A stretch of DNA of 64,000 bases from the NCBI GenBank assembly GCA_046160825.1, contig JBJXHC010000038.1, positions 3,697-67,696 on the forward strand, read 5' to 3'. This document shows positions 1-64,000 of the stretch, in pieces. Origin of the DNA: Bacteroidota bacterium (GTDB lineage: Bacteria; Bacteroidota; Ignavibacteria; UBA10030; UBA6906). Under the pieces are notes generated by a model. It worked only from the letters and a program-made list of their open reading frames with translations, ran no database searches and was not told the origin of the DNA. The translations under genes were made by a program, and so were the position numbers. Each line of letters starts with the position of its first letter. Positions within the stretch are counted from its first letter, which is position 1.

Positions 1-1193
1 TACACCACCACGGCATCACCGGAGTTGTTCAGCGTGGGGAATGCCGGAACATGGATGACTTGGGCTTCAATATCGGGATGGATATCCACAAATCCGGATG
101 AGTCCTTTGTGAGAATGATATACCCGCCCGCCGGGATTCTTCTATCAAGCGCAGTCAGCAGTTTCTTTGAAGTGGTGATATTATCAGACACCAACCAGTC
201 CTCCAAGGATATCGAATCAGATCGCGTATTGTATAGTTCCACCCATTCCGGTTCGCCGCTTGCCGGCGCGTACATAATCTCATTTACAACAACGCTCTGT
301 GGGCGATAACCAATCCCCAATAAACCAAACCCGATATTGTTTTGGAGATTCTGATCGGAACCATAAACTGCCTGGCCGATAACCTGATGTTCACCCACCT
401 CCCATACGCCCAAAAGGAGAACTACTTGTATACTATCGGCCGGCTGGAGAATGGATGCTATCGTTGCCGATGCGACAATCTCCGAGGGTTGAGGAAGGGA
501 ATCACGGTTCACATCATGGTATAAGTCTACGATAAAATCCTGGGCAGGGTCCAGTCCCGCATTCGCAATAGTGATCACTCCCTGGATGCTATCACCTTCG
601 AGTGGGGCAAGAGGAAAAAACGAGACCCGCTGGACGAGGAGGTCATGCGAAGTCAAGGCCGTCACGACAACATCGTCCATCCTCAACGTTCCTGTTGTCC
701 CAGTCGGGTCAGGAATAACCCGCCATCGAATTCGAACTCCGCCCTCGTATGCAAGCGTCTCCGGAAGCGCAAACTGATGGAACACATAATTTGTCGAACC
801 GGAATTCCTGAGGGTGTCGCCAATCAGGAACGGATACGAAACACCACTGTCAATTGAAGCTTCGGCAACCAGTCGGGCGTTGTGTGTTCCGGACCTGCGT
901 GTGTAGAATGCCAGACTCTCTGGTGCGAAGGTCGAAAAATTAAGAAGATGCGAATGAAGTTCTTGTGCGATAGTGGCATTCGTACTTAAAGCGGCGTTGG
1001 GGAAAGACCGTGGTGTTGAGGTTGTCGTCGTAAAGTCATCTGTCCCCGGAACACGGTTCTGCGAAGAACTCCACCCTGCGGGCAGAGCGGGTGCGGTGAT
1101 GGCATCAAACGATTCACCGTTCGGGAACTGTGCCCACGCTGAACTTGACACCAAGACAGTGATAACAATTGCAGACTGTAACCGGGACTTCAT
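1..1193 (-). CDS. Secreted lamin-tail-domain (LTD) protein, N-terminal part; the C-terminus lies beyond the window start
   Basis: An uninterrupted minus-strand frame runs from the ATG at 1191-1193 to the window edge. It is absent from the ORF track because there is no stop codon inside the window. The N-terminus MKSRLQSAIVITVLVSSSAWAQ looks like a signal peptide. Later residues VVVNEIMYAPASGEPEWVELYNTRSDSISLEDWLVSDN match the LTD (PF00932) signature. Confidence 0.6.
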   Translation of the reverse strand, partial: MKSRLQSAIVITVLVSSSAWAQFPNGESFDAITAPALPAGWSSSQNRVPGTDDFTTTTSTPRSFPNAALSTNATIAQELHSHLLNFSTFAPESLAFYTRRSGTHNARLVAEASIDSGVSYPFLIGDTLRNSGSTNYVFHQFALPETLAYEGGVRIRWRVIPDPTGTTGTLRMDDVVVTALTSHDLLVQRVSFFPLAPLEGDSIQGVITIANAGLDPAQDFIVDLYHDVNRDSLPQPSEIVASATIASILQPADSIQVVLLLGVWEVGEHQVIGQAVYGSDQNLQNNIGFGLLGIGYRPQSVVVNEIMYAPASGEPEWVELYNTRSDSISLEDWLVSDNITTSKKLLTALDRRIPAGGYIILTKDSSGFVDIHPDIEAQVIHVPAFPTLNNSGDAVVV

Positions 1194-1301
1194 GGAAACG
1201 AAGCGGCTGTTCGGACGAAGTAAAATGCTGCGATAATTGTAGTATAATAATTTCCGATATGCAAGCCTTTCGAGCGAAGACGTTCGGGATATGTGGGGCG
1301 G

Positions 1302-1330
1302 TTGACTTTTCCTGCAAGAATAAGTATATA
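1302..1330 (+). promoter_or_regulatory. Candidate sigma70-like promoter TTGACT-17-TATATA in the divergent intergenic region, upstream of the response regulator gene
   Basis: TTGACT at 1302-1307, a 17-nt spacer and TATATA at 1325-1330 lie in an AT-rich 158-bp divergent region between the LTD gene start and the response-regulator start. This is sequence-only and the organism may use FCB-type promoters instead. Confidence 0.3.
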
Positions 1331-1351
1331 CAGCAACATTTTCACGAGCAC

Positions 1352-1726
1352 ATGACAGCACAACGAGAAAAAATATTATTTGTTGATGACGATACCGAGT
1401 TGCGCACAATTGTGAAGGATCAGTTGAGCATCGCTGGGTATGAAGTCGAAGAAGCCGAGGATGGTCTCGAAGCCCTGGAAAAGATCAAGCATACAAGATA
1501 CGACCTCGTGTTGCTTGATATAACCATTCCAGGGAAATCGGGTCTTGATGTGCTGAAGTCAGCGAAGCAACTGCGGCCGGAATGCCGGGTCATTATTTTG
1601 ACCGGTGTTGTCGGACTGGCCGTGGCGATAGAAAGCTTGAAACTTGGTGCCATGGACTATGTTACCAAGCCCTACAACATGGAGTACCTGCTTACATCCA
1701 TCAAGAGGGCACTCGCACCATTATAG
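1352..1726 (+). CDS. Receiver-only (CheY-like) response regulator
   Basis: KILFVDDDTELR, DLVLLDITIPGKSG and the KPY motif are typical of a REC domain, and there is no output domain. The start was trimmed to ATG 1352 (the MTAQREK in-frame Met) from the track ORF 1169..1726. Confidence 0.8.
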   Translation: MTAQREKILFVDDDTELRTIVKDQLSIAGYEVEEAEDGLEALEKIKHTRYDLVLLDITIPGKSGLDVLKSAKQLRPECRVIILTGVVGLAVAIESLKLGAMDYVTKPYNMEYLLTSIKRALAPL

Positions 1727-1751
1727 AGCTGCGTATCATTTTCATGTAAAG

Positions 1752-1790
1752 AGAAAGGCGGCCTTGTAAGCCGCCTTTGCCGTTTCTCAA
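1752..1790. terminator. Bidirectional intrinsic terminator between the convergent response regulator and ahcY
   Basis: The stem AGGCGGC (1756-1762) pairs with GCCGCCT (1770-1776) around a 7-nt loop. It is followed by TTTGCCGTTTCTC on the plus strand and by a T-rich stretch on the minus strand. Confidence 0.55.
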
Positions 1791-1808
1791 ACCACTGATT
1801 TTTCTTGC

Positions 1809-3089
1809 CTACGTTCCTGAACTGTAATCGTCTATGTACGTCACCTGCTCTGCGGTCAGTTTGTCGATGGTGATTCCTTGTGTCTCCAGTTTCACCAGCG
1901 CGATTTGCTGATCCTGCAAAGGCGGAATGTCATGCACGGTGTTCGACAGGCGCTTACCCTTCTTGTCGGCCTCAGCGAGCCTCAACTGCGACATGAACTG
2001 GTTGGCGAATGACATGTCCATCACTTCCGATGGATGTCCCTCGGCTGCTGCAAGATTAACCAACCTGCCCTGCGCGAGGACATAGACGCGGTTCCCATTC
2101 TTAAGTACGTACTCATCATTGTTGGGCCGCACTTCACGCTTTGACTTCGAGACTTTGGCCAGATCGGTCAGGTTCAACTCGCAGTCGTAGTGTCCCGTGT
2201 TGCAAACAATCGCGCCGTCTTTCATTGACTGAAAATGTCGCTTGACAACAACGTCCTTCACGCCTGTTGCCGTGATGAAGATATCGCCCACCTTCGCAGC
2301 TTCATCCATCGTCATTACGCGGATGCCGTCAAGTGTCGCCTTGAGTGCGGCGGTTGCCTTGATTTCCGTAACGATGACATTGGCTCCGAGACCCTTTGCC
2401 CTGCTCGCAACGCCGCGCCCGCAATGACCGTAACCGGCGACAACAACGTTTTTGCCTGCAAACAAAACACTCGTTGCGCGAAGGATACCGTCAAGGGTTG
2501 ACTGTCCGGTCCCGAACACGTTATCAAAATCCCATTTTGTCTCGGCATCATTTACAGCAATCACCGGATATTTCAACGCTCCATCGGCAGCCATGGCGCG
2601 GAGACGATGGACACCTGTTGTGGTTTCTTCGGTCCCGCCAATAACATACTTCTCCGCAAATTCCGGATGTTTGTTATGAATGGTGAAGATCAGATCCGCA
2701 CCGTCGTCAAGCGTCAGGTTCGGATGGAATTTAAGCGTCTCCTCGATGCACCAGTAAAACTCCTTGACGTCCATTCCGTGCCACGCGAAAATCGAAATTC
2801 CTTCCGCCGCGAGTGCCGATGCGACGGCATCATTTGTAGAGAGCGGGTTGCAGCCACTCCAACTGACTTCCGCCCCGGCTTCTTCTAGCGTCCTGATGAG
2901 AACTGCTGTTTCCTTTGTTACGTGGAGACAACCGGCAATGCGGTATCCCTTCAATGGTTTTGTCTTGCGGTATTTTGCCCGCAATGCCATCAACACCGGC
3001 ATGCGTGATTCCGCCCATTCAATGAGTTTCTTGCCTTCGGCGGCCAGCTTCAGATCAGCGACCTTGTACTTTCCTGCTTTGTGATCCAT
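1809..3089 (-). CDS. ahcY: Adenosylhomocysteinase
   Basis: The protein is highly conserved with SAH hydrolase (GKNVVVAGYGHCGRG NAD-binding motif, about 426 aa). The start was trimmed to the MDHKAGKYKVADL Met. Confidence 0.95.
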   Translation of the reverse strand: MDHKAGKYKVADLKLAAEGKKLIEWAESRMPVLMALRAKYRKTKPLKGYRIAGCLHVTKETAVLIRTLEEAGAEVSWSGCNPLSTNDAVASALAAEGISIFAWHGMDVKEFYWCIEETLKFHPNLTLDDGADLIFTIHNKHPEFAEKYVIGGTEETTTGVHRLRAMAADGALKYPVIAVNDAETKWDFDNVFGTGQSTLDGILRATSVLFAGKNVVVAGYGHCGRGVASRAKGLGANVIVTEIKATAALKATLDGIRVMTMDEAAKVGDIFITATGVKDVVVKRHFQSMKDGAIVCNTGHYDCELNLTDLAKVSKSKREVRPNNDEYVLKNGNRVYVLAQGRLVNLAAAEGHPSEVMDMSFANQFMSQLRLAEADKKGKRLSNTVHDIPPLQDQQIALVKLETQGITIDKLTAEQVTYIDDYSSGT

Positions 3090-3130
3090 TGTTTCCTTAG
3101 TAAAATATGAATGATGATGTATGAACGCTT

Positions 3131-4294
3131 TTACCTGATGGCTCGCTGGAGCGTATTGATCAGGTCGAGTTTCTCCCACGAAAATTCCTTCTCATCCCTG
3201 CCGAAGTGTCCGTAGGCAGCAGTCTTTCGGTAGATCGGACGTCGCAATTGCAGTCGCGCAATCAACCCCGCCGGCGTCATGTCGATTTCCCTCTTGATCA
3301 CCCTCTCCAGCTCTTCATCAGGAATTCGACCTGTACCGATTGTATCGACGTGGATGGAAACCGGCTCCGCGACACCAATAGCATATGCAACCTGAATCAG
3401 ACATTCGTTTGCAAGTCCGGCACCGACGACATTTTTTGCTATGTGGCGGGCTGCGTACGCGGCGCTGCGATCAACCTTTGAAGGATCCTTTCCGGAAAAT
3501 GCGCCGCCGCCATGCGGTGCGCGGCCACCATACGTATCGACAATAATTTTTCTTCCCGTGAGTCCACTATCGCCGTGAGGTCCGCCAATCTCAAACTTGC
3601 CGGTCGGGTTCACATGAATAACGAGTGAACTGTCGCGCAAGCGCTTGGGGATGACGTATTCGATGACATGCTTCGTTACGTCGCGTTTAATTCTTTGCTG
3701 GCTGATATTGGGGTCGTGCTGTGTGGAAATAACCACCGTGTGAATCCGTATCGGCTTGCGTCCCTGGTATTCCACGGTCACCTGCGACTTCGCATCCGGA
3801 CGCAGATACGGCATCAACTTCGGATTGTTCTTGCGGATGTCGGCAAGGCGTTTCACCAGTTTGTGCGAGTACTGAAGTGCCATCGGCATGTATTCCGGTG
3901 TTTCGTCGGTTGCGTATCCAAACATCATTCCCTGGTCACCCGCACCCTGCTTCTTTTTCTTCTTTTTGTTCGCATCAACACCCATGGCAATGTCCGGCGA
4001 CTGGGAATGCAACGCCGCGAGAATGCCGCAGGAGTTTGCCTCAAACATGTACTCTGCTCGCGTATAGCCAATCTCTCTGATCACTGCCCGCACAACGTCG
4101 GGAATGTTCACCCACGCATTGGTCGTGACCTCTCCTGCAACAACCACCTGACCCGTCGTGACGAGTGTTTCGCATGCAACGCGGGAATGTGGATCCTGTT
4201 TCAGCATTTCGTCCAGCACAGCATCGGAGATCTGATCCGCTACCTTGTCGGGATGTCCTTCAGAAACAGATTCCGATGTGAATAGATACGACAT
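3131..4294 (-). CDS. metK: S-adenosylmethionine synthetase
   Basis: [25 protein letters not shown] and [22 protein letters not shown] are MetK hallmarks. It lies immediately upstream of ahcY as an activated-methyl-cycle pair. Confidence 0.95.
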
Positions 4295-4339
4295 GTTCAA
4301 CCTCAACTATGTATGTTAATGAATGATCTGGGACTTGCT

Positions 4340-5317
4340 CTAGTAGAAATCGATCTCTGACGAACCACCGACATTAATGCGCTTGTATCCGCCCTTGACG
4401 ACCGAACCGTTTCCGACAATGGAGTTGTCGAGCATCGCGCGTTGCACATGCGCGTCCTCTCCAATGATCGAGTTCTTCACGACCGATTCGGAGATCTGCG
4501 CATTGTCGCCCACCGTCGTGAAAGGTCCGATGATGCAATCTTTCAGAATGGCTTTGGGCGAGATATATACAGGCTCATTTATGACGACGCCTTCAATCTT
4601 GCGGGAGGTGGATTTTTTTTCAAGCAGAGCGCGGTTGGTGGAAAGAAGCGTTTCGGGCTTGCCACAATCGAACCAACCCTCAACATTAAACGTGGTTATC
4701 TTTTCCCCACGCTCGATCATCATTTGCAGGGCATCAGTCAGTTGATACTCTCCCTTTGTACGCAAGTCCTTATCAACCAGTTCGTTCAAACACGATACGA
4801 GGAGCGGTGTATTTATCAGATAATAGAGACCGACGATTGCAAGATTACTGATGGGTTTTTCAGGTTTTTCCACGAGACGTTTGATCTGTCCGTTTTCCAT
4901 TTCGGCAACACCGAAGCGCCGCGGGTCATCGACGTGCTTTACGCCAAGGGATGATGTCTTTGCCTTGAGCACCGGGCCAAGATCGACGTCAAAGATCGTG
5001 TCGCCAAGGATGATAAGCACAGGTTCGTTGCCGAGTGTCTGACGGGAAAGATAGATGGCATGACCAAGTCCGAGCCGCTCTTCCTGCTCGACAAAATCCG
5101 CGGCAAAGTGTGGATAGGCTTGAGAGACGTATTCCCTAATCTTGTCGCTCATATGACCGACAATAAACGTCGCCTCATTGATCTTTTCACCAATGATCTT
5201 ATCAAGGATATGACCAAGAATCGGCTTTCCCGCCACGTTCAACAGGACTTTAGGCAGCGTATAGGTATGGGGCCGGAGTCTGCTGCCGACCCCTGCAACC
5301 GGAATAATAGCTCTCAT
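4340..5317 (-). CDS. Sugar-1-phosphate nucleotidyltransferase (NTP_transferase domain plus a C-terminal left-handed beta-helix), G1P thymidylyl/uridylyltransferase-like
   Basis: The N-terminus MRAIIPVAGVGSRLRP...PKVLL fits the nucleotidyltransferase fold. The C-terminus carries hexapeptide repeats (VGDNAQISESVVKNSIIGEDAHVQRAMLDNSIVGNGSVV). The start was trimmed to the MRAIIPVAG Met. Confidence 0.75.
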   Translation of the reverse strand: MRAIIPVAGVGSRLRPHTYTLPKVLLNVAGKPILGHILDKIIGEKINEATFIVGHMSDKIREYVSQAYPHFAADFVEQEERLGLGHAIYLSRQTLGNEPVLIILGDTIFDVDLGPVLKAKTSSLGVKHVDDPRRFGVAEMENGQIKRLVEKPEKPISNLAIVGLYYLINTPLLVSCLNELVDKDLRTKGEYQLTDALQMMIERGEKITTFNVEGWFDCGKPETLLSTNRALLEKKSTSRKIEGVVINEPVYISPKAILKDCIIGPFTTVGDNAQISESVVKNSIIGEDAHVQRAMLDNSIVGNGSVVKGGYKRINVGGSSEIDFY

Positions 5318-5579
5318 TGCACTGTGGCTTTGGAAATCATGAATAACATCAGAATTGGTTAAAATCGACGATAAAGGTACGTAACAATACCAAGATATGC
5401 AACAAAGTAGGGTGCGCCGTAACACACACTCGAATCGATTCTCATGAAGAGCACTCACCAAATGCTGACTTATGTTTACAACATCGAAGAACTTCCCGCA
5501 CATTTGCGCGTTTTGGTTATCTTGCTTCTCTATAGTGAATTGGTTATTTTTTCGCGTAGTATCCCGACCATGTCAGCCA

Positions 5580-6650
5580 ATGCCAAAGAAAACTCCGCCG
5601 CGGGGTACACCGTCCCGCAAGAAGCAACACGTAGAACTTACGGTGACAAAAGATGTACGTTTCCAACGAAAAACCACAGGGCTGGCCGATCTGGAGTTTG
5701 TGCATAACGCGCTGCCAGAGATTGACCTCGCCGAACTCGATACTTCCACCAGGTTCTTATCCCACACAATCAGCCTCCCCTTCATGGTTTCATGCATGAC
5801 GGGCGGATATCCCGATGCACTGCGAATCAACCGGCAACTTGCCGAGATATGCGAAGAACTTGTCATCCCCATGGGGGTGGGAAGTCAGCGTCAGGCACTT
5901 GAGGATTCCAGGTACCATCGTACGTTCAGTATTGTTCGCGAGGCAGCGCCCTCCATTCCGATCGTCGGAAATATTGGTGCAAGTGAAGTCGCTCATCTCA
6001 CGTCGCCGGTCTCCATCCAACGACTTGTTGATTTGATTCGGGCCGATGCGTTCGCAGTACACCTCAACCCGCTGCAGGAATTTCTGCAACCGGAGGGGTC
6101 GACGAAATTCTCTGGAGTCCTTAAAGGTATCGAGCAACTGGTAAAGGGCCTGAATGTTCCTGTGATCGTCAAGGAGATTGGTGCGGGACTTTCCGCTGAA
6201 GTCTCGGAGCGGCTTTACAATGCCGGCGTCCGATATATCGACGTCGCCGGTGCAGGCGGAACGAGCTGGGCTGGCGTTGAAATACTCAGGAGTAAGAATC
6301 GGGATTTCGCCCGGTCCTTTTGGGATTGGGGAATTCCCACGGCACATGCCGTGCGTGAGACCGCCCGCCTGAAGACCGACTCACGCACATTCACCCTCAT
6401 CGCATCCGGAGGAATTGAGAACGGACTGGACGTGGCAAAATGTATCGCATTGGGGGCTGATATGTGTTCTGCGGCGCGACCGGTGTTACAGACATTGATG
6501 CTGCATGGCAAGAAAGCCGCCCTTCTCCTCATCGGTCAATGGACGCAGGAATTACGAGGCGCAATGTTCCTGACGGGTTCAAAAAACATTGCCGCACTCC
6601 AGCGCGCTCCACTCGTGACCTACAGGCCGCATGCACGCATCTCAATTTGA
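5580..6650 (+). CDS. fni: Isopentenyl-diphosphate delta-isomerase, type 2 (FMN-dependent)
   Basis: RKKQHVE...VRF at the N-terminus, MTGG, and the GAGGTSWAGVE glycine-rich FMN-binding signature identify IDI-2. The start was trimmed to the MPKKTPP Met. Confidence 0.85.
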   Translation: MPKKTPPRGTPSRKKQHVELTVTKDVRFQRKTTGLADLEFVHNALPEIDLAELDTSTRFLSHTISLPFMVSCMTGGYPDALRINRQLAEICEELVIPMGVGSQRQALEDSRYHRTFSIVREAAPSIPIVGNIGASEVAHLTSPVSIQRLVDLIRADAFAVHLNPLQEFLQPEGSTKFSGVLKGIEQLVKGLNVPVIVKEIGAGLSAEVSERLYNAGVRYIDVAGAGGTSWAGVEILRSKNRDFARSFWDWGIPTAHAVRETARLKTDSRTFTLIASGGIENGLDVAKCIALGADMCSAARPVLQTLMLHGKKAALLLIGQWTQELRGAMFLTGSKNIAALQRAPLVTYRPHARISI

Positions 6651-7638
6651 ACGCCGATATCAGACTCTTCGCTGGTTAGTCGACAAACGGGTCGCACGGC
6701 TTGCAGGAAAGTGGGAATCCAGCGACATTGAAAAGGGATGCCGGTATGTCCTCCGCGCGCGCGGCAAACGCGTCCGCGCGATACTTCTGCTTCTTTCATG
6801 CGAAGCAGTGGGTGGACATGCACGGAACGCTGTCGATGCCGGCGCGGCCGTTGAGGCGATGCATAATTTCACTCTTGTCCACGATGACATCATGGACAAC
6901 GCGGATGCGAGAAGGGGACGCCCCACCGTTCATCGCAAGTGGGATGCAAATACCGCCTTGCTCGTGGGCGATGTGCTGCTCGGACTCGCGTACAAAAGTG
7001 TGGGAAAAACTGATTCAAACAATCTCCGGAAAATCATTTCCCTTTTTACCGAGGGATTGCTTGAAGTATGTGAGGGACAGGCCTTGGATCTGGAGTTTGA
7101 ACGACGGGGCTCCGTCTCCCTTGATGAATACTTCGTTATGATTGAAAAGAAAACAGCACGGCTCATCTCGATGTCCACGGAGTTGGGTGGCTTGCTTGGC
7201 AACGGTACCGCCCAGCAAGTGAAACAATTGTACAAGTTTGGTCGTCATCTCGGACGGGCATTTCAACTGCAGGATGACCTGCTGGACGTCGCGGCCGACG
7301 AAAAGAAGTTCGGCAAGACCATCGGCGGCGATATCATCGAAGGCAAGAAGACCTTCCTGCTACTCACGGCATGGAAACGAGCGGTCGGAGGCGACAAGAG
7401 ATTTCTCGGGAGCATCATGCAACCAAAGCAAGCATCGCTGTTATCCTCAATTGCAAAACAAAAGAGAATCGCGACGGTCACAGCACTCTATGAAAAATAT
7501 GGGGTGATGGGTGAAGCGAGAAAACAAATTGCCCGGGAGACTGATGCAGCAGTACGGGCGCTTGCCAAACTTCCACACAACCGGGCAACCAGAATGCTCG
7601 GATGGTTCTCAGACGTTCTTCTGCACAGGACTGCCTGA
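6631..7638 (+). CDS. Polyprenyl diphosphate synthase (GGPP synthase-like trans-prenyltransferase)
   Basis: Both aspartate-rich motifs are present (LVHDDIMDNADARRG and FQLQDDLLD). It overlaps the fni stop by 20 nt, which suggests translational coupling. Confidence 0.85.
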   Translation: MHASQFERRYQTLRWLVDKRVARLAGKWESSDIEKGCRYVLRARGKRVRAILLLLSCEAVGGHARNAVDAGAAVEAMHNFTLVHDDIMDNADARRGRPTVHRKWDANTALLVGDVLLGLAYKSVGKTDSNNLRKIISLFTEGLLEVCEGQALDLEFERRGSVSLDEYFVMIEKKTARLISMSTELGGLLGNGTAQQVKQLYKFGRHLGRAFQLQDDLLDVAADEKKFGKTIGGDIIEGKKTFLLLTAWKRAVGGDKRFLGSIMQPKQASLLSSIAKQKRIATVTALYEKYGVMGEARKQIARETDAAVRALAKLPHNRATRMLGWFSDVLLHRTA

Positions 7639-7640
7639 CG

Positions 7641-7907
7641 GTGATTGAACGCGATGTGACCATACGGAATAGAGCAGGACTGCATACAAGACCGGCGGCA
7701 ACACTTGTCAAGACAGCCGCGCGGTTCAAGGCGGAGTTCTTCATTCAAAAAGACGGGTTCGAGATCAACGGCAAAAGTATTATCGGTGTTATGACTCTGG
7801 CTGCGGAACAGGGTTCCACGCTTCACCTCACGTTTGACGGTCCCGATGAGGAGGAAGCGGCAACAGCCGTGGTTGACCTATTTGAGCGCGGGTTCGACGA
7901 ACAATGA
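7641..7907 (+). CDS. ptsH: Phosphocarrier protein HPr
   Basis: A GTG start at 7641 gives an 88-aa protein with the active-site His at position 15 (RAGLHTRPAA) and a Ser46-type motif (GKSIIGVMTLAA). The 101-aa form in the ORF track overlaps the upstream gene and mis-positions His15. Confidence 0.8.
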   Translation: MIERDVTIRNRAGLHTRPAATLVKTAARFKAEFFIQKDGFEINGKSIIGVMTLAAEQGSTLHLTFDGPDEEEAATAVVDLFERGFDEQ

Positions 7908-9673
7908 GCGAAACAACAACAGCAGTCGAGACACAGGAAATTATTCTCAAGGGCATCCCCGCTGCGCCGGGCATTGCCATGGGTCCTGCGTACCTCTACA
8001 GCAAACAAGTCCCGCTTGTGAAGCTCAAGGAGATTGCCCCACCAGAAGTCGAGGCAGAAATCGAACGCCTGCGCGCATCAGTCCTGCGCGCCGAAAAAGA
8101 ACTCCAGAAGATTCTCTCGTTCGCTGAACAGAAACTCGGAACCCAGAGTGCCCGGATCTTCGAAGCCCAGATCATGATCCTGAACGATCAAATCCTGATG
8201 GATGCAATTGAACGACGGATCCGGACAGAATTGAAGAACTCTGAATATCTCGTCATGGACGAGATCAACAAGTACAAACGTATCATGCTGGAGGCTCCGG
8301 GTGAGTATATGCATGAACGGGCACACGACCTTGATGACGTGATGAACCGTATCATCCGCAATATTCAAGACCAGAAGTTGTTCTCGCGGCTCACTGGGGA
8401 GTCCATTATCGTCTCCGAATCCCTCACACCTGCCGACACTGTTATTTTCAGCCGCAACCAGATTCTCGGATATGCAACGGACTTCGGCGGCACCACATCG
8501 CACGCCGCGCTGCTTTCCCGTTCACTCAAGATTCCTGCGGTCGTCGCACTCCACTCCGTGACAAAGCAAATTCGTACAGGCGATTTTCTCGCCGTGGATG
8601 GCTACGGAGGCATTGTCGCCGTGAACCCGACGGAAGAGACGATCCAGAGAATGAAACGGAAGCAGCAACGCTTCAAGGATTTTGAGCAGGACCTCGTCTC
8701 CATTTCCGGACTCGCGGCTGAAACACTTGACCATCGTCAGGTCGAGCTTTCGGCAAATATCGAATTCGAAGACGAGACCGATTTTGCGCTTGAGCAAGGT
8801 TCCGCAGGAATCGGGCTCTATCGCACCGAAGGACAACTCATGGGCCGCAACACATTTCCCTCTGAGGATGAGCAATATGCAGAGTACAGAAATGTGGCTG
8901 AACGTATCCATCCCCACCCTGTCCTCTTTCGGACGTTCGATATTGGCGGGGATAAGATATCGCCGGATGCGCTGCATGAGGAGAATCCGTTCCTCGGCTG
9001 GCGCGGTATTCGCATTTCTCTCGACAGACCCGACGCTTTTCTGGCCCAATTGCGGGCGCTCCTGAGAGCGAGCACAAAGAAGAATGTCCGCATCATGTTC
9101 CCCATGATCTCCAGTGTGCAGGAAGTCCGGCGGGCAAAGGAACTTCTCGGACAAGCCAAGAAGGAATTGACAGCGAAAAATCTCCCCTTCGATCCCAATA
9201 TCCACATCGGTGTGATGATTGAAGTCCCCTCCGCTGCACTCCTCGCCGAAGAGATCGCCAGGGAAGTGGACTTCCTCAGCATCGGAACGAATGATTTGAT
9301 TCAGTACGTTCTTGCCGTGGACCGCGGGAACGCGGCGGTTGCCTCGCTTTACCAGGAATTCAATCCTGCCGTCGTCCGACTCATCAAGTCTGTGATTACC
9401 GCGGGACATAAGCACAATAAATGGGTGGGTATGTGCGGCGAGATGGCTGGTGACCCACTTGCAACCGTGCTGTTGGTGGGAATGGGATTGGACGAGTTCA
9501 GCGTGGTCCCCACCATCCTGCCGGAGATCAAGAAAATTATTCGATCCATCAAATTCAAGGAAGCGAAACGGATCGCGGACAAAGCACTGACGTTCTCCAC
9601 TGAAGACGAAATCAAAGCGTACCTTGCAGAATTCGTAAAGAGCAAGCTCCCTGACATTCCCATCGAAGCATAA
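7904..9673 (+). CDS. ptsI: Phosphoenolpyruvate-protein phosphotransferase (Enzyme I)
   Basis: It is 589 aa with the GGTTSHAALLSRSLKIPAVV phospho-His region and a PEP-utilising TIM-barrel C-terminus (IGTNDLIQY, CGEMAGDP). The ATGA overlap with ptsH indicates coupling. Confidence 0.95.
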   Translation: MSETTTAVETQEIILKGIPAAPGIAMGPAYLYSKQVPLVKLKEIAPPEVEAEIERLRASVLRAEKELQKILSFAEQKLGTQSARIFEAQIMILNDQILMDAIERRIRTELKNSEYLVMDEINKYKRIMLEAPGEYMHERAHDLDDVMNRIIRNIQDQKLFSRLTGESIIVSESLTPADTVIFSRNQILGYATDFGGTTSHAALLSRSLKIPAVVALHSVTKQIRTGDFLAVDGYGGIVAVNPTEETIQRMKRKQQRFKDFEQDLVSISGLAAETLDHRQVELSANIEFEDETDFALEQGSAGIGLYRTEGQLMGRNTFPSEDEQYAEYRNVAERIHPHPVLFRTFDIGGDKISPDALHEENPFLGWRGIRISLDRPDAFLAQLRALLRASTKKNVRIMFPMISSVQEVRRAKELLGQAKKELTAKNLPFDPNIHIGVMIEVPSAALLAEEIAREVDFLSIGTNDLIQYVLAVDRGNAAVASLYQEFNPAVVRLIKSVITAGHKHNKWVGMCGEMAGDPLATVLLVGMGLDEFSVVPTILPEIKKIIRSIKFKEAKRIADKALTFSTEDEIKAYLAEFVKSKLPDIPIEA

Positions 9674-9696
9674 TGTAAATCAACAGAAGGACCACC

Positions 9697-10746
9697 ATGA
9701 CGTTTGAAGAAATCTTTGCGGTCGATGTTTCCAACATGTACAATCTCATCAAGCAATTCCCCCAGCAGGTACGGGAAGCCGTGGCAATTGGCAATGCGGC
9801 CAGCATCAAAGTAAAATCAAAAGGAATTGAGAACATCGTGCTGTGCGGGCTCGGCGGCTCGGCGATCGGGGGCGACTTGTTGAAAAGTTATCTCGCCGGA
9901 GAGCTCACCGTCCCCTTCATCGTCAACCGGAGTTACACGTTGCCGAAGTTTGTCGGATCGAAGACGCTGGTGATTGTCTCCAGCTATTCCGGCAATACGG
10001 AAGAGACGAACGCTGCACACCGCGAGGCTATCAAGCGCCGGGCAAAAATTCTCTGTATCTCCTCCAACGGCACCACAGGGAAACTCGCGAAAGCAAAACG
10101 TACACCGCTTATCACAATCCCGGGCGGTCTTCCTCCTCGCGCTGCCTTGGGATATTCCTTCTTTCCTCTTCTCATCGCGTTGAGTAAGATGGGATTTATC
10201 AAGAACAAGGCGAGGGACATTCGCGAGACTATCACATTGCTGGAGGAAAAGTCCACCGATTATGGCACACCTGACGAATTGACCAACAATGCGCTTCAAC
10301 TCGCCGCGCAGTTGCGCGGACGCCTTGGCGTCATTTATACATCCACTGAGCGGCTCGATGCGGTGAATACGCGTTGGCGGGGACAGGTAGCCGAAAATGC
10401 AAAGTCGCTGCTCTTCGGGCATGTACTGCCGGAAATGAACCACAACGAGCTTGTCGGCTGGAAGGTACTGGGCGATCTGATGAGCGAGACCCAAGTGTTA
10501 TTTCTCCGCGACAAGGATGACCACAAACGTATTGCTTACCGCATGGACATCACGAAACAGATCATCGGTGAGCACACGGAGCGCATGACCGATGTATGGA
10601 GCGAAGGAACGACGCTTCTGGCGCGCATGTTCTCGCTTGTGTATCTTGGTGACTGGGTAAGCTACTATCTGGCCATACTCCATCAACAAGACCCGATGCC
10701 CGTTGCGGTAATTGATCACTTAAAGAATGAATTGGGGAAAATATGA
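9697..10746 (+). CDS. Bifunctional phosphoglucose/phosphomannose isomerase (SIS-domain, archaeal-type PGI/PMI)
   Basis: It has a SIS domain (VLCGLGGSAIGGDL, VIVSSYSGNTEET) and a C-terminal bact-PGI_C-like region, and is about 349 aa. Confidence 0.75.
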   Translation: MTFEEIFAVDVSNMYNLIKQFPQQVREAVAIGNAASIKVKSKGIENIVLCGLGGSAIGGDLLKSYLAGELTVPFIVNRSYTLPKFVGSKTLVIVSSYSGNTEETNAAHREAIKRRAKILCISSNGTTGKLAKAKRTPLITIPGGLPPRAALGYSFFPLLIALSKMGFIKNKARDIRETITLLEEKSTDYGTPDELTNNALQLAAQLRGRLGVIYTSTERLDAVNTRWRGQVAENAKSLLFGHVLPEMNHNELVGWKVLGDLMSETQVLFLRDKDDHKRIAYRMDITKQIIGEHTERMTDVWSEGTTLLARMFSLVYLGDWVSYYLAILHQQDPMPVAVIDHLKNELGKI

Positions 10747-11026
10747 CTCTCGGTAATCTCAAATCCTCAAGCATCCTATGAACATATCCCGCGAACATAA
10801 AATCGCCATCGTTGTCGGCGTAGTCCTCTTTGTTGTTCTTGTGTGGGTAAACATCTTCCGCGATGGAACCTCGTGGTAACCCATTGGACGCTATTGCTAA
10901 TGCCTGAGTTCTTTTGTATCCTGCCATCGTATTAATATGCTCCTCATTCATCACTGCTCCACCCGGTGAGCTTCAATCCGTTCGTACAACTCACCGGACA
11001 TCTCATCATCATCGCAGGAGGAAAAA

Positions 11027-11314
11027 ATGGAGAACATTTTGCCATTAATCATCCAACTGATCAGCGGCGCAGTTGGAGGAAACGTTGTTGGCAGCCTGGC
11101 AAAGAACCTGAACCTCGGAACGGTCGGGAATTCAATTGCGGGGATTGTCGGAGGAGGTCTCGGGGGTCAGATTTTGGGCATGCTCGGCACCGGCATGGAA
11201 ACCGGCGGCGGAATGGATGCCGGGAGTATCATCGGCAGCATTGCATCGGGCGGTGTCGGGGGCGGCATTGTGATGGCGATAGTCGGAGTTATCAAGAAAG
11301 CAATGGCGAAATAA
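11027..11314 (+). CDS. GlsB/YeaQ/YmgE family (transglycosylase-associated) small membrane stress protein
   Basis: It is 95 aa, glycine-rich with two TM helices (ILPLIIQLISGAVGGNVVGSL...GGGIVMAIVGVIKKAM), typical of PF04226. An AGGAGG RBS lies 8 nt upstream. Confidence 0.8.
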   Translation: MENILPLIIQLISGAVGGNVVGSLAKNLNLGTVGNSIAGIVGGGLGGQILGMLGTGMETGGGMDAGSIIGSIASGGVGGGIVMAIVGVIKKAMAK

Positions 11315-11327
11315 ATAGTTGACTTAT

Positions 11328-11358
11328 GTGGACGGGACGACCTGTCCCGTCCACAGTC
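11328..11358 (+). terminator. Strong perfect hairpin (12-bp stem TGTGGACGGGAC / GTCCCGTCCACA, 5-nt loop) downstream of the GlsB gene, a terminator-like element lacking a U-tract
   Basis: The inverted repeat is read directly from the sequence. It sits 14 nt after the stop codon and about 130 nt upstream of the next gene. Confidence 0.4.
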
Positions 11359-11486
11359 AGTTGCAGCCACAGGTTTGATCCCACCACCGCACCTTGCAAC
11401 TTCGCTCCATTCTCCCTATACTTTCAATGAGCCACCATCCTCACCATCTCCACGCCGTACTCCGAACAGTGATTGACGGGACTGTG

Positions 11487-14306
11487 ATGCGTCGTTTCCG
11501 AGTGCTGTCTATTTCCATCCTTCTTCTCATCTGTGGGTCCACCACCGTCGCGCAATTCTTCTATTTTGGCCGTAACAAAGTCCAGTACACCGATTTTGAC
11601 TGGCACGTCCTCAAGACCGAACACTTCGACATCTATTATTATCCTGAGATGAAAGACCTTGCCGAGCGCGGGGCGTTTTTTGCCGAGGAGGCGTACAAGG
11701 AACTCGAGACAAAATTCAACCATTCGCTCAACAACCGCGTCCCTCTCATTTTTTATAGCTCGCACCTTCACTTCCAGCAGACCAATACCACGGGCGGTTT
11801 CATCCCGGAAGGTGTTGGGGGATTTTTTGAATTCCTGAAGGGCCGGGTCGTCATCCCATCCGACGGTTCCACCTACCAATTCCGACACGTCATCCGGCAT
11901 GAGATGGTGCATGTGTTCATGCACAGCAAGATTGCGCGCGTCCTTATCGATCATCGCAAGACGCAGGATCGCTTTCCGCCGCTCTGGTTCACCGAGGGGC
12001 TCGCCGAATACTGGTCCACCGATTGGGACACACAAGCGGAAATGGTGATGCGCGATGCTGTGCTCAGCGATATTATCGTCGGCCTCGATGACATGGATCG
12101 CATCTACGGATCGTTCCTGATGTACAAAGAAGGACAGGCTGTCCTCGAATATATCGGCAAGACGTATGGTGAGGAAAAGATTCTCCTGCTGATGGAGAAT
12201 TTCTGGAAGGTGAGCTCGTTCAGTGAGGTCTTCAAAATTACACTCGGGAAGAACTACAAAGAATTTGACGAAGAGTGGCTCTACGCACTCAAGAAAAAAT
12301 ACTATCCCCTTCTTGCCACCTACGACTCGCCGAGTAGCGTCACGGTCAATGTCGTAAAGGAAGGGTTCAACGCGAAACCTGTGGTGTTCGAGCACGATTC
12401 CACCCGCGACGTGTATTTCATCGGCAACCAGACCGGGTACACGGGCATCTATAAAAAATCGTTGGACGACGAGAAACCGGATGCTTCCGCCACTAACGTT
12501 GTACAAGGTGAGAAGTCGGATGAGTTTGAGGCGTTCCATCCATTCCGTACCCGTATGGATATTTCCAAAGATGGCGTGCTCGCATTCACGACGAAGAGCG
12601 GCGAGAGTGATGTTCTGCACTTATATAATCTGTTCAACGAGAAAATTATTGAGACCTTCCGTTTTCGCGAACTCGTCAGCATCGGGTCAACGTCGTGGTC
12701 ACCAGACGGGAAGCACGTTGCGTTTGCTTCGATTAACAAGAGCGGCAATAACGATTTGTATATCCTGAATACCGAAACCCATGATCTCCGCAAACTCACC
12801 AACGATTATTATGACGACCGTGACCCGGCATGGTCGCCACGCGGCGACCAGATTGCCTTCAGCTCCGACCGGACGCCATACGGCAAGAAAGGCAAGTACA
12901 GTCTTTTTCTTTTTGATATCGAGTCGGGAACAATCACCTATCTCACATACGGAAACGAAAGCTCAGGCTCACCGGCATGGTCTAAAGATGGAAGCAAACT
13001 CGCTTTCACATGCGATGCAGACGGCGCACAAAATATCTGGATGATGAATATGCGTGATTCGGTGCTGGCCATGCGTTCCATGACCAAGGTAACGCATTTC
13101 ACCACTGCTGCCTTCGATCCGACCTGGACAAAAGACGGCGATCTCGTGTTCGCTGCGTTTGAAGGGTTCAGTTTCCAGATTCGAATGCTGAAAAATATCG
13201 AGTCTACATTTGACAGCGCGCGCACCGTCCGGATGATCGATCTCTACAAGGAAAAGCCCTGGGAGAGCAAGTCCATTGCCGGCGTTTCAGAGGTCAAGAC
13301 ATTCAAGTACCAAGGCGACTACAGTCTTGATATCGCACAGAGCGCGATTTCCACCGATCCGGTTTTCGGAACATCTGGAGGGGCGTTCGTTGCGTTGAGC
13401 GATTTGCTGGGCAACGATCAATACTATTTCCTGCTCTACAATACCGCGCAATCGCAGGACGAGCTTCTTTCCAGTTTCAATATCGCCATCTCACGCGTCT
13501 CACTAAGCCAGCGCACAAACTATGCTTATGGCATCTACCGGTTCAGCGGGCGGCGCTACGACCTGACGGACAAGGACGAATTTTATTATGAGCGAGTATT
13601 CGGCGGATACCTCGCACTCAGCTATCCACTGACAAAATTCCAGCGCATAGAAACCTCCGTCAGTCTAAGCAACTCCAACAAGGACGTGGACTTCATTATT
13701 GAAGACCGGAAGGCATTGCTTCTATCCAACTCTGTCTCGTTCACACACGATAATTCGCTCTGGGGTCCAAGCGGACCGTTGGATGGCAGCAGGTTCAACC
13801 TGACGCTCGCCTTCACGTCGGACATTCAATACTCGAACGTCAATTACTACACGGCGATCATCGACTACCGTCATTATTTCAGACTCTCGCAACGCAGCAC
13901 TTTTGCCTCGCGTGCTTGGCTCTTTTACAATGACGGCAAGGAATCGCGCCGATTCGTGATGGGTGGGAGTTGGGATTTACGCGGCTTCCCACGGTGGTCG
14001 ATTCGCGGTGAAAAACTCTGGTTGACAAGTCAGGAACTCCGCTTCCCATTCATCGATCAACTCGCGATCCGGTTTCCATTTGTCGGGTTGAGTTTCTGGT
14101 CGATCCGGGGGGCACTCTTCTTTGATGCGGGAAGTGCATGGGACGACGAGTATTCCGAGACGCTCGGCAGCGTCGGCGGCGGGTTGCGTATGAACCTCGC
14201 CGGGGCATTCGTCCTCCGGTATGATATCGGCAAAAGGATCGAGAATAATTTCAGTACGATCCAAAATGATCTGTTCCATCAATTCTTCTTCGGCTGGGAT
14301 TTCTAA
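11487..14306 (+). CDS. Outer-membrane protein with a fused architecture: signal peptide, HExxH metallopeptidase-like domain, TolB-like PD40 beta-propeller repeats, and a C-terminal Omp85/BamA-type 16-strand beta-barrel
   Basis: - The signal peptide is MRRFRVLSISILLLICGSTTVAQ.
- The HExxH motif lies in RHVIRHEMVHVFMH.
- PD40 repeats include SPDGKHVAFASINKSGNNDLYILN, WSPRGDQIAFSSDR and PAWSKDGSKLAFTCDADGAQNIWMMN.
- The C-terminus carries the conserved Omp85 loop-6 motif (MGGSWDLRGF) and a terminal aromatic residue (FFFGWDF).
- The start was trimmed from the track ORF 11394. Confidence 0.8.
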   Translation: MRRFRVLSISILLLICGSTTVAQFFYFGRNKVQYTDFDWHVLKTEHFDIYYYPEMKDLAERGAFFAEEAYKELETKFNHSLNNRVPLIFYSSHLHFQQTNTTGGFIPEGVGGFFEFLKGRVVIPSDGSTYQFRHVIRHEMVHVFMHSKIARVLIDHRKTQDRFPPLWFTEGLAEYWSTDWDTQAEMVMRDAVLSDIIVGLDDMDRIYGSFLMYKEGQAVLEYIGKTYGEEKILLLMENFWKVSSFSEVFKITLGKNYKEFDEEWLYALKKKYYPLLATYDSPSSVTVNVVKEGFNAKPVVFEHDSTRDVYFIGNQTGYTGIYKKSLDDEKPDASATNVVQGEKSDEFEAFHPFRTRMDISKDGVLAFTTKSGESDVLHLYNLFNEKIIETFRFRELVSIGSTSWSPDGKHVAFASINKSGNNDLYILNTETHDLRKLTNDYYDDRDPAWSPRGDQIAFSSDRTPYGKKGKYSLFLFDIESGTITYLTYGNESSGSPAWSKDGSKLAFTCDADGAQNIWMMNMRDSVLAMRSMTKVTHFTTAAFDPTWTKDGDLVFAAFEGFSFQIRMLKNIESTFDSARTVRMIDLYKEKPWESKSIAGVSEVKTFKYQGDYSLDIAQSAISTDPVFGTSGGAFVALSDLLGNDQYYFLLYNTAQSQDELLSSFNIAISRVSLSQRTNYAYGIYRFSGRRYDLTDKDEFYYERVFGGYLALSYPLTKFQRIETSVSLSNSNKDVDFIIEDRKALLLSNSVSFTHDNSLWGPSGPLDGSRFNLTLAFTSDIQYSNVNYYTAIIDYRHYFRLSQRSTFASRAWLFYNDGKESRRFVMGGSWDLRGFPRWSIRGEKLWLTSQELRFPFIDQLAIRFPFVGLSFWSIRGALFFDAGSAWDDEYSETLGSVGGGLRMNLAGAFVLRYDIGKRIENNFSTIQNDLFHQFFFGWDF

Positions 14307-14307
14307 C

Positions 14308-15441
14308 GTGAAAAAACTGTTCATCATCATCATCTTCCTCTTGTCCGGTTGCGGAGGGCTGCGCCTCAACCAACGACTTGTATTGGATGAGAACGACTGG
14401 CCGATGTTTGCCCGAACAACAACGCGTGTCGGCATTGCAACAGAGATGCTCGTCCCGCCTTTTGCAAGACTTTGGGAACATGACGTCACAAGCGGGTTTG
14501 GCACCGGATCGCCGGTCGTGGTCGACAGTTTCCTGATGCTCGGCAACCTCCGCGGCGAGTTGTACGTGGTGAATATACACTCCGGCAAGAGAGTCGGTTG
14601 GGTGGATATCGGCGACGCAATCAACGGAACACCTGTCTTCTCTGCCGGCGTGGTGTTTGTCCCGGTGTCCAACAGCGAAGAATCGCTCATCGCATTCGAT
14701 CTCGCAGAAGGAAAGCCGCTATGGAGTAAGAACTATGGGGACATTGAGGCATCACCTCTTCTTCTGGAGAAGAAACTATATGTGGGAAATACACGCGGCG
14801 CATTTTTCTGTATTGATATTGAAACAGGCGATCAGGTCTGGAAATTTGAATTGGAGAATAACACAAAGCGTAAAGGAATCCGTTCGTCGGCTGCCAGTAA
14901 TGGAAGCGCGATAATTTTCGGGGCCGACGATGGCGCGATATATTCCCTTGATGCGCAGAAGGGCTTGCTGCAATGGAGTGTACAGACTGACGCCGCGATC
15001 ATGGCCACCCCGTGCATTGTCGAAGGAAATGCTCTTGTGGGAAATACCAACGGCACCATGATTGCCGTTCGCATCAATGACGGAACGCTGGCGTGGAGTT
15101 ATGCGGCAGGAGCGAGTGTTTATTCAACTCCCATCCTGGCGGCCGGACTCAGCATCTTCGGAACCACAGGGGGAAAAATGATTGCTCTTAGACAGGATGG
15201 AAGCGCTGCGTGGACTTCCGACGTCGGTGGTGTAGTGAGTGCGTCTGCTGCTCTTTCCGGCACCACAATGTTTGTCGGAACCTTGAAAAAGGAGTTTCTT
15301 GCCCTCGACGCAATTACGGGATCCATCGTTTGGCGCGACACTGTTGCGGGGCGGATCAAATCCTCGCCCGCAATTGCGGACGGCAAGGTGTTTATTGCAA
15401 CGGACGAGCGTCTGGTGCTCGCGTATACGGAGAAGAAATGA
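14308..15441 (+). CDS. PQQ-repeat beta-propeller lipoprotein (BamB/YfgL-like)
   Basis: A GTG start lies 2 nt after the upstream stop. The lipoprotein signal is KKLFIIIIFLLSGC. At least seven PQQ-type repeats are present, including GDQVWKF, GLLQWSV, GTLAWSY and GSIVWRD. Confidence 0.75.
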   Translation: MKKLFIIIIFLLSGCGGLRLNQRLVLDENDWPMFARTTTRVGIATEMLVPPFARLWEHDVTSGFGTGSPVVVDSFLMLGNLRGELYVVNIHSGKRVGWVDIGDAINGTPVFSAGVVFVPVSNSEESLIAFDLAEGKPLWSKNYGDIEASPLLLEKKLYVGNTRGAFFCIDIETGDQVWKFELENNTKRKGIRSSAASNGSAIIFGADDGAIYSLDAQKGLLQWSVQTDAAIMATPCIVEGNALVGNTNGTMIAVRINDGTLAWSYAAGASVYSTPILAAGLSIFGTTGGKMIALRQDGSAAWTSDVGGVVSASAALSGTTMFVGTLKKEFLALDAITGSIVWRDTVAGRIKSSPAIADGKVFIATDERLVLAYTEKK

Positions 15442-16232
15442 TACCCCAACGATGGGCACTGATTGTTTTTCTGGTGGGATACGCTACTTGTGTCGCGGCC
15501 CGGGATTCGACACAAACCCAGGTGATCCCACCAACGCGTACTATCACAATTCTCTCCGATGTTGAAGGGGCAACAGCCTTCATCAATGGAGAAAAGAAAG
15601 GTCACACTCCCGTTTCCGCTGACCTTGCCGAGGGACACTATACTCTCCTGATCGTTCATCCCGATCACGACGACTGGCGCGCGGAGAGCATCCGCGACAG
15701 CTTTGAAGTGGAGGCTACTTCTCGGGACACATTGCATTTCCGGTTCGGACAATATGTCTCAATAACCTCGGATCCATTCGGTGCTGAGGTGGTTATCGAG
15801 GACTCGATCGTCGGTACCACACCGATGGTTTTTCAAAATAATGAGACCATTTCCGCCACACTGTTGGTCCGCAAGCCGGGGTATGAACCGGCTACACTCG
15901 ACCTTCGTTCCGATGGGACAAACAAATTCACGGTGACACTCGCACGACATGGTACGGGTACGGGTACGGATCCCTCCGACGTATTCTCGGATCATTCCTA
16001 CTCATCCTCTTCATCATTGCGACTTTATATTGCAGGCGCGGCTGCGGTGATTTCCGGAGCATTGGCTGCGCATTTCAAACTCAAGGCGGATGACAATTAT
16101 GCAGCGTACCGCTTCACTCGCGATCCTGCAGCACTCGACAGAACACATCGCTTCGACACGGCGGCAGCTCTGTCCATCGCTGCCACACAGATAAGTGTCG
16201 GCTTGTTTACGTACTTCATCCTCTCCGACTGA
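15438..16232 (+). CDS. PEGA-domain protein (two PEGA repeats plus a C-terminal hydrophobic segment)
   Basis: An ATGA overlap joins it to the upstream gene. The signal/TM segment is MIPQRWALIVFLVGYATCVAA. The two PEGA repeats are ITILSDVEGATAFINGEKKGHTPV and ITSDPFGAEVVIEDSIVGTTPMVF...RKPGYEP. The C-terminus carries LYIAGAAAVISGALAA. Confidence 0.7.
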   Translation: MIPQRWALIVFLVGYATCVAARDSTQTQVIPPTRTITILSDVEGATAFINGEKKGHTPVSADLAEGHYTLLIVHPDHDDWRAESIRDSFEVEATSRDTLHFRFGQYVSITSDPFGAEVVIEDSIVGTTPMVFQNNETISATLLVRKPGYEPATLDLRSDGTNKFTVTLARHGTGTGTDPSDVFSDHSYSSSSSLRLYIAGAAAVISGALAAHFKLKADDNYAAYRFTRDPAALDRTHRFDTAAALSIAATQISVGLFTYFILSD

Positions 16233-16353
16233 AGAGGAATATGAGCAGTTGATGCTTACGCGTTGCTTCCCTTGACTTTCATCACACAACAGCCTATATT
16301 CGCTACAGCATTTTGCATAAATGTGACTGCGCCTCCAGCCGACACAACTACTC

Positions 16354-16365
16354 AGTGAGGTCACT
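16354..16365. promoter_or_regulatory. Perfect palindrome AGTGA-GG-TCACT about 70 bp upstream of the Crp/Fnr-family gene, a candidate operator
   Basis: The palindrome is read directly from the sequence. A TGTGA half-site also occurs at 16323-16327. The spacing differs from the canonical CRP site (TGTGA-N6-TCACA), so its function is uncertain. Confidence 0.3.
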
Positions 16366-16434
16366 CTGAATACTGTCGCAAAAGAAGAAATAGAATTCCT
16401 TAAGAACGTTCCAATCCTTTGTGATCTTGAAGCG

Positions 16435-17061
16435 ATGGATCTCGACACCATCGCAAAGGTTGGCGTGCGGAAGAAATACAAGAAGGGAAGCATTATCCTT
16501 CTGGAAGAAGAAGCCGGTGCCGCCTTGTTTGTTATCATCTCCGGCAAAGTGAAAATCGTGAGAATGGATGATGACGGGCGCGAGGTGATCCTTTCCATTC
16601 TTGGCGAAAGTGATTTTTTTGGGGAGATGGCCATTCTCGACGGACTGGCACGTTCGGCAAGTGTCGTTGCCATCTCGAAGTCGGAGCTGTTCATGATTCA
16701 CCGGCGCGACTTCCTCAAACTTCTTCACGATTTTCCCTCGGTGGCAATCGCGTTACTCAAAGAGTTGACCATGCGGCTCCGCAAAGCGGATGCCCAGATC
16801 AAGAGCCTGTCGCTGAAAGATGCTGCAGGGCGGGTCGCCAACGTGATCCTGCAGTTGGCAGACGATATCGGCAAGATCCGCAAAGGTCGGGTCGAGATTG
16901 ACGAGCTTCCTCTCCAGCAAGATCTGGCGAACATGGCCGGCACGTCGCGCGAGACAATCTCACGCATGATTCATTCTTTTATCCGCGAAGGCCACCTGGA
17001 ACTTGAGCGAGGCAAGCTCATTATCAACGATTATGAAAAGTTTAAGAGCAGATATTTGTAG
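16435..17061 (+). CDS. Crp/Fnr family transcriptional regulator
   Basis: It has a cNMP-binding domain (GSIILLEEEAGAALFVIISGKVKIV...FFGEMAIL) and a C-terminal HTH (QQDLANMAGTSRETISRMI). Confidence 0.9.
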   Translation: MDLDTIAKVGVRKKYKKGSIILLEEEAGAALFVIISGKVKIVRMDDDGREVILSILGESDFFGEMAILDGLARSASVVAISKSELFMIHRRDFLKLLHDFPSVAIALLKELTMRLRKADAQIKSLSLKDAAGRVANVILQLADDIGKIRKGRVEIDELPLQQDLANMAGTSRETISRMIHSFIREGHLELERGKLIINDYEKFKSRYL

Positions 17062-17075
17062 GGGAGCGGCGGTTT

Positions 17076-17918
17076 GTGGTTCCTGGGTGGTTGTGCATGG
17101 AGGGTAAGGCTGATCTCCATATGCATTCCATCTACTCCGACGGTGTGTTGACTATTGAAGCACTCGTCAAGCGCACCAAGGAGGCGGGGCTCAACATCAT
17201 CAGCATCACCGATCACGACAATGCCAGCGGTATTGACGAGGCTATTCGTGTCGGGAAAGAGGTGGGTGTTGAGGTGATTCCCGGAATGGAAATCAGCGCG
17301 AATGTCGGCGAACAGGACATTCACATCCTCGGCTACTTCTTTGATCACACCGATACGAAACTGCAGGAATACCTCTCCCTTTTCCGCGCAGAACGCGTAA
17401 AGCGAGCCGAGCGCATCGTTGAAAAGCTGAACGGCATGAAAATCCCCCTGACCATGGAAGCTGTCCTTGACAAGGCGGGCAGGGGTTCTGTCGGACGCCC
17501 GCATATTGCCAACGCCCTTGTAGAAGGGGGCTTGACGGGCACATACCATGAAGCATTCTTGAAATACATTGGTTTCGGAAAACCTGCCTATGAGAAGAAG
17601 TATCAAATCTCACCCCGCGAAGCTGTCGAGTTGATCTCGTCGGCGGGCGGACTCTCTTTCGTGGCTCATCCCGGTAATTCCATCGATGAAAAACTCTTGC
17701 TCACACTCATAAGAGAAGGACTCGATGGAATAGAGGTCGTTCATCCTTCGCATTCCCCCGAACGAGTAGCATATTATAACGGTATCGTCAGTGAGTACTT
17801 CCTTCTCGCAAGTGGCGGGTCTGATTTCCATGGCGGCAAGAGAAACGATGCCGATGTTCTCGGAAAATATTTCATCTCAGAGAAGCATCTTGATATGATG
17901 CGGCATCAGTTACAGTAA
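17076..17918 (+). CDS. PHP-domain phosphoesterase (histidinol-phosphatase-like metal-dependent)
   Basis: DLHMHSIYSDG, ISITDHD, FVAHPG and GGSDFHG are the PHP metal-binding motifs. Confidence 0.85.
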   Translation: MVPGWLCMEGKADLHMHSIYSDGVLTIEALVKRTKEAGLNIISITDHDNASGIDEAIRVGKEVGVEVIPGMEISANVGEQDIHILGYFFDHTDTKLQEYLSLFRAERVKRAERIVEKLNGMKIPLTMEAVLDKAGRGSVGRPHIANALVEGGLTGTYHEAFLKYIGFGKPAYEKKYQISPREAVELISSAGGLSFVAHPGNSIDEKLLLTLIREGLDGIEVVHPSHSPERVAYYNGIVSEYFLLASGGSDFHGGKRNDADVLGKYFISEKHLDMMRHQLQ

Positions 17919-17933
17919 TCATATGCGCACCCC

Positions 17934-18434
17934 GTGAATCACATCAGTCAGACCTTTCAAGGTAGTCTCTCCGCCGGTGGACATTCATTCGGCATCGTGG
18001 TAAGTCGATTCAACAGTCTCATCACCAAGCAACTTCTTGAAGGTGCGTTGGATTGCCTCCTTCGACATGGCGCTGGCGAGAACGCAATCACCGTCGTACA
18101 TTGTCCGGGATCGTTCGAGCTCCCCCAAGTGGCGATGCAGCTCGCACAAACGGGCAACCATGACGCGATTATTTGTCTCGGTTGTGTCATTCGCGGAGAG
18201 ACCCCTCATTTCGACTATATTGCGTCCGAGGTGACCAAGGGTGTCGCTCAAGTCGCCCTTCAAACCGGTACGCCAACATCCTTTGGTGTTCTCACAACGG
18301 AAAACCTCAGCCAGGCCCTCGAACGAGCGGGTGCCAAAGCAGGCAACAAGGGCTGGGACGCTGCGCTCACCGCAATTGAACTCGTCCAACTCAAGAATCA
18401 ACTCATCAAAGGGAAGAAGCGGACAAGGAATTGA
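17934..18434 (+). CDS. ribH: 6,7-dimethyl-8-ribityllumazine synthase
   Basis: [18 protein letters not shown] and [16 protein letters not shown] identify the lumazine synthase family. Confidence 0.9.
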
Positions 18435-18484
18435 TAAGAAGTATTGTTATTGATTGACCAATAATTCTTATCTCGAGGAAGACG

Positions 18485-20752
18485 ATGAAAAAGAGCGTGT
18501 GGTGTGCCCTGCTGCTTGCGTTCCCATGTCTTGCCGTTGCCTCCGTCGGAACGTGGCAAAATTATACTTCCATGAAGGATGTACGCGATGTCGCGCATTC
18601 GGGGGAAACATTCTGGGCAGCAACAAGCGGCGGGTTGTTTGCCTGGAGAGAGGGATCGTTGGAGTTTCAGCGATTCACCAATGCTGAGGGTCTCCGGAAG
18701 ATTGATCTTACTGCCGTCGCGGTAGACACGAGAGGCAATATCTGGACGGGAGCCTCCACCGGCACAATCCACGTCTACTCCCCTTCCCAAAATAGCTGGA
18801 CTTACATTCTTGATATCGAAGCTGATGACCAGCAAACCAATAAACGTATTAATAAAATCGTCGTCCAGGGCGACACGGTACTTATTTGCACTGAATTTGG
18901 CTTGAGCCTGTATGACAATGATCGATTGCAATTCGGGGATACCTACAAAAGATTTGGCTCACTTCCCGCATCGAGCAGGGTGGCCGTGTATGATGCCCTA
19001 ATCCACAACGGAAGCATCTGGGCAGCGGTTGGCACAAGCCAAACTAGTAACTATGTCGCGGTTGCGAGCCTATCCAATCCCAACCTCCTTCCTGCCGAAT
19101 CCTGGACTCTCCAGAGTGTCGATCCATCGCTCGCGCAGATTCGAGCATTGGATGTTTTCAATGGTTCTCTGTATGCCGGGACAGCGAACGGTTTGTACAT
19201 GCTGAATTCCGGTACTTGGACGGGAATCACGTCAGTTGTGGGGCGCAATGTCGTCAACGTGGAGGCCGGTGACACCGGACTTGCACTATGCACAGCCACC
19301 CGCGAAGTACTTCTTGTTGATGCGTTGAATAACGCTACACCGTTTGGCACCATCCTTCCGTTCACGCCAACCTCAATCACGTTTGACAGCCAGAACCAGC
19401 CGGCCGTCGGCTCCGACGATGGAGGCATTCTCCGGTTCACGGCGGCTTGGGAATCATATTTCCCCAATGGCCCAAACTCCAATCAGTTCATCAGTATTAC
19501 TGTCGATCCCGATGGTGTGTTATGGGCGGCTTCCGGTTACAGTGGCAATGGTGCAGGATTCTATAGATACAACGGGAGAGAATGGAAATCATTCACAATG
19601 GAAAACAGTGGCCTGCCGACCAACGATTACTTCAGAGTGTCGGTCGGTTGTAATGGCTCCCTGTGGGCAAGCTCCTGGGGATGGGGCGTTGTGGAAGTGC
19701 CAAGAGGTGCAGAAAGCATTGACACGAGCAATGTGTACGGAAGAAACGTTGGAATGATCGGGCTGACCGTGAACCCCGATTATATTGTCATAAGCACTGT
19801 GCAGTGTGATCGATTCGGCAACACGTGGATGTCAGTGTTGGGTGCAACAGATAAGAACATCCTGGCCGTTCGGCGGTCCGATGACACCTGGTCAACCATG
19901 CCCGCATGGTTTGGCTCAACAAGAATGAACACGTTGCTCGACAATATTCCTGTCGATAGAACGTTCGCATTGGATGCATCGGGAAATCTGTGGGCAGCTT
20001 CCCGTGATGACTTTTACAAGGGGGTAATCTCCTTTAGTAATCGGGCGACCGACACCGTCAGGGTTCATCTCAGTGACCAGAATGGCCTTCCAAGCAATGA
20101 CATCAAAACCATCGTCGTCGATCGCGAGAACGACCTCTGGATCGGGACTGACAGAGGAATTGGCATTGTGCTTACCCCTGAAAACCCCACAGGATCAAAT
20201 GGCATTGCTACTTACCGGCCACTCAATGGACTGGTCATCAACACAATAGCGGTGGATGCCCTGAATCAGAAATGGGTCGGAACAACTGAAGGAGCTGTTC
20301 TTCTTTCCCAAGATGGTACTCAACTCCTTGCATCATACACCGTCGAAAGCACCGGAGGAAAACTCATCGATAACGATGTGAAGAGTATCGCTATTGACAC
20401 TGAGACTGGTACGGTGTATTTTGGTACAGTAAACGGGCTCGCCAGCCTGACGACGACCAGCGCAGCTCCCAAGGTTGCGTTTGACGAATTGGAATTCTCC
20501 CCAAATCCATATATCGTTCCAAGTGCAACCCCGCTTACTGTTGACGGCCTTGTCGAGAACTCGAGCATAAAAATCCTTTCGATGGACGGTCGCCTTGTCC
20601 GCAATTTGACAACCCCCGGTGGGCGTATCGGCTTTTGGGATGGCAGAGATGATATAGGGAACAGTGTCGCCACGGGTGTTTACCTCGTAGTTGCTTTTTC
20701 CGATGATGGAAGTAAAGTTGCCACCGGCAAGGTGGCTGTTGTGAGGAGGTAG
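18485..20752 (+). CDS. Secreted multi-repeat beta-propeller protein (two-component-regulator-propeller / Reg_prop-like repeats) with a T9SS-type C-terminal sorting domain
   Basis: It has a signal peptide and many G-W-x-GT-x-x-GL repeats, including NIWTGASTGTIHVY, LWIGTDRGIGIV and KWVGTTEGAVLL. The last roughly 80 aa (FSPNPYIVPS...IKILSMDGRLVRNL...GVYLVVAFSDDGSKVATGKVAVVRR) fit the Por/T9SS CTD pattern. Confidence 0.75.
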   Translation: MKKSVWCALLLAFPCLAVASVGTWQNYTSMKDVRDVAHSGETFWAATSGGLFAWREGSLEFQRFTNAEGLRKIDLTAVAVDTRGNIWTGASTGTIHVYSPSQNSWTYILDIEADDQQTNKRINKIVVQGDTVLICTEFGLSLYDNDRLQFGDTYKRFGSLPASSRVAVYDALIHNGSIWAAVGTSQTSNYVAVASLSNPNLLPAESWTLQSVDPSLAQIRALDVFNGSLYAGTANGLYMLNSGTWTGITSVVGRNVVNVEAGDTGLALCTATREVLLVDALNNATPFGTILPFTPTSITFDSQNQPAVGSDDGGILRFTAAWESYFPNGPNSNQFISITVDPDGVLWAASGYSGNGAGFYRYNGREWKSFTMENSGLPTNDYFRVSVGCNGSLWASSWGWGVVEVPRGAESIDTSNVYGRNVGMIGLTVNPDYIVISTVQCDRFGNTWMSVLGATDKNILAVRRSDDTWSTMPAWFGSTRMNTLLDNIPVDRTFALDASGNLWAASRDDFYKGVISFSNRATDTVRVHLSDQNGLPSNDIKTIVVDRENDLWIGTDRGIGIVLTPENPTGSNGIATYRPLNGLVINTIAVDALNQKWVGTTEGAVLLSQDGTQLLASYTVESTGGKLIDNDVKSIAIDTETGTVYFGTVNGLASLTTTSAAPKVAFDELEFSPNPYIVPSATPLTVDGLVENSSIKILSMDGRLVRNLTTPGGRIGFWDGRDDIGNSVATGVYLVVAFSDDGSKVATGKVAVVRR

Positions 20753-20857
20753 GATATGGACTGACGGCATCCTTCCCCCGATGAATCTTGATCGATCCGC
20801 TCTGTTGCTTATTGTCCGAACATGGTCGGGAGGACGTACTTGGGCGGACCATACAGA

Positions 20858-21184
20858 ATGACACAGAACTCACTATTTTTACACAAACACAGGGAGGGGC
20901 AGACCTTGGACAACAACGGCTACAAGGATGAAATCTTCACAAAACGCGTCCGCGCTGGAAAACGAACGTATTTCTTCGACGTGAAGTCCACAAAATCTGA
21001 GAAGGATTTCTACATCACGATCACTGAAAGCAAGCGCGTTGGCGACGATGACTATGAGAAGCACAAGATATTTCTCTACAAAGAGGACTTCGAGAAATTC
21101 CGCGAAGCACTTGCAGAAACTGTTGAATATGTGCAAACACAATTGTTGGAACCCATGGCTGCCGAAAAACAAGAATCTGCATAA
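20858..21184 (+). CDS. DUF3276 family protein (bacterial PUR-alpha-like nucleic-acid-binding repeat)
   Basis: VRAGKRTYFFDVKSTKSEKDFYITITESKR and KIFLYKEDFEKF form the characteristic PUR-like repeat pair. The start is either ATG 20858 or the track start at 20822. Confidence 0.65.
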   Translation: MTQNSLFLHKHREGQTLDNNGYKDEIFTKRVRAGKRTYFFDVKSTKSEKDFYITITESKRVGDDDYEKHKIFLYKEDFEKFREALAETVEYVQTQLLEPMAAEKQESA

Positions 21185-21211
21185 TCACAACCCTGAGTGA
21201 CCTTTCCTCAA

Positions 21212-21239
21212 GGCACCTCGTTTTTCCTCTCGAGGTGCC
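21212..21239 (+). terminator. Hairpin GGCACCTCG ... CGAGGTGCC (9-bp stem, T-rich loop) after the DUF3276 gene, a probable terminator
   Basis: The inverted repeat is read directly from the sequence about 28 nt after the stop. A pyrimidine-rich tail follows (CTTCTCGCGTTCTCTCCC) rather than a clean U-tract. Confidence 0.4.
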
Positions 21240-21394
21240 CTTCTCGCGTTCTCTCCCTCACTACAACACCAGCCTTGGTACTTTGCTTGACTCTCTTGGT
21301 AATTTTGAATATCTTTCTGCACATTTTTCAGCCATTTTCACACGTTCCTACCGGTATTCATGGTTACAATAGAACCCCGAGGAGTGGCCGAGCA

Positions 21395-21892
21395 ATGAGA
21401 ATTCAGGTTGGGGGGCTTTCGGAAGGTGTTCACGAGTATCAGTTCACCGCGACCGGAGAGGGGTTGGGACTTGGAGAGCCGTTCAAGAAAGATGTCACCG
21501 TTAGGGTAACGCTTGAACGATCCGGGGATCAGTTCCATATTAATGCCCAGATTCTTGCAACGGGTGATTTTGTTTGTGACCGATGTGCGTCTCCGTTCCA
21601 GACAGTAGTAGCCCCGTCGTATCGAATGCATTACATAACGAACCCGACTGAATCAGACGGGTATGATGCGTCTGAGGTTCAGGTTCTTTCGCCCGGCTTC
21701 ATGATTCTTGATATTGCCGAGGATGTCCGACAAACAATTCTTTTGGGAATTCCTCTGAAATTGTTGTGTCGTGAACAGTGTGCAGGTTTATGCCCGCATT
21801 GTGCAAAGAACCTCAACGAAGAGCTGTGTGACTGCAAGGACGACGTGGTGGATACGCGCTGGGAACAATTGCGCAAGCTGAGAACCAACTGA
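21395..21892 (+). CDS. yceD: YceD/DUF177 family protein (large ribosomal subunit accumulation protein) preceding rpmF
   Basis: Conserved cysteine pairs (CDRC...CPHC...CDC) are present. Its position immediately upstream of the L32 gene matches the yceD-rpmF-plsX-fab arrangement. The start was trimmed to the MRIQVGG Met. Confidence 0.75.
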   Translation: MRIQVGGLSEGVHEYQFTATGEGLGLGEPFKKDVTVRVTLERSGDQFHINAQILATGDFVCDRCASPFQTVVAPSYRMHYITNPTESDGYDASEVQVLSPGFMILDIAEDVRQTILLGIPLKLLCREQCAGLCPHCAKNLNEELCDCKDDVVDTRWEQLRKLRTN

Positions 21893-21926
21893 GTGGTTGA
21901 GATTACGAAACGAGGAGTATTCATTC

Positions 21927-22109
21927 ATGCCAAATCCCAAACGAAGACATTCCAAAACGCGCGGTCGGAAACGCCGGACGCATTATAAGGCCACTGCAGC
22001 CGCGGTTGCCGAGTGTCCGAATTGTCACACGCAAAAGCTTCCTCATCGCGCCTGCCCAAACTGCGGCTACTATAACGGACGCTCCATTAAAGTACCCAAG
22101 GCATCCTAA
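21927..22109 (+). CDS. rpmF: 50S ribosomal protein L32
   Basis: MPNPKRRHSKTRGRKRRTHYK...CPNCHTQKLPHRACPNCGYY is 60 aa. The start was trimmed from the track ORF 21897. Confidence 0.9.
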   Translation: MPNPKRRHSKTRGRKRRTHYKATAAAVAECPNCHTQKLPHRACPNCGYYNGRSIKVPKAS

Positions 22110-22118
22110 GCTAAAGCG

Positions 22119-23201
22119 TTGTATTGGTCCGGGGCCCGTTCGCCTCTTGCGGATTTCACTTATTATCCCTTGGCTGCAAACACTCAGAATATACGCATCG
22201 CCGTTGACGCTATGGGGGGAGACTATGCACCCGAAAACGTCGTGGCCGGTGCCATTGATGCGTTGCGAGAAACCCGAGGGCGTTTCGCAATCAACCTTGT
22301 TGGCCAGAGAGAGAAAATCGAACCTCTGTTGCACGATGCAAAGAAAAGGTCGGACTGGTCCCCTGAGTTATGCACCATCGTCCATGCTTCGGAAGTCATT
22401 TCAATGAATGATGCGCCGAATGCTGCACTCAAGACCAAGAAGGACTCCTCCATCACCGTCGGGGTGAACCTCCACCGCGAGGGAAAAGTCCATGCCTTTG
22501 TCAGCGCAGGCAATACGGGGGCCGTGCTCTCCGCCTCCACGCTAATTCTTGGACGGATAGCCGGGGTGGGGCGTCCCACAATCGGCGCAATGATTCCAAC
22601 AACATCCTCTCCCTGCTTGCTCCTTGATGCCGGTGCAAACGTGGATTGCCGCGCTCAACACCTCTTTGAGTTTGCCGTGATGGGATCCATTTATCTCTCT
22701 TCCGTGCTCGGGAAAAATAACCCGACAGTGGCACTCCTCAGTATCGGCGAAGAAGATACGAAGGGAAACGAGGTGAGCCTCGAAACTCACTCTCTCCTCA
22801 GAAAAAGCAAACTGAATTTTGTCGGCAATATTGAGGGGAGGGACATCCTCCATGGCAAAGTGGATGTGGTAGTGTGTGATGGGTTTGTTGGAAACATCCT
22901 CTTGAAGTTTGGCGAGAGCGTGCCTGGATTTCTGAAGGTCAAGTTTACGCGATTCGCCTCTCAGGGGATCCTCAACAAGTTGATGGTATTGTTTGCGCGC
23001 AAAGGAATGAGAAGCGTGCTCAAAGAGCTCGACTACCAGGAACATGGGGGCGTACCCCTTCTCGGCATCAATGGCGTTTCGATTATCGGTCACGGCGGTT
23101 CGACACCAAAGGCGATAAAAAATATGATCTACAGGGCCGAAGAGATGGTGCGCCATGGTGTGAACACACGCATCCAGGAAGCGATGGCGCAATATGCATA
23201 A
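22119..23201 (+). CDS. plsX: Phosphate acyltransferase PlsX
   Basis: IAVDAMGGDYAPE at the N-terminus and GxxDxxxCDGFxGN (VVVCDGFVGNILLK) are present. The exact start is uncertain; an in-frame TTG at about 22170 is an alternative. Confidence 0.9.
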   Translation: MYWSGARSPLADFTYYPLAANTQNIRIAVDAMGGDYAPENVVAGAIDALRETRGRFAINLVGQREKIEPLLHDAKKRSDWSPELCTIVHASEVISMNDAPNAALKTKKDSSITVGVNLHREGKVHAFVSAGNTGAVLSASTLILGRIAGVGRPTIGAMIPTTSSPCLLLDAGANVDCRAQHLFEFAVMGSIYLSSVLGKNNPTVALLSIGEEDTKGNEVSLETHSLLRKSKLNFVGNIEGRDILHGKVDVVVCDGFVGNILLKFGESVPGFLKVKFTRFASQGILNKLMVLFARKGMRSVLKELDYQEHGGVPLLGINGVSIIGHGGSTPKAIKNMIYRAEEMVRHGVNTRIQEAMAQYA

Positions 23202-23216
23202 TAACCGCAGATCACT

Positions 23217-24224
23217 ATGACAGAAAAGAAACTGCGAGCGACCATAACTGCCGTCGGGCACTACGTACCAGAGAAGATCATCACCAACGCCGATCTCGAA
23301 AAAATGGTGGATACCACCGATGAGTGGATCCGTTCGCGTACAGGGATATCGGAAAGACGGATGCTTGAAAATGGTGCAACGTCCGATATGGCCGTAAAGG
23401 CAATTCAGGCATGTCTACAGAACTCCGGCAAGGGGGTTGAGGAAATCGACTTGATCATCGTCGGCACGATTTCACCCGACATGTTCTTCCCCTCTACCGC
23501 ATGCGTCATTCAGGAGAAGATCGGGGCGAAAAACGCCTGGGGCTTTGACCTCTCTGCAGCCTGTTCGGGGTTCCTGTATGCCCTTGTAACCGGCAGCCAG
23601 TTCGTCGAAACGGGCGCGTACAAGAATGTTATTGTTGTGGGATCGGACAAGATGAGTTCGATTACAAATTACAAGGACCGCAACACGTGCATTCTCTTCG
23701 GCGATGGTGCCGCCGCCGTTTTGCTTGAGCCGACAACGGATACTTCCGCCGGGATCCTTGACCATAAACTCTACTCGGATGGTTCAGGGGGAAAATACCT
23801 CCGGATGCTTGGGGGCGGAAGCCTCAATCCCACAACGCATGAAACCCTCGACAAGGGAATGCACTTCCTTTTCCAGGATGGCAAGTCAGTGTTCAAAGTG
23901 GCGGTGATGGGAATGGCCGACGTTTCTACTGAAATCCTGAAAAGGAATAATCTGACAGGCAAGGATGTGGATTGGCTCGTCCCGCACCAGGCAAATCTCA
24001 GGATCATCGACGCATGCGCCGAACGCATGGGGCTCGACAAATCCAAGGTCATGATCAATATCAATCGATACGGTAACACGACAGCAGCAACCATTCCGCT
24101 TTGTCTTTCTGAGTGGTGGCAGGCCGGGAAATTGCGCAAAGGGCAAACAATCGTGCTCGCGAGCTTCGGTGCAGGCTATACTTGGGGAAGTGCTCTGGTA
24201 AAATGGTCTGCGGAGAACGCATAG
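23217..24224 (+). CDS. fabH: 3-oxoacyl-ACP synthase III
   Basis: It has the catalytic Cys (SAACSGFLYAL) and the His/Asn region (VPHQANLRI, GNTTAAT). Confidence 0.95.
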   Translation: MTEKKLRATITAVGHYVPEKIITNADLEKMVDTTDEWIRSRTGISERRMLENGATSDMAVKAIQACLQNSGKGVEEIDLIIVGTISPDMFFPSTACVIQEKIGAKNAWGFDLSAACSGFLYALVTGSQFVETGAYKNVIVVGSDKMSSITNYKDRNTCILFGDGAAAVLLEPTTDTSAGILDHKLYSDGSGGKYLRMLGGGSLNPTTHETLDKGMHFLFQDGKSVFKVAVMGMADVSTEILKRNNLTGKDVDWLVPHQANLRIIDACAERMGLDKSKVMININRYGNTTAATIPLCLSEWWQAGKLRKGQTIVLASFGAGYTWGSALVKWSAENA

Positions 24225-25136
24225 ATGGGTAAGACGGCGTTCATATTCCCCGGACAAGGCTCGCAGTATGTTGGGATGGGGAAAGAGTATTTCGAAAACG
24301 ACGCTCACGCACGCGCATTGTTTGAACAGGCTGACTCGTTGCTGGGCATTCCTTTGACGCGTATTTGTTTTGAAGGACCTGAAGAAGAACTTCGCCAGAC
24401 GAAGAACACCCAGCCCGCCATCTTCCTTCACAGTATGGTCGTTGCCTCACGACTTACCGACTTGAGCGCAGACATGGTTGCCGGACATTCACTCGGCGAG
24501 TACTCCGCTCTTGTTGCAGCGGGGGCGATTTCATTTGAGGATGGACTTCGGATTGTGCGTTTACGTGGAGAACTGATGCAACAGGCAGGCGAGATGTCAA
24601 AGGGCACGATGGCAGCGATCGTTGGTCTGGAAGCAGCGGCCGTCGAGGAACTTTGTCGTGAGGCAGCCAGCGCCGGGGTCGTCCAGCCTGCAAACTTCAA
24701 CTCACCCGGCCAGATCGTGATCTCGGGTTCGGTGGAAGGTGTACGAAAAGGAATGGAAATCGCAAAACAGCGCGGAGCGAAATTGGTGAAGGAGCTTGTG
24801 GTCAGCGGTGCCTTCCATTCTCCCCTGATGGAACATGCAAAGGATGGTCTCCGCAGGAAGTTGGACGAAACACCAATACAGAACGCAACCATGCCTCTCT
24901 ATGCCAACGTGAATGCAGAACCGGTCACAAAGGCTTCCGAGATACGCGAGTTTCTTTATCAGCAATTGACGAGTCCGGTACGGTGGGAAGAGACCATAAA
25001 GAACATGGTACGCGATGGTTGCACGCGGTTCCAGGAAGTAGGGCCGGGAAGGGTACTACAGGGTCTTGTGAAACGCACCGTCCCGGATGTCCTGGTTTCC
25101 GGATTCGACAAACTCACCGATCTACAACCAGTATAG
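24225..25136 (+). CDS. fabD: Malonyl-CoA:ACP transacylase
   Basis: FPGQGSQYVGMG and the active-site GHSLGEYSALVAAGA are present. Confidence 0.95.
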   Translation: MGKTAFIFPGQGSQYVGMGKEYFENDAHARALFEQADSLLGIPLTRICFEGPEEELRQTKNTQPAIFLHSMVVASRLTDLSADMVAGHSLGEYSALVAAGAISFEDGLRIVRLRGELMQQAGEMSKGTMAAIVGLEAAAVEELCREAASAGVVQPANFNSPGQIVISGSVEGVRKGMEIAKQRGAKLVKELVVSGAFHSPLMEHAKDGLRRKLDETPIQNATMPLYANVNAEPVTKASEIREFLYQQLTSPVRWEETIKNMVRDGCTRFQEVGPGRVLQGLVKRTVPDVLVSGFDKLTDLQPV

Positions 25137-25159
25137 GATTCTTTGTGTCCGACAAGCCG

Positions 25160-25759
25160 ATGGTGGAAATACAAGGGTATTCAGTCGCCCCGGAACTTTT
25201 TGAAAAGGGTTATGCCCAGGGTATGGGTCCCTGCACCTGCACTTCCACATGCTGTTCCGGTGGTGTCTATGCCGATATTAAGGAACGCGACAGCATCATT
25301 GCACACAAGGAACTGATCAAGAAATACATGGACGAAACACAGCCGAAGGATGAGGCGCTGTGGTTTGATGAGAGCGACTTCGAGGACAAGGATTTCCCCT
25401 CTCAACGCGCCATTGGAACAACTGTTCACAATGATAAGTGCGCGTTTCTTGACAAGCAAGGGCGTTGTTCCATTCAGCTTGCAACAACAACAGAGGGAAC
25501 GGGACGATGGGCATTGAAGCCATTGTTCTGCATCCTCTTTCCGATTGAGATTTCCAATAAAGTGATTGGCTTCGATGATCTCCTTCAGGGAGATGCGGCC
25601 TGTTGCTCGATCGGTGATGAGTTTCAGACTCCATTGTTCGAGGCCTGCAAGGATGAACTGGTGCATCTTCTGGGTGATGATGGATTTCGCACCATGCAGG
25701 AACACTACGCACAGATAAAGCCAGCGGTTGGCGCTCAAGCAAATGTGAGGGTTGCCTGA
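25160..25759 (+). CDS. DUF3109-like Cys-rich protein embedded in the fab operon
   Basis: It is 199 aa with clustered cysteines (CTCTSTCCSGG, CAFLDKQGRCS, AACCSIGDE). The start was trimmed from track ORF 24983 to ATG 25160, just after the fabD stop. Confidence 0.6.
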   Translation: MVEIQGYSVAPELFEKGYAQGMGPCTCTSTCCSGGVYADIKERDSIIAHKELIKKYMDETQPKDEALWFDESDFEDKDFPSQRAIGTTVHNDKCAFLDKQGRCSIQLATTTEGTGRWALKPLFCILFPIEISNKVIGFDDLLQGDAACCSIGDEFQTPLFEACKDELVHLLGDDGFRTMQEHYAQIKPAVGAQANVRVA

Positions 25760-25760
25760 C

Positions 25761-26507
25761 ATGAGCTCGTTGGCAGGCAAAACTGCGCTCGTAACGGGAG
25801 GCGGACGGGGAATTGGGAAGGCAATCGTGCTTGCCCTGTCAGACGCCGGTGCTGATGTGGCATTCACATATCGAAACTCGGCATCTTCCGCACAGTCGCT
25901 CGTTGACGAACTCACATCAAAGAGCCGGAAGATTTTGGCGTTGCAATCGGATGCAACTTCCACCGCTGATACAGCACGTGTGGTTGAGGTTGTGACCAAA
26001 GAACTTGGCCGGCTCGATGTCCTCGTCAACAACGCGGGCATCACCAAAGATGGACTGTTGATGCGGATGAGTGAGGAAGACTGGGATACTGTCATCGCTA
26101 ATAATCTTAAGAGTGTGTACAATTTTACCAAAGCGGCATGCAGGCCGATGATGGGACAGCGTTCCGGCAAGATCATCAATATCACATCCGTCGTCGGTAT
26201 TACGGGCAATGCCGGACAGACAAACTATGCCGCCTCCAAGGCCGGCATCATTGGATTCACAAAATCAGTTGCAAAAGAGCTCGGTTCTCGCAATATTCAG
26301 GTCAACGCCGTGGCACCCGGGTACGTTGAAACCGATATGACATCAAAGCTGAACGACGAACAGCGAAAGTCTTTAACAGAGTTTATTCCCTTGAAACGCA
26401 CGGCACAAGCGTCGGAAATTGCAGGAGTGGTCCGGTTTCTCGCATCAGCAGATGCGGATTATATTACCGGACAGGTATTGTGTGTGGATGGCGGCATGAC
26501 GATGTAG
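25761..26507 (+). CDS. fabG: 3-oxoacyl-ACP reductase
   Basis: TGGGRGIG Rossmann motif, NNAG, and the catalytic YAASKAG are present. Confidence 0.95.
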   Translation: MSSLAGKTALVTGGGRGIGKAIVLALSDAGADVAFTYRNSASSAQSLVDELTSKSRKILALQSDATSTADTARVVEVVTKELGRLDVLVNNAGITKDGLLMRMSEEDWDTVIANNLKSVYNFTKAACRPMMGQRSGKIINITSVVGITGNAGQTNYAASKAGIIGFTKSVAKELGSRNIQVNAVAPGYVETDMTSKLNDEQRKSLTEFIPLKRTAQASEIAGVVRFLASADADYITGQVLCVDGGMTM

Positions 26508-26561
26508 TACGACAAGACAGCAAAATCAATTCCCATATTATATACATAGGAGGTCACTACC

Positions 26562-26795
26562 ATGGATGTTGATGCAAAAGTGAAGGAAATTATCGTCAAC
26601 AAGTTGGGCGTTGACGACGGACAGATCACCCCGGAAGCTTCATTCACCAATGATCTCGGCGCAGATTCACTGGATACCGTCGAGTTGGTCATGGAATTTG
26701 AGAAGGCGTTCAATCTCCAGATCCCGGATGAAGATGCCGAGAAGATCACCACGGTCGGTGATGCTATTAGGTACATCAAGTCCAAGAGCGCATAA
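26562..26795 (+). CDS. acpP: Acyl carrier protein
   Basis: It is 77 aa with the phosphopantetheine attachment motif [14 protein letters not shown]. Confidence 0.95.
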
Positions 26796-26830
26796 TTCTT
26801 GTATCGTGAGAATGAATCCTGAGCAACGGA

Positions 26831-28075
26831 ATGAGTAAACGAAGAGTGGTGGTGACGGGCCTGGGGGCGTTAACCCCCGTCGGTCTGGGCATCGAGGAGT
26901 ACTGGAAGAACCTTGTCGCAGGCAAGAGCGGAGCGGGACCGGTGACGTACTTTGATCCCGCCGCGTACGATACCCGCTTTGCATGCGAGTTGAAGGGATT
27001 TAAGGCGGCGGATTTCATGGATAGAAAGTCGGTACAACGCATGGATCCTTTTGCGCAGTATGCCGTCATTTCCTCCGACATGGCAATGAAAGACTCGGGC
27101 ATTTCCGTGAAGGATATGGATCCGGACAGGATCGGAGTGGTCTATGGTTCCGGCATCGGCGGGATGATGACCTATCATACGCAATTCCAGAATTACGTTG
27201 AGGGAGGTCCGCGACGTATCAGTCCGTTCTTTATCCCGATGCTGATTCCGGATATCGCCGCAGGCTACATTTCCATCAAGCACGGCCTTAAAGGGCCCAA
27301 CTACGCCACGGTCTCCGCTTGTGCAACCGCCTCACACGCAATCGGCGACGCGTTCCGGATCGTCCAATATGGTGACGCGGATGCAATGGTATGCGGCGGT
27401 TCCGAAGCTCCGATTACGCCGATGGGCATGGGCGGGTTCAATGCCATGAAAGCCATGTCTACCCGCAACGATGCGCCGGAAAAGGCAAGCCGCCCCTTCG
27501 ATGCACAGCGCGACGGGTTCGTTATGGGTGAAGGAGCCGGGACACTTGTCGTCGAAGAGCTTGAGCATGCCCGGAAACGCGGGGCCCGAATCTATGTGGA
27601 GATCGTCGGCATCGGATTTACCGCGGACGCACACCATATCACGGCACCTCCGGTCGGTGGCGAGGGCGCTGTGCGATCCATGCAGCGTTCATTGCGCGAC
27701 GCAGGCATCCGGCCTGACCAAGTGGACTATGTCAATGTCCATGGTACATCGACACCCCTTGGCGATATCAGTGAGACGCTTGCGATCAAGACCGCATTCG
27801 GTGAGCATGCAAAAAAGATGAACATCAGTTCCACGAAATCAATGACGGGACACCTTCTTGGCGCGGCCGGCGGCATAGAAGCTATCGCCGCGATCATGGC
27901 GTGTGTTACGGATACCATCCCCCCCACCATCAACTATGAATTCCCCGATCCACAGTGCGATCTGAACTACACCCCCAACACCGCTCAACACAGAATTGTG
28001 AATTATGCACTGAGTAATACGTTCGGATTCGGCGGTCATAATGCAACGATTCTTGTGAAGAAGTATTCAGCGTGA
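26831..28075 (+). CDS. fabF: 3-oxoacyl-ACP synthase II
   Basis: It has the Cys/His/His KAS II architecture ([30 protein letters not shown]). Confidence 0.95.
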
Positions 28076-28082
28076 GACATGC

Positions 28083-28871
28083 ATGGGCTGGGTGAAGGAG
28101 CTTCTGCAGAAGCTCTCGGGAAAACCACAGATTACCACCTCGAGAGACCAGGAAGAAGCACAGAAGGATCTCCTGCGGAGTAACACGAAGAACTTTCAAC
28201 GCCTGATCGGGTATCCCATCAGAAATCAGGACGTATTCGTACAAGCGCTGTTACACCGCTCCTTTCTCACACGCGTCAACCGTCCGATCCGTTCCAATGA
28301 ACGCCTTGAGTTTCTTGGCGACTCCATTCTCAATCTCATCGTTGCAGAATATCTCTATCATAACTACCCCGATGCCGAAGAGGGTGAGCTGACAAAGGTC
28401 CGTTCCCGACTTGTCAACAGGAAGGCGCTCGCGGCATACGCGAAGGACATTAAACTGTCGGATTTCATTCTCATGAGCAGCAGTGCTGCCCAATCCATTG
28501 GCAAAGGTTCCGAGACAATTATCGCCGACACGTACGAAGCGGTTATTGCCGCCATTTATCTGGACGGCGGCTATGATGCTGCGCGGCGGTTTGTCGAGCG
28601 ACAGGTTCTCGCTGCTCTCAAGACCGGCTCTGTCATTACAAAGGACGAGAATTACAAAAGCATGCTGTTGGAGTTCTCCCAGTCGCATGGATTCGGCATT
28701 CCACGCTACGTGATAACGAAGGAAGATGGGCCGGACCATGATCGAACTTTCACTGTGGATGTGCTGTTGAATAATGAGCGCAAAGGCTCCGGTGCCGGCA
28801 AGAACAAAAAGGAAGCCGAGCAGGCCGCGGCGAATAAAGCACTGATGCAATTGGAACATAAAACAGACTAA
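28083..28871 (+). CDS. rnc: Ribonuclease III
   Basis: It has the RNase III signature [15 protein letters not shown] and a C-terminal dsRBD. Confidence 0.9.
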
Positions 28872-28893
28872 CGGGAAGAGAAGAGTACAAAGC

Positions 28894-31776
28894 ATGAACG
28901 AAGATCGGTTTCAATCGCGACACATTGGTCCCGAGGAATCAGAACAACAGGAAATGTTAGCCGCCATCGGCGTCCGGTCGCTTAATGAATTGATCGACCA
29001 GACAATCCCGCCGTCAATTCGACTGAAGTCGGCTCTGGCGCTGAATGCGCCAATGAGTGAATACGAATATCTGAAATACCTCCGTGCCGTCGCTGGAAAG
29101 AACAAGGTCTTCAAGACGTATATCGGTATGGGATTTTATGACTGCATTATACCACCGGTTATCCAGCGAAACATTCTTGAGAACCCGGGATGGTACACAC
29201 AGTATACACCGTACCAGGCAGAGATCGCGCAGGGACGACTCGAAGCGTTACTGAATTTTCAGACGATGATATGCGACTTGACGAAATTGGATGTCGCAAA
29301 CGCCTCACTCCTTGATGAGGGTACCGCTGCCGCTGAAGCGATGACGATGATTCACGGCATCGTGACAAGGAATACTGGAAAAGAACAGTCTCAAAAATTC
29401 TTCGTATCAGATACATGCTTTCCTTCAACTATTGATGTATTGCGCACCCGCGCCACTCCGCTCGGGATTGAAATCGTCGTTGGCGATCATTTTGCCACAA
29501 CACCGGGGAATGAATTTTTCGGCGCGTTGCTACAGTATCCCTCAAGAGACGGAGAAATCCATGACTACCGCGCGTTCATCGAAACAGCACACGCTAATGG
29601 TTTGCTCGTCGCCATGGCAACCGATTTGCTCAGCCTCGCTTTGCTGACGCCGCCGGGTGAGCTTGGCGCTGATGTCGCGTTGGGTTCAGCACAACGGTTC
29701 GGTGTACCCCTCGGTTATGGTGGTCCGCACGCTGCTTTCTTTGCAACACGTACTGACTTCGTGCGCTATATGCCGGGACGCATTATCGGTGTTTCCATCG
29801 ACGCCCAAGGCGCTCCGGGACTTCGGATGACGTTGCAAACGCGCGAACAGCACATCCGGCGCGAGAAAGCAACATCCAATATTTGTACAGCCCAGGCCTT
29901 ACTCGCAATCATGGCCGGAATGTACGCTGTCTATCACGGCCCCAACGGCATCAGGCGCATTGCGCAACGCGTGCATCAGAATGCAATCACGCTTGCATCG
30001 GCCTTGCACGCTCTTGGATTCCCACAACTGAATGCGGTATTCTTCGATACGCTGAGAATCAAAAGCTCCATCCCAACCTCCCAGCTTGGAAAGCTGGCGG
30101 AATCTGCCGGGATCAACCTCCGCTACGTTGACGACCAGCATGTCTGTATCAGTGTGGATGAGACCACAATGACGGAGGATATCGCGGCCATTGCCGGCGT
30201 GTTCGCAAAAGCAACAGGAAAGACACCAGCCACAAACGGGGCGCGGACTATTCCCGACTTGCCTGCGACCTTCAAACGAACAAGCGACTATCTGATGCAT
30301 CCGGTTTTTACCACGCATCATTCCGAGACGGAGATGATGCGATACATCAAGAGTCTGGAGAACAAAGACCTCTCGTTGACACACTCGATGATCCCGCTCG
30401 GTTCGTGTACGATGAAGCTCAACGCGGCGGCGGAACTTATGCCTATCAGTTGGCCGGAATTTGCTGGCATCCATCCCTTTGTTCCAGTGGAACAAGTGCC
30501 CGGCTACCAGCAGATATTCACAGAGCTTGAGTCAGCCTTATGCACAATCACCGGCTTCGCTGCCGCATCGCTGCAGCCCAACTCAGGTGCCCAGGGCGAG
30601 TATGCCGGACTTATGGTGATTCGTGCCTACCATGAGAGTCGTGGCGAAATGCATCGTAATGTCGCACTCATTCCATCTTCCGCGCACGGGACGAATCCCG
30701 CAAGCGCTGTCATGGCGGGAATGAAGGTCGTCGTCGTAAAATCGGATCAACAGGGAAGTATTGATGTCGCTGACCTCCGTAAGCAGGTCGAAGCCCACGG
30801 GAGCAACCTCGCCGCGTTGATGGTCACCTATCCTTCAACACACGGGATCTTCGAGGAAACCATCCAGGAGATCTGTACACTCGTTCATCACCACGGTGGA
30901 CAAGTGTACATGGACGGAGCGAACCTGAATGCCCAGGTGGGTTTGACAAGTCCGGCAACGATCGGCGCGGACGTGTGTCATATCAATCTTCACAAAACAT
31001 TCAGCATTCCCCACGGCGGTGGCGGGCCGGGGATGGGGCCTATTTGCGTTGCGAAACATCTCGCGGCATTTCTCCCGGGACATCCGGTGATAAAGACCGG
31101 TGGTGAGAAAGCAATCACCGCTGTCGCCTCTGCTCCTTGGGGCAGCGCAAGCATCTTGCTCATCTCATACGGTTATATCAAAATGTTGGGGGCAACAGGA
31201 GTGACGGATTCCACCAGCGCGGCAATACTGAATGCGAACTACCTGAAGAGCCAGCTGAAGCAGCATTACCCCGTATTGTATGTAGGGAAGAATGGACGCT
31301 GCGCGCACGAGTTCATCATCGATCTTCGGAGCTTCAAAGCAAATGCGGGAATTGAAGCCGAGGATGTTGCCAAGCGATTGATGGATTATGGATTCCATGC
31401 ACCCACTGTTTCTTTTCCGGTGGCCGGAACACTCATGATCGAACCGACTGAAAGCGAATCAAAAGCGGAGATGGACCGGTTCGCTGACGCGATGGTTGCT
31501 ATACGCGCCGAAATCCAGGAAGTCCTCGAAGGCAAAGCCGACAAGGCAAACAACGTCCTGAAGAACGCGCCACACACAGCACATGCAGCATTGAGTGAAG
31601 TCTGGGACCATCCCTATACACGCTACAAAGCGGTGTATCCGTTGCCATATCTCCGTCGGAGCAAATTCTGGCCGAGTGTCGGGCGCATCAGCAATTCCTA
31701 TGGCGATCGAAATATTATGTGCGTGTGTCCTCCCATTGAGGCGTATGCGGAGGAAACCACCGAGCCTGTGCGATGA
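28894..31776 (+). CDS. gcvP: Glycine dehydrogenase (decarboxylating), single-chain P-protein
   Basis: It is 960 aa. The N-terminus FQSRHIGP and a PLP-lysine region ([19 protein letters not shown]) are present. Confidence 0.95.
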
Positions 31777-31833
31777 CGCCAAGCTCCATGGCAGTGTAGC
31801 AGGGCCAAATGTTTTTATTTTTCACGGAGAACA

Positions 31834-33165
31834 ATGTCGTTTCTGAAGTATGTCGCGTCCATTCTTGCGCTTCTGACTGTTTCATCTCCCCTCATCTCAC
31901 AACCCGCGGATTCCATTTCAACAATAGCCTACCCGTTCGGCGTTATTGATACAATCATTATTGCCGGGAACCAAAAGACAAAAAGTTACGTCATCCTTGA
32001 TGAGATGACACTCCACCCCGGAGATACAGCCACATGGGAGGCAATGGAGTTCGATAAGAATCGAATTTACAGCCTCCAATTATTTAACCGGGTCGAGATG
32101 TTTTATGACAGCCTGCAAGGACTCCGTTTTCTGTATGTCGAAGTCCACGAACGATGGTATTTGATTCCGGTTCCCCTTTTTGGATTCCGTGATGGTGACC
32201 CGAAGCGTCCGTATTATGGGGGCGGGCTGTTACACAACAACTTTGCAGGGAAGAATCAGAGACTCTTTGGATCGATTGTCTTCGGTCATAACCCGTCACT
32301 CAATCTATCTTTCTCCGACCCGCTACTTGATCGTCCGATGAATCTCTATTTTTCCGGATCGGCTTCATATTCCCGGATCCGCAATAAGAGCAAGGCCGCT
32401 TCCGCAGTCACAGGCGATTTCGATGAATTGCACTATGACGTTAACGCAACGATCGGGAGACGCTTTTCGCTCTATGAAACCGCAGGGATCAATATCGGCT
32501 ATCAGATTGTGAAGATCGATGAGTACCGGCCGGGGCGGACGATTTCACCCGGCGGCAAGGACAACTACATCTATGCCCAGGTCAACTACTCGTATGATAC
32601 ACGTGATCTGCGCGAGTATCCATCCAGGGGAAATTCCTTCTCGGTGTATGCCCGGAAGTACGGGCTTGGAACATCCAAGTTGGATTTTGCTCGCTTCGGC
32701 ACGGACATCCGCACGTACAGGCCGTTACCGTTTGACCTCACATTCGCCGCGCGTGTTCATGGTGTCCTCACTTCCGGTGGTGCCACGCCGACGTATCAGC
32801 ATCTCTTCTTTGGATATGGGGAACGGATTCGTGGTTACTTTAAGACCGTATTCGAGGGGGAGAATATGCTCGGCTCGGTTGTTGAGTTACGGTATCCTTT
32901 GCTCAAGCCGCGGATGATTCACTTCACCGCTCTCCCGATCCCCGCGGAATTCGCGGTATGGCGCTTCGGCATAAGCCTGGCAATTTTTGCGGAGACGGGA
33001 ACGACCTGGTTTCGCGGACAAAAAGTCCAACTCGAGTCATTTCATTCGGGGTATGGTGGCGGATTGGATTTCCTTCTTCCCTACAGCGTCGTCATCCGTA
33101 CCCACTACGCGTTCAGTGACTACGGCGACGGACAATTTGTGCTCGACCTGCGCGGGGCATTCTGA
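31834..33165 (+). CDS. Short Omp85-family outer membrane protein (one POTRA-like segment plus a beta-barrel)
   Basis: It has a signal peptide and a POTRA-like stretch IIIAGNQKTKSYVILDEM. The C-terminal barrel ends in an aromatic residue (DLRGAF). It is 443 aa. Confidence 0.65.
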   Translation: MSFLKYVASILALLTVSSPLISQPADSISTIAYPFGVIDTIIIAGNQKTKSYVILDEMTLHPGDTATWEAMEFDKNRIYSLQLFNRVEMFYDSLQGLRFLYVEVHERWYLIPVPLFGFRDGDPKRPYYGGGLLHNNFAGKNQRLFGSIVFGHNPSLNLSFSDPLLDRPMNLYFSGSASYSRIRNKSKAASAVTGDFDELHYDVNATIGRRFSLYETAGINIGYQIVKIDEYRPGRTISPGGKDNYIYAQVNYSYDTRDLREYPSRGNSFSVYARKYGLGTSKLDFARFGTDIRTYRPLPFDLTFAARVHGVLTSGGATPTYQHLFFGYGERIRGYFKTVFEGENMLGSVVELRYPLLKPRMIHFTALPIPAEFAVWRFGISLAIFAETGTTWFRGQKVQLESFHSGYGGGLDFLLPYSVVIRTHYAFSDYGDGQFVLDLRGAF

Positions 33166-33167
33166 GG

Positions 33168-33875
33168 ATGGAATATTTCTACACTCCACCCGGGAATGTT
33201 TCCACTTCATCGCTCGTTATTGTGGACGAAGAGTTCAATCACCTGACACACGTCATGCGGAAGAAAGTCGGCGATCGTACGACCGTTGTGGACGGTATTG
33301 GGCACGCGTACGAGGTGACACTTGAAACTATCGGCAAGCACACAGCAACCTGCGACATCCATTCCGTCCGGAACCGGCTAAATGAACCGGATGTTAATCT
33401 CATATTGGCTGTGGCCATTCTGAAGCATACGGCGAATTATGATTTCCTTGTTGAAAAATGCACGGAGCTTGGGGTAAACAAGATCATTCCCATGACGACA
33501 CAACGAACAATCACACAACACGCACGTACGGACCGGTGGCAAAAGCTTGCTCTTGCAGCAATGAAACAGTCCGGTCGCTGTGTGCTACCGCGGATAGAAA
33601 GCCTTGTGACATTTGATGAAGTGTTGCAACACGCTGCTGTCGATACACTCAAACTCATACCTCACGAACAAATTTCCACCCCTCACCTTGCCAATATTGC
33701 CCGATCCAACACCAGCAACATTCTGATTTGTATTGGCCCTGAGGGTGGATTTACCGAAGTGGAGATACTGAATGCCACAGCAGCCGGATTTCAGCCAGTC
33801 AGCCTTGGGCGGCGCCGACTTCGGACAGAAACCGCGGCAATAACCGCAGCGAGTATGACGACGAGCGCATCTTAA
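33168..33875 (+). CDS. rsmE: 16S rRNA (uracil1498-N3)-methyltransferase
   Basis: It has the RsmE/DUF558 fold and CIGPEGGFT at the C-terminus. Confidence 0.8.
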   Translation: MEYFYTPPGNVSTSSLVIVDEEFNHLTHVMRKKVGDRTTVVDGIGHAYEVTLETIGKHTATCDIHSVRNRLNEPDVNLILAVAILKHTANYDFLVEKCTELGVNKIIPMTTQRTITQHARTDRWQKLALAAMKQSGRCVLPRIESLVTFDEVLQHAAVDTLKLIPHEQISTPHLANIARSNTSNILICIGPEGGFTEVEILNATAAGFQPVSLGRRRLRTETAAITAASMTTSAS

Positions 33876-34041
33876 TAGGATTGAGTTGCAGCGGTTTTAT
33901 TTTTTCGATGGAACACCGGCGGGAGGTCCTTTCAGACTTGATATTTCAATACATAAAGGGCGGGATGATAGCGTTGCAGAGCATTTCTGTCTCGAGTGTT
34001 AAAGACACCGAGATGAGGTCTGACGGAAAACGGTTGTAAGA

Positions 34042-34674
34042 TTATTCCTTCTTCATCGTTTTTCCCACCACCTCCATCATTTCTTCCAGCATCATTTTGC
34101 TGGTCTTGAGCAACGATTCCACTTCTTCCGATTTCCACCCGACGAATTCCGGATCTTCCAATCCGTTCAGGTTGATGCGCACATTCAACGCGGCGCCTTC
34201 GCAAGCAGCATTGAACATAAGCGCGCTTACCCCGGCATCGCTGATGGAGTTGACATTGCCGTTGGCCGCAACCTCTTGTGCGAGGGCCATTCCGTCAATG
34301 CAATGTTTCATCACTTCGAGCGGAACGAGGGTTGCTTCCTTGGTTGCCTCCCGGACTGCAGCGGCGCGCAATGCCTTCTGCGATTCATTGTCCTTGGGAA
34401 GAGTGTACGCCTCCATTACTTTATTGAAGGCATCCGTGTCCTTGTCGATGAGCGCCGTGAACGTGGTGCGCAGTATCTCGGATTGTGCCAGCACCTTCTT
34501 CATGTCGTCCTCTACATCGGCGTATTTCTTCTTGCCGATGGTGAGGTGGCACACCATGGACGTAAGAGCGGAAGCAAGTGCGCCCGAAAGAGCTGCAACA
34601 CTCCCCCCTCCGGGTGCCGGAGAGTTGGACGCAAGTTCACTGAGAAATGAAGAGACCGTTTTGTTGACAAGCAT
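34042..34674 (-). CDS. Formiminotetrahydrofolate cyclodeaminase (FTCD C-terminal-domain family)
   Basis: SPAPGGGSVAALSGALASALTSMV is the cyclodeaminase/cyclohydrolase signature. Confidence 0.8.
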   Translation of the reverse strand: MLVNKTVSSFLSELASNSPAPGGGSVAALSGALASALTSMVCHLTIGKKKYADVEDDMKKVLAQSEILRTTFTALIDKDTDAFNKVMEAYTLPKDNESQKALRAAAVREATKEATLVPLEVMKHCIDGMALAQEVAANGNVNSISDAGVSALMFNAACEGAALNVRINLNGLEDPEFVGWKSEEVESLLKTSKMMLEEMMEVVGKTMKKE

Positions 34675-34682
34675 GGCGAGTC

Positions 34683-35705
34683 CTAAAGTTGGTATTCGAT
34701 GACTTTCTTTTTGGGGTCAAATGTTTCAAGCTGGCTTAGTCCGAGGTTATCAATCGCTGCCTTCATCAATCCTTCGTCGGAAGAAGCCGAGGGATCATAA
34801 AATTTGCCGGCCATAAGCAGGGCCTCTTTCGGGGTGAGTCCGACGATCTCGCTTCCCGTTACAGTGACACCGAGCGTGGCCGCTTGCTTCTTCACTTCTT
34901 CGAACACCGCGTGAGGCGGAGTCACGAGGTAGTTTACCACATTGATGGAAACCTGCGCAATATTGTGCGCGTCCAGTAACACGCCCATCGCCTTTATTGC
35001 CTTCAGTGTTCCGGGAATATTCACTTTCTGTCCCCGTGCATCCAGCACCGGATTACCGGAAGCGTCCTTTTTCACTCTGCCACTTTCGCGTATCGTGAGT
35101 GCGATCTCTTGTGCGATCTTGGAATCTGCGGTAGCGAGATTGACATTGTAGGCGATCAGGAACATACGCGCTCCAGTCACGGTGCCACCGGATTTCGGGT
35201 TGAACACTGTCGGGCCATAATCCGGCACCCAGGCAGGATCCTGAAGCTTCTCAGCAAGTCCCTCGTACTCTCCCTTTCTGATGGTGGAGAGGTTCCGGCG
35301 TTCGGGGCGTGTTGCCGCTTCTTCATACAGGTAGATGGGGATGTTCAGTTCTGCGCCGGCGCGCTTGCCAAACCGATGAGCAAGTTGTACACACTCTTGC
35401 ATCGTCACGCCGGAGACCGGGATGAAGGGCACGACATCCGTTGCACCCAGTCGCGGGTGTTCTCCCTTCTGTTCCGTCATATCAATAAGTTCGCACGCTT
35501 TTCGGGTTGCCGCAAACGCAGCTTCAACAACCGCATCCGGTTCACCGACGAAAGTCACCACGGTGCGATTATAGTCCTTGTCCGGCTCGGCGCTGATGAA
35601 CTTCACGCCGGACACGGCGCTGATCGCTCCTCCGATTGCGTTGATCGTCTTGATATTCCGTCCCTCACTGAAGTTGGGGACACATTCCACTATCCGGGTC
35701 ATCAC
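34683..35705 (-). CDS. ftcD: Glutamate formimidoyltransferase
   Basis: ECVPNFSEGRN at the N-terminus and the FT N- and C-subdomains are present. Confidence 0.85.
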   Translation of the reverse strand: MMTRIVECVPNFSEGRNIKTINAIGGAISAVSGVKFISAEPDKDYNRTVVTFVGEPDAVVEAAFAATRKACELIDMTEQKGEHPRLGATDVVPFIPVSGVTMQECVQLAHRFGKRAGAELNIPIYLYEEAATRPERRNLSTIRKGEYEGLAEKLQDPAWVPDYGPTVFNPKSGGTVTGARMFLIAYNVNLATADSKIAQEIALTIRESGRVKKDASGNPVLDARGQKVNIPGTLKAIKAMGVLLDAHNIAQVSINVVNYLVTPPHAVFEEVKKQAATLGVTVTGSEIVGLTPKEALLMAGKFYDPSASSDEGLMKAAIDNLGLSQLETFDPKKKVIEYQL

Positions 35706-35720
35706 TATTCCGCTGGATAT

Positions 35721-36965
35721 TTAGAATTCGAGGATGGTGCCATTTTTCACAACGGTATTAATATGGTTCATACCAAAATGATATGCGAGAAACGTGTAGT
35801 CCGGAATGTGCGCGATAACCATATCGGCATTTTTTCCGACCTCGATACTTCCCACGCTTGTGGACATATCCAGAGCGGCGGCGGCATTCAATGTTGATGC
35901 GGTGATTGCTTCCTCGGGCGTCATCTTCATTTGTGTACAGGCAATTGTCATCATCAGCGGCATGGAGAACGACATACATGAGCCGGGATTGAAATCGCTC
36001 GCGATGGCCACAGGAACATCACCGTCAATTAACGACCGGGCCGGCGCGTATCCATGACTCAGAAAGAACGACACTCCCGGAAGCAATGTCGCCACAACAC
36101 CAGTGTCTCTTAGCGCGGCAATACCCTCCGGGGTCACATGTTCAAGATGATCCGCCGATGCAGCACCAACCCGCGCCGCAAGTTGAGCGCCTCCAAGGGA
36201 GGTCAGCTCTTCAGCATGAACCTTTACTCCCATCCCTTGCTGTTTTGCTGCATTCAGTATACGTTCCGAATCTTCGATCTCAAAGTACCCCTTCTCACAA
36301 AACACATCGGCAAATGTTGCCAGCTTCTTCCGACCGACATATGGTATCATTTCTTCGATCACCAATCGAACATACTCCGCCTTATTCTGCTTGTATTCGG
36401 GTGGAACCGCATGCGCGCCAATAAATGTCGGCACAACGGTCATCATCTCCTCCGTCTTGAGTTCATTGATCGCCTCAAGCATCTTGATCTCGGAGTCCAT
36501 ACTCAATCCGTAACCCGATTTTATTTCCACCGTTGTTGTGCCGTGTTTCATCATATCGGTCATGTATCGCGCAGTGGAACGCTTCAGTTCTTTCTTGCTT
36601 GCCGCCCGAACGTGCGAGAGGGTATTGAGAATCCCGCCCCCCTGCTCGGCAATCTGCTGGTATGTCGCTCCTTGTGCGCGCAAAGCAAACTCGTGTGCGC
36701 GGTTTCCGGCAAACATCATGTGTGTATGTGAATCCACAAACCCGGGAAATACGACTTTGCCTGCGGCATCAATCTCAGGCGTATCTTCACTCAAGGGCTC
36801 TGTGAAAGCATTCATTTCACCAACCCAGGCAATCTTCCCATTCAGACACAGTACGCCGGCATTACGAATGATTCCAAGGTCGCTCATCGCGCGACCAGTC
36901 TTCACGCGTTTCCCCCCGGATGCCACGGTCACCAATTGGGAAATGTTCTTGATGAAGAGTTTCAA
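35721..36965 (-). CDS. hutI: Imidazolonepropionase
   Basis: It is an amidohydrolase carrying FVDSHTHMMFAGNRA and HAEEL motifs. Confidence 0.9.
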   Translation of the reverse strand: MKLFIKNISQLVTVASGGKRVKTGRAMSDLGIIRNAGVLCLNGKIAWVGEMNAFTEPLSEDTPEIDAAGKVVFPGFVDSHTHMMFAGNRAHEFALRAQGATYQQIAEQGGGILNTLSHVRAASKKELKRSTARYMTDMMKHGTTTVEIKSGYGLSMDSEIKMLEAINELKTEEMMTVVPTFIGAHAVPPEYKQNKAEYVRLVIEEMIPYVGRKKLATFADVFCEKGYFEIEDSERILNAAKQQGMGVKVHAEELTSLGGAQLAARVGAASADHLEHVTPEGIAALRDTGVVATLLPGVSFFLSHGYAPARSLIDGDVPVAIASDFNPGSCMSFSMPLMMTIACTQMKMTPEEAITASTLNAAAALDMSTSVGSIEVGKNADMVIAHIPDYTFLAYHFGMNHINTVVKNGTILEF

Positions 36966-37072
36966 CGTGCCTTAATCAGTCGGAAGTGAATATCCAAACA
37001 GTTGAGTTTGGAGCGATACAGCGCGATGGAAAGATACGAAAAGGGGTCGGTAACCGCAAACAGATGAAAAGC

Positions 37073-38227
37073 TTACGGGGAGACCACAAGTTGCTTTTGG
37101 ATGGCAGGTGACAGTGTGGGGAGGTTGTTGTTCGAGCGCGTCAACTCAACATACTTGCCATAAAATTCCATTGGACCGAGAGCAATGGTAGCAGCGAGAG
37201 CAGGACGGCCAAGGGTGATATCAATTTGCCGCGCGATGAATAATCCGGTGATGGCTCCGTAACTGTCCCAGTATTCCGATGTATTGGATGCACGGATGAT
37301 CTCACCAGCGCGACGTGGCGAGGTTCGAGGAGAGAGCAGATCGGACGCATTCTTATTGAACTCATCGAACGACGCGTTGATGCGCTGATCCCAATCCTGC
37401 GGCAAATATCCACGCGAGCGTTGCTCGAATGAAAGATAGTGCGCGATACCTTCATTGTGGGTGAGTTCAAGAAGCCGGTCAAGGTATGTTTGACGTGAAG
37501 CGAAGTATTCCTGCCACACAGCAGATGAGTCCTGATACACGCCGAGCGTTGCATGAAAGACTTCGTGCGCAACCACGGCGAGGGTGCCGATAAATCGTTC
37601 GTCCAAATTCCGCCCGTAGTTCACGGCTTTGGCGAGGTTCACCACAATAGTCAGTTCACCTTCCCCTTCACCAACGAAGACCGGTACGTCTCCACGCCAG
37701 ACAACACGACGAACGAACGCGTCAATGTTGCCGTGGCCAAACGCGACAAAGAAGACCGGAATCGACGTGGAGATTTCAGTATTGACGGGGAACAACTGCT
37801 CCACCGTCCCCACAACACGACGGCCAAAATTCCTGCGCTTGATTTCATCCAACAATTCCCTCATCGCGAGTGCCTGGATTCTCGCCTCTCCCATTCCGTA
37901 GACATCCCCTTCGGAGCGTTGACCAAATTTCGCATCCGTGAGATTCTGGACAAGATGATCCATGCCGAACGTCTTCTGTGCAAGGAGTTCCGCCGTTGCC
38001 AAAGCGACCATACTGCCTCTGAGCGTCGCCACATCCTCCGGTCTGCCTGAACGTCCTTCGTACAACTCCACAGTCTTTTCTGCGGACTCCATATTAAGAG
38101 AAAGCCTGACATCAAAGTTCGAGTTGGTCTGAGCATAGACGGCAGGAGAAAAAAAGAATAAATACCCGGACATCACCCACATAACCCCGTCACTCCATCT
38201 CTCCAATACTCCGTGGCTCCCATTCAT
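37073..38227 (-). CDS. Secreted hypothetical protein with an HExxH motif (DUF2268-like putative zinc peptidase)
   Basis: It has a signal-like N-terminus (a possible start at the MWVMSGYLFFFSPAVYA Met) and VVAHEVFHATLGVYQ. It is inserted between hutI and the PP2C gene. Confidence 0.5.
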   Translation of the reverse strand: MNGSHGVLERWSDGVMWVMSGYLFFFSPAVYAQTNSNFDVRLSLNMESAEKTVELYEGRSGRPEDVATLRGSMVALATAELLAQKTFGMDHLVQNLTDAKFGQRSEGDVYGMGEARIQALAMRELLDEIKRRNFGRRVVGTVEQLFPVNTEISTSIPVFFVAFGHGNIDAFVRRVVWRGDVPVFVGEGEGELTIVVNLAKAVNYGRNLDERFIGTLAVVAHEVFHATLGVYQDSSAVWQEYFASRQTYLDRLLELTHNEGIAHYLSFEQRSRGYLPQDWDQRINASFDEFNKNASDLLSPRTSPRRAGEIIRASNTSEYWDSYGAITGLFIARQIDITLGRPALAATIALGPMEFYGKYVELTRSNNNLPTLSPAIQKQLVVSP

Positions 38228-38231
38228 TCCA

Positions 38232-39593
38232 TCACTCCGTTTTCACCACTACCATGGTCATATCATCGTGTTGTTCAGCCTGACCGACGAATACCTGGAC
38301 TTCCTTCGTGATCGCTTCAAGTATCTGGCTGGCCGAAAGAGTCGAGACCGGAAGCTGCTTTACAAACTCATCGAGTCGCTCGGATCCGTATTGTTCATCT
38401 TTGATATTCATCGCCTCAGTGAATCCATCCGTCATGAGGAGTAAGATGCTTCCCGGTGTGAGTTGTATTGAACGTTCCTGATACGTCGCCTCCTCGGTCA
38501 TACCAAGAGGGAATGTTGCGCCGTTGGCATTGAGCCACTCAACTGCTCCATCCCGACAGAGCAACGGTTTGATCTGTCCAGCATTTGCAAACGTGAACGA
38601 CTTTGCAGCAACATCAATCACTCCCAGGAGGAACGTCACAAAATGGCCGCGGCGTGAATACTTGTACACCGATTTGTTCAAGTGCGTGAGGATTTCAGCG
38701 GGCGACGATGCTTGTCGGGACTCACTGACAAACGCACCCGTGGTGAACACCGCCGACATTGCAGCGTGCATTCCCTTACCCGACACATCAAAAGTACTGA
38801 TGCCAAAGAGAGATGTGCTATTATTGAGATACGAATAATCAAAATGATCGCCGCCCACCACCTTCGCTGGAAGCGACTGTCCCGCAATATCAAACCCGGA
38901 GACCGGGGGGCATTGTGCAGGCATCAAGGAGACCTGCACATCGTGGGCGAGTTTGAGTTCTGTTTGCAGAGTCTCGCGCTCGCCGCGTTCACGCGACACC
39001 ACCCAACTGAGCAGATTGACTGCACCGAGCACAAGACATCCTGCCACAATCAGAGCCATCAGACCAGTCCCTATCTCAAGATAGGCCACAATGAGACCAA
39101 GGGTTATGAGCGTGTAGCTGATCGCAACAAGACGCTTTCTGTCATCGGGAAAGTCGGCGTAGATTTCATCGGTCCAGAGAAGCGAGAAAAGGAAAGCATC
39201 CCAAAGCTTTGTCTGCCCACCGGATGATTCCATCTTTCGTCGGTATACCTCTTTCTTCTCCAGCGCAATCACGGTTATTCTCTCCCACATGAAATAGAGA
39301 ATACCGGCTATTACAAGATCAAATCCGAACCGCGACCAGTTGTCGCTGCTTACGCCCTCCGCAATCGCGCCGAGAATTTCCAACGCAATAAGTACCTTTA
39401 TGATCGTGAGGATGATCTTTCTGAGCTTGATCGGATCAATGAATGGGGGATTGTTCAGCCGCTGGCCCACCGTACCCGCTGATTGCCGCTGCCACGATTG
39501 CTTTGCATCAGAAACCACTCCTTGCACCGAGGATTGAATGTCCTCAGCTTCCTTCCTGAAATATGTCCCTACACCGGCAAGAGTTTTTTTCAT
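38232..39593 (-). CDS. Membrane-anchored PP2C-family serine phosphatase (SpoIIE/RsbU-like)
   Basis: About five N-terminal TM helices are followed by a PP2C domain (VVGGDHFDYSY, DVSGKGMHAAM, LLLMTDGFTEAMN). Confidence 0.8.
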   Translation of the reverse strand: MKKTLAGVGTYFRKEAEDIQSSVQGVVSDAKQSWQRQSAGTVGQRLNNPPFIDPIKLRKIILTIIKVLIALEILGAIAEGVSSDNWSRFGFDLVIAGILYFMWERITVIALEKKEVYRRKMESSGGQTKLWDAFLFSLLWTDEIYADFPDDRKRLVAISYTLITLGLIVAYLEIGTGLMALIVAGCLVLGAVNLLSWVVSRERGERETLQTELKLAHDVQVSLMPAQCPPVSGFDIAGQSLPAKVVGGDHFDYSYLNNSTSLFGISTFDVSGKGMHAAMSAVFTTGAFVSESRQASSPAEILTHLNKSVYKYSRRGHFVTFLLGVIDVAAKSFTFANAGQIKPLLCRDGAVEWLNANGATFPLGMTEEATYQERSIQLTPGSILLLMTDGFTEAMNIKDEQYGSERLDEFVKQLPVSTLSASQILEAITKEVQVFVGQAEQHDDMTMVVVKTE

Positions 39594-39795
39594 CGTTGCT
39601 CATCACTTTCGATTGCATTCTGTCGTTCAAAACCCTGACATTCCAACACAGGCAGACGCGGATACTTGGTGAAGCGTGCGTCCGTCTGGGAGAGAGTACA
39701 TAGATAGAATGTACTCCCCCTGGGATTTATGATGATATCAACATATCGGCACACGCGGCATAGCCCAATATTGTCTGAGAATAAAGTTGTTGCCA

Positions 39796-41457
39796 TCATT
39801 TCATCATTGGCACGTTCACACCCTGGCTCTTCGCATTCTCAATCGCACGTTCATACCCTGCATCAGCATGACGGATAATTCCCATTCCCGGATCGTACGT
39901 GAGCACATGCTGTAATCTTGCTTCTGCTTCCTTGGTGCCATCAGCAACCACAACCATTCCCGCGTGGATGGAAAGTCCCATACCAACACCACCACCGTGA
40001 TGCACGCTTACCCAGCTTGCTCCACCGACTGCATTGAGCAACGCATTCAGGATGGGCCAATCGGCAATGGCGTCGCTGCCGTCTTTCATTTTCTCGGTCT
40101 CGCGGTTCGGTGAAGCGACAGAGCCACAATCCAAGTGATCGCGTCCGATGACAATCGGCGCTTTCACTTCTCCTCGTGCAACAAGGTCATTGAATATCTT
40201 CCCCATCTTTGCTCGCTCACCGTAGCCGAGCCAGCAAATCCGCGCCGGTAATCCCTGGAAGTGTATCTGCCTCTGCGCCTTCTCTATCCAGCGGCACAGC
40301 GGCTTGTTCTCCGGAAACGTCTCGAGAATAGCCCGGTCGGTTCGATAAATATCATCCGGCTCACCGGACAATGCCGCCCAACGGAATGGCCCTTTTCCAT
40401 CACAGAATAACGGTCGAATATACTCCGGCACAAAGCCAGGAATATCAAAAGCATTGGTCAAACCGTTTGCCAGCGCCTCACCGCGGATATTGTTGCCGTA
40501 ATCGAACGTTATTGCGCCCCTTTTCTGTAGGCCCAGCATAGCCTGTACATGTTCAACGATGGACGCCTGTGCAAGTTGCATGTACTTCTTCGGATCTGAT
40601 TTGCGGAGGGCAAGCGCTGCCTCATATGAAATGTGGGCGGGGACGTAACCGTTCAGCGTATCATGCGCCGATGTTTGATCGGTGAGAATATCAATCTTGA
40701 TGTTGCGAGCAAGAAGCTCCGGCAACACCTCGGCAGCATTCGCAAGCAGAGCAACGGACTTGGCTTCCTTGAGTTCTTTGGCGGTTTGCAAAATGAGCAA
40801 CGCTTCATCGAGTGATGTTGCCATCTCATCGACGTATCCGCTCTTGAGTCTCTTCTCGATGCGTGAGCGATCGACTTCAATAGCGAGACATGCTGCACCG
40901 TTCATCGTTGCGGCGAGAGGTTGCGCGCCTCCCATGCCCCCAAGTCCGGCGGTGACGAGGAGTCTGCCAGCAAGGCTCCCCCCATAATATTTCTCCGCAC
41001 ATGCAGCAAACGTTTCGTATGTCCCTTGGAGAATCCCTTGTGTGCCGATGTAAATCCAGCTCCCCGCGGTCATCTGACCGTACATCGTAAGGCCGAGAGC
41101 TTCGAGCCGACGGAACTCATACCCCGTCGCCCATTTGGGGACGAGCATACTGTTGGAGATGAGGACACGAGGAGCGTTCTCGTGCGTTTTGAAAATACCA
41201 ACGGGCTTACCGGATTGTACGAGCAGCGTCTCATCGTTTTCCAGGCTCTTTAAGCTGCGCACGATTGCATCGTAGCATTCCCAATTGCGTGCCGCTTTGC
41301 CGACGCCGCCGTAGACAATCAACTCATCTGGCTTTTCTGCAACGTCGGGATCAAGATTATTCATCAGCATACGTAGCGCTGCTTCCTGTATCCAGCCTTT
41401 GCAGGAGAGGGTGGTACCGTGGGGGGCTTTGATATTTGTCTTAGCTACGTCAAGCAT
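39796..41457 (-). CDS. hutU: Urocanate hydratase
   Basis: [23 protein letters not shown] and the rest of the sequence are HutU-like. The track ORF start (41517) was trimmed to Met 41457 because the extension [20 protein letters not shown] is a translated REP hairpin. Confidence 0.9.
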
Positions 41458-41482
41458 GAGCAATGCTCCATTGATTTCCTTT

Positions 41483-41552
41483 GACTTGCCACGAGCTTCA
41501 GCTCGTGGATATTTCAAATGCCAAAATATACCAGAGGGCTTTAGCCAAATCC
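41483..41552. repeat. REP-like repeat, left copy (palindrome 41489-41508)
   Basis: The repeat sits in the hutU 5' leader and abuts the tnpA stop. Confidence 0.7.
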
Positions 41553-41563
41553 ATAAGGGGTCT

Positions 41564-42001
41564 CTAGCCCTTCCTCAAAGCGGTGAATCCATACTCTTTC
41601 AGAAATTCATCATATTCCTCTGCGAACGACTTCTTCCGGTGGTGTTCTTCCTGATTCTTGATATACTCCCTCACGATATCAATCGTCGAATCGCTTACTG
41701 ATACTGCAATATACTCATCTTGCCACTCAAGCTTCGTGGGCATGAGTTGTTGTTGATTGAACCAATGTGATGATTCTCCTTTGAGAAGCTGAGCCACCTT
41801 GGCAATGGACTGATCCGCTCCAAGAGAAATCAAGGAGTGAATATGCTCGATATGTCCATTGATGAAGTCGAGATAAATCCCTTTTGCACGGGCGTTCTCT
41901 CTGATATGTGTGAACAACTGCAATCTGATCTCTTTGCTTAAAAGCGGCTCCCGGTTTTTTATTGACCAGATCAGATGAATCCAGATTCTGAGATATGGCA
42001 T
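41564..42001 (-). CDS. tnpA: IS200/IS605-family Y1 (HuH) transposase, REP-associated tyrosine transposase-like
   Basis: It is 145 aa with a HuH motif (HIHSLISL), LLKGESSHW, a Tyr region ([11 protein letters not shown]) and [11 protein letters not shown], matching the TnpA_IS200 (PF01797) pattern. There is no tnpB partner. Confidence 0.85.
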
Positions 42002-42147
42002 TTTTGTGTTTGGGTTAAAACCCCCAGTGGTGGGGAGTTGGGTTTCTTGTCCACGACCTAAAGGTCGTGGCTAGTCCTTTGGGAAAACTTGACTCTCCGG
42101 ACGCTCGGCAGAGCGGAAAGGTTATGGCTTAGTCTTCATTGGGGCAT

Positions 42148-42214
42148 GACTTGCCACGAGCTTTAGCTCGTGGATTTCCGAAAGTCTCAAAACGCTGAGG
42201 GCTTTAGCCAAACC
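42148..42214. repeat. REP-like repeat, right copy (palindrome 42154-42173)
   Basis: It is a direct repeat of 41483-41552 and abuts the RidA lipoprotein stop. Confidence 0.7.
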
Positions 42215-42216
42215 TC

Positions 42217-42699
42217 TCACTCCCCCTTCCACGCCACCACCGCAATTTCCACGTTCGCCTGTCGTGGCAACTCGCTTACGGCAACAGCTGTACGGGCGGG
42301 ATAGCTCTCCTCCGGGAAATAGCCACCGTAGATCAGATTCATCTTCGGGTAGTCATTCATGTTCTTGAGATAGACCGTTGCGTTGATGACGTGGGATGAA
42401 TCGTACCCGGCGGCGCGGAGGATATGCATGAGGTTGTTCAGCACCTGCCGTGTTTCGGCTTCGATATTCTCGTTGCGCACCGCGCCGGTTTCCTGGTCGA
42501 GGGCGATCTGTCCTGAGACAAAAAGGAACGGGCCAACCCGCACCGCCGGACTGTACGGTCCGATCACATCTACAGGTTTCACAATTTGCTTTCCCTCGTA
42601 CCGGGACATTTCCTCCTGGACAATCTTCCGGATATTCTCCTCATCCGATCCGCAACCGAACAGAAGACACGATACCGCAATGATAGCAAGTTGTTTCAT
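42217..42699 (-). CDS. RidA/YjgF family protein with a lipoprotein signal (periplasmic or envelope-located)
   Basis: The lipobox is MKQLAIIAVSCLLFGCG. The RidA fold is indicated by PYSPAVRVGPFLFVSGQ and the C-terminal EIAVVAW. Confidence 0.8.
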   Translation of the reverse strand: MKQLAIIAVSCLLFGCGSDEENIRKIVQEEMSRYEGKQIVKPVDVIGPYSPAVRVGPFLFVSGQIALDQETGAVRNENIEAETRQVLNNLMHILRAAGYDSSHVINATVYLKNMNDYPKMNLIYGGYFPEESYPARTAVAVSELPRQANVEIAVVAWKGE

Positions 42700-42701
42700 G
42701 A

Positions 42702-43040
42702 TCAGTCTCCTGCGACGAGCGTAATCTCAAGACGTTCTTCGGAGGTCTCTTCATCCTTCACCACCTTGAACGAAACAACCGCATGAAGCGCAATCATCGT
42801 CGTTGCGTCATCGCTCTCAACGGTGATGAAATCAGTCCCCACCTTTGCAAGTTTGCCCAGATTGGTTTGTTTGCCCACGTGCTTCGCAAGCATCTCTTTG
42901 AACGTCCCGGCAGATTGTGTTGTCTTGGGTTTCTCCGTCTTCTGGGACTTCTGTGCAACTGCCGGCACAACAAGCAGGGCGCAAAAGAGAATGGCAACAA
43001 GTGTTTTCAACAACGATGATCGTTTCATGTGTTCCTCCAT
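42702..43040 (-). CDS. Small secreted hypothetical protein
   Basis: It has a signal peptide (KRSSLLKTLVAILFCALLVVPAVAQ) and is about 108-112 aa. It is tightly packed (a 2-nt gap) with the RidA gene. Confidence 0.5.
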   Translation of the reverse strand: MEEHMKRSSLLKTLVAILFCALLVVPAVAQKSQKTEKPKTTQSAGTFKEMLAKHVGKQTNLGKLAKVGTDFITVESDDATTMIALHAVVSFKVVKDEETSEERLEITLVAGD

Positions 43041-43056
43041 GTGAAAGTCACGACGG

Positions 43057-44337
43057 TTAGGCCAACGACTTCAACGCATCAACCAACTTCTGCACTTCCT
43101 CCCGGCTGTTATATATGTGAGTGGAAACTCGATTGCAATTCAGGCCATTCTCCGGCACCATCCGTGTGATAATTTTATGGTTCTCCAATAAGGTTTTCTG
43201 GAGGATATCATACGCAATATTCTTTAATCTGAATCCCAACACGGAGCCATACCCGCTGGCTTCATCTGGAGTCAGGATCTCCACCTTGTCGCCCATTGAC
43301 TGCAACTCCGAGCGCAGGACTGACGTAAGCGCCTGGCCGCGCCGCGTGACGTTCTCCATTCCGAGATGGTGCAGGAAGTCGATTGCTGCGCCCAGCCCGA
43401 CGTACAGCGCCGAATTCTGTGTGGCGAAGTCGTATTTGTGTGCATCCTTGCGGAACTCCAATGTTCCTTTCTGCAAATCCCATCCCGTATCTGAAAGCGC
43501 GCCCACCCAGTATGGCTCCACTTCGTCCTGAACTTCCTTCCTCACATAAAGAAACCCCGTGCCCTTCGGTCCCATCATCCATTTGTGACCGCACGTTGCA
43601 AGAAAATCGCAGCCCAGTTCCTTCACGTCCAGCGGCAACATACCGGGCGTGTGGGCAGCATCGAGCATCACGCGCAATCCCTTCTCATGCCCGAGCTGAC
43701 ATATCGCCTTTGCAGGAAGCACCTGTCCGATGGTGCAGGTGATATGCGGGACAGCGATAACCCGCGTACGTGGTGTGATCAGATCATTGATCCGGTTGAG
43801 AATTTCATCGGCCGTGGACGCGAGGGTAACCGGTTTAACCACGATGCCATCCCGGCGCGCACGTGCAAGCCACGGCACTGCATTGCCGGCATGTTCATGG
43901 TTCGTGAGGATTACTTCGTCACCGCGCTTCAACGGAAGTCCACACGCCACAACGTTGATTCCTTCGGTAACATTGTGGGTCAATGAAATCTCTTCCACGC
44001 TCGCATTGATGAAGCGTGCGATCTTCGCCCGTACATCTTCCCAGCCACCGTAGCGAGCGGTGCGGTCCACTTCCTCCATTTCCGTCTTCACTGCATCAAT
44101 AACGACGTAAGGTGAGGGCCCCATGGTGCCGTTATTCAGGAATACTGGTTCACGTCTCAGTGGAAACTGCTCGCGCACCATGCGCCAGAAATGTTCGTCA
44201 TCCTCCGGTACGCGCTGATCGTTACTCAGAATGTACTTTGCGCGCGCATCATCGGGAAATGCGTACAGCATCGCCCCGCCAAGCGCACCACCGGCAAATG
44301 TTCGGAGAAAAGATCGTCGTGTGGCAGAAGGAAGCAT
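43057..44337 (-). CDS. Tat-exported class-V aminotransferase-fold PLP enzyme (cysteine desulfurase / isopenicillin-N-epimerase-like)
   Basis: The twin-arginine signal is MLPSATRRSFLRTFAGGALGG...ARA. The class-V fold is shown by VPHITCTIG and a PLP-Lys region (ATCGHKWMMGPKGTGFLY). Confidence 0.8.
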   Translation of the reverse strand: MLPSATRRSFLRTFAGGALGGAMLYAFPDDARAKYILSNDQRVPEDDEHFWRMVREQFPLRREPVFLNNGTMGPSPYVVIDAVKTEMEEVDRTARYGGWEDVRAKIARFINASVEEISLTHNVTEGINVVACGLPLKRGDEVILTNHEHAGNAVPWLARARRDGIVVKPVTLASTADEILNRINDLITPRTRVIAVPHITCTIGQVLPAKAICQLGHEKGLRVMLDAAHTPGMLPLDVKELGCDFLATCGHKWMMGPKGTGFLYVRKEVQDEVEPYWVGALSDTGWDLQKGTLEFRKDAHKYDFATQNSALYVGLGAAIDFLHHLGMENVTRRGQALTSVLRSELQSMGDKVEILTPDEASGYGSVLGFRLKNIAYDILQKTLLENHKIITRMVPENGLNCNRVSTHIYNSREEVQKLVDALKSLA

Positions 44338-44340
44338 GGG

Positions 44341-44958
44341 TCACTCCTCAGTAACGGCAAGATGTGAATGAAATGGAAGCCCCGCATTGGCTTCAGGTTG
44401 TTCGACGGCCTCGGTCGGTAGTTTCTCAAATCCCCAACTGAGTGAATGGTTTCCGGAAGAATCCCGCGATACCACCACTACGGCAAACACGTCGGAAGTC
44501 CAATAGCTCCGCATCAATCGCTGGTCGCCATTTTCCTGCAACTCCTGATGGTAGTTTCCAAATTGCATGGTATAAAATGATTGCAGTCGTCCGTATGTTG
44601 TCGCGCTCGTCATGCTGTCACCGGTAATCACAAACGAATAACGAATCAATGCGTCATCCTCAAACTTCATCTCAACAATTGCGTCCCACCCGGTCATTAC
44701 ACGCATCGTTCCGGATGCAATACCCGTGAGAGCTTGACCAGGGGCCGATCCGTTTCGTACTTCACCGAGCGATGGAAACCTGAGCTTTACATCGTTGTAC
44801 GATAAACCCAAAGGAAGATGATTGATCATCAACAACTGTTCCCGCTCAACAGAAAGAGTATCAACACGGGGAGGGTGCGATTCACTTTGCCTTCCGCAAC
44901 CGAAGATGCACGTGAAAGCCCAGAAGCCAACAATGACATAGCTGAAGTGTATTCTCAC
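44341..44958 (-). CDS. Hypothetical lipoprotein
   Basis: The lipobox is FTCIFGCG. It is 205 aa with no recognisable domain. Confidence 0.5.
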   Translation of the reverse strand: MRIHFSYVIVGFWAFTCIFGCGRQSESHPPRVDTLSVEREQLLMINHLPLGLSYNDVKLRFPSLGEVRNGSAPGQALTGIASGTMRVMTGWDAIVEMKFEDDALIRYSFVITGDSMTSATTYGRLQSFYTMQFGNYHQELQENGDQRLMRSYWTSDVFAVVVVSRDSSGNHSLSWGFEKLPTEAVEQPEANAGLPFHSHLAVTEE

Positions 44959-45443
44959 AGACCAATCCCCCTGATAATTTCAGGTGACAGAAGCCAGAGC
45001 AGGTGTGATTCCGCACGCGAAGCCTTCACCTTCAGGCCCGCGACACTGCCAGGCTGAAAGGCGACATGCGATGTCCCGGAAAGCAAATAAGAAACGAACA
45101 TGCTCATATCCGGCTGATGGCCGACGGCTGCAATACTTCCATCGCCACTCAACGCAACCAATTCATCAAGCAGCGACTTCTGCCGGAAACCGGGTGCAAG
45201 ATGTTCCGAAACATGAAAGATCGGGTTGCGACTTATAGCACGTCCGATGATTCCACCGGTTTGCACCGCTCTCACCAAAGGACTTGTCACAACCACATTG
45301 ATATTCGGGTCGAGCCGGACGAGCGACTTCCCAACGATTTCGGCATCTGCTTCGCCCACCGTGCTGAGAGGGCGATCGAAGTCCCGCCGGATGATTCCGC
45401 CAAGGGCTACGGCCTCGGCGTGTCGTACAAGATAGAGATTCAT
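44955..45443 (-). CDS. sixA: Phosphohistidine phosphatase SixA (histidine phosphatase superfamily)
   Basis: LYLVRHAEA (RHG motif) is present and the protein is 162 aa. An ATGA overlap joins it to the downstream lipoprotein gene. Confidence 0.75.
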   Translation of the reverse strand: MNLYLVRHAEAVALGGIIRRDFDRPLSTVGEADAEIVGKSLVRLDPNINVVVTSPLVRAVQTGGIIGRAISRNPIFHVSEHLAPGFRQKSLLDELVALSGDGSIAAVGHQPDMSMFVSYLLSGTSHVAFQPGSVAGLKVKASRAESHLLWLLSPEIIRGIGL

Positions 45444-45460
45444 GATTCTTGCGGGTGGAG

Positions 45461-45970
45461 TTATGTCCCTAGTTTTGGATTGTGGGGAACAAACCGTATC
45501 GCTTGCGTGGTCAGCTCACGATGATTCACCCGCATCCCTTTGAGTGTGACGACCAATTCCTCTCCCGCAATCTTCAACCATGGATCGGCAAGTTTGGTTT
45601 GATCGACGTGCCCTTCCAATCTGAGTGTCTCTCTCCCGCCGGGCAACACAAATGGAATATCCATCGGAATGAACTTGTCGTTGTACCGGTAAGGAATATT
45701 ACGAGAGGCAATCTTCACGTATGCGAGAGAGAGATCAAGGGTATCTTTGCCGGAGTTGTGTATTTCGACAATAATGGACGTTGTTATTCCGTCGCCAATT
45801 TGATACGAAGCTGAAACTGTGTATGTCACTCTTCCGGAGACGGCCTTAGCAGTGTAGGTGGCGCAACGGCAATCATCATTGAGTGCGTGGTAGGGATATG
45901 TCGACGTGCAGCCGTTTACAAGAAAAATACCGGCCGCGAGCAGCGCCCATACTGTATGGATGCGCTTCAT
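45461..45970 (-). CDS. Hypothetical lipoprotein
   Basis: The signal with lipobox is MKRIHTVWALLAAGIFLVNGC. It is 169 aa. Confidence 0.5.
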   Translation of the reverse strand: MKRIHTVWALLAAGIFLVNGCTSTYPYHALNDDCRCATYTAKAVSGRVTYTVSASYQIGDGITTSIIVEIHNSGKDTLDLSLAYVKIASRNIPYRYNDKFIPMDIPFVLPGGRETLRLEGHVDQTKLADPWLKIAGEELVVTLKGMRVNHRELTTQAIRFVPHNPKLGT

Positions 45971-45977
45971 CGGAGGA

Positions 45978-47066
45978 CTATTTCTTCAGACGCTGGCGGG
46001 CTTTTATGTAGCCCGGCTTGATCACATCATAAATCAACCGGATGCGTTTGTTGTAGGGAATAAACGCGCTCTTCATGGAATTGATGGTGATTTTTTCCAG
46101 ATCATCCAGCGAGAGCTTGAAGACCTGGTGCGCTATTTTGAATTCCTTCGTCATCGTCGTATCACTCATCAGCTTGTCGTCGGTATTCAGTGTCACCCTG
46201 AATTTGTATTTGTGAAATACACCGAATGGATGTTCCTCCAGACTTTTTACCGCTCCGGTATCCACGTTGCTTGTCAGGCATATTTCCAGCGGTATGCGCT
46301 TGTCCAAGACGTACTGCGCCAGATAGCCCATTTTGACAATCTTATGTGGCTCGCGTTTATCAAGGCCGACATCCTCGATCAATCGCGTCGCGTGTCCGAT
46401 ACGGTGAGCACCACACCATTGAATAGCCTGCCAGATACTCTCCTTGCCAAACGCTTCGCCCGCGTGAATGGTAATATTGAAGTTCTCCCGTTGGATATAA
46501 TGAAATGCATCCACATGCTTCTTCGGTGGAAATCCACCCTCCTCGCCCGCCAAATCGAATCCCACGACTCCGCGTTCGCGATAATCCACTGCAAGCTCGG
46601 CCATCTCCTGGGAAAGACTCATGTTCCGCATCGCGCAGATGATCAGGCCATACTCAACGCCAAAATCCTTGTATCCGCGTTCAAGGCCCTTGAGAACGGC
46701 ATTCACCACACCATCCCAGTGCAGGCCCTTGTCCGTATGAAAGATCGGTGAGAAGCGAGTCTCGACATACACCACGCCGTCATTGTACATATCTTCCATC
46801 ATCTCATACGCAACCCGCTCCAACGCTTCCTCGGTTTGCATCACACCGCACGTGTGGGCAAAGCCTTCAAGGTAGAGAGGCAAACTTCCACGTTTTGCTC
46901 CCCGATGGAACCACTCCTGAAGCTCTCCTGCGTCCGATGTCGGAAGTTTGTCATACCCGATATCCTTCGCCAATTCAATCACTGTTTGGGGCCGGAGACC
47001 GCCATCGAGATGATCGTGGAGAAGAACTTTTGGTAGTGTTTGGATGAATCGGTCGGATAGTCGCAT
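45978..47066 (-). CDS. add: Adenosine deaminase
   Basis: LPKVLLHDHLDGGLRP, HAGE and SLNTDD motifs are present. The start was trimmed from track ORF 47282 to the MRLSDRF Met. Confidence 0.85.
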   Translation of the reverse strand: MRLSDRFIQTLPKVLLHDHLDGGLRPQTVIELAKDIGYDKLPTSDAGELQEWFHRGAKRGSLPLYLEGFAHTCGVMQTEEALERVAYEMMEDMYNDGVVYVETRFSPIFHTDKGLHWDGVVNAVLKGLERGYKDFGVEYGLIICAMRNMSLSQEMAELAVDYRERGVVGFDLAGEEGGFPPKKHVDAFHYIQRENFNITIHAGEAFGKESIWQAIQWCGAHRIGHATRLIEDVGLDKREPHKIVKMGYLAQYVLDKRIPLEICLTSNVDTGAVKSLEEHPFGVFHKYKFRVTLNTDDKLMSDTTMTKEFKIAHQVFKLSLDDLEKITINSMKSAFIPYNKRIRLIYDVIKPGYIKARQRLKK

Positions 47067-47236
47067 GGTGAGGCCGCTTTGAGTTACTGTGGTGAGAAGT
47101 TGAATGCTGTGGTCAAGGTAAGAACAACACCATAAAGAATCAATAAATTCAACGGGTTGACGGGATTTCAGGTTGACTTTCGACGAGCTTTTCTCTATCG
47201 TAACCACGTGATCTCTCACTCGCGAGCGCAACGAAG

Positions 47237-47428
47237 ATGCCGCAAAGCGGATCGCAGGGAAATAACAAGGTTGGTACCGCAATACACATCAAAGAAGTCA
47301 AACGGATGCTCATCGAGACCATCCCGCAGAGTTTTCGTGGTAACAAGACTGAGTCGGCCAACATCCTCGGCTTCAGCCTGAAAACTCTCCATACCAAAAT
47401 CCAGCAATACCAGATCAAGTCGAATTGA
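47237..47428 (+). CDS. Stand-alone Fis-type helix-turn-helix protein (63 aa)
   Basis: The C-terminal 45 aa (IKEVKRMLIETIPQSFRGNKTESANILGFSLKTLHTKIQQYQI) match the HTH_8/Fis family pattern (GNKTxAAxLLGISRKTLYRKLKxYGI). An in-frame stop lies 12 codons upstream, so this is not a truncated larger regulator. Confidence 0.5.
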   Translation: MPQSGSQGNNKVGTAIHIKEVKRMLIETIPQSFRGNKTESANILGFSLKTLHTKIQQYQIKSN

Positions 47429-48498
47429 GCACCCGGGCAGTTGCTTTCGCCACACTCCCCACTCCCGTTCGCCAATCGTCAATCACTCTTCTCTACCTCG
47501 TCGTCGCGCTGATCATCTTTGCGATGTGGGTGTGGAGTGCGGAAACAGTTCACACATCACTCAATGGTGATCCCCGGTCAAAACTCTCCGATTTGATTCA
47601 CGGTCGGGCACACAATCCCTTTGTACAGCGAGCGCTTGTTCCACTTTTGACTCGAGCCGTTCATCAGATCCTGCCGGCCACCTTGACGGGTGATTTAGAA
47701 CTTTATCTCTTCTCTATCCCAAAAGTCAAGAAGGAAATGTTGCGACTCGGCTGGGAAGAAGAATACTTTGTCGAGTCCCTCGTTGCACTTTCGTGGGCGT
47801 TTATTGCCTTGGCGGCGTTTCCGTTCGCTGTTCAGGCCCTGTGGAAGGCCATCTACTCCACATCGGAATTCGTGACAGCCATGGTTCCAGTGATTGCACT
47901 TCTCTCCCTGCCGCCATTCTTTCATGTAGGAACCCATTATGTGTATGATTTCCCATCATTGTTTCTCTTTACTGCCGTGCTTGTCTGCGTTGTCCGACGG
48001 GCTTGGTGGCTGAGTTATATTCCGTTCTTACTTGGTTGTTTGAACAAGGAAACAATCATCTTTGCTTCGTTGACCGGCATTATTCTGTACTGGCATGACC
48101 GTGAGAGGACCAGAATGGCGCGGCATGTGGCCGTGCAATTCTTGTTGTTCATCGTGGTCAAACTAATGTTGATGCAAGTCTTTTCGGGCAACCCAGGAAC
48201 CTCCGCCGAGTTTGCGCTGTACGCGAATATTCACCAACTCCTCCTGGGTTATGATGCAGTCCCACTCACCATGACGGCGACGCTGGTTGGGTTGATCGGC
48301 TACCGGTTCCGCACGAAACCTGTAGTGCTTCAAAAACTATTGTGGTTGGCCCTGCCGTTTTTTCTCTTACTGATGTTGTTCGGTCGCATCGGCGAGTTGA
48401 GGGTGATGTATGAGATCGTTCCGGTTGTGCTCTTTCTCATTCTTCACACTCTGTTCTTCGACGTATTCAAGTTCCGGTATGCGCCGGTTGAACCTTGA
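47425..48498 (+). CDS. Polytopic integral membrane protein of unknown function
   Basis: It is 357 aa with about 8-9 hydrophobic helices. An ATGA overlap joins it to the Fis-like gene. Confidence 0.6.
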   Translation: MSTRAVAFATLPTPVRQSSITLLYLVVALIIFAMWVWSAETVHTSLNGDPRSKLSDLIHGRAHNPFVQRALVPLLTRAVHQILPATLTGDLELYLFSIPKVKKEMLRLGWEEEYFVESLVALSWAFIALAAFPFAVQALWKAIYSTSEFVTAMVPVIALLSLPPFFHVGTHYVYDFPSLFLFTAVLVCVVRRAWWLSYIPFLLGCLNKETIIFASLTGIILYWHDRERTRMARHVAVQFLLFIVVKLMLMQVFSGNPGTSAEFALYANIHQLLLGYDAVPLTMTATLVGLIGYRFRTKPVVLQKLLWLALPFFLLLMLFGRIGELRVMYEIVPVVLFLILHTLFFDVFKFRYAPVEP

Positions 48499-48521
48499 AT
48501 CATCTGCGAACGGAGTAATAA

Positions 48522-49325
48522 ATGATCATACATATTTCGGCCCTCGATCTTCCGGAGCTTCGACCGTACCGCACACTGCGGAGACACCAGCAACACAAGG
48601 ACGATGGCATTTTTGTTACCGAAGGTGAGAAGGTCGTGCGACGCCTGCTTGCCTCCGATCTTCGGATCGTTTCCATTCTTGTAACACCCGAATGGCTGGC
48701 AGCTCTTTTTCCACCGGGATCTGAACCGACCTGCACCGTGTATGTGGCCGAGAAGCCTCTCCTTGATACCATTGCCGGCTTCCGGCTTCATCAGGGAATC
48801 ATGGCCGTGGGGAAACTTCCGGAAGAGAGACCGCTCGATGATGTGCTCGCTTCACTCCGCACGCCATTATTGATTGTGGCTCTGGATGGACTGATGAACG
48901 CCGAGAATGTGGGTGTGGTGGTGCGGAACTGCGCTGCATTCGGTGTGCAGGTTATTCTCGTTGGCCAGACATCGTGCAGTCCGTATTTGCGACGGGCAGT
49001 GCGTAACTCGGTGGGTGCGGCGTTCAAGATACCAATTGTTCACGTGAACGATCTTGCCGATGCCCTGTCACGAGTCAAGCAACGAACGAAAGCACGCATC
49101 GTTGCAACATCCCTGCATCAGAGCATATCGATCCATCAAGCCAAATTCACAGATGATCTCTGTCTGGTATTGGGAAATGAAGAAACAGGCGTCGCTTCGG
49201 ATGTTCTTGCCGTGTGCGATGAACGGGTGGCCATTCCCATGTTAAATGACACGGATTCGCTCAATGTTGCCAGCGCAAGTGCAGCGTTCCTCTATGAGGT
49301 ACAGCGCCAGCGGTCGCAGACTTAA
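48522..49325 (+). CDS. TrmH/SpoU-family RNA 2'-O-methyltransferase
   Basis: It has a SPOUT C-terminal domain (LVLGNEETGV, NVASASAAFLYE). Confidence 0.85.
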   Translation: MIIHISALDLPELRPYRTLRRHQQHKDDGIFVTEGEKVVRRLLASDLRIVSILVTPEWLAALFPPGSEPTCTVYVAEKPLLDTIAGFRLHQGIMAVGKLPEERPLDDVLASLRTPLLIVALDGLMNAENVGVVVRNCAAFGVQVILVGQTSCSPYLRRAVRNSVGAAFKIPIVHVNDLADALSRVKQRTKARIVATSLHQSISIHQAKFTDDLCLVLGNEETGVASDVLAVCDERVAIPMLNDTDSLNVASASAAFLYEVQRQRSQT

Positions 49326-50725
49326 GACTCTCTTCCATTCGCAATCATCCCCATCCCCCACACTAACGCTGAGACCAGCAGTCCTGGAAACATTGGTTCA
49401 ATCCCCAGAGGATACTGATGCGAACTGCCCGCGGCCTGCGTCCATCCGGACAACAGCCACACTGTTGATGTGAGCCAGCCGAGGAGCATGGCTGCAAAGC
49501 AATACCCCGCCGCGACTTTCCAACGTTCGAAGTAGCTTGCCAGTACCGGCAGGAGCAATCCGGGAACTACTACGGTGCCGATGACGTACCATTGCCGGAT
49601 TACCGACGGGACAAAAACGCAAAGCAGTATCGAGAACAATGCAGTTGCGAGCATCGACCAGCGGATGTACTGTGCATCATTTATTCCATCGCGGTCTCTG
49701 TGGCTGCGCCAGAGAATATCACGGCCAAGTGATGTTGCTGAAACAAATGTGAGTGTATTGAGCGTCGACATAATTGTGGCAAGCATGCCGATGTAGAATA
49801 ACCCTTTAGCCACAGGAGGAAGCGTCACTTCCGCAAGCAACGGAAATGCCATCATCGGCTGCTCGAGTGCAGGAAGAGCTGCACGTGCATACAGTCCTGC
49901 CGTTGCGGTCATAGCGTCGAACAAAAACCAGAACAATATGGAAACGAGAATGCCCTTCTGCGCCACTTCGCCCGACTTTGCGGCAGAGCAGCGTTGATGA
50001 AATGCCGGATCAATCAACGTCCAGAGTGCGATCAGGAACCAGACAAGGACGAACTGCATGGAGTTGCCACCGTTCCAGGTAAGGTGGAGTGCAGGGATGT
50101 TCGCCGTGATAAATTCCATTCCGCCAAACTTCTGATACGCGAATGGAATGATAACACTGAACCCGAGGAACATCAGCACAAACTCCAGAACATCCGTATT
50201 CACGTCCGCGCGGAACCCGCCAAAGAAGAGATAAACAGTGGAGACAGCTGTTCCTATAAAGATGCAGAGTAATATTCCCCACCCGGTGACGAGGTGCATT
50301 AACATTCCGAGCATGAGAATGTATGGGGCGGGAGTAGTGAGAATGAACGTCAGCGCGCCGCCAAGCATCGCTGTACGGCGATCATACGCACGCTCAAGCT
50401 GATCCGGAATTGTGGTGAGGTTGGTTGCCCGGATTTTCTTTGCGAGGAAGAGTGCGAAGAGCAACGCAAACACATAGTAGGGAATGCCCTGTACAACCCA
50501 ATTGGAAATCCCATAGAGATAGGAGAATTCGCCCACGCCCAGTATTCCACCATACCACGTGGAGACAAGCGTCATGACAAACAACGGAAGAGTAAGCGAA
50601 CGTCCGGCGAGAAGGAACTCGGCCGCATCGCTTGGCTTCCTTTTGGTAAGGAAGCCGATAGCCAGCACAGCGATAAAATACAACGCTATGAGAGCCAGGT
50701 CCACCGGAGAAAGTGTGACATTCAA
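49322..50725 (-). CDS. Sodium:solute symporter (SSS) family transporter
   Basis: It is 467 aa with about 13 TM helices, and SSS-like with GGxxA motifs. It is convergent (a 4-nt overlap) with the TrmH gene and co-directional with the downstream thiN gene. Confidence 0.8.
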   Translation of the reverse strand: MNVTLSPVDLALIALYFIAVLAIGFLTKRKPSDAAEFLLAGRSLTLPLFVMTLVSTWYGGILGVGEFSYLYGISNWVVQGIPYYVFALLFALFLAKKIRATNLTTIPDQLERAYDRRTAMLGGALTFILTTPAPYILMLGMLMHLVTGWGILLCIFIGTAVSTVYLFFGGFRADVNTDVLEFVLMFLGFSVIIPFAYQKFGGMEFITANIPALHLTWNGGNSMQFVLVWFLIALWTLIDPAFHQRCSAAKSGEVAQKGILVSILFWFLFDAMTATAGLYARAALPALEQPMMAFPLLAEVTLPPVAKGLFYIGMLATIMSTLNTLTFVSATSLGRDILWRSHRDRDGINDAQYIRWSMLATALFSILLCVFVPSVIRQWYVIGTVVVPGLLLPVLASYFERWKVAAGYCFAAMLLGWLTSTVWLLSGWTQAAGSSHQYPLGIEPMFPGLLVSALVWGMGMIANGRES

Positions 50726-51354
50726 CTGCGTTTCGCCTTCCGGGAATCAAGTATCAACACGAGCATGTTGCCTTTCCCTACACTCACTTTGAAGGGCGAG
50801 CGAACAGCGACATTTGAAACCCCGATCTCACCAACGGTCATCCGCGCATTTGTAAGCGGGTATTTCAATCCGCTCAATGTTATTCCGGAACAAGACCCGA
50901 ATGGAATGAGGCTTACCGTCGCCCCGCGAGCGACCCGGCGTATGAGCTTTCGTTGTATGGGGAACGCCTGCCATCCATCACCAGCTACGGTGATATTTAT
51001 TTTCCCGGCATACTTCCACAGAACCGAGAGATTGCCAAGAGTAAAATCGAGTCGGCGACCGGTCGCGGCGACGATCACGACATTCTTCACCCGCGGGGAG
51101 AGAATGTCCAATGCCTTTTCAAGATCCGTATTGTCCTGCCGCTTCACGTGAATGATAAGAGAAGATGCAAAGTGTTTTCGGGTTGAGGCGCGCAACGAAT
51201 CGAGGTCGCCGATGATAATATCCGGACGCACGCCTGAGACTCGTGCAGAGTTCGCTCCGCCATCCGCGGCAACAATCAGATCCGCCGCACGGGCATGACG
51301 ACGAAGCAAAGTGCGGGATGGGGGTTCACCGTTACAGATTACGAGTGCTTTCAT
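50722..51354 (-). CDS. thiN: Thiamine pyrophosphokinase
   Basis: ALVICNGEPP, IVAADGGAN, IIGDLDSL and RQDNTDLEKAL are the TPK catalytic-domain motifs. The start was trimmed to the MKALVICNG Met. Confidence 0.8.
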   Translation of the reverse strand: MKALVICNGEPPSRTLLRRHARAADLIVAADGGANSARVSGVRPDIIIGDLDSLRASTRKHFASSLIIHVKRQDNTDLEKALDILSPRVKNVVIVAATGRRLDFTLGNLSVLWKYAGKINITVAGDGWQAFPIQRKLIRRVARGATVSLIPFGSCSGITLSGLKYPLTNARMTVGEIGVSNVAVRSPFKVSVGKGNMLVLILDSRKAKRS

Positions 51355-51361
51355 TGCATTC

Positions 51362-53782
51362 TCAAAGATGAATAGAAAGATTGAAGAACATGTTTCTTTC
51401 TGCCCCAACAAAAAACTGATCACCTTCGCCGTAGGCGGCATAAAGTCTATCAGAGAGATTATTTACCTGTAGCTTCGCCTCAATATTGACATCATCAAAA
51501 AGATCCTCCATTGTATACGCAATCCATCCATCACTCACGAAATATGCGTCGACGGTGTTCGTTTCATTCTTGAAGTTATCTGTATACTGTTTGCCGACAA
51601 ATCTTCCCGCAAGAGACACCGCCACATTTTCATATCGATACGTCACTCGCAGGTTTGCAAGAACATCCGGAAATCCGGCGATCGGATTATTATTCAGACT
51701 GAGCGGACTGTCCGATGAAAAATCCGTGTGCCTGACAAATGAGTTCCGACTGAATGTTGCATTGCCGCGAAGCTCAAGTGACGGAGCGGGTTTATAGGTG
51801 CCCGTGAGTTCAATGCCGATATGTCGCGTGCGGGATGCATTTCCAGTGATAGGCTGACCAAACCGATCCACTTGGCCGCTTTTCACAATTTCATTCGTAA
51901 ACTCCATCCAATACACGTTTGCCGTTGTGCTCACCTCTGGTGCGGAAAACCCGCCGCCAAATTCTATATCAAGTAGCCGCTCCGGTTTCACCAATGGTTG
52001 GTCAAAACTGAATTGACCATTTGCATCAACGGCAAACTGCGGAACAATCGCTCCCCATGATGCGGGGGTGCTCGCTTCCGCCGCATCATACAGGTTCTTC
52101 AACCGCGGTTCGCGGGAGGTGTAAGCAAGGCTGAGATAGGTGTTCCACTTCTCATCAAGATTGTAGTTGATGCCAATCCGGGGATTCAGGAAATGGTATG
52201 GAACCGCAAAGTTCGTATTCAAGAATTTCTCGTCGTGGAGACGGTAACAATTAAAGACGTACTGCAAATTCACCATGAGGTTGAGATCAGGCTGAAGAGA
52301 GTAAAGTTCGTGGGCGTAGAACGAGATAATGTCCTTTGCTCCTTTGTACTCGTAATAACGATAGTCCTCGGGAATGGAGACTGGGCTCATATCAACGCGC
52401 TGAAGTCTTCCCCAGTGGAGCGACCGGTGGAAACGCACCTCGGCACCGGCGATGAATTCCCCATCGTCGTGCTTCAGAGTTATCCTTGGCAACCAGCCGA
52501 ATTGTTTGTTTTTCACTGTTGCGCGAATCAGCGCACTGCCAAAGTACAGGGTATCGGGATCACCAACAATACTGAACCCGTTTCCCTGCGTGAGTCGATA
52601 ATACGAGAACGGTGCCCACGTTCCATCATAGTCGAAAAATCCGTCGCCAAGGATGATGAATGCTGTATTATTCAATGTCAGCGTAGGGGTCAAGCGCCAC
52701 TCATGTAGCAACTCATAATGGGGCTGGGAGAAATTCTCCATTTCCTCTTCGCGAAGGATTGGATTTGTGCGCCGCTTTGATTTGTCCTTCACGTCCAACT
52801 TGGGAATCCCATAGTAGGCAAGATGGTCGGAAATCGGTCCGCCATAGAAGTTCACCTGTGTCGTCATGCTTTCATCGTAGCGAATCGCACCGAAAAAATA
52901 ACTATTGAAATCAACCCAGGATCGGTCACGGTAGCCGCTGCTCAGAATCTTGGAAAGCCGACCGTGTAGCGCGTAGCGATTCTCGATCAGCCCGGAGCTG
53001 AACGACGCGGAGTATTTTCGAGTGTTAAAGCTGCCAACGCCCGCCGATAGGCTGAGCTCTCTCTTCCGCCCAAAGCTTGAGGTCACAAGATTGACAGAAC
53101 CGCCGATGGCCGGAGATCCATAGAAGGCACTCCCCGCTCCCCGCTGTACCTGTATATCCTCCAGACTCCCGGCAATGTCGGGGATATCCAACCAATAAAC
53201 ATTGTGATCTTCAGGATCGTTCTGAGGAATACCGTTAACCATCACGGCAATACGGCGTGCATCAAAACCGCGGATATTCAGATATGTATAGCCAATGCCA
53301 TTGCCCGCATCGGAGTAGTACGTTGTCGAGGGAAGTTCGGAGAGAAGGACAGGAATATCCTGCGTTGTGTATTGATCTCGTATATCCGTCCTGCTGAGTG
53401 TGGAGAATGTGACCGGTGTTTCGCGCTCACGACCTCGTGTACCACTTACCGTAATCGGCTGACCCGTAATCATGGTTGGTTCAAGCGTGAAGTCGATGGA
53501 TACGCCTTCCGTCGTCACGTCAACTCGTTTGGTTCTTGCAGCATAACCCACGAATGACACCCGGATTTCATACGCACCGGGAAGAACACCATCAATGCGG
53601 AATTCACCGGTGGCGTCTGAGAACGCGCCAAGCTGTGTACCGATAACGGTAACGTTTGCTCCGGGAAGGAGATTTGATGTGGCGGCCTCACGCACTTTGC
53701 CGGCGATGAATGCTGGTGTTTGTGCGAACGACAGAGGCGCGGCAAACAACAGAATGATCAGAATAGCAGAGAACCGATTCAT
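51362..53782 (-). CDS. TonB-dependent outer-membrane receptor (with an N-terminal carboxypeptidase-regulatory-like domain)
   Basis: It has a signal peptide, a plug and a 22-strand barrel, and ends in the terminal aromatic NLSIHL. It is 806 aa. It lies directly downstream of a TPP riboswitch. Confidence 0.9.
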   Translation of the reverse strand: MNRFSAILIILLFAAPLSFAQTPAFIAGKVREAATSNLLPGANVTVIGTQLGAFSDATGEFRIDGVLPGAYEIRVSFVGYAARTKRVDVTTEGVSIDFTLEPTMITGQPITVSGTRGRERETPVTFSTLSRTDIRDQYTTQDIPVLLSELPSTTYYSDAGNGIGYTYLNIRGFDARRIAVMVNGIPQNDPEDHNVYWLDIPDIAGSLEDIQVQRGAGSAFYGSPAIGGSVNLVTSSFGRKRELSLSAGVGSFNTRKYSASFSSGLIENRYALHGRLSKILSSGYRDRSWVDFNSYFFGAIRYDESMTTQVNFYGGPISDHLAYYGIPKLDVKDKSKRRTNPILREEEMENFSQPHYELLHEWRLTPTLTLNNTAFIILGDGFFDYDGTWAPFSYYRLTQGNGFSIVGDPDTLYFGSALIRATVKNKQFGWLPRITLKHDDGEFIAGAEVRFHRSLHWGRLQRVDMSPVSIPEDYRYYEYKGAKDIISFYAHELYSLQPDLNLMVNLQYVFNCYRLHDEKFLNTNFAVPYHFLNPRIGINYNLDEKWNTYLSLAYTSREPRLKNLYDAAEASTPASWGAIVPQFAVDANGQFSFDQPLVKPERLLDIEFGGGFSAPEVSTTANVYWMEFTNEIVKSGQVDRFGQPITGNASRTRHIGIELTGTYKPAPSLELRGNATFSRNSFVRHTDFSSDSPLSLNNNPIAGFPDVLANLRVTYRYENVAVSLAGRFVGKQYTDNFKNETNTVDAYFVSDGWIAYTMEDLFDDVNIEAKLQVNNLSDRLYAAYGEGDQFFVGAERNMFFNLSIHL

Positions 53783-53800
53783 AACTCTTCTTCCTCACTA

Positions 53801-53833
53801 AATAAAAAAGCCGTTCTCATGAGAGAAACGGCT
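53801..53833 (-). terminator. Riboswitch expression-platform intrinsic terminator (hairpin GCCGUUUCUCUC/GAGAACGGC followed by UUUUUUAUUU), 18 nt before the receptor start codon
   Basis: The minus-strand reading is AGCCGTTTCTCTCATGAGAACGGCTTTTTTATTT. A purine-rich RBS (GAGGAAGAAGAG) follows. Confidence 0.65.
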
Positions 53834-53863
53834 GAAGAAAAAGAGCGGGAACAATTCAGGTTG

Positions 53864-53948
53864 CCGTTTCCCTACGCTGGTATGGTCCAGATCAGGTTCT
53901 TAGGGTGTGATCTCAGTCCCACGTTTATTGGTGGGACACCCCTAACGG
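53864..53948 (-). promoter_or_regulatory. TPP (thiamine pyrophosphate) riboswitch aptamer (THI element)
   Basis: The minus-strand RNA reads CCGUUAGGGGUGUCCCACCAAUAAACGUGGGACUGAGAUCACACCCUAAGAACCUGAUCUGGACCAUACCAGCGUAGGGAAACGG. The conserved CUGAGA and ACCUGAUCUGGA..ACCAGCGUAGGGAA elements are present. The P1 helix is CCGUU/AACGG. Confidence 0.85.
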
Positions 53949-54002
53949 ATTTCGTAAGCAATATACCGACTCCGTGGTCGTATTGCAACCACGGATGAGG
54001 GT

Positions 54003-55412
54003 TCAGTACAAAGATTCTATCCTAAAGGCCCGGTACAGATTATATCCGGGGTTATCGACGGCGACTTCCCATTGCACAACTCCCGCGCTGTTCACTTCGA
54101 CGACGCGTTGGGCTGAGCCGAAACAAACCACGGTGTTGTCGTTCTCTAGTCGTTGTGCGAATCCCATGATGTTGCCGAAGAGCGAGGGCGAATGGCGATA
54201 TTCCCACACCATTTCTGCCACCATCGTTGACTCGTTGAGACGATACTCCACAGCGCGACTGACCGGCGGTGAATGTAAATTCCCATTGTCGAACAGGATG
54301 ATGTTACCGTTCGGCAAACGACGGATACCGTGTTGATGCGAGAATCCGTTGAGCGGATCGTTGACGAACGTGAACTGGTTGTTCTCGCCTCCCAGCCGCC
54401 AGATGATCTCACCTGTCTGCACGCTAATCTTGGTGATCTCGTCCATGTTCCTGAAGGATACCAGCAGGTTCCCGTCGTTGTCAACATCAATTGCATTGGA
54501 ATGCCACGGATTGACGTTCACACCCGTGATGCTGATATCAGAGACCGCATCGGTAATCTGGAGATGGTCGAATGTATTCCAGAAGAAATTGGGTTGGCCG
54601 TTTCTGATATATTCGATGGTCATTCCACGCACAATGGCGTTTGCCTGTCCACCGATGGCGGTCAGACTCGAATCCCTGTACTCAGCACCATAAAGACAAT
54701 GCGCACCGCCGTACAACCGCAGCTCATGTGCCCCTGTTTCTTCTCCTTGAAGAGTGGAGTATTGACCGAGAACATTCCCCAAGCGATCCAACTCGTAGAA
54801 AGCAAGATCGCTATCAATATTCGAGAAGACAGTGTACGTACCGGGGAATTGTTGCTGGAAGTCAATGACTGCACCAAGGAATTCTTTGTACCAGACAATG
54901 TGCCCGAGGTTGTCAAGAATCACCGCCGCATTCCATTGTCCCGCACCTGCGCCGGAAACGCCGATCATGACGTAGCCAGGCGTGGGCGACTGACTCCCGA
55001 TCAATGTAAAGTCAGGAAGGTTGTCAGGCAAAGGGTCTGTTGCAAAGAAAGTCTGGTCGCCGGTTGCCGTCTCGCCGCTGGCAGCCCATGCTTTCGCTCG
55101 AAGCTGGTACGTTTGATCCGGTCTGAGTCCAAGAACTGGCACCTCGGCAACTGAATCAACAACCGCAACGGAAGCGGTTTCGGATGTTGCGAGGGAATCA
55201 TTCCAGTATTCAATAGACACTGAAGCGGCATTTGCAGTACGTACGATAACCTTCGCGCTGAGGACGTTGTGCTCATTGGGCTGCACGACGAGAGAAATCA
55301 CACTGGGCGGTGGCCCCGCTTGTGGCGGTCCTTCCGGATTTTCGGAACAACCGGCAACCAATGCAACCGCGAATATGAGAGCATACAGAATGATTCCAAG
55401 CATTGATTTCAT
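54003..55412 (-). CDS. Beta-propeller lipoprotein, arylsulfotransferase (ASST)-like
   Basis: The lipobox is LVAGCSEN. Repeated propeller blades and the motif NNQFTFVNDPLNGFSHQHGIRRLPNGNIILFDNGN resemble ASST-family proteins. The family assignment is tentative. Confidence 0.45.
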   Translation of the reverse strand: MKSMLGIILYALIFAVALVAGCSENPEGPPQAGPPPSVISLVVQPNEHNVLSAKVIVRTANAASVSIEYWNDSLATSETASVAVVDSVAEVPVLGLRPDQTYQLRAKAWAASGETATGDQTFFATDPLPDNLPDFTLIGSQSPTPGYVMIGVSGAGAGQWNAAVILDNLGHIVWYKEFLGAVIDFQQQFPGTYTVFSNIDSDLAFYELDRLGNVLGQYSTLQGEETGAHELRLYGGAHCLYGAEYRDSSLTAIGGQANAIVRGMTIEYIRNGQPNFFWNTFDHLQITDAVSDISITGVNVNPWHSNAIDVDNDGNLLVSFRNMDEITKISVQTGEIIWRLGGENNQFTFVNDPLNGFSHQHGIRRLPNGNIILFDNGNLHSPPVSRAVEYRLNESTMVAEMVWEYRHSPSLFGNIMGFAQRLENDNTVVCFGSAQRVVEVNSAGVVQWEVAVDNPGYNLYRAFRIESLY

Positions 55413-55486
55413 TGTCCACCTGAGATGAGTAAATGAAGGAGCTGCACCTAAAGGTTAACAATCGGTGGGGGAATTGAGTTGCCTTG

Positions 55487-56857
55487 CTACTGATGCAGAG
55501 ACTTGAGGTTTGCCATAAGTTGTTCTGCTCTGCTCCAGTCCAGCGTTTCCACGGTGGTAATGGTGGAGCAGAGTTCTTCCAGAATCGCCTCCTGGACCTT
55601 TCCACGTGAGAGCGCCACTGCATACGGAATCCGATGGAATGTCACCATCGAGTATTTGGGGATGAACTTCCCCGGGAACCTCTGATGAAGTGCCTGTTCG
55701 ATTTTTTTCTTCAATAGAAATTTGGGCTGTGCGACCAGATCCCTCATCTCAACAAAATTCTCGACAGCCAGATCGGCGATAGCATCAGTATTGATCTTTC
55801 GTGCCCGCTCATATTCCCCAAACACCGATTCCCACCACTCTTCTCCGATCTCCGTCTCCAATTTCTTGCCAATGATTTCATTCAGGTATGTGCAATCTTC
55901 GAACGCACAGTTCATGCCCTGACCGAAGAACGGGACGATGGCATGGGCTGCATCGCCGAGCAGCGCCATCCTGCCACCGACATGCCATGGAGAGCATTTG
56001 ATAGTTACCATCGTCCCGGTGGGGTTGGCGAAAAACTGATCGACAAAGTCGGGCATGAGAGCAACGGCATCGGGAAAGTGTTCGTGGAAGAATGCTTCCA
56101 CTCGTCCCGGGGTATTCAAGGTCTTAAAACTTATCGCTCCTTCATGCGGGAAGAAGAATGTACACGTGAAGCTTCCATCAATATTCGGAAGAGCGATCAA
56201 CATGAATGTACCGCGTGGCCAAATATGCAACGCGTGTTTTTCGAGCAACCACGCTCCCATTGGGCCAGCCGGAATGGCAAGTTCTTTATGGCCGTACTCA
56301 AGGTATTGTTGGGATGAATTGAATTGGGGGAGTTCCTCCATTGCGGTGCGCAACGCCGAGGCCGAGCCATCCGTTCCAATCACCGTACCGGCTTGATCAG
56401 TGATATGTTCCCCACTTGTTTCATCGATCAGCTCGAGTTCTCCGCTTGCAAGATTCATTCCTGTACACTTGCGGTTGAAATGCAGTTTGACGTTGGGCAA
56501 CCGTTCTGCAGCATCCATTAACGCCATATTCAGTTGGCTGCGCGAAGTCGCGTAGATTACCTCTGTGTCATCCTTGCCGTATCGCTGAAACGTCAACTCA
56601 CCAGACACTGCGTGCATCATTCTTCCCTTCATCGGGATGGCGATTTTCATGACCTGTTCAAGAACTCCGACTTCCTTCAGCGCATGGATCCCGCGGGTGG
56701 ATAAGGCAAGATTGATGGAGCGGCCGCCGCCGATGCTGACCTTCCGCATGTCCGGTCGCCGCTCATACACATCAACGTCAAAACCGCGTCTTGCCAGATA
56801 GATCGAGAGTAGCGAGCCTGCCAGTCCGGCTCCTACAAGTGACACACGTTTGTTCAT
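55487..56857 (-). CDS. kmo: Kynurenine 3-monooxygenase
   Basis: It is a FAD monooxygenase (VSLVGAGLAGSLLSIYLARRG; GDAAHAIVPFFGQGMN) with the KMO-typical length and a C-terminal extension. Confidence 0.85.
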   Translation of the reverse strand: MNKRVSLVGAGLAGSLLSIYLARRGFDVDVYERRPDMRKVSIGGGRSINLALSTRGIHALKEVGVLEQVMKIAIPMKGRMMHAVSGELTFQRYGKDDTEVIYATSRSQLNMALMDAAERLPNVKLHFNRKCTGMNLASGELELIDETSGEHITDQAGTVIGTDGSASALRTAMEELPQFNSSQQYLEYGHKELAIPAGPMGAWLLEKHALHIWPRGTFMLIALPNIDGSFTCTFFFPHEGAISFKTLNTPGRVEAFFHEHFPDAVALMPDFVDQFFANPTGTMVTIKCSPWHVGGRMALLGDAAHAIVPFFGQGMNCAFEDCTYLNEIIGKKLETEIGEEWWESVFGEYERARKINTDAIADLAVENFVEMRDLVAQPKFLLKKKIEQALHQRFPGKFIPKYSMVTFHRIPYAVALSRGKVQEAILEELCSTITTVETLDWSRAEQLMANLKSLHQ

Positions 56858-58125
56858 TCCATTTCTTTCCCGAGGATCTTCACAAATTCAAACACATCGC
56901 TGAACGTGTTATACAGTGGCACGGGAGCTACACGAATAACGTCCGGTTCGCGCCAATCGCAGATAACACCCTGCCGTGTCAACGATTCAAAAACCACCCG
57001 ACCCTTTTGGCCGATCTGTAGGGAGAGCTGGCAACCACGCTGGGACTGATCGGATGGAGTGAGAATCGAAACGCCGGGTAACGCCCTCAGGAGAAACTCC
57101 AGGTATCCCGTCAGCTTCTCACTTTTTGCTCTGAGCATTGTCATACCGGCCTCATCAAAGATTTCCATCGAGGAACGCAACGCTGCCAGCGGAAGAATTG
57201 ACGGATTGCTCAGTTGCCAACTCTCCGCCCCCGGTATCGGATCAAACTCAGCGAGCATCTGAAAACGTGTGCTCTTGTTGTGTCCCCACCAACCGGAGAA
57301 CCTGGGAAGATCAAATGATCGGGCATGGCGTTCATGAACAAAGCACCCGGCGGTGCTGCCCGGACCGGCATTCAAGTATTTATATGAACACCAGACCGCG
57401 AAGTCCACACCCCAGTCATGGAGATGAAGCGGGATATTCCCGGCAGCGTGAGCAAGATCGAATGCGACGATACAACCTTTGGTCTGAGCTGACTTCGTGA
57501 TGCGCTCCATATCAAACACCTGACCCGTGTAATAGTTGACACCGCCGAGAAGAATGAGCGCAGTCGCCTCTCCCTCGATCTCAAGCATCTCCTCAATGTC
57601 TTCGATGCGAAGGGTTGTCTCTCCTGGTCGTGGGGAAAGCTCAACCAGTGAACGCTCCGGATCGAATCCATGGAACTTGATCTGGGATTTCACCGCGTAT
57701 TGATCGGAGGGAAACGCCTGTTGTTCAATAATGATTTTATGACGCAGTATGGTCGGACGATAAAACGATACCATCATCAGATGGAGGTTGACGGTGAGGG
57801 TGTTCATTACCACAACTTCCGAAGGCAATGCGCCGACAAGCCGCGCTGTTTGCTCGGTCAACAATTCGTGGTATGGCATCCAGGGATTCTTCGCGTGAAA
57901 GTGCCCCTCGACGCCAAGTCTGGCCCAATCCTCCAACTCCTGTTGAACGTACGCGCTCGCAGTCTTTGGCTGAAGACCAAGCGAGTTGCCGCAAAGATAG
58001 ATTGCTTCCTTGCCGGCTTGCGTCTTTGGAATAAAGAATCGGTTCCGATATGGTCCAAGCTGATCTGTCGAATCCGATTCAACCGCAAACTGCTTGTCCG
58101 TCTTAAATGACATCAACTGTTCCAT
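56854..58125 (-). CDS. kynU: Kynureninase
   Basis: It is a class-V fold protein with CSYKYLNAGPGSTAGCFVH (PLP-Lys region), about 420 aa. A 4-nt overlap joins it to kmo. Confidence 0.9.
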   Translation of the reverse strand: MEQLMSFKTDKQFAVESDSTDQLGPYRNRFFIPKTQAGKEAIYLCGNSLGLQPKTASAYVQQELEDWARLGVEGHFHAKNPWMPYHELLTEQTARLVGALPSEVVVMNTLTVNLHLMMVSFYRPTILRHKIIIEQQAFPSDQYAVKSQIKFHGFDPERSLVELSPRPGETTLRIEDIEEMLEIEGEATALILLGGVNYYTGQVFDMERITKSAQTKGCIVAFDLAHAAGNIPLHLHDWGVDFAVWCSYKYLNAGPGSTAGCFVHERHARSFDLPRFSGWWGHNKSTRFQMLAEFDPIPGAESWQLSNPSILPLAALRSSMEIFDEAGMTMLRAKSEKLTGYLEFLLRALPGVSILTPSDQSQRGCQLSLQIGQKGRVVFESLTRQGVICDWREPDVIRVAPVPLYNTFSDVFEFVKILGKEME

Positions 58126-58132
58126 TGCTTTT

Positions 58133-58169
58133 GACTAACGACTCTACAGACTCTCAACTCTATAGACTG
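58133..58169. repeat. Intergenic 9-bp tandem-repeat element (copy R0; units ACTCTACAG / ACTCTATAG)
   Basis: GACTAACGACTCTACAGACTCTCAACTCTATAGACTG lies between the dinB stop and the kynU start. It is in the reverse orientation relative to the R1 left arm. Confidence 0.6.
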
Positions 58170-58174
58170 ATTTG

Positions 58175-59392
58175 TTATTCATCAAAATCAAAATCCTCCG
58201 GCGAGGGGATATTGGTGAAAGCAATACGCGTCGGGGCTGCTGCCTGCAATGCGTGCATACCACCGAAATGCAGCAGATGGCCCCCGTATTTCGTGTTGAG
58301 TTTGTCCATCGCCTCCGAGAGTCGCGTGCGCTTCACTTCGTCAGAAAATAACGAGAAGTTATGCGCCGAGTCATGGACGAGGTCGAACAGCGTCACGCCG
58401 ACTGCCAGCAGCTTGCCTTGCGGCAGATTCTTCCAGAGTTTCTGCAGGGCTTCGAGGAGCGTGAGTGTATCCTGACTTTCAACGAATGAAATATGATCCG
58501 TCCAGGATGTGCGGTTCATGAATTTCACGTCCACCCTCAAGTGCGATGCCCAATAGTGCATGCGCCGGAGTCGCGCGGCGGCCTTGTGCAAGAGTTGCTG
58601 TGCGATGGCAAATGCATCCGTTGGCGTTCTCATCTTCGGAGGCAGGACATGCGAATGCCCGACGGTTCGACGACGCGTCAGGGTCTCCGTGAGATCTTCA
58701 CCACGCAACCAGTACCAATATCGCTCGCCGATAATCCCCTGCCAGATATTCTTCATCTCAGGCTTTGAGAGATTCAGTAATTGCTCGGCTGTCACTATCC
58801 CCCTCTGAGCAAGCCGTTTCTCCATATTCGCGCCAATGCCGGGGAAATCACGTGTCTTCAAAGGATACAATTTCTGCGGCAGGTCAGCCTGAGTAATGAC
58901 AACGAGGCCATCCGGCTTCTGCATGTCACTCGCCACCTTTGCAAGGAACCTGTTGGTCGCAATTCCAACCGAACAGCGCAACATTTCACCGACATCAGCA
59001 TAGATCGTCTGCTTGATCTTGGCCGCCAATGCGACGGCCTTCTCGACTTCGCGCTGGCTGCCTGTGAGTTGACATGCCATTTCATCGATGGACAGCACCG
59101 CTGCAACGGGTACGCAAGATTCAACGGCGGTGACAATCCTTGTGTGATACTCGACGTACTTCGCATGTCGAGCTTCGACAAGCAGGAGGCCGGGACACAT
59201 CTTCTTCGCATCACCAACGCGTGTGCCTGTCTTCACGCCAAATGCCTTGGCTTCATAGCTTGCAGCGATACAAAACGTCGTGTCTGCTATCAGCGGAACG
59301 ACGGCAACCGGCTTCCCCCGAAGCTCGGAACGCAGTTGCTGCTCGACAGAAGCAAAATAAGAATTGAGATCGACAAGAAGCCAGCGAACCAA
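58175..59392 (-). CDS. dinB: Y-family DNA polymerase (DNA polymerase IV-like)
   Basis: LLVDLNSYFASVEQ, SIDE and the thumb/little-finger organisation are present. It is 405 aa. The start codon is TTG as given in the track. Confidence 0.8.
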   Translation of the reverse strand: MVRWLLVDLNSYFASVEQQLRSELRGKPVAVVPLIADTTFCIAASYEAKAFGVKTGTRVGDAKKMCPGLLLVEARHAKYVEYHTRIVTAVESCVPVAAVLSIDEMACQLTGSQREVEKAVALAAKIKQTIYADVGEMLRCSVGIATNRFLAKVASDMQKPDGLVVITQADLPQKLYPLKTRDFPGIGANMEKRLAQRGIVTAEQLLNLSKPEMKNIWQGIIGERYWYWLRGEDLTETLTRRRTVGHSHVLPPKMRTPTDAFAIAQQLLHKAAARLRRMHYWASHLRVDVKFMNRTSWTDHISFVESQDTLTLLEALQKLWKNLPQGKLLAVGVTLFDLVHDSAHNFSLFSDEVKRTRLSEAMDKLNTKYGGHLLHFGGMHALQAAAPTRIAFTNIPSPEDFDFDE

Positions 59393-59413
59393 ATCATCCT
59401 CGGATAACTCAAA

Positions 59414-59522
59414 TGGAGTTTGTGGAGTCTGTAGAGTCTGTAGAGTTCATAGAGTTTATGGAGTTTCGGGGTGTCTCTATAGAACTCTATGAACCCCACG
59501 AACTCTCCAGACTCTATAAACT
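59414..59522. repeat. Intergenic tandem-repeat element (copy R1): six forward 9-mers (GTYYRTRGA) followed by an inverted arm, overall palindromic
   Basis: TGGAGTTTGTGGAGTCTGTAGAGTCTGTAGAGTTCATAGAGTTTATGGAGTTT...CTCTATAGAACTCTATGAACCCCACGAACTCTCCAGACTCTATAAACTG lies between the dinB start and the ACMSD stop, which it overlaps. Confidence 0.65.
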
Positions 59523-60512
59523 GCTCTTTCCCAGCCACTCCAACGCCGTCCCACGCAACAATTGCTCTTGTGTTTTCTTATCGAAGCCCAGCGATTCAAT
59601 CAACTTTCCCGGCTCTTGCTCACCGAGCGGGAAAGGATAATCAGAACCGAGAGCTATGCGATTCGCGCCGACAAGCTCAATGAGATACTTGAGCATCGCA
59701 GCATCGTGCGTGAGTGAATCAACGAAGAAGCGGCCGAGGTACTTGCGCGGGTTGACCGGGTTATCAATGGCGACAAGATCAGGACGGACATCAAAGCCGT
59801 GTTCAATGCGGCCGAGCGTTCCGGGAAATGCGCCGCCACCGTGAGCAAATGCAACTCGCAGTTTTGGCAGACGCTCGAACACGCCGCCGAAGATCATTGA
59901 ACAAATGGCAAGCGAGACTTCCGCGGGCATACCAACGAGCCATGGAAGCCAGTACTTCGGCATGCGCTCCTTGCCCATCATATCCCACGGATGGACGAAT
60001 ACGGCCGCTCCCAATTCCTCCGCTGCCTGGAAGACCGGGAACAGATTCGGATCATTCAGGTTCCAGTCGTTCACGTGCGTACCGATTTCTATTCCGGCAA
60101 GACCGAGTTGCTTGACGCAACGCTCCAGTTCTTTGATCGCCAGATCGGGCGACTGCATGGGCACGATACCGAGTCCGGCGAACCGCTGTGGATACGCGGA
60201 AACAACCGACGCGATATGATCGTTGAGAAGCTTGCAGAGATCGTGTGCGTCATTCGGCTTTGCCCAATAACAAAACATCACCGGCACTGTAGAAAGCACT
60301 TGCATCTGCACATCGTGTTGGTCGCATACGCCAATCCGCACCTCCGGACTCCAGAGATTTTCCTCCACGTCGCGGAAGTGCTTCCCATCGATCACCATTC
60401 TCGCACAGCCCGGTTTGTGATGTTCGAGGTTCACAAAGCCGCCATAGCCGTACTTCGCCTTAAAGTCCGGCAGGACCTTGGGAAGAATGTGTGTGTGGAT
60501 GTCGATTTTCAT
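59514..60512 (-). CDS. 2-amino-3-carboxymuconate-6-semialdehyde decarboxylase-like amidohydrolase
   Basis: The amidohydrolase-2 fold begins MKIDIHTHILP and carries HPWDMMG and FAHGGGAFP. The start was trimmed to the MKIDIHTH Met. Confidence 0.8.
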   Translation of the reverse strand: MKIDIHTHILPKVLPDFKAKYGYGGFVNLEHHKPGCARMVIDGKHFRDVEENLWSPEVRIGVCDQHDVQMQVLSTVPVMFCYWAKPNDAHDLCKLLNDHIASVVSAYPQRFAGLGIVPMQSPDLAIKELERCVKQLGLAGIEIGTHVNDWNLNDPNLFPVFQAAEELGAAVFVHPWDMMGKERMPKYWLPWLVGMPAEVSLAICSMIFGGVFERLPKLRVAFAHGGGAFPGTLGRIEHGFDVRPDLVAIDNPVNPRKYLGRFFVDSLTHDAAMLKYLIELVGANRIALGSDYPFPLGEQEPGKLIESLGFDKKTQEQLLRGTALEWLGKSSL

Positions 60513-60520
60513 TCTGTCAT

Positions 60521-61048
60521 TCACACCGGCTTCTGCGGCCTCTCCATCTTCGTCCCGCACTTCTTGCACGTGCAATGCTCTGCGTTGTTGTAGAACTTGT
60601 CGAAGATCGGCGGAAGCTGGGTGACGAGGTTTGTCACTTGCAGGAACTCCTCATACAACTTGTCGCCACACTTCTCGCAGAACCACAAGAAGCCATCAGT
60701 CTCACCGGGCGTCCGCTGGCGCTCAATCACGAGTCCCACTGTATTGGCAGGACGCTGCGGCGAATGCGGCGTCTTCGGAGGCAGAAGGAATATCTCTCCC
60801 TCACGAATCTTGATGTCCCTCGGCTTTCCATCCTCTACAATCTTGACCGTGATATCTCCTTCGACCTGATAGAAGAACTCCTCACCCTCGTCGTAGTGGT
60901 AATCCTTGCGCGCATTGGGTCCACCAACAACCATGACGATGAAGTCGGAATCCTCATACACCATCTTGTTGCCGACGGGGGGTTTCAATAAATGCCGGTG
61001 GTCGTTAATCCATTGCTTAAAATTGATCGGAGGTAGGAGTTTTCCCAT
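60521..61048 (-). CDS. 3-hydroxyanthranilate 3,4-dioxygenase
   Basis: It has a cupin fold with the iron ligands (HYDEGEEFFYQVEGD ... LLPPKTPHSPQR) and a C-terminal rubredoxin-like Cys4 (CEKCG...CKKCG). Confidence 0.85.
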   Translation of the reverse strand: MGKLLPPINFKQWINDHRHLLKPPVGNKMVYEDSDFIVMVVGGPNARKDYHYDEGEEFFYQVEGDITVKIVEDGKPRDIKIREGEIFLLPPKTPHSPQRPANTVGLVIERQRTPGETDGFLWFCEKCGDKLYEEFLQVTNLVTQLPPIFDKFYNNAEHCTCKKCGTKMERPQKPV

Positions 61049-61062
61049 GTAAACCTCTGGCT

Positions 61063-61097
61063 TAGTTTATGGAGTTTGTGGAGTTCATATAGAGTTA
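61063..61097. repeat. Intergenic tandem-repeat element (copy R2, forward orientation)
   Basis: TAGTTTATGGAGTTTGTGGAGTTCATATAGAGTT lies between the HAAO start and the four-helix-bundle gene stop. Confidence 0.6.
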
Positions 61098-61460
61098 TGT
61101 GCTTCTGAGATACTTGATGAGTCCTGAGATCATTCGTGAGATTTCATTACAATCGGAATAGAGTTTATCAAACGATTCCTGCGTGATGTATCGCTGGTCC
61201 ATTGCAACATAGAGTGCGGCTTGGACTTCAGCAGTTGAGCCATGTGCCACGAAAAGGAACTGACTGAATTCTTTGTTCGTTCTTCGAGCAAAGCCTTCCG
61301 CAATGTTCAACATAATCGAAACCGAAGCTCTTCGAATCTGATCCCGCAATCCAAAGTCCTTGGTGAACTTGCCGTCCGCGGTAATCCTGTAGACCTCACC
61401 AACGAGTTCTCTTGCTTTCTGCCATGCAAGTATGTCGTCGAACCTCTCGAACTTCGCCAT
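61095..61460 (-). CDS. Four-helix-bundle protein (23S rRNA intervening-sequence-protein family, TIGR02436-like)
   Basis: It is 121 aa. MAKFERFDDILAWQKARELVGEVYRI is typical of the family. Confidence 0.7.
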   Translation of the reverse strand: MAKFERFDDILAWQKARELVGEVYRITADGKFTKDFGLRDQIRRASVSIMLNIAEGFARRTNKEFSQFLFVAHGSTAEVQAALYVAMDQRYITQESFDKLYSDCNEISRMISGLIKYLRST

Positions 61461-61505
61461 CCCAACTCCATAGACTCCACGAACTCTATGAACTCTAAAA
61501 CACTG
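61461..61505. repeat. Intergenic tandem-repeat element (copy R3, reverse orientation)
   Basis: CCCAACTCCATAGACTCCACGAACTCTATGAACTCTAAAACACTG lies between the four-helix-bundle gene start and the RidA stop. Confidence 0.6.
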
Positions 61506-61511
61506 TCTCCG

Positions 61512-61931
61512 CTAAACCACTGCAATCACCTTCAATTCTATCGCTATCGGCGTTGGTAGCGCGTTTACTTCGATGGTCGTGCGACACGGCTGGTTGTCTT
61601 TGAAATATTCGGCGTAGATCCGGTTGAACGTCGGGAAGTCCTTTTTCATGTTGGTGAGAAACACAGTCACATCCACAATCTTACCCCAACTTGAGCCGGC
61701 ATCTTCGAGAATTGCCTTCACGTTTTTGAATAGCGAATGGCATTGTGCTTCGATGTCATAGGAAACGATGTTACCATTGGCATCAAGTTCCACACCGGGG
61801 ATTTTCTCCATCCCGCGTTCACGCGGCCCCACGCCGGAAAGAAAGAGAAGATTCCCCACCTTGCGCGCATGCGGATACAAGCCGACCGGTTCCGGTGCAT
61901 TCGAAGACATGATATTGTCAGACTGACTCAT
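61512..61931 (-). CDS. RidA-family protein (2-aminomuconate deaminase-like, from context)
   Basis: It has the RidA fold (GNLLFLSGVGPRE ... ELKVIAVV). It sits between the aldehyde dehydrogenase and the dioxygenase/decarboxylase genes. Confidence 0.7.
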   Translation of the reverse strand: MSQSDNIMSSNAPEPVGLYPHARKVGNLLFLSGVGPRERGMEKIPGVELDANGNIVSYDIEAQCHSLFKNVKAILEDAGSSWGKIVDVTVFLTNMKKDFPTFNRIYAEYFKDNQPCRTTIEVNALPTPIAIELKVIAVV

Positions 61932-61954
61932 TCGCTCTCGACCAACGGCTAATT

Positions 61955-61990
61955 GACTCTATGAACTCCATAAACTCTAAGAACTTATAG
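61955..61990. repeat. Intergenic tandem-repeat element (copy R4, reverse orientation)
   Basis: GACTCTATGAACTCCATAAACTCTAAGAACTTATAG lies between the RidA start and the ALDH stop. Confidence 0.6.
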
Positions 61991-63427
61991 TTTCACACAC
62001 ACATTCTTTGGTTCTGTAAAAAACCGCAACGCTTCCCATCCCCCTTCACGACCAAGACCGGAGTTTTTCATTCCACCGAACGGCGTCCGTAAATCTCGCA
62101 GCATCCAGCAATTCACCCAGACGATGCCGGAGTGAATCTCCGCCGCAAGGCGATGAGCGCGCGTCAGGTTCTCCGTCCATATAACCGACGCAAGGCCGTA
62201 CTGTGTGCTATTCGCGTTCTCCAATGCTTCCTCCTCGGTATCAAATGGCGCAATCGTTACCACCGGACCGAAGATCTCCTCCTGGTTCGTCCGGCAATGG
62301 GATGGCAACCCTGCGATCACAGTCGGCTCGATGAACCACCCGTCTGTGCAACGCCCCGCAAGCTTCACCTGATTTCCACCACAGAGTATTGCGCCTCCCT
62401 CCTGTTTCGCCAGGGAGATGTATGACATAATTTTTTCGCAGTGTTGTTGTGAGTTGATGGCACCAAGGTCACTCGTTGCCTCCGTCGGGTCGCCTACTCG
62501 GAGCTGCTTTACGCGTGCAACAAAGTCCTTCTTGAACTTCTCATACAATGACTTCTCAACAAGAATGCGCGAACCGCACAAACAAATCTCTCCTTGATTT
62601 TGAAATGACGATCGCACAGTGGTCGTCAACATCTCCTCGTAGTTGCAATCGGAAAAAATAAGAACCGGATTCTTGCCGCCCATTTCGAGTGAAAGCTTCT
62701 TGAACATCGGCGCCGCTGTCTTCGCTATCTCACTGCCGGTCTTTGTGCCGCCGGTAAACGTGACGACGGGAATCCCCGGATGCTTCGCAATTGCCGCTCC
62801 AACCTTGTGCCCATATCCATGCACAATATTGAGAACCCCGGCAGGAAGACCGGCTTCAATGCAGAGCTTCGAGAGCATGAACGCAGTCATGGGTGTTAAC
62901 TCGGAGGGTTTGCCGATAACGCAGTTTCCCGCAGCAAGCGCCGGGACGATCTTCCAGGTGAAAAGATACAGGGGAAGATTCCAGGGGGAAATTGCGCCGA
63001 CAACACCGATGGGCGTGCGCAGGGTGTAGTTGAGCGCGGAACCTGCGGTTGGATGAGCTTCGCTCGCAAAATGCAAAATTGCTGTGGCAAAGAACCGGAA
63101 GTTGCTGATTGCGCGCGGAATATCAACACTACGCGCGAGGTGAACGGGTTTTCCATTGTCCACAGACTCAGCAAGAGCGAACTGTTCCAAATCGCGTTCG
63201 AGCAGGTCGGCAATACGAAGTAGGATGCCTGAGCGACCTTCCACTGAGCTCTTCGACCACGAGGGGAACGCGCGCGCTGCGGAATCAACTGCGCTGCCCA
63301 CATCGCTCTCATCGGAGTCCGGCACAAGGGAATAGACACGCCCCATTGCAGGCTCGTAGTTATCAAAATACTTGCCGGAGATCGGGGGACAAAGGTTGCC
63401 GGTGATGTAGTTGGAGATTTTTTCCAC
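61985..63427 (-). CDS. NAD-dependent aldehyde dehydrogenase (2-aminomuconate-6-semialdehyde dehydrogenase-like)
   Basis: It is 480 aa with the ALDH catalytic Cys region (GEICLCGSRILV) and Glu motif (LEMGGKNP). Confidence 0.85.
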   Translation of the reverse strand: MEKISNYITGNLCPPISGKYFDNYEPAMGRVYSLVPDSDESDVGSAVDSAARAFPSWSKSSVEGRSGILLRIADLLERDLEQFALAESVDNGKPVHLARSVDIPRAISNFRFFATAILHFASEAHPTAGSALNYTLRTPIGVVGAISPWNLPLYLFTWKIVPALAAGNCVIGKPSELTPMTAFMLSKLCIEAGLPAGVLNIVHGYGHKVGAAIAKHPGIPVVTFTGGTKTGSEIAKTAAPMFKKLSLEMGGKNPVLIFSDCNYEEMLTTTVRSSFQNQGEICLCGSRILVEKSLYEKFKKDFVARVKQLRVGDPTEATSDLGAINSQQHCEKIMSYISLAKQEGGAILCGGNQVKLAGRCTDGWFIEPTVIAGLPSHCRTNQEEIFGPVVTIAPFDTEEEALENANSTQYGLASVIWTENLTRAHRLAAEIHSGIVWVNCWMLRDLRTPFGGMKNSGLGREGGWEALRFFTEPKNVCVKL

Positions 63428-63506
63428 AGAAAATAATTCTACTTGAGGAATGGAAAACGAAGGATCCCTTACGAGCCTCTCCCGCGTTATTTCTCAGTGC
63501 TCATCG

Positions 63507-64000
63507 TTATCGTTGAGAATAATAAAATCCGAGGTTCTTTTTCACGCCATCCGGCAACTGTGGCAAGCGCGAACGCGGAATCAGGAACGTTGACAGGTTG
63601 AACAGGTCGGTGAAGATCTTATACTTGTCCACGGTTGCCTTGAGATAATTGTAGCCGGTGGAACCACCTGTGCCGATCTTATTGCCGATCATCCGGTGCG
63701 CCATCAATGCGTGGCGGTAGCGCCATGTTGTCCATTGTTCATCCATATCCATCAACACCGTCAGCAAGCGGAACGGAATGTGAAGGATCGGTTCGTCGCG
63801 ATAAAGAGCAATCAGAAGCGCAGCCTTGGTGGCCTTGTGTGAAAGCCGTCGCTTCCCGTGCTCCACCAAATCACGGTGCTTCGATTCATCAATCAACGCG
63901 GCAAAGTTTTCTTCGTTCGCTTTCACCTCATTCAATTGCTGCTGCTTCTCTTCTTCTGAAGAAATCGCATTGCCCAGAATTGCGCCTCTGTCGCCTGCAA
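63507..64000 (-). CDS. kynA: Tryptophan 2,3-dioxygenase, C-terminal part (the N-terminus lies beyond the window end)
   Basis: LIALYRDEPILHIPFRLLTVLMDMDEQWTTWRYRHALMAHRMIG...GGSTGYNYL is a TDO signature. The frame stays open to the window edge. Confidence 0.85.
   Translation of the reverse strand, partial: AGDRGAILGNAISSEEEKQQQLNEVKANEENFAALIDESKHRDLVEHGKRRLSHKATKAALLIALYRDEPILHIPFRLLTVLMDMDEQWTTWRYRHALMAHRMIGNKIGTGGSTGYNYLKATVDKYKIFTDLFNLSTFLIPRSRLPQLPDGVKKNLGFYYSQR

Follow-up and report, generated by a model that had tools for sequence, protein, structure and literature searches.

When an open reading frame joins an Omp85 barrel to a predicted peptidase and a beta-propeller, two questions arise: is the combination genuine, and what could such a protein do in the cell envelope? 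They are raised here by a three-gene operon in a window of 64,000 nucleotides (the whole stretch of DNA analysed) from a Bacteroidota bacterium. Outer-membrane biogenesis depends centrally on Omp85 proteins, and the mechanistic work that we found deals almost entirely with members bearing POTRA domains. The initial annotation took the operon for a self-contained outer-membrane machine of an architecture that could not be mapped to a characterised system.

The reading frame of gene 1 is unbroken, and RHEMVHVFMH, GGSWDLRGF and the terminal FFFGWDF are all found in its product. The predicted signal peptide is likely cleaved by signal peptidase I, since Cys is not conserved among the relatives. 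On the whole protein, the Pfam profile Peptidase_MA_2 scores 32.5 bits at aa 164-266, the cut-off being 32.4, and on the isolated domain it reaches 34.8 bits, a marginal pass of the same gathering threshold (32.4); the profile is matched by 22 of 22 family members (best E 1e-16), and M9 by 14 of the 22. PD40 is found three times (5e-21), and PF01103 (Omp85) matches aa 677-921 with 50.8 bits (cut-off 24; 2e-13). The AF2 model is confident (mean pLDDT 89.2, pTM 0.89) and contains 24 strands at aa 287-585, that is, six blades of four (pLDDT mostly >90), and 16 long strands at aa 612-937 (pLDDT mostly >85); the domain arrangement is confidently predicted to be a single rigid unit. With this model, Foldseek retrieves TolB (1.7e-11), BamA barrels (about 1e-10, TMt 0.55-0.60) and also tricorn, TolB being the top match of the propeller in the PDB sequence search as well. 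The TolB profile TIGR02800 gives 107.3 bits against a cut-off of 343 and covers the propeller part only (profile positions 205-300). No POTRA domain was found, either as a PF07244 match at E <= 0.1 or as a beta-alpha-alpha-beta-beta unit at aa 586-610, between propeller and barrel, in the AF2 model; it is by this exception, a known one, that the non-POTRA Omp85 subfamilies are defined. With its C-terminal 16-strand barrel and the loop-6 motif (V/I/L)RG(F/Y), the product of gene 1 belongs to the Omp85 superfamily. The layout initially read from the sequence, from the signal peptide and HExxH domain through the propeller to the POTRA-less barrel with its loop 6 and terminal Phe, is borne out by Pfam, structure prediction and sequence alike, except that the propeller, given at least three blades, has six in the model.

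Table 1. Features of the operon and its upstream flank (positions in the window; aa, residues of the encoded protein)
Feature	Position	Strand	Evidence
Stem-loop between upstream small ORF and operon	11327..11355	+	RNA fold
Sigma-70-like promoter candidate TTGCAA-17-TATACT	11394..11422	+	Consensus scan, 9/12 matches
Gene 1, WD40-like Omp85 protein, 939 aa	11487..14306	+	ORF, Pfam, AF2, Foldseek, relatives
Predicted signal peptide, aa 1-23, MRRFRVLSISILLLICGSTTVAQ	11487..11555	+	Hydrophobic segment, low pLDDT aa 1-26, relatives' consensus
Predicted gluzincin domain, Peptidase_MA_2 / M9-collagenase-like, aa 27-285	11565..12341	+	Pfam, invariant residues, ColG alignment
HEMVH (H138, E139, H142)	11898..11912	+	Invariant in 55 diverse relatives
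E170, putative third zinc ligand, within LWFTEGLAEYW	11994..11996	+	Invariant in 55 diverse relatives
Six-bladed PD40/TolB-like beta-propeller, aa 287-585	12345..13241	+	AF2, Foldseek, PDB sequence search
Omp85 16-strand beta-barrel, aa 611-939	13317..14303	+	PF01103, AF2 strands, Foldseek
Loop-6 motif GGSWDLRGF, aa 826-834	13962..13988	+	Sequence
C-terminal beta-signal of barrel, ...FFFGWDF	Gene 1 end	+	Sequence
Gene 2, PQQ-repeat (BamB-like) propeller lipoprotein, 377 aa	14308..15441	+	PQQ_2, lipobox, PDB matches
Lipobox Cys15 of gene 2	14350..14352	+	Lipobox MKKLFIIIIFLLSGC
Gene 3, PEGA and hairpin protein, 264 aa	15438..16232	+	Pfam, AF2
Two PEGA beta-sandwiches	15534..15938	+	Pfam, AF2
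Hydrophobic helical hairpin of gene 3	16002..16226	+	AF2

The architecture is not new: gene 1 belongs to the WD40-like Omp85 subfamily defined by Heinz and Lithgow (2014, Front Microbiol 5:370, PMC4104836), and the accessible parts of that paper, a bioinformatic catalogue, reveal no architectural difference. The subfamily is described there as having an aminopeptidase/collagenase-like N-domain, a PD40/TolB-like propeller and a PF01103 barrel with no POTRA, and as including members from Ignavibacterium and Melioribacter. Its Table S3 gives TolB matches (structures 2w8b/2ivz) and aminopeptidase/collagenase matches (1z5h, 4kxd, 4ar1, 3qnf) for about 90 members, among them Ignavibacterium album I0AKC8 and Melioribacter I7A1M2, and D0MEQ5 is another published member of the subfamily; the taxa shared with the family considered here are Ignavibacterium, Melioribacter, Caldithrix, Rhodothermus, Salinibacter and Cytophagales. 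The same accessible parts do not report catalytic-residue conservation, linked lipoprotein or hairpin genes, or a function. The subfamily recurs in PMC11358297 as having "WD40 and peptidase domains". Apart from the catalogue of 2014 and a single paper citing it, we found no literature on WD40-like Omp85 proteins, no functional study of any member was found in the searchable literature, and the family is mentioned neither in the Bacteroidota BAM paper (PMC12611786) nor in a 2026 BAM review. Thus, the architecture does map to a named subfamily, even if the initial annotation was right that it matches no characterised system.

Judging from sequence comparison, the gene 1 family is real and ancient across the FCB superphylum. 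More than 100 full-length relatives share 72-83% identity with gene 1, more than 100 full-length representatives of 50% clusters share 30-54%, and 2187 cluster representatives match it below E 1e-30; the lineages include Ignavibacteria, Rhodothermales, Cytophagia, Calditrichota, KSB1, Latescibacterota, Gemmatimonadota, Zixibacteria, Eisenbacteria, Marinimicrobia and Kryptonia, with 47-53% identity in relatives from Melioribacteraceae, Rhodothermales and Caldithrix MAGs. Since full-length orthologues span phyla, a frameshift or an assembly join behind the fusion is ruled out. Paralogues occur as tandem copies in Eisenbacteria and as two copies each in Rhodothermus and Caldithrix. Across 55 diverse relatives (30-54% identity), H138, E139, H142 and E170 are invariant, and so are G827 and R832 of loop 6, G826 and G833 being kept in at least 90%. 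An ungapped alignment of the domain with ColG spans RHEYTH to WFDEGTAEF with identical motif spacing, and the Glu of ColG that aligns with E170 is a ColG zinc ligand. By this alignment, gene 1 carries the gluzincin hallmark, HExxH followed by a downstream Glu as the putative third zinc ligand, and the active site of the predicted peptidase domain appears intact. The conservation of loop 6 and of the barrel equals that in BamA, and the barrel may be more than an anchor, a point against the metallopeptidase complex favoured below.

Genes 1-3 form a real three-gene operon in which neighbouring genes overlap or stand 1 nt apart. Gene 2 begins with GTG, 1 nt past the stop of gene 1 (TAA-C-GTG); the GTG start and the coupling had been recognised at the outset, the gap having been given as 2 nt. 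The start of gene 3 overlaps the stop of gene 2 as ATGA, just as first described. In close relatives (L001, L002) the neighbourhood is conserved in its entirety, so synteny there says nothing about linkage, which was judged instead from cross-phylum loci. A gene 2-type lipoprotein gene lies immediately downstream of gene 1 on the same strand at 55 of 74 loci from about ten phyla, and the pair is kept in Gemmatimonadota, Zixibacteria, Latescibacterota and Marinimicrobia despite otherwise lost synteny; a member of the gene 3 family is found downstream, on the same strand, at 32 of 65 loci. As read from the gene borders, genes 1 and 2 are translationally coupled in many phyla, and the hairpin-protein gene is often coupled too. 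This cross-phylum conservation of the pair or the triplet across FCB genomes strengthens the original notion of a dedicated envelope module made of several proteins. The lipoprotein partner is not obligatory for the fold, as its gene is missing from 19 of the 74 loci and from the entire clade of proteins of about 1090-1125 aa. At the loci examined, no TonB-dependent receptor or peptide transporter and no pal, tolQ, tolR or tolA is linked to the operon. An upstream uppS-cdsA-dxr-rseP stretch, the bamA slot, was seen in L083 alone and was discarded as a general feature.

The operon is separated from an upstream ORF by a stem-loop with 12-bp perfect arms (TGTGGACGGGAC / GTCCCGTCCACA) and a 5-nt loop (dG -28.5 kcal/mol, z -4.6; none of 200 shuffles folds as well), a hairpin that had been placed within a few nucleotides of this position. 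No T tract follows it, and it is probably, as a weak call, the terminator of the upstream gene. This gene, a Gly-rich ORF of 95 aa, has no Pfam or NCBIfam match that would back the label of a stress protein attached to it earlier. The promoter candidate, 65 nt upstream of the gene 1 start codon, is a weak prediction because the region holds no more such sites than shuffled sequence. After gene 3, no terminator was found by RNA folding (z +0.85).

Gene 2 matches PQQ_2 at 7e-42 and BamB structures in the PDB at 1e-15, and its lipobox reads LLSGC. Of 59 orthologues, at least 50 have a lipobox, and no acidic surface-export motif follows the Cys. By these features, the product would be an outer-membrane lipoprotein with a PQQ-type beta-propeller. 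BamB docks on POTRA 2-3 of BamA. The assignment of gene 2 to the BamB/YfgL type holds at the level of fold or family only, because the gene stays below the BamB equivalog cut-offs (TIGR03300, 147.7 versus 285.2 bits; NF008351, 118.4 versus 423) and has no POTRA3 to bind: gene 1 lacks POTRA, which makes a BamB-POTRA3 interface impossible. The BAM complex of FCB bacteria, BamADGH, is essential and includes no BamB-like subunit (PMC12611786); therefore, the lipoprotein is probably dedicated to the gene 1 barrel. The pairing is notable against this background and against reviews that place the origin of BamB within Proteobacteria, and it appears to be unreported in the searchable literature.

Gene 3 matches PEGA (PF08308) in two stretches (5e-18, 65.2 bits versus 20.8). 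Its AF2 model (pLDDT 82.6) shows beta-sandwiches at aa 33-101 and 105-167 and helices at aa 189-227 and 230-263 (pLDDT 87-96), and a signal peptide and a disordered linker before the hairpin are also predicted. The PEGA domains were rejected as the conserved core, distant-phylum orthologues carrying the hairpin without them; from the family alignment, in which K214 and D240 are invariant, the core is the C-terminal hydrophobic helical hairpin. Weak Foldseek matches to SusC NTE (3e-3) and to F-ATPase c subunits (E >1), the only ones obtained, suggest a membrane hairpin. The PEGA domains named in the initial annotation are, accordingly, there; a surface-layer-type module is unlikely, given the predicted signal peptide, the two beta-sandwiches and the hairpin, and given that distant phyla keep the hairpin only. 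The hairpin may also sit outside the inner membrane, which would speak against the metallopeptidase complex favoured below, and the short periplasmic parts of the hairpin-only orthologues are hard to square with reaching a complex at the outer membrane.

What, then, could these proteins do together? The reading that we favour, tentatively, is that the products of the operon form a zinc metallopeptidase complex that is anchored in the outer membrane, faces the periplasm, is gated by its propeller and acts on envelope proteins. Tricorn and the S9 prolyl-oligopeptidase family are soluble serine peptidases in which a PD40-type propeller gates substrate entry. Like them, gene 1 joins a PD40-type propeller to a peptidase, and tricorn is among its Foldseek and profile matches, whereas gene 1 would be a zinc gluzincin on a membrane barrel; by analogy, its propeller would let only unfolded or extended polypeptides reach the active site. 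BepA, a soluble M48 metalloprotease with a TPR domain, docks reversibly at BAM. It resembles the predicted product of gene 1 as a periplasmic zinc HExxH protease at an Omp85 barrel with a protein-interaction repeat domain, but the peptidase of gene 1 is MA_2/M9-like instead of M48, has a propeller in place of TPR, and is covalently fused. By inference only, BepA would offer a plausible functional parallel in the quality control of outer-membrane proteins, and the complex likely serves to process envelope proteins or to dispose of them, misassembled lipoproteins or outer-membrane proteins being examples. In PlpD, a patatin-like member of Omp85, which likewise carries an N-terminal enzyme domain on the barrel, this domain is exclusively periplasmic by experiment (PMC11116518), although PlpD has a lipase domain and POTRA, forms homodimers, and is not known to have a propeller or a partner lipoprotein. 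By the same token, the gene 1 barrel would insert in the outer membrane and hold peptidase and propeller in the periplasm. The BamB-like lipoprotein could dock on the side towards the periplasm, as a subunit that delivers substrates or serves as a scaffold, and the hairpin protein would be anchored in the inner membrane, with its PEGA domains reaching the complex.

The same parts can be assembled differently. Gene 1 shares with BamA of E. coli the 16-strand barrel, the loop-6 (V/L)RG(F/Y) motif and the C-terminal aromatic residue, and the operon shares with BAM a PQQ-type propeller lipoprotein; BamA has nothing that corresponds to the fused peptidase and propeller, and no BamD gene is linked to the operon. 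Heinz and Lithgow remarked that WD40-like Omp85 proteins resemble a BamA-BamB fusion (PMC4104836); extending this remark, gene 1 might encode a BamA-like insertase variant, a factor for outer-membrane protein assembly in which the fused and BamB-like propellers replace POTRA as the substrate-docking platform and the peptidase serves as chaperone or proof-reader. The retained BamA hallmarks (16 strands, the invariant G..R in loop 6 with LRG[FY], the strong barrel conservation) and a conserved partner that comes closest to BamB among its FCB relatives favour such a factor, as does the one distant relative in the slot usually preceding bamA; however, that position is confined to a single lineage, and loop-6 conservation is general to Omp85 and so does not discriminate. 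We consider the insertase unlikely: POTRA domains are absent, the FCB bacteria already own an essential BamADGH, and the invariant HExxH...E argues for real proteolysis and not for a scaffold.

A somewhat smaller probability attaches to a type-V-like surface protease, whose barrel would serve to export the peptidase and propeller or to present them at the cell surface, for extracellular protein degradation that feeds peptide uptake in these proteolytic FCB bacteria. The collagenase-like domain is of a type typically extracellular, the paralogue expansion in Eisenbacteria, Rhodothermus and Caldithrix fits substrate diversification, and an analogous option for Omp85-metalloproteases was raised in PMC4104836. 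However, PlpD, the model for this idea, keeps its N-domain periplasmic (PMC11116518), the passage of 580 folded residues through a 16-strand barrel filled by loop 6 is unlikely, the partner lipoprotein lacks the surface-export motif, gene 3 encodes a protein that looks, in its model, inner-membrane anchored, and the transport genes that peptide uptake would call for are not linked; the export of substrates through the barrel, once suggested for this locus, finds no support here. The least probable of the readings considered takes its cue from TolB, the best match of the propeller in both sequence and fold and likewise six-bladed: with a Pal/OmpA-like peptidoglycan-associated lipoprotein as the ligand of the propeller, the complex would chiefly stabilise or remodel links between outer membrane and peptidoglycan, the peptidase trimming tethering proteins, and an inner-membrane-anchored gene 3 protein would complete a trans-envelope arrangement reminiscent of Tol. 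Yet gene 1 lacks the N-terminal TolA-binding alpha/beta domain of TolB and scores far below the TIGR02800 cut-off, the tol and pal genes are not linked, and peptidases, tricorn and S9 among them, have PD40 propellers just as typically.

The proposal of a periplasm-facing metallopeptidase complex can be carried further, to a version that we regard as improbable, on a par with the insertase: the three proteins would be an unrecognised, FCB-wide trans-envelope machine for disposal or processing, in which the seam of the barrel captures beta-strand substrates, for example stalled outer-membrane proteins, the propeller feeds them to the fused peptidase, the lipoprotein assists, and the hairpin protein couples the machine to the inner membrane. 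If true, such a disposal machine would add a function new to the Omp85 superfamily, and BamB-like lipoproteins outside Proteobacteria would gain a role other than in BAM. The subfamily, whose fold is predicted with confidence and whose active site is strictly conserved, comprises thousands of sequences from about a dozen FCB phyla. With the paired lipoprotein and the conserved hairpin protein it makes up a concrete system of three components, and its cultured carriers include Ignavibacterium album, Melioribacter roseus, Rhodothermus marinus and Salinibacter ruber. Two questions are touched by it: the evolutionary re-use of Omp85 barrels, and the means by which FCB bacteria keep a check on an outer-membrane proteome of unusual complexity.

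The product of gene 1 joins a peptidase, a propeller and an Omp85 barrel in a single reading frame (see the table), and its relatives show whether such a fusion could have arisen by a frameshift or an assembly join, the two artefacts that the initial annotation had named as fatal to it. A word-indexed protein search gave more than 5000 matches, the best 120 of which are full-length, 72-100% identical and share the Pfam string of gene 1; they come from Ignavibacteria and Bacteroidota MAGs and are labelled "BamA/TamA family outer membrane protein" or "PD40 domain-containing protein". When the representatives of 50%-identity clusters were searched exhaustively, 2187 proteins were retrieved at E < 1e-30, and more than 100 among the matches listed are full-length (~920-1100 aa) at 30-54% identity. 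Since full-length relatives were found in both searches, at 72-100% as well as at 30-54% identity, both artefacts are excluded and, judging from these sequences, the fusion is genuine. The motifs reported earlier (RHEMVHVFMH, GGSWDLRGF and the C-terminal Phe) are all present; no NCBIfam model reached its threshold, the matches below it being to TolB, flagellinolysin and an "Omp85 family" model.

Features of the operon, its flanks and selected relatives
Feature	Position	Strand	Evidence or remark
Gene 1	11487..14306	+	uninterrupted ORF, 939 aa
Low-confidence stretch, gene 1 product	aa 1-26		AlphaFold2; fits signal peptide
Mixed alpha/beta, then helical domain	aa 27-285		AlphaFold2
Peptidase_MA_2	aa 164-266		Pfam
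Propeller	aa 287-585		AlphaFold2; 24 strands, six groups of four
PD40 repeats, three			Pfam, 5e-21
Short linker	aa 586-610		AlphaFold2
Barrel	aa 612-937		AlphaFold2; sixteen long strands
Omp85 domain PF01103	aa 677-921		Pfam, 2e-13
Gene 2	14308..15441	+	BamB-like lipoprotein
Gene 3	15438..16232	+	PEGA and helical-hairpin protein
PTS enzyme I and bifunctional PGI-type SIS protein	7904..10746	+	upstream
Small ORF, glycine-rich, hydrophobic	11027..11314	+	95 aa; directly upstream
Promoter-like site TTGACT-17-TATATT	16272..16300		belongs to Crp/Fnr-type gene
Crp/Fnr-type regulator	16435..17061	+	cNMP_binding, HTH_Crp_2; 3' of operon
PorZ N-terminal propeller and Reg_prop repeats	18485..20752	+	755 aa; 2 kb downstream of operon
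Longer clade of gene 1 relatives	L084:1438-4701, L085:523-3810, L086:1395-4724		~1090-1125 aa
Second paralogue, Eisenbacteria	L056:12961-14793, L068:12023-14773		peptidase-propeller-Omp85
HEAT-repeat protein	L057:9869-12070		~740 aa
Distant relative of gene 1	L083:6001-9585		1194 aa; Peptidase_MA_2, PD40

An AlphaFold2 model built on 55 diverse relatives (mean pLDDT 89.2, pTM 0.89) predicts a six-bladed, TolB-like propeller ahead of the barrel and contains no POTRA-like unit. The loop-6 motif falls in the long loop joining strands 11 and 12, and its G827 and R832 are invariant in the 55-sequence alignment. When compared with the PDB by Foldseek, the model matched TolB (1.7e-11), BamA barrels (~1e-10, TM-score 0.55-0.60 on target) and also tricorn protease, in concordance with PDB searches by sequence and by profile. 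Likewise invariant in that alignment are H138, E139, H142 and E170, the last within LWFxEGLAEY. Peptidase_MA_2 was matched by all 22 isolated N-domains of the family (best 1e-16), M9 collagenase by 14, BSP by 12 and M61 by nine, and a PDB profile search with the peptidase domain retrieved microbial collagenases only, weakly (best E 0.002). As the alignment with ColG is ungapped from RHEYTH through WFDEGTAEF, the spacing between HExxH and the glutamate is the same in both. The N-domain is a predicted gluzincin with an intact catalytic set, nearest to the collagenase-type endopeptidases, with weak E-values against solved structures.

Gene 1 has a conserved, translationally coupled lipoprotein partner. 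Gene 2 starts with the lipoprotein signal MKKLFIIIIFLLSGC; its GTG start (14308) is as initially annotated, but the 2-nt gap is in fact 1 nt from the TAA of gene 1, and the counterparts in annotated relatives overlap by 1 base. A neighbourhood scan limited to a single genome from each species gave 80 loci (Ignavibacteria, Rhodothermales, Cytophagia, Calditrichota, KSB1, Latescibacterota, Gemmatimonadota, Zixibacteria, Eisenbacteria, Marinimicrobia, Krumholzibacteriota and Kryptonia), the six-frame ORFs of which were searched by phmmer and by iterated HMMs made from genes 2 and 3. Of the 74 loci where the sequence continues for 1.3 kb or more on the 3' side, 55 have a BamB-like gene directly downstream on the same strand, even in phyla that keep no other synteny with the window. 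This gene is missing from a 52-54% identity Ignavibacteria clade and most Eisenbacteria. Nearly all these partners have a lipobox, and none of those examined has after the Cys the acidic motif that marks surface-exposed Bacteroidota lipoproteins.

Several lineages depart from this arrangement. The longer clade has ~200 extra residues between peptidase and barrel, and neither a BamB-like nor a hairpin gene adjoins it. In two Eisenbacteria (L056, L068), a second paralogue is found ~4 kb downstream of the first copy, which is directly followed by a PEGA-hairpin gene, with no BamB-like gene. The gene 3' of the BamB-like gene in Zixibacteria and in a clade of 40% identity encodes, instead of a hairpin protein, a HEAT-repeat protein that has no signal peptide (L057; likewise L041, L042, L050, L052, L055, L061, L066, L069).

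A conserved hairpin protein also often accompanies the family. The ATGA overlap of gene 3 (start 15438) with the gene 2 stop was confirmed, and a relative of gene 3 lies downstream on the same strand at 32 of 65 loci. The PEGA domains are not the conserved part: the alignment places conservation in the C-terminal ~75 residues, with K214 and D240 invariant, and the ~140-aa relatives in Latescibacterota, Gemmatimonadota, Marinimicrobia and Eisenbacteria consist of just a signal peptide and this module. In the AlphaFold2 model, this module is a hairpin of two helices (189-227 and 230-263, pLDDT 87-96) with a polar tip and paired hydrophobic halves of membrane length, and two beta-sandwiches and a disordered linker come before it; Foldseek gave weak matches to F-ATPase c subunits and nothing stronger.

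As to the flanks, the hairpin upstream of gene 1 has a perfect 12-bp stem (dG -28.5 kcal/mol, z -4.6) and no T tract. The 95-aa ORF had been called a stress protein, a label that is unverified because Pfam and NCBIfam gave no family match at E <= 0.1. The Crp/Fnr-type gene, with its own promoter-like site, keeps its position after the operon in L001, L002, L009 and L035; the 755-aa product resembles a PorZ-like type IX secretion component and is syntenic in L001 and L002. Synteny of the PTS enzyme I and SIS genes is limited to close relatives, and in other phyla they are unlinked to the operon. The distant relative at L083, whose C-terminal half has no PF01103 match, lies, in this one lineage only, directly 3' of pyrH-frr-uppS-cdsA-dxr-rseP, the slot of bamA in many Proteobacteria; uvrD comes after it, as it does in L082.

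The architecture had been taken as novel; however, Heinz and Lithgow (2014; PMC4104836) divided the Omp85/TpsB superfamily into subfamilies that include a "WD40-Omp85" cluster, so that, going by that division and its Table S3, the claim of novelty falls. The table lists ~90 members, each with a TolB match and a "best aminopeptidase hit" (tricorn-interacting factor F3, aminopeptidase N, ERAP1, ColH), from Ignavibacterium album (I0AKC8), Melioribacter roseus (I7A1M2), Caldithrix, Rhodothermus, Salinibacter, several Cytophagales and Pedobacter to delta-proteobacteria such as Anaeromyxobacter, Geobacter and Sorangium. A 2024 paper (PMC11358297) describes these proteins as Omp85s that have "divergent WD40 and peptidase domains". 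The family is not mentioned in the Bacteroidota BAM structure paper (PMC12611786) or the 2026 BAM review, and the searchable literature yielded no functional, structural or genetic study of it, which upholds the earlier statement that no characterised system matches. The gene 1 product adds a member to a subfamily that is catalogued but has no known function.

What might such a system do? Its architecture is fused and its catalytic residues are conserved. By analogy with PlpD, the N-domain of which, according to the abstract of PMC11116518, was long assumed to be secreted and proved exclusively periplasmic, the peptidase would face the periplasm; the propeller, as in tricorn and S9 peptidases, may restrict access to extended polypeptides, with the lipoprotein probably docked on the periplasmic face and the hairpin protein anchored in the inner membrane. 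On the most economical view, which we favour tentatively, the system would process or dispose of envelope proteins at the outer membrane, in analogy to BepA at BAM.

An assembly factor with propellers in place of POTRA domains seems unlikely, a nutritional protease displayed on the surface rather more doubtful, and a Tol-Pal-like tether improbable. It is also unlikely that the lipoprotein is a general BAM subunit, because the FCB BAM core is BamADGH (PMC12611786) and BamB is regarded as a proteobacterial invention (reviews including the 2026 BAM review; Anwari et al., 2012). Unexplained "BamB" matches in Myxococcus, Anaeromyxobacter and Haliangium were pointed out by Anwari et al. (2012); Table S3 of PMC4104836 lists subfamily members from the first two genera, a possible connection that may serve as a lead.

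Thus, the observations of the initial annotation stand with small corrections, and its picture of an outer-membrane machine for envelope substrates is supported in part. That the family is linked, across phyla, with a BamB-like lipoprotein and a helical-hairpin protein appears to be unreported in the searchable literature, and this linkage makes the WD40-like Omp85 family a testable three-component system.

Follow-up and report, generated by a model that had tools for sequence, protein, structure and literature searches.

The window analysed here, a single stretch of DNA 64,000 nucleotides (64 kb) long, contains a gene for an IS200-like single-strand-DNA transposase (tnpA) with a conserved unit of two hairpins on either side, the flanking copies being inverted relative to each other. 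This is probably a REPtron-like locus, with a resident and vertically inherited TnpA of subclass 1.2 nested between inverted cognate bipartite units of ~66 nt and a third unit found beyond them. We infer that TnpA binds and cleaves DNA, that its substrate is single-stranded, that there is mobility and that there may be some benefit to the host.

Along the window the elements run in the order unit A (+), tnpA (-), unit B (-) and unit C (+) (Table 1), and the only convergent pair of units is A and B, which encloses tnpA. A single copy of tnpA is found in the 64 kb, and as its neighbours are hutU and a ridA-family gene, both on the strand of tnpA, it has no TnpB partner, as the preliminary description had it. 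That description also reported a hairpin in each of two repeats and these are real, with the hairpin pattern matching three times in 64 kb against 0.03 expected, all three matches being at the tnpA locus, and the conserved 16-mer matching twice against 0.02 expected. Unit A is located 25-75 nt upstream of the hutU ATG, and both its position and its stem type are the family mode. The hutU open reading frame had been thought over-extended, and Pfam urocanase domains together with an alignment of orthologues do back the ATG over the mechanical TTG start. The ridA-family product begins with MKQLAIIAVSCLLFGC, an apparent lipoprotein signal whose lipobox was read from the sequence, and the start of its gene overlaps the stop of an upstream 112-aa ORF (ATGA). 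Three other matches in the window were dismissed as chance, these being a hairpin-2-like match at 18899, a half-site (foot and arm) within the ridA gene at 42262-42274, and at 12831 a perfect hairpin with neither foot nor hairpin 2.

Table 1. Features of the tnpA locus, with positions as numbered in the 64-kb window.
Feature	Position	Strand	Description
hutU (urocanase)	39796-41457	-	start ATG 41457; mechanical ORF runs to TTG 41517 through unit A hairpin 1
unit A	41482-41549	+	3' of tnpA stop; foot TGACTTG 41482-41488
unit A hairpin 1	41489-41508	+	CCACGAGC-TTCA-GCTCGTGG; 8-bp stem, 4-nt loop, fold z = -3.1
unit A hairpin 2	41537-41546	+	GGCTTTAGCC, within GAGGGCTTTAGCCAAA 41534-41549; variable spacer between hairpins
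tnpA	41564-42001	-	intact gene for 145-aa Y1 HUH transposase, classed by sequence as TnpAY1 subclass 1.2
unit B	42010-42077	-	directly upstream of tnpA start; foot' CTAGTCC 42071-42077; inverted partner of unit A
unit B hairpin 2'	42012-42023	-	GGGTTAAAACCC
unit B hairpin 1	42051-42070	-	CCACGACC-TAAA-GGTCGTGG; 50 nt from tnpA ATG, the family mode
spacer, feet of B and C facing	42078-42146	.	~70 nt; holds CGCTC-GGCA-GAGCG hairpin 42102-42115
unit C	42147-42212	+	extra copy; foot TGACTTG 42147-42153; stops 4 nt short of ridA stop codon
unit C hairpins	42154-42173; 42197-42212	+	hairpin 1 CCACGAGC-TTTA-GCTCGTGG; hairpin 2 within GAGGGCTTTAGCCAAA
ridA-family gene	42217-42699	-	Endoribonuclease L-PSP domain

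The gene product was originally named a Y1 transposase with HuH and Tyr motifs, and this holds, with the intact ORF giving a match to Pfam Y1_Tnp (PF01797) that spans positions 4-121 of the 121 in the profile (E 1.7e-25; 89.9 bits, where the cut-off is 23). The HuH motif (H53-I-H55) and the catalytic tyrosine (Y113) align with those of IS608 TnpA and are invariant across 28 relatives in the family alignment. The motifs read EHIH (family consensus DHVH), W93-Q94 and, from Y113, YIKNQEEHH, and the protein also has the conserved tail KKSFxEEYDEFMxKYGF. The AF2 model (pLDDT 85) has Y1 transposases as all of its top 30 PDB matches, headed by the TnpA proteins of ISDra2 and IS608, and it also matches TnpAREP of E. 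coli. In its fold and catalytic residues TnpA is like the ssDNA transposases that bind hairpins. Among profile models, the NCBIfam IS200 model NF033573 is passed with 61.5 bits (cut-off 55), whereas the NCBIfam REP_Tyr_transpos model (identifier ending 047646) gives 16.8 bits (cut-off 80) and is failed; a sequence search with TnpA did not recover the RAYT structure 4ER8. Judged by sequence, TnpA is a TnpAY1 protein of subclass 1.2, IS200-like and not a canonical RAYT, the subclass being assigned by comparison of motifs with the published table (PMC6006769) and without the Quentin HMM. Named homologues are labelled 'IS200/IS605 family transposase' by NCBI.

Each unit of ~66 nt, read in its own orientation, consists of a foot, hairpin 1, a variable spacer of ~25 nt and a small hairpin 2 of the GGGCTTTAGCCC type. 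Hairpin 1 has a GC-rich 8-bp stem and a TTYA loop and follows the foot TGA[A/C]T[T/A]G, for which the family consensus is TGAATTG and the window examples are TGACTTG and GGACTAG, with T at -3 conserved in 100% and T at -2 in 92%. The two hairpins have a CTTTAG core in common. Units A and C had been described as 66-bp direct repeats, and although the repeats are real they are not uniform. The two copies, of 70 and 68 nt, agree at 59 positions and align with four gaps, and a diverged middle of ~23 nt separates hairpin blocks that are kept. Those blocks are a 29-nt sequence, TGACTTGCCACGAGCTT[C/T]AGCTCGTGGAT, at 41482-41510 and 42147-42175, and the 16-nt sequence GAGGGCTTTAGCCAAA at 41534-41549 and 42197-42212. 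The geometry that is conserved is the inverted pair A/B, and the direct pair A/C exists because an optional third unit, C, is present. The further hairpin noted upstream of tnpA is there too, but it is part of a further, inverted copy of the unit (B), which has a second hairpin of its own. The CGCTC-GGCA-GAGCG hairpin of the preliminary description does exist, yet it is at chance level, the 71-nt spacer folding with z = -0.45. Repeats tagged with CGTC are described in Chlorobi and Bacteroidetes (PMC3733652) and were rejected as the identity of the units, which end in neither CGTC nor GTAG.

That the units belong with tnpA is apparent from 81 homologous loci, which were collected through the protein alone with the hairpins playing no part in the choice. 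At least one unit at a matching distance from tnpA is found in 75 of these, and a strict hairpin finder places units on both sides of the gene in 39 loci, whilst 25 have them on the downstream side alone and 6 on the upstream side alone. The orientation in 39 of the 81 loci is unit (+) upstream and unit (-) downstream, that is, inverted flanks, with which B and A of the window agree. Upstream, hairpin 1 mostly ends 47-68 nt before the ATG (50 in the window) and hairpin 2 lies 10-20 nt ahead of it; downstream, hairpin 1 mostly starts 30-60 nt past the end of the protein match (56 in the window), and in 38 of 83 loci the ORF end overlaps a motif resembling hairpin 2. When all 81 downstream regions are aligned without filtering, 95.9% of hairpin-1 cells are paired, against 26-47% in slid controls. 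The stem covaries, with two-sided changes in 7 of the 8 pairs and 184 compensatory cells where shuffles give 58.6, none of 500 shuffles being as high. There are 45 distinct 8-nt stems, and TnpA identity is 67-70% in pairs of loci with identical stems as against 59-61% where the stems differ by at least 3 nt. Loci arranged in this way are found in Ignavibacteria, in Bacteroidota and in phyla related to them.

Conserved hairpins next to genes could also be acting at the level of RNA or transcription, as control elements in the 5' and 3' UTRs of tnpA or as stabilisers or attenuators of messages such as that of hutU, with the tnpA-less copies being relics or recruited sequences that are not substrates of TnpA. 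As ridA, tnpA and hutU share a strand, co-transcription of these genes would carry all three units into RNA, and the place of hairpin 2 just before the ATG, and of its like at the end of the ORF, would suit such a role. Structure in the 5' UTR is also known to serve in the control of IS200 (PMC4513863). Nevertheless, we consider this very unlikely. An Rfam search gave no family match, only sub-threshold chance hits, and scans for sigma-70 promoters and intrinsic terminators found neither a promoter signal nor a terminator-like T-run beyond shuffles or background, promoters of the FCB group being outside the coverage of the tool. The covarying positions of hairpin 1 include few G-U pairs, as expected if the structure is needed in DNA, and the stems track the sequence of TnpA. 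The behaviour of units away from tnpA also speaks against it, since these may point either way with respect to the genes beside them and include doublets that are duplicated in one genome.

These tnpA-less units are intergenic and are found in many genomes of the FCB group. The genome hairpin scan returned at least 120 loci, with tnpA nearby in 6 of those listed, and tnpA-less units outnumber tnpA-linked ones by roughly 14 to 1 among the hairpin matches listed. About 35 of the 120 listed loci, in GC-rich Actinobacteria, Proteobacteria and similar, were set aside as random, having neither foot nor hairpin 2, lying in coding-looking DNA and being as numerous as expected. Complete units are extragenic, with 78 of 83 among the matches listed outside open frames of at least 150 aa, and convergent doublets dominate, making up 36 of the 53 neighbour pairs among the matches listed, mostly with 70-100 nt between the hairpins. 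In four of the homologous loci (L141, L143, L147 and L167) units located over 1 kb away from tnpA carry the stems of the local tnpA flanks. Between two and four separate unit loci were found in each of 11 assemblies (among the matches listed), and whole doublets are duplicated between contigs of one genome with 88-89% identity (DYKB01, CAZWLN01). Same-genome duplicates of this kind reach 30-45 nt or more past the feet, and what moves may therefore be something other than the unit as we delimit it. No additional unit turned up in the flanks of tnpA-less unit loci, which add up to 264 kb, and our rough estimate is of 10-15 unit loci per tnpA, well under classical REPs. Tandem partial arrays of foot plus arm adjoin some units.

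A different reading of the dispersed copies is that TnpA is a domesticated nuclease with some other role in the host, such as the processing of ssDNA at forks, for which the hairpins are its own loading or regulatory sites and the dispersed units have arisen through recombination or slippage. The high conservation and vertical inheritance of the gene would fit this, as would the small number of unit copies and the tandem partial arrays, which suggest slippage at hairpins; for the subclasses that are not IS, Quentin et al. propose a variety of roles in ssDNA editing. It is nonetheless very unlikely, as dispersed units carry the genome-specific stems of the tnpA flanks and doublets occur as whole duplicates on separate contigs.

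The REPtron-like reading also draws on the inheritance of the gene. In a diverged relative (L202) the block unit (+)-tnpA-unit (-)-hutU is present with stem types alike, whilst ridA and unit C are absent. The claim that the transposase is inserted between hutU and ridA is therefore misleading. Identity between the window and this relative is 88% for TnpA and 91% for HutU, against 29-74% for the other neighbours, and dN/dS for tnpA is 0.08, so that in this one orthologous pair tnpA is syntenic, vertically inherited and under strong purifying selection. The relative came from a later fetch, and none of the 200 loci fetched shared the synteny with hutU and ridA. A homologue (P0049) is found in a single place of a complete 5.2-Mb genome, and most protein clusters at 90% identity are listed on 1-3 contigs. 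No relative was found in a search of 2.9 M viral contigs, and a plasmid search gave no match above 39% identity. Other homologues are found in varied contexts, one with 85% identity (L122) adjoining a type-I-restriction-like gene, and thus the whole module may move occasionally.

It is against these observations that the more conventional explanation has to be weighed, namely that this is an ordinary autonomous IS200-type IS whose hairpins are the left and right subterminal ends of an element of ~730 bp that moves whole. The protein gives some reason to think so, in that it passes the IS200 model, has a Tyr motif of the Y---Q type and finds its nearest solved structures in IS608 and ISDra2 TnpA. 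The gene is bracketed by units A and C in direct orientation, homologues differ in gene context, and identity of 57-88% over several phyla among the matches listed could mean horizontal spread. However, such an element seems unlikely. The conserved flanks form an inverted pair, not a direct one, to which a third unit is an optional addition, units without tnpA greatly outnumber those with it among the hairpin matches listed, and an intact tnpA keeps its place whilst its neighbours diverge. Presence in one place of a complete genome, absence of the clade from viral contigs and the want of a close plasmid copy point the same way, and subclass 1.2 averages 1.7 copies per genome with an intragenomic identity of 36% (PMC6006769). 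The term RAYT-like is thus right as to behaviour, the locus behaving more like a REP-associated one than like a multicopy IS on account of its fixed-distance flanks, extragenic tnpA-less doublets, the syntenic relative and the single place in the complete genome; it is wrong as to the molecule, since the protein fails the RAYT model, its Tyr motif is class 1 and not Y---NP, and the foot is not GT[AG]G.

If the locus is indeed REPtron-like, TnpA would bind hairpin 1 in single-stranded form, for example on the lagging-strand template, and perhaps hairpin 2 as well. It would read the 5' foot (TGAATTG-like) together with the asymmetric TTYA loop, and would cut and rejoin DNA via Y113 with a metal site at H53/H55. 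Units would be maintained by this activity, with units or convergent doublets (REPIN-like and tnpA-less) now and then being copied to other intergenic sites, and the tnpA gene would stay put while the units spread.

Hosts that keep a transposase together with a population of small non-autonomous repeats are exemplified chiefly by the REP/RAYT systems, which to our knowledge have been described almost exclusively in Proteobacteria and with class-2 RAYT proteins. We can only tentatively suggest that subclass 1.2 with its bipartite TGAATTG-footed units is a REP/REPIN-like system that has gone unrecognised, one widespread in Ignavibacteriota, Bacteroidota, Calditrichota, Zixibacteria and phyla close to these, and that it came from the IS200 side as a second domestication of a Y1 transposase or as a missing link to RAYTs, the latter an idea suggested by Bertels et al. 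It would have a recognition logic of its own, with two hairpin subtypes for the two orientations and a mini-hairpin with the CTTTAG core. Were this true, the REP/RAYT phenomenon would reach the FCB superphylum, and its domestication would either have happened more than once or predate the split of IS200 and RAYT. It would also provide a compact 145-aa enzyme, with a defined, covarying, putative ssDNA substrate, for studying how Y1 proteins read a hairpin plus foot, and would set right both the 'no REP' entry in the literature and the label given by NCBI. For the source genome the meaning is modest, being a structured repeat a short way upstream of the hutU start and another abutting the ridA stop.

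Transposases of IS200, IS608 and ISDra2 (subclass 1.1) recognise subterminal hairpins and short guide or cleavage sequences near the foot of the hairpin, and the elements have direct ends on the same strand, are multicopy and near-identical, are often on plasmids and often carry tnpB. They are the closest to TnpA in sequence and structure, but none of direct ends, near-identical multiple copies, plasmid carriage or tnpB is seen here. The 'IS200 Group 3' transposases are described as RAYT-like, with no duplicates, no plasmid copies and flanking 16-mers that are abundant in the genome (21 occurrences) (Bertels, Gallie and Rainey 2017; PMC5581495). By that description they resemble the present clade, as IS200-family proteins with RAYT-like behaviour, and may be the same group; that paper does not describe the structure of the repeats.

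Subclass 1.2 itself is defined by the motifs DH[IV]H, WQ and YIKNQKEHH, a length of ~148 aa and a conserved C-terminal tail of ~30 aa, and it is listed as having neither REP nor terminal secondary structures (Quentin, Siguier, Chandler and Fichant 2018; PMC6006769). The motifs, length, tail, low copy number and Bacteroidetes-type distribution all agree, whereas the covarying units flanking most of the homologous loci, which have no GT[AG]G foot, do not; the automatic search of that study was aimed at canonical REPs with a 5' GT[AG]G foot (PMC6006769). The flanking units contradict the published 'no REP' description and not the membership of the subclass.

The REPtron of E. coli (TnpAREP/RAYT with REP/BIME; Ton-Hoang 2012, Messing 2012; PDB 4ER8) likewise has a lone Y1 HUH gene with inverted hairpin flanks, sometimes alternating arrays, two hairpin subtypes in opposite orientations, a short conserved 5' foot by the stem and extragenic copies, and the two proteins have a common fold (Foldseek E 1.5e-6). 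They differ in the Tyr motif, Y---NP there and Y---Q--HH here, and are 15% identical, whilst the foot is GT[AG]G there and TGAATTG-like here. The units here are also bipartite, with a second small hairpin ~25 nt off, and number apparently tens or fewer where E. coli has hundreds, and the hosts belong to the FCB group rather than Gammaproteobacteria. The REPIN-RAYT system of Pseudomonas (Bertels and Rainey 2011; PMC3116915) has another transposase clade and another REP sequence, and the doublet populations here are far smaller and their mobility putative, yet in both there are convergent doublets with an inner spacing of ~70-100 nt that are duplicated whole within a genome, and the transposase is single-copy and vertically inherited there and apparently so here.

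The Y1 transposase gene at this locus, whose product is covered end to end by the Pfam Y1_Tnp model (E 1.7e-25), has hutU and a ridA-family gene as its neighbours, both on the minus strand. The repeats flanking it are real: a repeat finder recovered two pairs of blocks, one of 29 nt (41482-41510 and 42147-42175, one mismatch) and one of 16 nt (41534-41549 and 42197-42212, zero mismatches), both far above chance. The preliminary description took these for 66-bp repeats; two such copies do exist, with 59 identical positions in a full alignment, but they are not uniform, having four gaps and a diverged middle between hairpin blocks that are kept. The further hairpin it described exists too, at 42051-42070, but is hairpin 1 of an inverted third copy: it matches the other two only as its reverse complement and has, next to it on that strand, a small second hairpin of its own, GGGTTAAAACCC, therefore the locus holds three copies of one oriented unit, here called A, B and C. 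In each unit a 7-nt foot is followed by an 8-bp hairpin (loop TTYA), ~25 nt of spacer and a GGGCTTTAGCCC-like mini-hairpin, and the order along the locus is A(+), tnpA(-), B(-), a spacer of ~70 nt, then C(+).

Features of the tnpA locus (window coordinates)
Feature	Position	Strand	Remark
Unit A	41482-41549	+	foot TGACTTG
tnpA ORF	41564-42001	-	145-aa product
Unit B	42010-42077	-	foot GGACTAG
Unit C	42147-42212	+	foot TGACTTG
ridA-family gene	42217-42699	-	lipoprotein-type N-terminus

A generic search of the 64 kb for 8-bp hairpins with a TTYA-type loop found only A, B and C, perfect 8-bp hairpins with a 4-nt loop number four against 0.6 in shuffles, and hairpin 1 of all three units gave the predicted fold as single-stranded DNA. 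The CGCTC-GGCA-GAGCG hairpin that had also been described is present in the B-C spacer, but its fold is not above chance. A decayed hairpin-2-like motif, GGGGTCTCTAGCCC, surrounds the tnpA TAG stop (41557-41570); 8 nt past that stop, hairpin 2' of unit A is intact. A foot-plus-arm half-site inside ridA, GAGTTGCCACGAC (42262-42274, minus strand, ~50 nt from unit C), was judged to be chance, as the window should hold ~1.4 such matches by expectation and shows several.

The units are conserved at homologous tnpA loci, 80 of which were taken from metagenomes by protein similarity alone (among the matches listed) and three from assemblies, with flank counts covering the first 81. With a strict finder (8-bp stem with no more than one mismatch, loop TTYA) a unit(+) within 120 nt upstream of tnpA and a unit(-) within 120 nt downstream were both found at 39 of the 81 loci, whilst 25 had units downstream only, 6 upstream only and 6 on neither side, the other 5 having lost one flank at a contig end; the chance rate of such a hairpin is ~3 per million positions. 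Distances to the gene vary little: hairpin 1 mostly ends 47-68 nt before the ATG upstream (50 in the window) and mostly starts 30-60 nt past the end of the protein match downstream (56 in the window). The downstream regions of all 81 loci, aligned with MAFFT and left unfiltered, gave the consensus TGAATTG-CCnCGAGC-TTTA-GCTCGnGG...GGCTTTAGCC, in which 95.9% of hairpin-1 cells are paired and seven of the eight pairs have changed on both sides. Compensatory cells number 184 against 58.6 in shuffles, none of 500 shuffles reaching the observed value, and slid controls gave only 26-47% pairing.

Stems are variable, with 45 distinct 8-nt stems among the units, and the foot is conserved, position -3 being T in all units, -2 T in 92% and -1 G in ~80%. 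In 28 of 38 cases the two stems of a locus, upstream and downstream, are not the same; the window has the most frequent pairing, CCACGACC upstream with CCACGAGC downstream. TnpA proteins with identical stems are 67-70% identical, against 59-61% where stems are at least 3 bases apart. Three or more units in alternating orientation occur at 34 of 83 loci, and likewise in the window.

The tnpA stop codon forms the loop of hairpin 2' (GGGC-TAA-AGCCC) in many of the homologues among loci L122-L201, and a hairpin-2-like motif overlaps the ORF end at 38 of 83 loci. Tandem arrays of a foot plus a partial hairpin-1 arm lie beside complete units at loci L007 (72-160) and L093 (3890-3960 and 4800-4860), and in the tnpA flanks of L135, L133, L138, L137, L142, L143, L148 and L122; examples are GTCGTGGCAATTAA four times (L007), a 31-nt repeat four times (L142) and CAGTTGCCACGAGCTT twice with CAG microhomology (L138). 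Hairpin slippage or abortive cleavage and joining could produce such arrays, none of which was found within the window.

Units are not confined to tnpA. When a single genome of each species was scanned, CCACGA[G/C]CT-NN-AG[C/G]TCGTGG matched at least 120 stretches, and among the matches listed only 6 of 120 have a tnpA homologue, whilst ~85 carry a complete unit with foot and hairpin 2, in FCB-type and neighbouring MAGs; the remainder are bare palindromes in GC-rich genomes, chance by appearance. Again among the matches listed, 78 of 83 complete units with no tnpA homologue nearby lie outside open frames of at least 150 aa, 36 of 53 neighbouring pairs are convergent (+ then -), mostly 70-100 nt from hairpin to hairpin, and 11 assemblies have 2-4 separate unit loci. 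Whole doublets recur on separate contigs in a Caldithrix MAG (DYKB01) and in assembly CAZWLN01 at 88-89% identity, each half keeping its own identity. The similarity between the duplicates (scan stretches L015 226-485 and L056 6357-6615; L040 6686-7014 and L064 2082-2407) extends 30-45 nt or more past the feet, thus the duplicated entity is larger than two units. Beyond 1 kb from the gene, the flanks of tnpA loci yielded 12 hairpins, 10 of them complete units, and at four such loci (L141, L143, L147, L167) the distal units share their stems with the local tnpA flanks. That TnpA is a domesticated nuclease, with the dispersed hairpins arising by other means, is given lower weight.

No additional units were found in 264 kb around unit loci lacking tnpA. 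As tnpA is present at ~6 of 85 unit loci among the matches listed, each tnpA gene would have roughly 10-15 unit loci by this indirect estimate. The repeat family is small and of low density, at which a single 64-kb window is predicted to contain tnpA-linked copies alone; in Pseudomonas and E. coli repeats occur in hundreds. The Bacteroidetes MAG JAPLDO01 has hairpins with two feet (CAATTG-hairpin-CAATTC) at four separate loci (L009, L053, L060, L070), recalling RAYT subclass 2.4, for which REPs with a double foot have been described. Around the scanned 20-mer an identical longer palindrome, GTGCTTGCTAAAA-CCACGACCTTTAGGTCGTGG-AGCACGTTGAG, is common to two DPANN archaeal MAGs (L039 1085-1130, L074 3463-3506); it has neither foot nor hairpin 2 and is probably an unrelated structured element.

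The protein itself is not a member of the RAYT family as was first proposed, scoring 16.8 bits with the NCBIfam RAYT model (REP_Tyr_transpos, cut-off 80) against 61.5 bits with the IS200 model (cut-off 55). A sequence search of solved structures matched the TnpA of IS608 and ISDra2, E. coli TnpAREP being absent from the matches, and the top 30 PDB matches of an AlphaFold model (pLDDT 85) are all Y1 transposases, with ISDra2 and IS608 foremost and TnpAREP (4ER8) at rank 29. With its motifs EHIH (family consensus DHVH), WQ and YIKNQEEHH, its length and its conserved C-terminal tail, the protein appears to match TnpAY1 subclass 1.2, as compared with the published description rather than with the authors' models. 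This subclass combines an IS200-like sequence with non-IS-like behaviour, has 1.7 copies per genome, which are 36% identical to one another, occurs in Cyanobacteria and Bacteroidetes and is entered as 'REP: no' (Quentin et al. 2018, PMC6006769). The 'IS200 Group 3' of Bertels et al. 2017 (PMC5581495), described as unduplicated, absent from plasmids and flanked by abundant 16-mers, is possibly the same clade; no later work on its repeats was found among the open-access papers searched.

TnpA has more than 1,500 relatives, mostly in Ignavibacteria, Bacteroidota, Zixibacteria and unclassified MAGs, the best being 88% identical. This closest homologue is encoded on a contig (L202, GCA_964633855.1) whose genes are collinear with those of the window, in the order His_Phos – ... 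– aminotransferase – 110-aa ORF – unit(+) – tnpA – unit(-) – hutU – SpoIIE. Amino acid identity is 91% for HutU, 88% for TnpA, ~74% for the aminotransferase, 60% for the SpoIIE-domain protein, 51% for His_Phos, 45% for the 112-aa ORF and 29% for a 205-aa ORF. The units have the same stem types and positions, with spacers diverged past recognition, and tnpA dN/dS is 0.08. L202 has neither ridA nor unit C (window 42147-42702, L202 3165-3420), so the variable part is ridA plus C and not tnpA. This one orthologous pair suggests vertical inheritance of tnpA. The start codon of ridA and the stop of the 112-aa ORF upstream overlap in ATGA (42699-42702), and 4 nt separate the end of unit C from the ridA stop. 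tnpA (window 41564-42001, L202 3492-3929) has 84% nucleotide identity and dS 0.85, whilst hutU has 77% and a saturated dS at a dN similar to that of tnpA (0.07), thus synonymous sites of tnpA are unusually conserved, possibly through constraint at the nucleic acid level, codon usage or more recent exchange.

One homologue has a single place in a complete 5.2-Mb chromosome, no relatives were found in 2.9 million viral contigs, and the best match among 72,556 plasmids is 39% identical, on 600-kb Bacteroidota replicons. The system lacks two features that define classical IS200, ends in direct orientation and carriage on plasmids, and probably a third, multiple copies; a plain IS200 element is the less favoured reading. 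A strictly immobile gene is argued against by the differing contexts of other homologues, one of which, 85% identical, adjoins a type-I-restriction-like gene.

The hutU ORF had indeed been over-extended, as translation from the ATG at 41457 places the start of the Pfam urocanase domains at residue 9. Unit A then lies 25-75 nt upstream of the hutU start and would be on the transcribed strand should the three genes be transcribed together, and scans of the locus found no promoter or terminator signals. An effect of unit A on hutU expression is hypothetical, and we attach lower weight to the units acting mainly at the RNA level.

It is most likely that TnpA recognises the unit hairpins in single-stranded DNA and would thereby be responsible for maintaining the units and occasionally spreading them. 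This recognition is suggested by what biochemical work has established for IS608, ISDra2 and E. coli TnpAREP, namely that they bind hairpins and read a few of the bases at the foot. The proposal of a REP/RAYT-like locus rather than a classical IS thus holds for the system and not for the protein family: the system would work like RAYT/REP with a TnpA from outside the RAYT family, and resembles REPtrons and REPIN-RAYT systems in its architecture, covariation, doublets, housekeeping-like tnpA evolution and genome-specific stems common to tnpA flanks and dispersed units.

Follow-up and report, generated by a model that had tools for sequence, protein, structure and literature searches.

Characterised RidA proteins are soluble trimers that are cytoplasmic or organellar, and no paper describing an exported RidA was found in the literature searched. 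Beta-elimination by PLP enzymes, one source of the enamines handled by this family, passes through aminoacrylate. Export of folded PLP enzymes through the Tat system is established for PvdN and PtaA (PMC6206403). Here we analysed a 64,000-nucleotide stretch of DNA (the window) in which genes for a predicted Tat-exported class V PLP enzyme and a predicted lipoprotein RidA lie close together. A preliminary description of this DNA had proposed a dedicated PLP-RidA detoxification pair within an envelope-localised functional unit, neither of which was borne out. We consider, with a probability of roughly 60%, that the block is lineage-specific and vertically conserved in an uncultured, Bacteroidota/Ignavibacteria-like host, that it does not amount to a dedicated envelope module and that the role of its RidA is general. 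What gives the locus its interest is that both exported families, the Tat PLP enzyme and the lipoprotein RidA, are large, conserved and uncharacterised.

From ada to ridA, seven minus-strand genes are tightly packed, with intergenic gaps of -4 to 17 nt (Table 1); the positions first given for the six ORFs from lipo169 to ridA were correct, as was their portrayal as a tightly packed, overlapping set. The Ada gene ends 7 nt upstream of lipo169, and the gaps along lipo169, SixA, lipo205, the PLP enzyme, sec112 and RidA are 17, -4, 3, 16 and 2 nt, spacings of 2-16 nt being compatible with co-transcription. The listed TTG start of Ada creates a spurious N-terminal extension, as homologue matches begin at residues 67-73, and translation probably begins around residue 73, close to position 47066. 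Between ridA and hutU sits an IS200-like element flanked by direct repeats of about 60 nt with hairpins (41489-41549 and 42154-42212), which is absent at the corresponding site in the closest relative, L001. Localisation was called by motif rules together with conservation across homologues.

Table 1 Features of the ada-ridA block and its downstream neighbours in the window
Feature	Position	Strand	Evidence or remark
Ada, adenosine deaminase, cytoplasmic, first in the co-directional run	45978..47282	-	PF00962, E = 6e-102; NF006847, 484 bits (cut-off 412)
lipo169, predicted lipoprotein, V-N-G-C21, conserved YPY..ND.C.C motif	45461..45970	-	Orthologues with lipoboxes
SixA-type phosphohistidine phosphatase, predicted cytoplasmic	44955..45443	-	TIGR00249, 79.3 bits (cut-off 74.5); His_Phos_1
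lipo205, predicted lipoprotein, I-F-G-C21	44341..44958	-	Lipobox
PLP enzyme, predicted Tat-exported, SufS-fold (class V)	43057..44337	-	Aminotran_5, E = 1e-61
Predicted Tat signal peptide (residues 1-33 of the PLP enzyme)	44239..44337	-	R7-R8 codons 44314-44319
sec112, small predicted Sec-secreted protein	42702..43040	-	Sec-type signal ending A-V-A29, then Q30
Lipoprotein RidA, imine/enamine deaminase by family	42217..42699	-	PF01042; TIGR00004, 128.2 bits (cut-off 106.25)
IS200-like Y1 transposase element, gene 41564-42001	41489..42212	-	PF01797, E = 2e-25; NF033573, 61.5 bits (cut-off 55)
HutU, urocanate hydratase, cytoplasmic	39796..41517	-	Conserved downstream neighbour of lipoprotein RidA
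HutI-like, FTCD and FTCD_C genes	34042-36965		Histidine degradation continuing downstream of HutU

The RidA-family protein with a lipobox described beside the PLP enzyme is confirmed as a member of the true RidA subfamily and belongs to a conserved family of about 160 residues. It has a signal peptide and the lipobox L-F-G-C16 (Cys16 codon 42652-42654); residues 18-33 form a conserved acidic helix, and residues 44-158 the RidA domain with the catalytic Arg136. The helix is also present in the structure model (pLDDT 86). An alignment of 36 homologues shows no variation at C16, Y49, R136 or E151, and the lipobox regular expression is matched by 110 of 120. Compared with the RidA proteins of Salmonella and E. 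coli (YjgF) and of archaea (PH0854, PDB 2dyy), the domain aligns end to end with the cytoplasmic structures (E = 9e-33 to 2dyy) and the residues aligned to the catalytic Arg, Tyr and Glu are invariant in the family, whereas the window protein adds, ahead of the domain, a signal peptide, the lipobox Cys and a conserved acidic helix 25 residues long. The protein would be a membrane-tethered trimer, hydrolysing reactive enamines or imines, for instance 2-aminoacrylate or imino acids, to keto acids and ammonia outside the cytoplasm.

The PLP enzyme comes from a large, highly conserved and uncharacterised family. The type II cysteine desulfurases SufS and CsdA are its best matches by sequence and by Foldseek (TM 0.79-0.80, 25-32% identity), and it retains the PLP lysine (K252), His149, Asp226 and, at the carboxylate-binding positions R359 and R379 of SufS, R392 and R403. 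However, it lacks the catalytic-cysteine loop of SufS through a 9-residue deletion around Cys364, has a further 11-residue deletion around H55/R56 of SufS, and differs at Q203 (H229), N175 (C201) and S223 (C249), all three replacements being invariant in its family. It scores 208 bits against a SufS cut-off of 475 and, unlike SufS, combines a Tat signal with a neighbourhood devoid of SufE or SufU partner genes. Among the nearest folds, C-DES and PvdN are as close as SufS. C-DES, the Synechocystis cystine C-S lyase (PDB 1elq), shows modest sequence similarity (E = 3e-31; SufS, 3e-44) but is cytoplasmic and without an export signal. PvdN, the periplasmic PLP enzyme of pyoverdine tailoring in Pseudomonas, shares just 25% identity (134.6 bits against a PvdN cut-off of 650); its hosts are pseudomonads, whereas those of the PLP enzyme are Bacteroidota, Ignavibacteria and Aminicenantes, and no pyoverdine or siderophore gene context occurs in any PLP-enzyme locus examined. 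As the enzyme should be unable to form a SufS-type enzyme persulfide, the chemistry of its Cys-less structural neighbours is most likely, by analogy either a beta- or C-S lyase reaction as in C-DES or decarboxylation or transamination as in PvdN. It would bind PLP and fold in the cytoplasm, leave via Tat, and have as its periplasmic substrate an alpha-amino acid, either free or as part of a larger molecule.

We then asked whether the two genes travel together. The metagenomic loci were the 80 best matches to the RidA profile, which is not a random sample, and presence was counted in the gene neighbourhood, where a missing neighbour is not the same as a gene missing from the genome. Across the lineage the gene order is Ada-(lipo169)-SixA-AdoKin-[PLP]-[sec112]-RidA-HutU, and in 27 of the 33 informative metagenomic loci RidA has urocanase on its downstream side. 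Fifty RidA loci had the AdoKin-to-RidA slot fully covered; 23 of these slots were empty, 18 held sec112 only and nine held the PLP gene, which was thus absent from 41 of 50. Likewise, among 28 loci that extended 1.8 kb or more upstream of RidA, 19 had no PLP gene, and 13 of the 19 carried Ada or SixA. Reached from the PLP side within the syntenic lineage, the PLP gene lay directly upstream of RidA or sec112-RidA in 11 of 12 informative loci and occurred at no other place on these contigs; locus L011 has kept the PLP gene and lost RidA. Outside the lineage (Ignavibacteriales, Aminicenantes and other contexts), none of 15 PLP loci had a RidA within 6-7 kb. There, the Ignavibacteriales loci had ThiL and a pair of M14 peptidases as neighbours; those of Aminicenantes had an NCS1-like permease, a CMD protein, FtsH and FolP. 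The PLP gene would therefore be optional in the slot that separates AdoKin/SixA from sec112/RidA.

These counts bear directly on the proposed detoxification pair, in which the PLP enzyme would be a periplasmic beta-eliminating lyase (e.g. a cystine/cysteine C-S lyase) releasing 2-aminoacrylate and the co-transcribed RidA its dedicated quencher. The two genes are on the same strand, 357 nt apart with sec112 alone in between, RidA has kept its catalytic Arg136, and the missing persulfide-forming Cys means that any desulfuration would go by beta-elimination, via aminoacrylate. Together with the 11 of 12 lineage loci this keeps the pair worth considering, but we judge it unlikely, given the 41 RidA loci without the PLP gene, the 15 outside PLP loci without a nearby RidA, the loss of RidA in L011 and an adjacency that is embedded in a conserved order of more than 15 kb including unrelated housekeeping genes. 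That wider backbone, TonB receptor-TPK-SSF...Ada-SixA-AdoKin-PLP-(sec112)-RidA-(M19)-HutU-SpoIIE-DUF5700-HutI-FTCD, is present in the window and in loci whose PLP enzyme is just 61-69% identical to that of the window. Conservation of the gene neighbourhood, suggested earlier as a check, therefore holds for the block but does not single out the PLP-RidA pairing as a special unit. Because the two genes occur independently across related loci, each looks like a member of its own uncharacterised exported family within a conserved block, and not like half of a proven pair. Coupling of a beta-eliminating PLP enzyme with an enamine deaminase is possible and chemically coherent, though unsupported by this locus. 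Since lineage PLP genes adjoin RidA or sec112-RidA so regularly, the dependence may be asymmetric, the PLP enzyme needing RidA and RidA not needing the PLP enzyme. RidA is retained with or without the PLP gene, so a general extracytoplasmic role, not service to this one enzyme, is most likely for it.

A second alternative separates the two proteins by compartment, with RidA displayed on the surface by an acidic lipoprotein export signal and the PLP enzyme in the periplasm. Published signals of this kind, C-X-K-(D/E)2 in Capnocytophaga and SDDDD or SDDFE in Bacteroides and Flavobacterium, have in common that the Cys is directly followed by a residue that is polar or basic and then by two or more acidic ones (PMC5080379). 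The host is a Bacteroidota MAG, and the acidic stretch that follows the lipidated Cys, which reads C-G-S-D-E-E in the window protein and C-G/R-P-x-E/D-E/D-D in the family, with acidic residues at +4 to +6 conserved family-wide, resembles these signals, which may not be those of this deep-branching lineage. Surface display nevertheless appears improbable to us: the acidic run is one or two positions off the experimental optimum, position being critical in the published tests (PMC5080379), and in the model the segment starts the conserved amphipathic helix 18-33, which runs into the fold and leaves no free tether.

Participation of the PLP enzyme in periplasmic thiamine or pyrimidine salvage was also weighed, as thiamine-related genes neighbour the PLP gene in three separate lineages. 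ThiL is directly upstream in all five Ignavibacteriales/Chlorobi-labelled loci (TIGR01379, 289 bits), an NCS1 permease with faint CytX resemblance is upstream in Aminicenantes loci, and in the window a TonB receptor-TPK-SSF operon under TPP-riboswitch control is situated 5-9 kb away. Such a role is very remote, however: thiL is a housekeeping gene, the CytX match reaches 15.6 bits (E = 0.007) where the cut-off is 310, two opposite-strand genes stand between the thiamine operon and the PLP gene in the window, and none of 12 distant loci had a TPP riboswitch near the PLP gene.

The twin-arginine signal noted earlier on the class V PLP enzyme stands and is a defining trait of its family. The N-terminus reads M-L-P-S-A-T-R7-R8-S-F10-L-R, followed by an uncharged stretch of 16 residues (highest Kyte-Doolittle mean over 12 residues, 1.28) and A31-R32-A33, with cleavage predicted after A33, before K34; residues 1-36 are disordered in the structure model. 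No other ORF of 80 residues or more in the window has a Tat-like N-terminus. The RR motif is found in 111 of 120 homologues, the remaining nine being truncated or begun at an internal h-region Met, and R7, R8 and F10 are invariant in an alignment of 50 homologues reaching down to 48% identity, so the true start lies upstream of the motif. That the signal is an annotation artefact, and the protein a conventional cysteine desulfurase of SufS or IscS type that starts at Met23 and stays in the cytoplasm, as six database homologues called from an internal Met (MLYAFP...) and the top SufS matches might suggest, is scarcely credible, because non-coding DNA would lack such invariance at the protein level, the ATG follows the upstream gene's stop codon by 3 nt, the catalytic Cys loop is deleted, scores fall far under the SufS, CsdA and IscS cut-offs, and SufE, SufU and SufBCD genes are absent from all examined neighbourhoods.

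The remaining genes fit the conserved-block reading, in which cytoplasmic housekeeping enzymes (Ada, SixA, HutU and, in relatives, Adenosine_kin) would be mixed with exported proteins. SixA passes TIGR00249 over its full length with the N-terminal RH(A/G)E motif, and nothing in it is unusual or evidently linked to the exported proteins; it and all its orthologues begin at MNLY-x-x-RH without a signal peptide (best 12-residue hydrophobicity near the N-terminus only 1.06) and it is therefore predicted to be cytoplasmic. This, and the variability of lipo205 and lipo169, argue against an envelope-localised unit. The export signals ascribed to the small proteins were recovered, as lipoboxes in lipo169 and lipo205 and a Sec signal in sec112, but their membership of a shared unit was not, as they vary among relatives. 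Neither lipoprotein matched a Pfam or NCBIfam family. The lipobox of lipo169 is atypical, while orthologues in some relatives only (L001, L006, L012, L027, L028, L030 and L035) have the canonical L-A/G-G-C. Homologues of lipo205 were found in L001 and L011 only, its slot being taken in most relatives by the cytoplasmic Adenosine_kin (PF04008) gene. sec112, whose sole Pfam match is a weak one to DUF2642 (E = 0.004-0.012), has a signal ending in A-x-A before QK, a Lys/Pro-rich linker and a conserved C-terminal domain of about 65 residues. It is 100% identical to the NCBI MAG protein ACKVRP_05260, whose start is M5 (position 43028), and is among the two commonest genes directly upstream of lipoprotein RidA; 22 of the 50 fully covered loci have it in the interval from AdoKin or PLP to RidA.

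The six genes are packed on one strand in the order lipo169, SixA, lipo205, PLP enzyme, sec112 and RidA, with intergenic gaps of 17, -4, 3, 16 and 2 nt, respectively, and the adenosine deaminase gene (Ada) upstream ends 7 nt from lipo169. On the 3' side of RidA, a 215-nt gap is followed by an IS200-like gene and then by urocanase. A promoter and terminator scan of 41400-47600 gave the same counts as shuffled sequence, with a consensus that does not fit Bacteroidota promoters, and was therefore uninformative on operon structure. The mechanical ORF of Ada begins at a TTG lying 72 codons upstream of the homologue matches (residues 67-73). Translation probably starts instead at a Met near 47066, in which case an intergenic region of ~360 nt would separate Ada from the divergently transcribed gene at 47425.

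Coordinates of the gene cluster and its flanking features in the window
Feature	Position	Strand	Remarks
ASST (arylsulfotransferase) family protein	54003-55412	-	lipobox L-V-A-G-C, then S-E-N-P-E
TPP riboswitch	53852-53953	-	73.8 bits; heads the gene run 49322-53953
TonB-dependent receptor	51362-53782	-	downstream of TPP riboswitch
Thiamine pyrophosphokinase (TPK)	50722-51441	-	downstream of TPP riboswitch
SSF transporter	49322-50725	-	downstream of TPP riboswitch
Adenosine deaminase (Ada)	45978-47282	-	mechanical ORF
lipo169	45461-45970	-	ORF
SixA	44955-45443	-	ORF; TIGR00249
lipo205	44341-44958	-	ORF
Class-V PLP enzyme, 426 aa	43057-44337	-	ORF; Aminotran_5
sec112	42702-43040	-	ORF
RidA, 160 aa	42217-42699	-	ORF; TIGR00004
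IS200-like element	41489-42212	-	between ridA and hutU
Third hairpin of IS200-like element	42051-42070
Y1 transposase gene of IS200-like element	41564-42001
hutU	39796-41517	-	histidine degradation
Membrane SpoIIE/PP2C phosphatase	38232-39593	-	between hutU and HutI-like gene
DUF5700 putative peptidase	37073-38227	-	between hutU and HutI-like gene
HutI-like amidohydrolase	35721-36965	-	histidine degradation
FTCD	34683-35705	-	histidine degradation
Cyclodeaminase	34042-34674	-	histidine degradation

The PLP enzyme begins with MLPSAT-RR-SFLR, in which T6-R7-R8-S9-F10-L11-R12 fits a Tat motif of the (S/T)-R-R-x-F-L-K type. R7, R8 and F10 were invariant in a 50-sequence alignment reaching down to 48% identity, and the RR motif was found in 111/120 homologues, the remaining nine being fragments or called from an internal Met of the h-region. 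The motif is followed by an h-region of 16 uncharged residues, TFAGGALGGAMLYAFP, and by a c-region, D-D-A-R-A|K, with an A-x-A cleavage site and a basic residue. The best 12-residue Kyte-Doolittle mean of the h-region was 1.28, against 2.3-3.4 for the neighbouring Sec and lipoprotein signals, and so low a predicted hydrophobicity is as expected for a Tat signal. With these three elements in place, the twin-arginine signal proposed in the preliminary description was confirmed, and a translation start downstream of the RR motif was contradicted by the conserved residues upstream, which place the start 5' of it. A cytoplasmic SufS with a mis-called start was rejected on the conservation upstream of Met23 together with the missing Cys loop. 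No other ORF of at least 80 aa in the window has a Tat-like N-terminus, and no tat genes were identified within the window. PvdN and PtaA are established Tat-exported periplasmic PLP enzymes (PMC6206403), and Tat export of a PLP enzyme is thus a known kind of thing; PvdN mutated in its active-site lysine failed to be exported (PMC6206403). At three loci (L006, L011 and L019) the PLP gene was split over two reading frames, which is probably an indel error in the long-read MAGs L006 and L019, while the gene of L011, a short-read assembly also without ridA, may be a true pseudogene.

The enzyme matched Aminotran_5 with E = 1e-61, and its best sequence and Foldseek matches were type II cysteine desulfurases (TM 0.79-0.80). 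Alignment with E. coli SufS revealed conserved counterparts at K252/K226, H149/H123, D226/D200, R392/R359 and R403/R379 (PLP enzyme/SufS). However, a 9-residue deletion takes out exactly the loop TGHHC364AMPL, which holds the catalytic Cys364 of SufS, and a second deletion of 11 residues lies near SufS H55/R56. An alternative HMMER register places Ile at the Cys364 position, and the family alignments showed no invariant Cys in the C-terminal third. Since the nucleophilic Cys loop is absent, the PLP enzyme cannot be a persulfide-forming desulfurase. Read from the sequence, it combines the Tat motif with the PLP Lys and the carboxylate-binding Args, is devoid of a nucleophilic Cys, and retains the alpha-amino-acid binding apparatus. 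Its scores stayed far below the cut-offs of the SufS model TIGR01979 (208, cut-off 475), NF006791 (159 vs 661), the CsdA model (121, cut-off 607), the IscS models (62-70 vs 548-643) and the PvdN model NF051467 (134.6, cut-off 650). This last score, and the absence of pvd genes from every neighbourhood examined, set the family apart from PvdN, which belongs to a pyoverdine cluster context. Near the PLP site, three family-invariant changes relative to SufS were observed (N175 to Cys201, Q203 to His229 and S223 to Cys249), and the two invariant cysteines C201 and C249 beside the cofactor could form a disulfide or take part in ligand binding.

We regard the enzyme as an uncharacterised exported variant, PvdN/C-DES-like, and not as a new kind of thing. 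It would fold with PLP in the cytoplasm, be exported by Tat and, once periplasmic, convert an amino acid through Cys-independent chemistry, for which a beta-/C-S lyase reaction like that of C-DES is the leading guess and PvdN-like decarboxylation or transamination the alternative. A search of the open-access literature for a Tat-exported cysteine-desulfurase-like enzyme found nothing relevant. A link to thiamine salvage, suggested by ThiL adjoining the PLP gene in Ignavibacteriales and by the TPP riboswitch operon nearby in the window, was rejected, as 0/12 distant PLP loci had a riboswitch and the permease match to CytX was negligible.

The preliminary description had also placed a RidA-family protein with a lipobox beside the PLP enzyme, and this assignment held. 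RidA scored 128.2 against TIGR00004 (cut-off 106.25) and 123.8 against PF01042 (cut-off 27.3), and its lipobox L13-F-G-C16 fits the pattern [LVI]-x-[GAS]-C; a lipobox regex matched 110/120 homologues. C16, Y49, R136 (the catalytic Arg position) and E151 were invariant in a 36-sequence alignment, and R136 lies within Y-P-A-R, aligning with P-A-R in RidA proteins of solved structure; both lipobox and catalytic Arg can be recognised in the primary structure. The RidA domain (residues 44-158) aligned end to end with the structures of cytoplasmic RidA proteins, from which the window protein differs by an extension: a signal peptide, then Cys16, then an acidic segment that is conserved. The top 120 homologues were without exception ~160 aa long rather than ~125. 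In the predicted model the acidic segment is helical at residues 18-33 and leads into an additional strand.

The residues after the lipobox Cys read C-G-S-D-E-E in the window and C-G/R-P-x-E-E-D in the family. The lipoprotein export signal of Bacteroidota consists of a polar or basic residue and then at least two acidic ones at about +2 to +6 of the Cys (PMC5080379); the acidic run of RidA is alike in composition but shifted in position and predicted to be helical. RidA may therefore be exposed on the surface, in which case it would not share a compartment with the PLP enzyme. The open-access literature retrieved by search described no exported or lipoprotein RidA. We consider the window RidA an uncharacterised exported variant of RidA, not a new kind of thing, which would act as a lipid-anchored trimer hydrolysing enamines and imines outside the cytoplasm, whatever their source, and would function independently of the PLP enzyme.

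The conservation of the neighbourhood was surveyed from both sides. A scan for the PLP enzyme gave 25 genome loci, and searching metagenomes with the lipoprotein-RidA profile yielded 62 loci of the lipoprotein type from the 80 best matches. Loci of MAGs labelled Bacteroidota or "Chitinophagales" shared the order Ada-(lipo169)-SixA-(AdoKin or lipo205)-PLP-(sec112)-RidA-urocanase, where AdoKin denotes Adenosine_kin; the exception was the relative L011, where RidA is missing and an IS200 copy takes its place. The same backbone also held four more PLP homologues (61-69% identity); it begins with the TonB receptor-TPK-SSF operon and reaches as far as the histidine-degradation genes, a layout also present in the window. 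Outside this backbone, RidA occurred within 6-7 kb in 0/15 PLP loci (Ignavibacteriales/Chlorobi-labelled, Aminicenantes, L019, L021 and P0100), and the neighbours varied by lineage. At the 50 fully covered metagenomic RidA loci, the slot between AdoKin and RidA was empty in 23, held sec112 only in 18 and held the PLP gene in 9, leaving 41/50 loci from which the PLP gene was missing. Urocanase lay downstream of RidA in 27/33 informative metagenomic loci. The slot counts and the position of urocanase indicate that AdoKin, RidA and HutU make up the conserved part, with the PLP gene as a facultative insert and lipo169 and lipo205 occurring sporadically. A lipo205 gene in place of the cytoplasmic Adenosine_kin was an unusual feature that the window shared with its closest relatives, L001 and L011.

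These distributions fit a block whose order was inherited and in which the PLP gene was repeatedly lost or gained, and we put the probability that two independent exported families lie in a syntenic block at roughly 60%. A dedicated PLP-enzyme/RidA pair is unlikely: the PLP enzyme may benefit from RidA wherever both are present, but most of the RidA loci are without the PLP gene, and all the PLP loci outside the lineage are without RidA nearby. The lyase/RidA detoxification pair of the preliminary description thus found no co-localisation across lineages beyond the surrounding synteny; the adjacency of an exported PLP enzyme and a lipobox RidA stood, and their interpretation as a functional module did not. 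Also improbable is the more specific scheme in which a periplasmic Cys-less beta-/C-S lyase acts, for example, on cystine or S-conjugated cysteines scavenged from the environment and RidA quenches the resulting 2-aminoacrylate, while in lyase-less relatives it would also serve other extracytoplasmic imine sources. Tight spacing and appealing chemistry failed the comparison with about 110 related loci, and we therefore advise against annotating the PLP and RidA genes as a functional module.

The accepted role of RidA is to protect the cytoplasm or organelles from the reactive enamines that PLP enzymes make, and quenching of 2-aminoacrylate by a lipid-anchored RidA, if true, would be the first RidA-type metabolite damage control outside the cytoplasm. 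To our knowledge, very few periplasmic PLP enzymes are known, the examples found being PvdN and PtaA. The window holds members of two well-conserved, unstudied groups, a lipid-anchored RidA and a Tat-exported Cys-less SufS-like enzyme, the latter spread over Bacteroidota, Ignavibacteria and Aminicenantes. If either protein is shown to be active outside the cytoplasm, the cell envelope of uncultured bacteria that abound in soil and sediment would become a site of amino-acid and PLP chemistry, and perhaps also of enamine stress control.

The broader proposal of an envelope-localised unit including SixA found no support either. SixA scored 79.3 bits against TIGR00249 (cut-off 74.5; positions 1-154 of 154) and has the RHxE catalytic motif (V-R-H-A-E, residues 6-10), but SixA and all its orthologues begin directly at this RH motif without a signal peptide, lipo169 and lipo205 come and go, and AdoKin elsewhere occupies the lipo205 slot. 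Profile searches assigned lipo169, lipo205 and sec112 to no Pfam or NCBIfam family. The lipobox of lipo205 is I-F-G-C21; that of lipo169, V-N-G-C21, is atypical, and its orthologues have canonical lipoboxes. Directly after the lipobox, the motif YPY(R/H)..ND.C.C(E).(Y/F) is common to lipo169 and its orthologues, and its conserved C-x-C may form a disulfide or a metal site. The sec112 protein carries a Sec signal that ends in A-x-A|Q and is identical (100%) to ACKVRP_05260 of an NCBI MAG labelled Bacteroidota bacterium; a word-indexed homology search returned only 3 close relatives. Across the family (loci L028-L085), a signal ending A-x-A|QKKK is followed by a linker rich in Lys, Pro and Gln, which varies in length, and then by a conserved C-terminal domain of ~65 aa with the consensus ..G..TNLG.L.KV.GDY.V.E....T...PL.A....K..K.EE.....EI.L, and DUF2642 matched weakly in only 2/16 members (Pfam/NCBIfam). 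The sec112 gene lay directly 5' of the lipoprotein RidA in 22/50 fully covered loci, where it is commoner than the PLP gene.

Scanning the window for Rfam families and tRNAs revealed a single TPP riboswitch and neither rRNA nor tRNA genes. The run of riboswitch, TonB receptor, TPK and SSF transporter looks like a thiamine-uptake operon, and the same operon is kept upstream of the Ada-RidA block in the relatives L107-L109 and L111. Just beyond the riboswitch, the ASST protein is predicted from its canonical lipobox to be a further lipoprotein enzyme. On the other side, the histidine-degradation genes are split, with a 69-aa ORF, the SpoIIE/PP2C gene and the DUF5700 gene separating hutU from the rest, an order also found in L107-L109; hutH did not turn up in the stretch examined. 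The IS200-like element has two flanking direct repeats of ~60 nt, each beginning with TTTGGCTAAAGCCCTC and ending with a CCACGAGCT-NAA-GCTCGTGG hairpin. It is missing from the ridA-hutU site of the closest relative L001, and the L011 copy, in the locus from which ridA is missing, is 88% identical. In the Ignavibacteriales/Chlorobi-labelled MAGs (L007-L010 and L024), thiL always lies 5' of the Tat-PLP orthologue and two tandem genes for secreted M14 carboxypeptidases of about 600 aa lie 3' of it. In Aminicenantes (L013-L017 and L025), the Tat-PLP gene has a divergent NCS1-like permease gene on one side and a CMD/AhpD-like gene on the other, after which come DUF3943, ftsH and folP.
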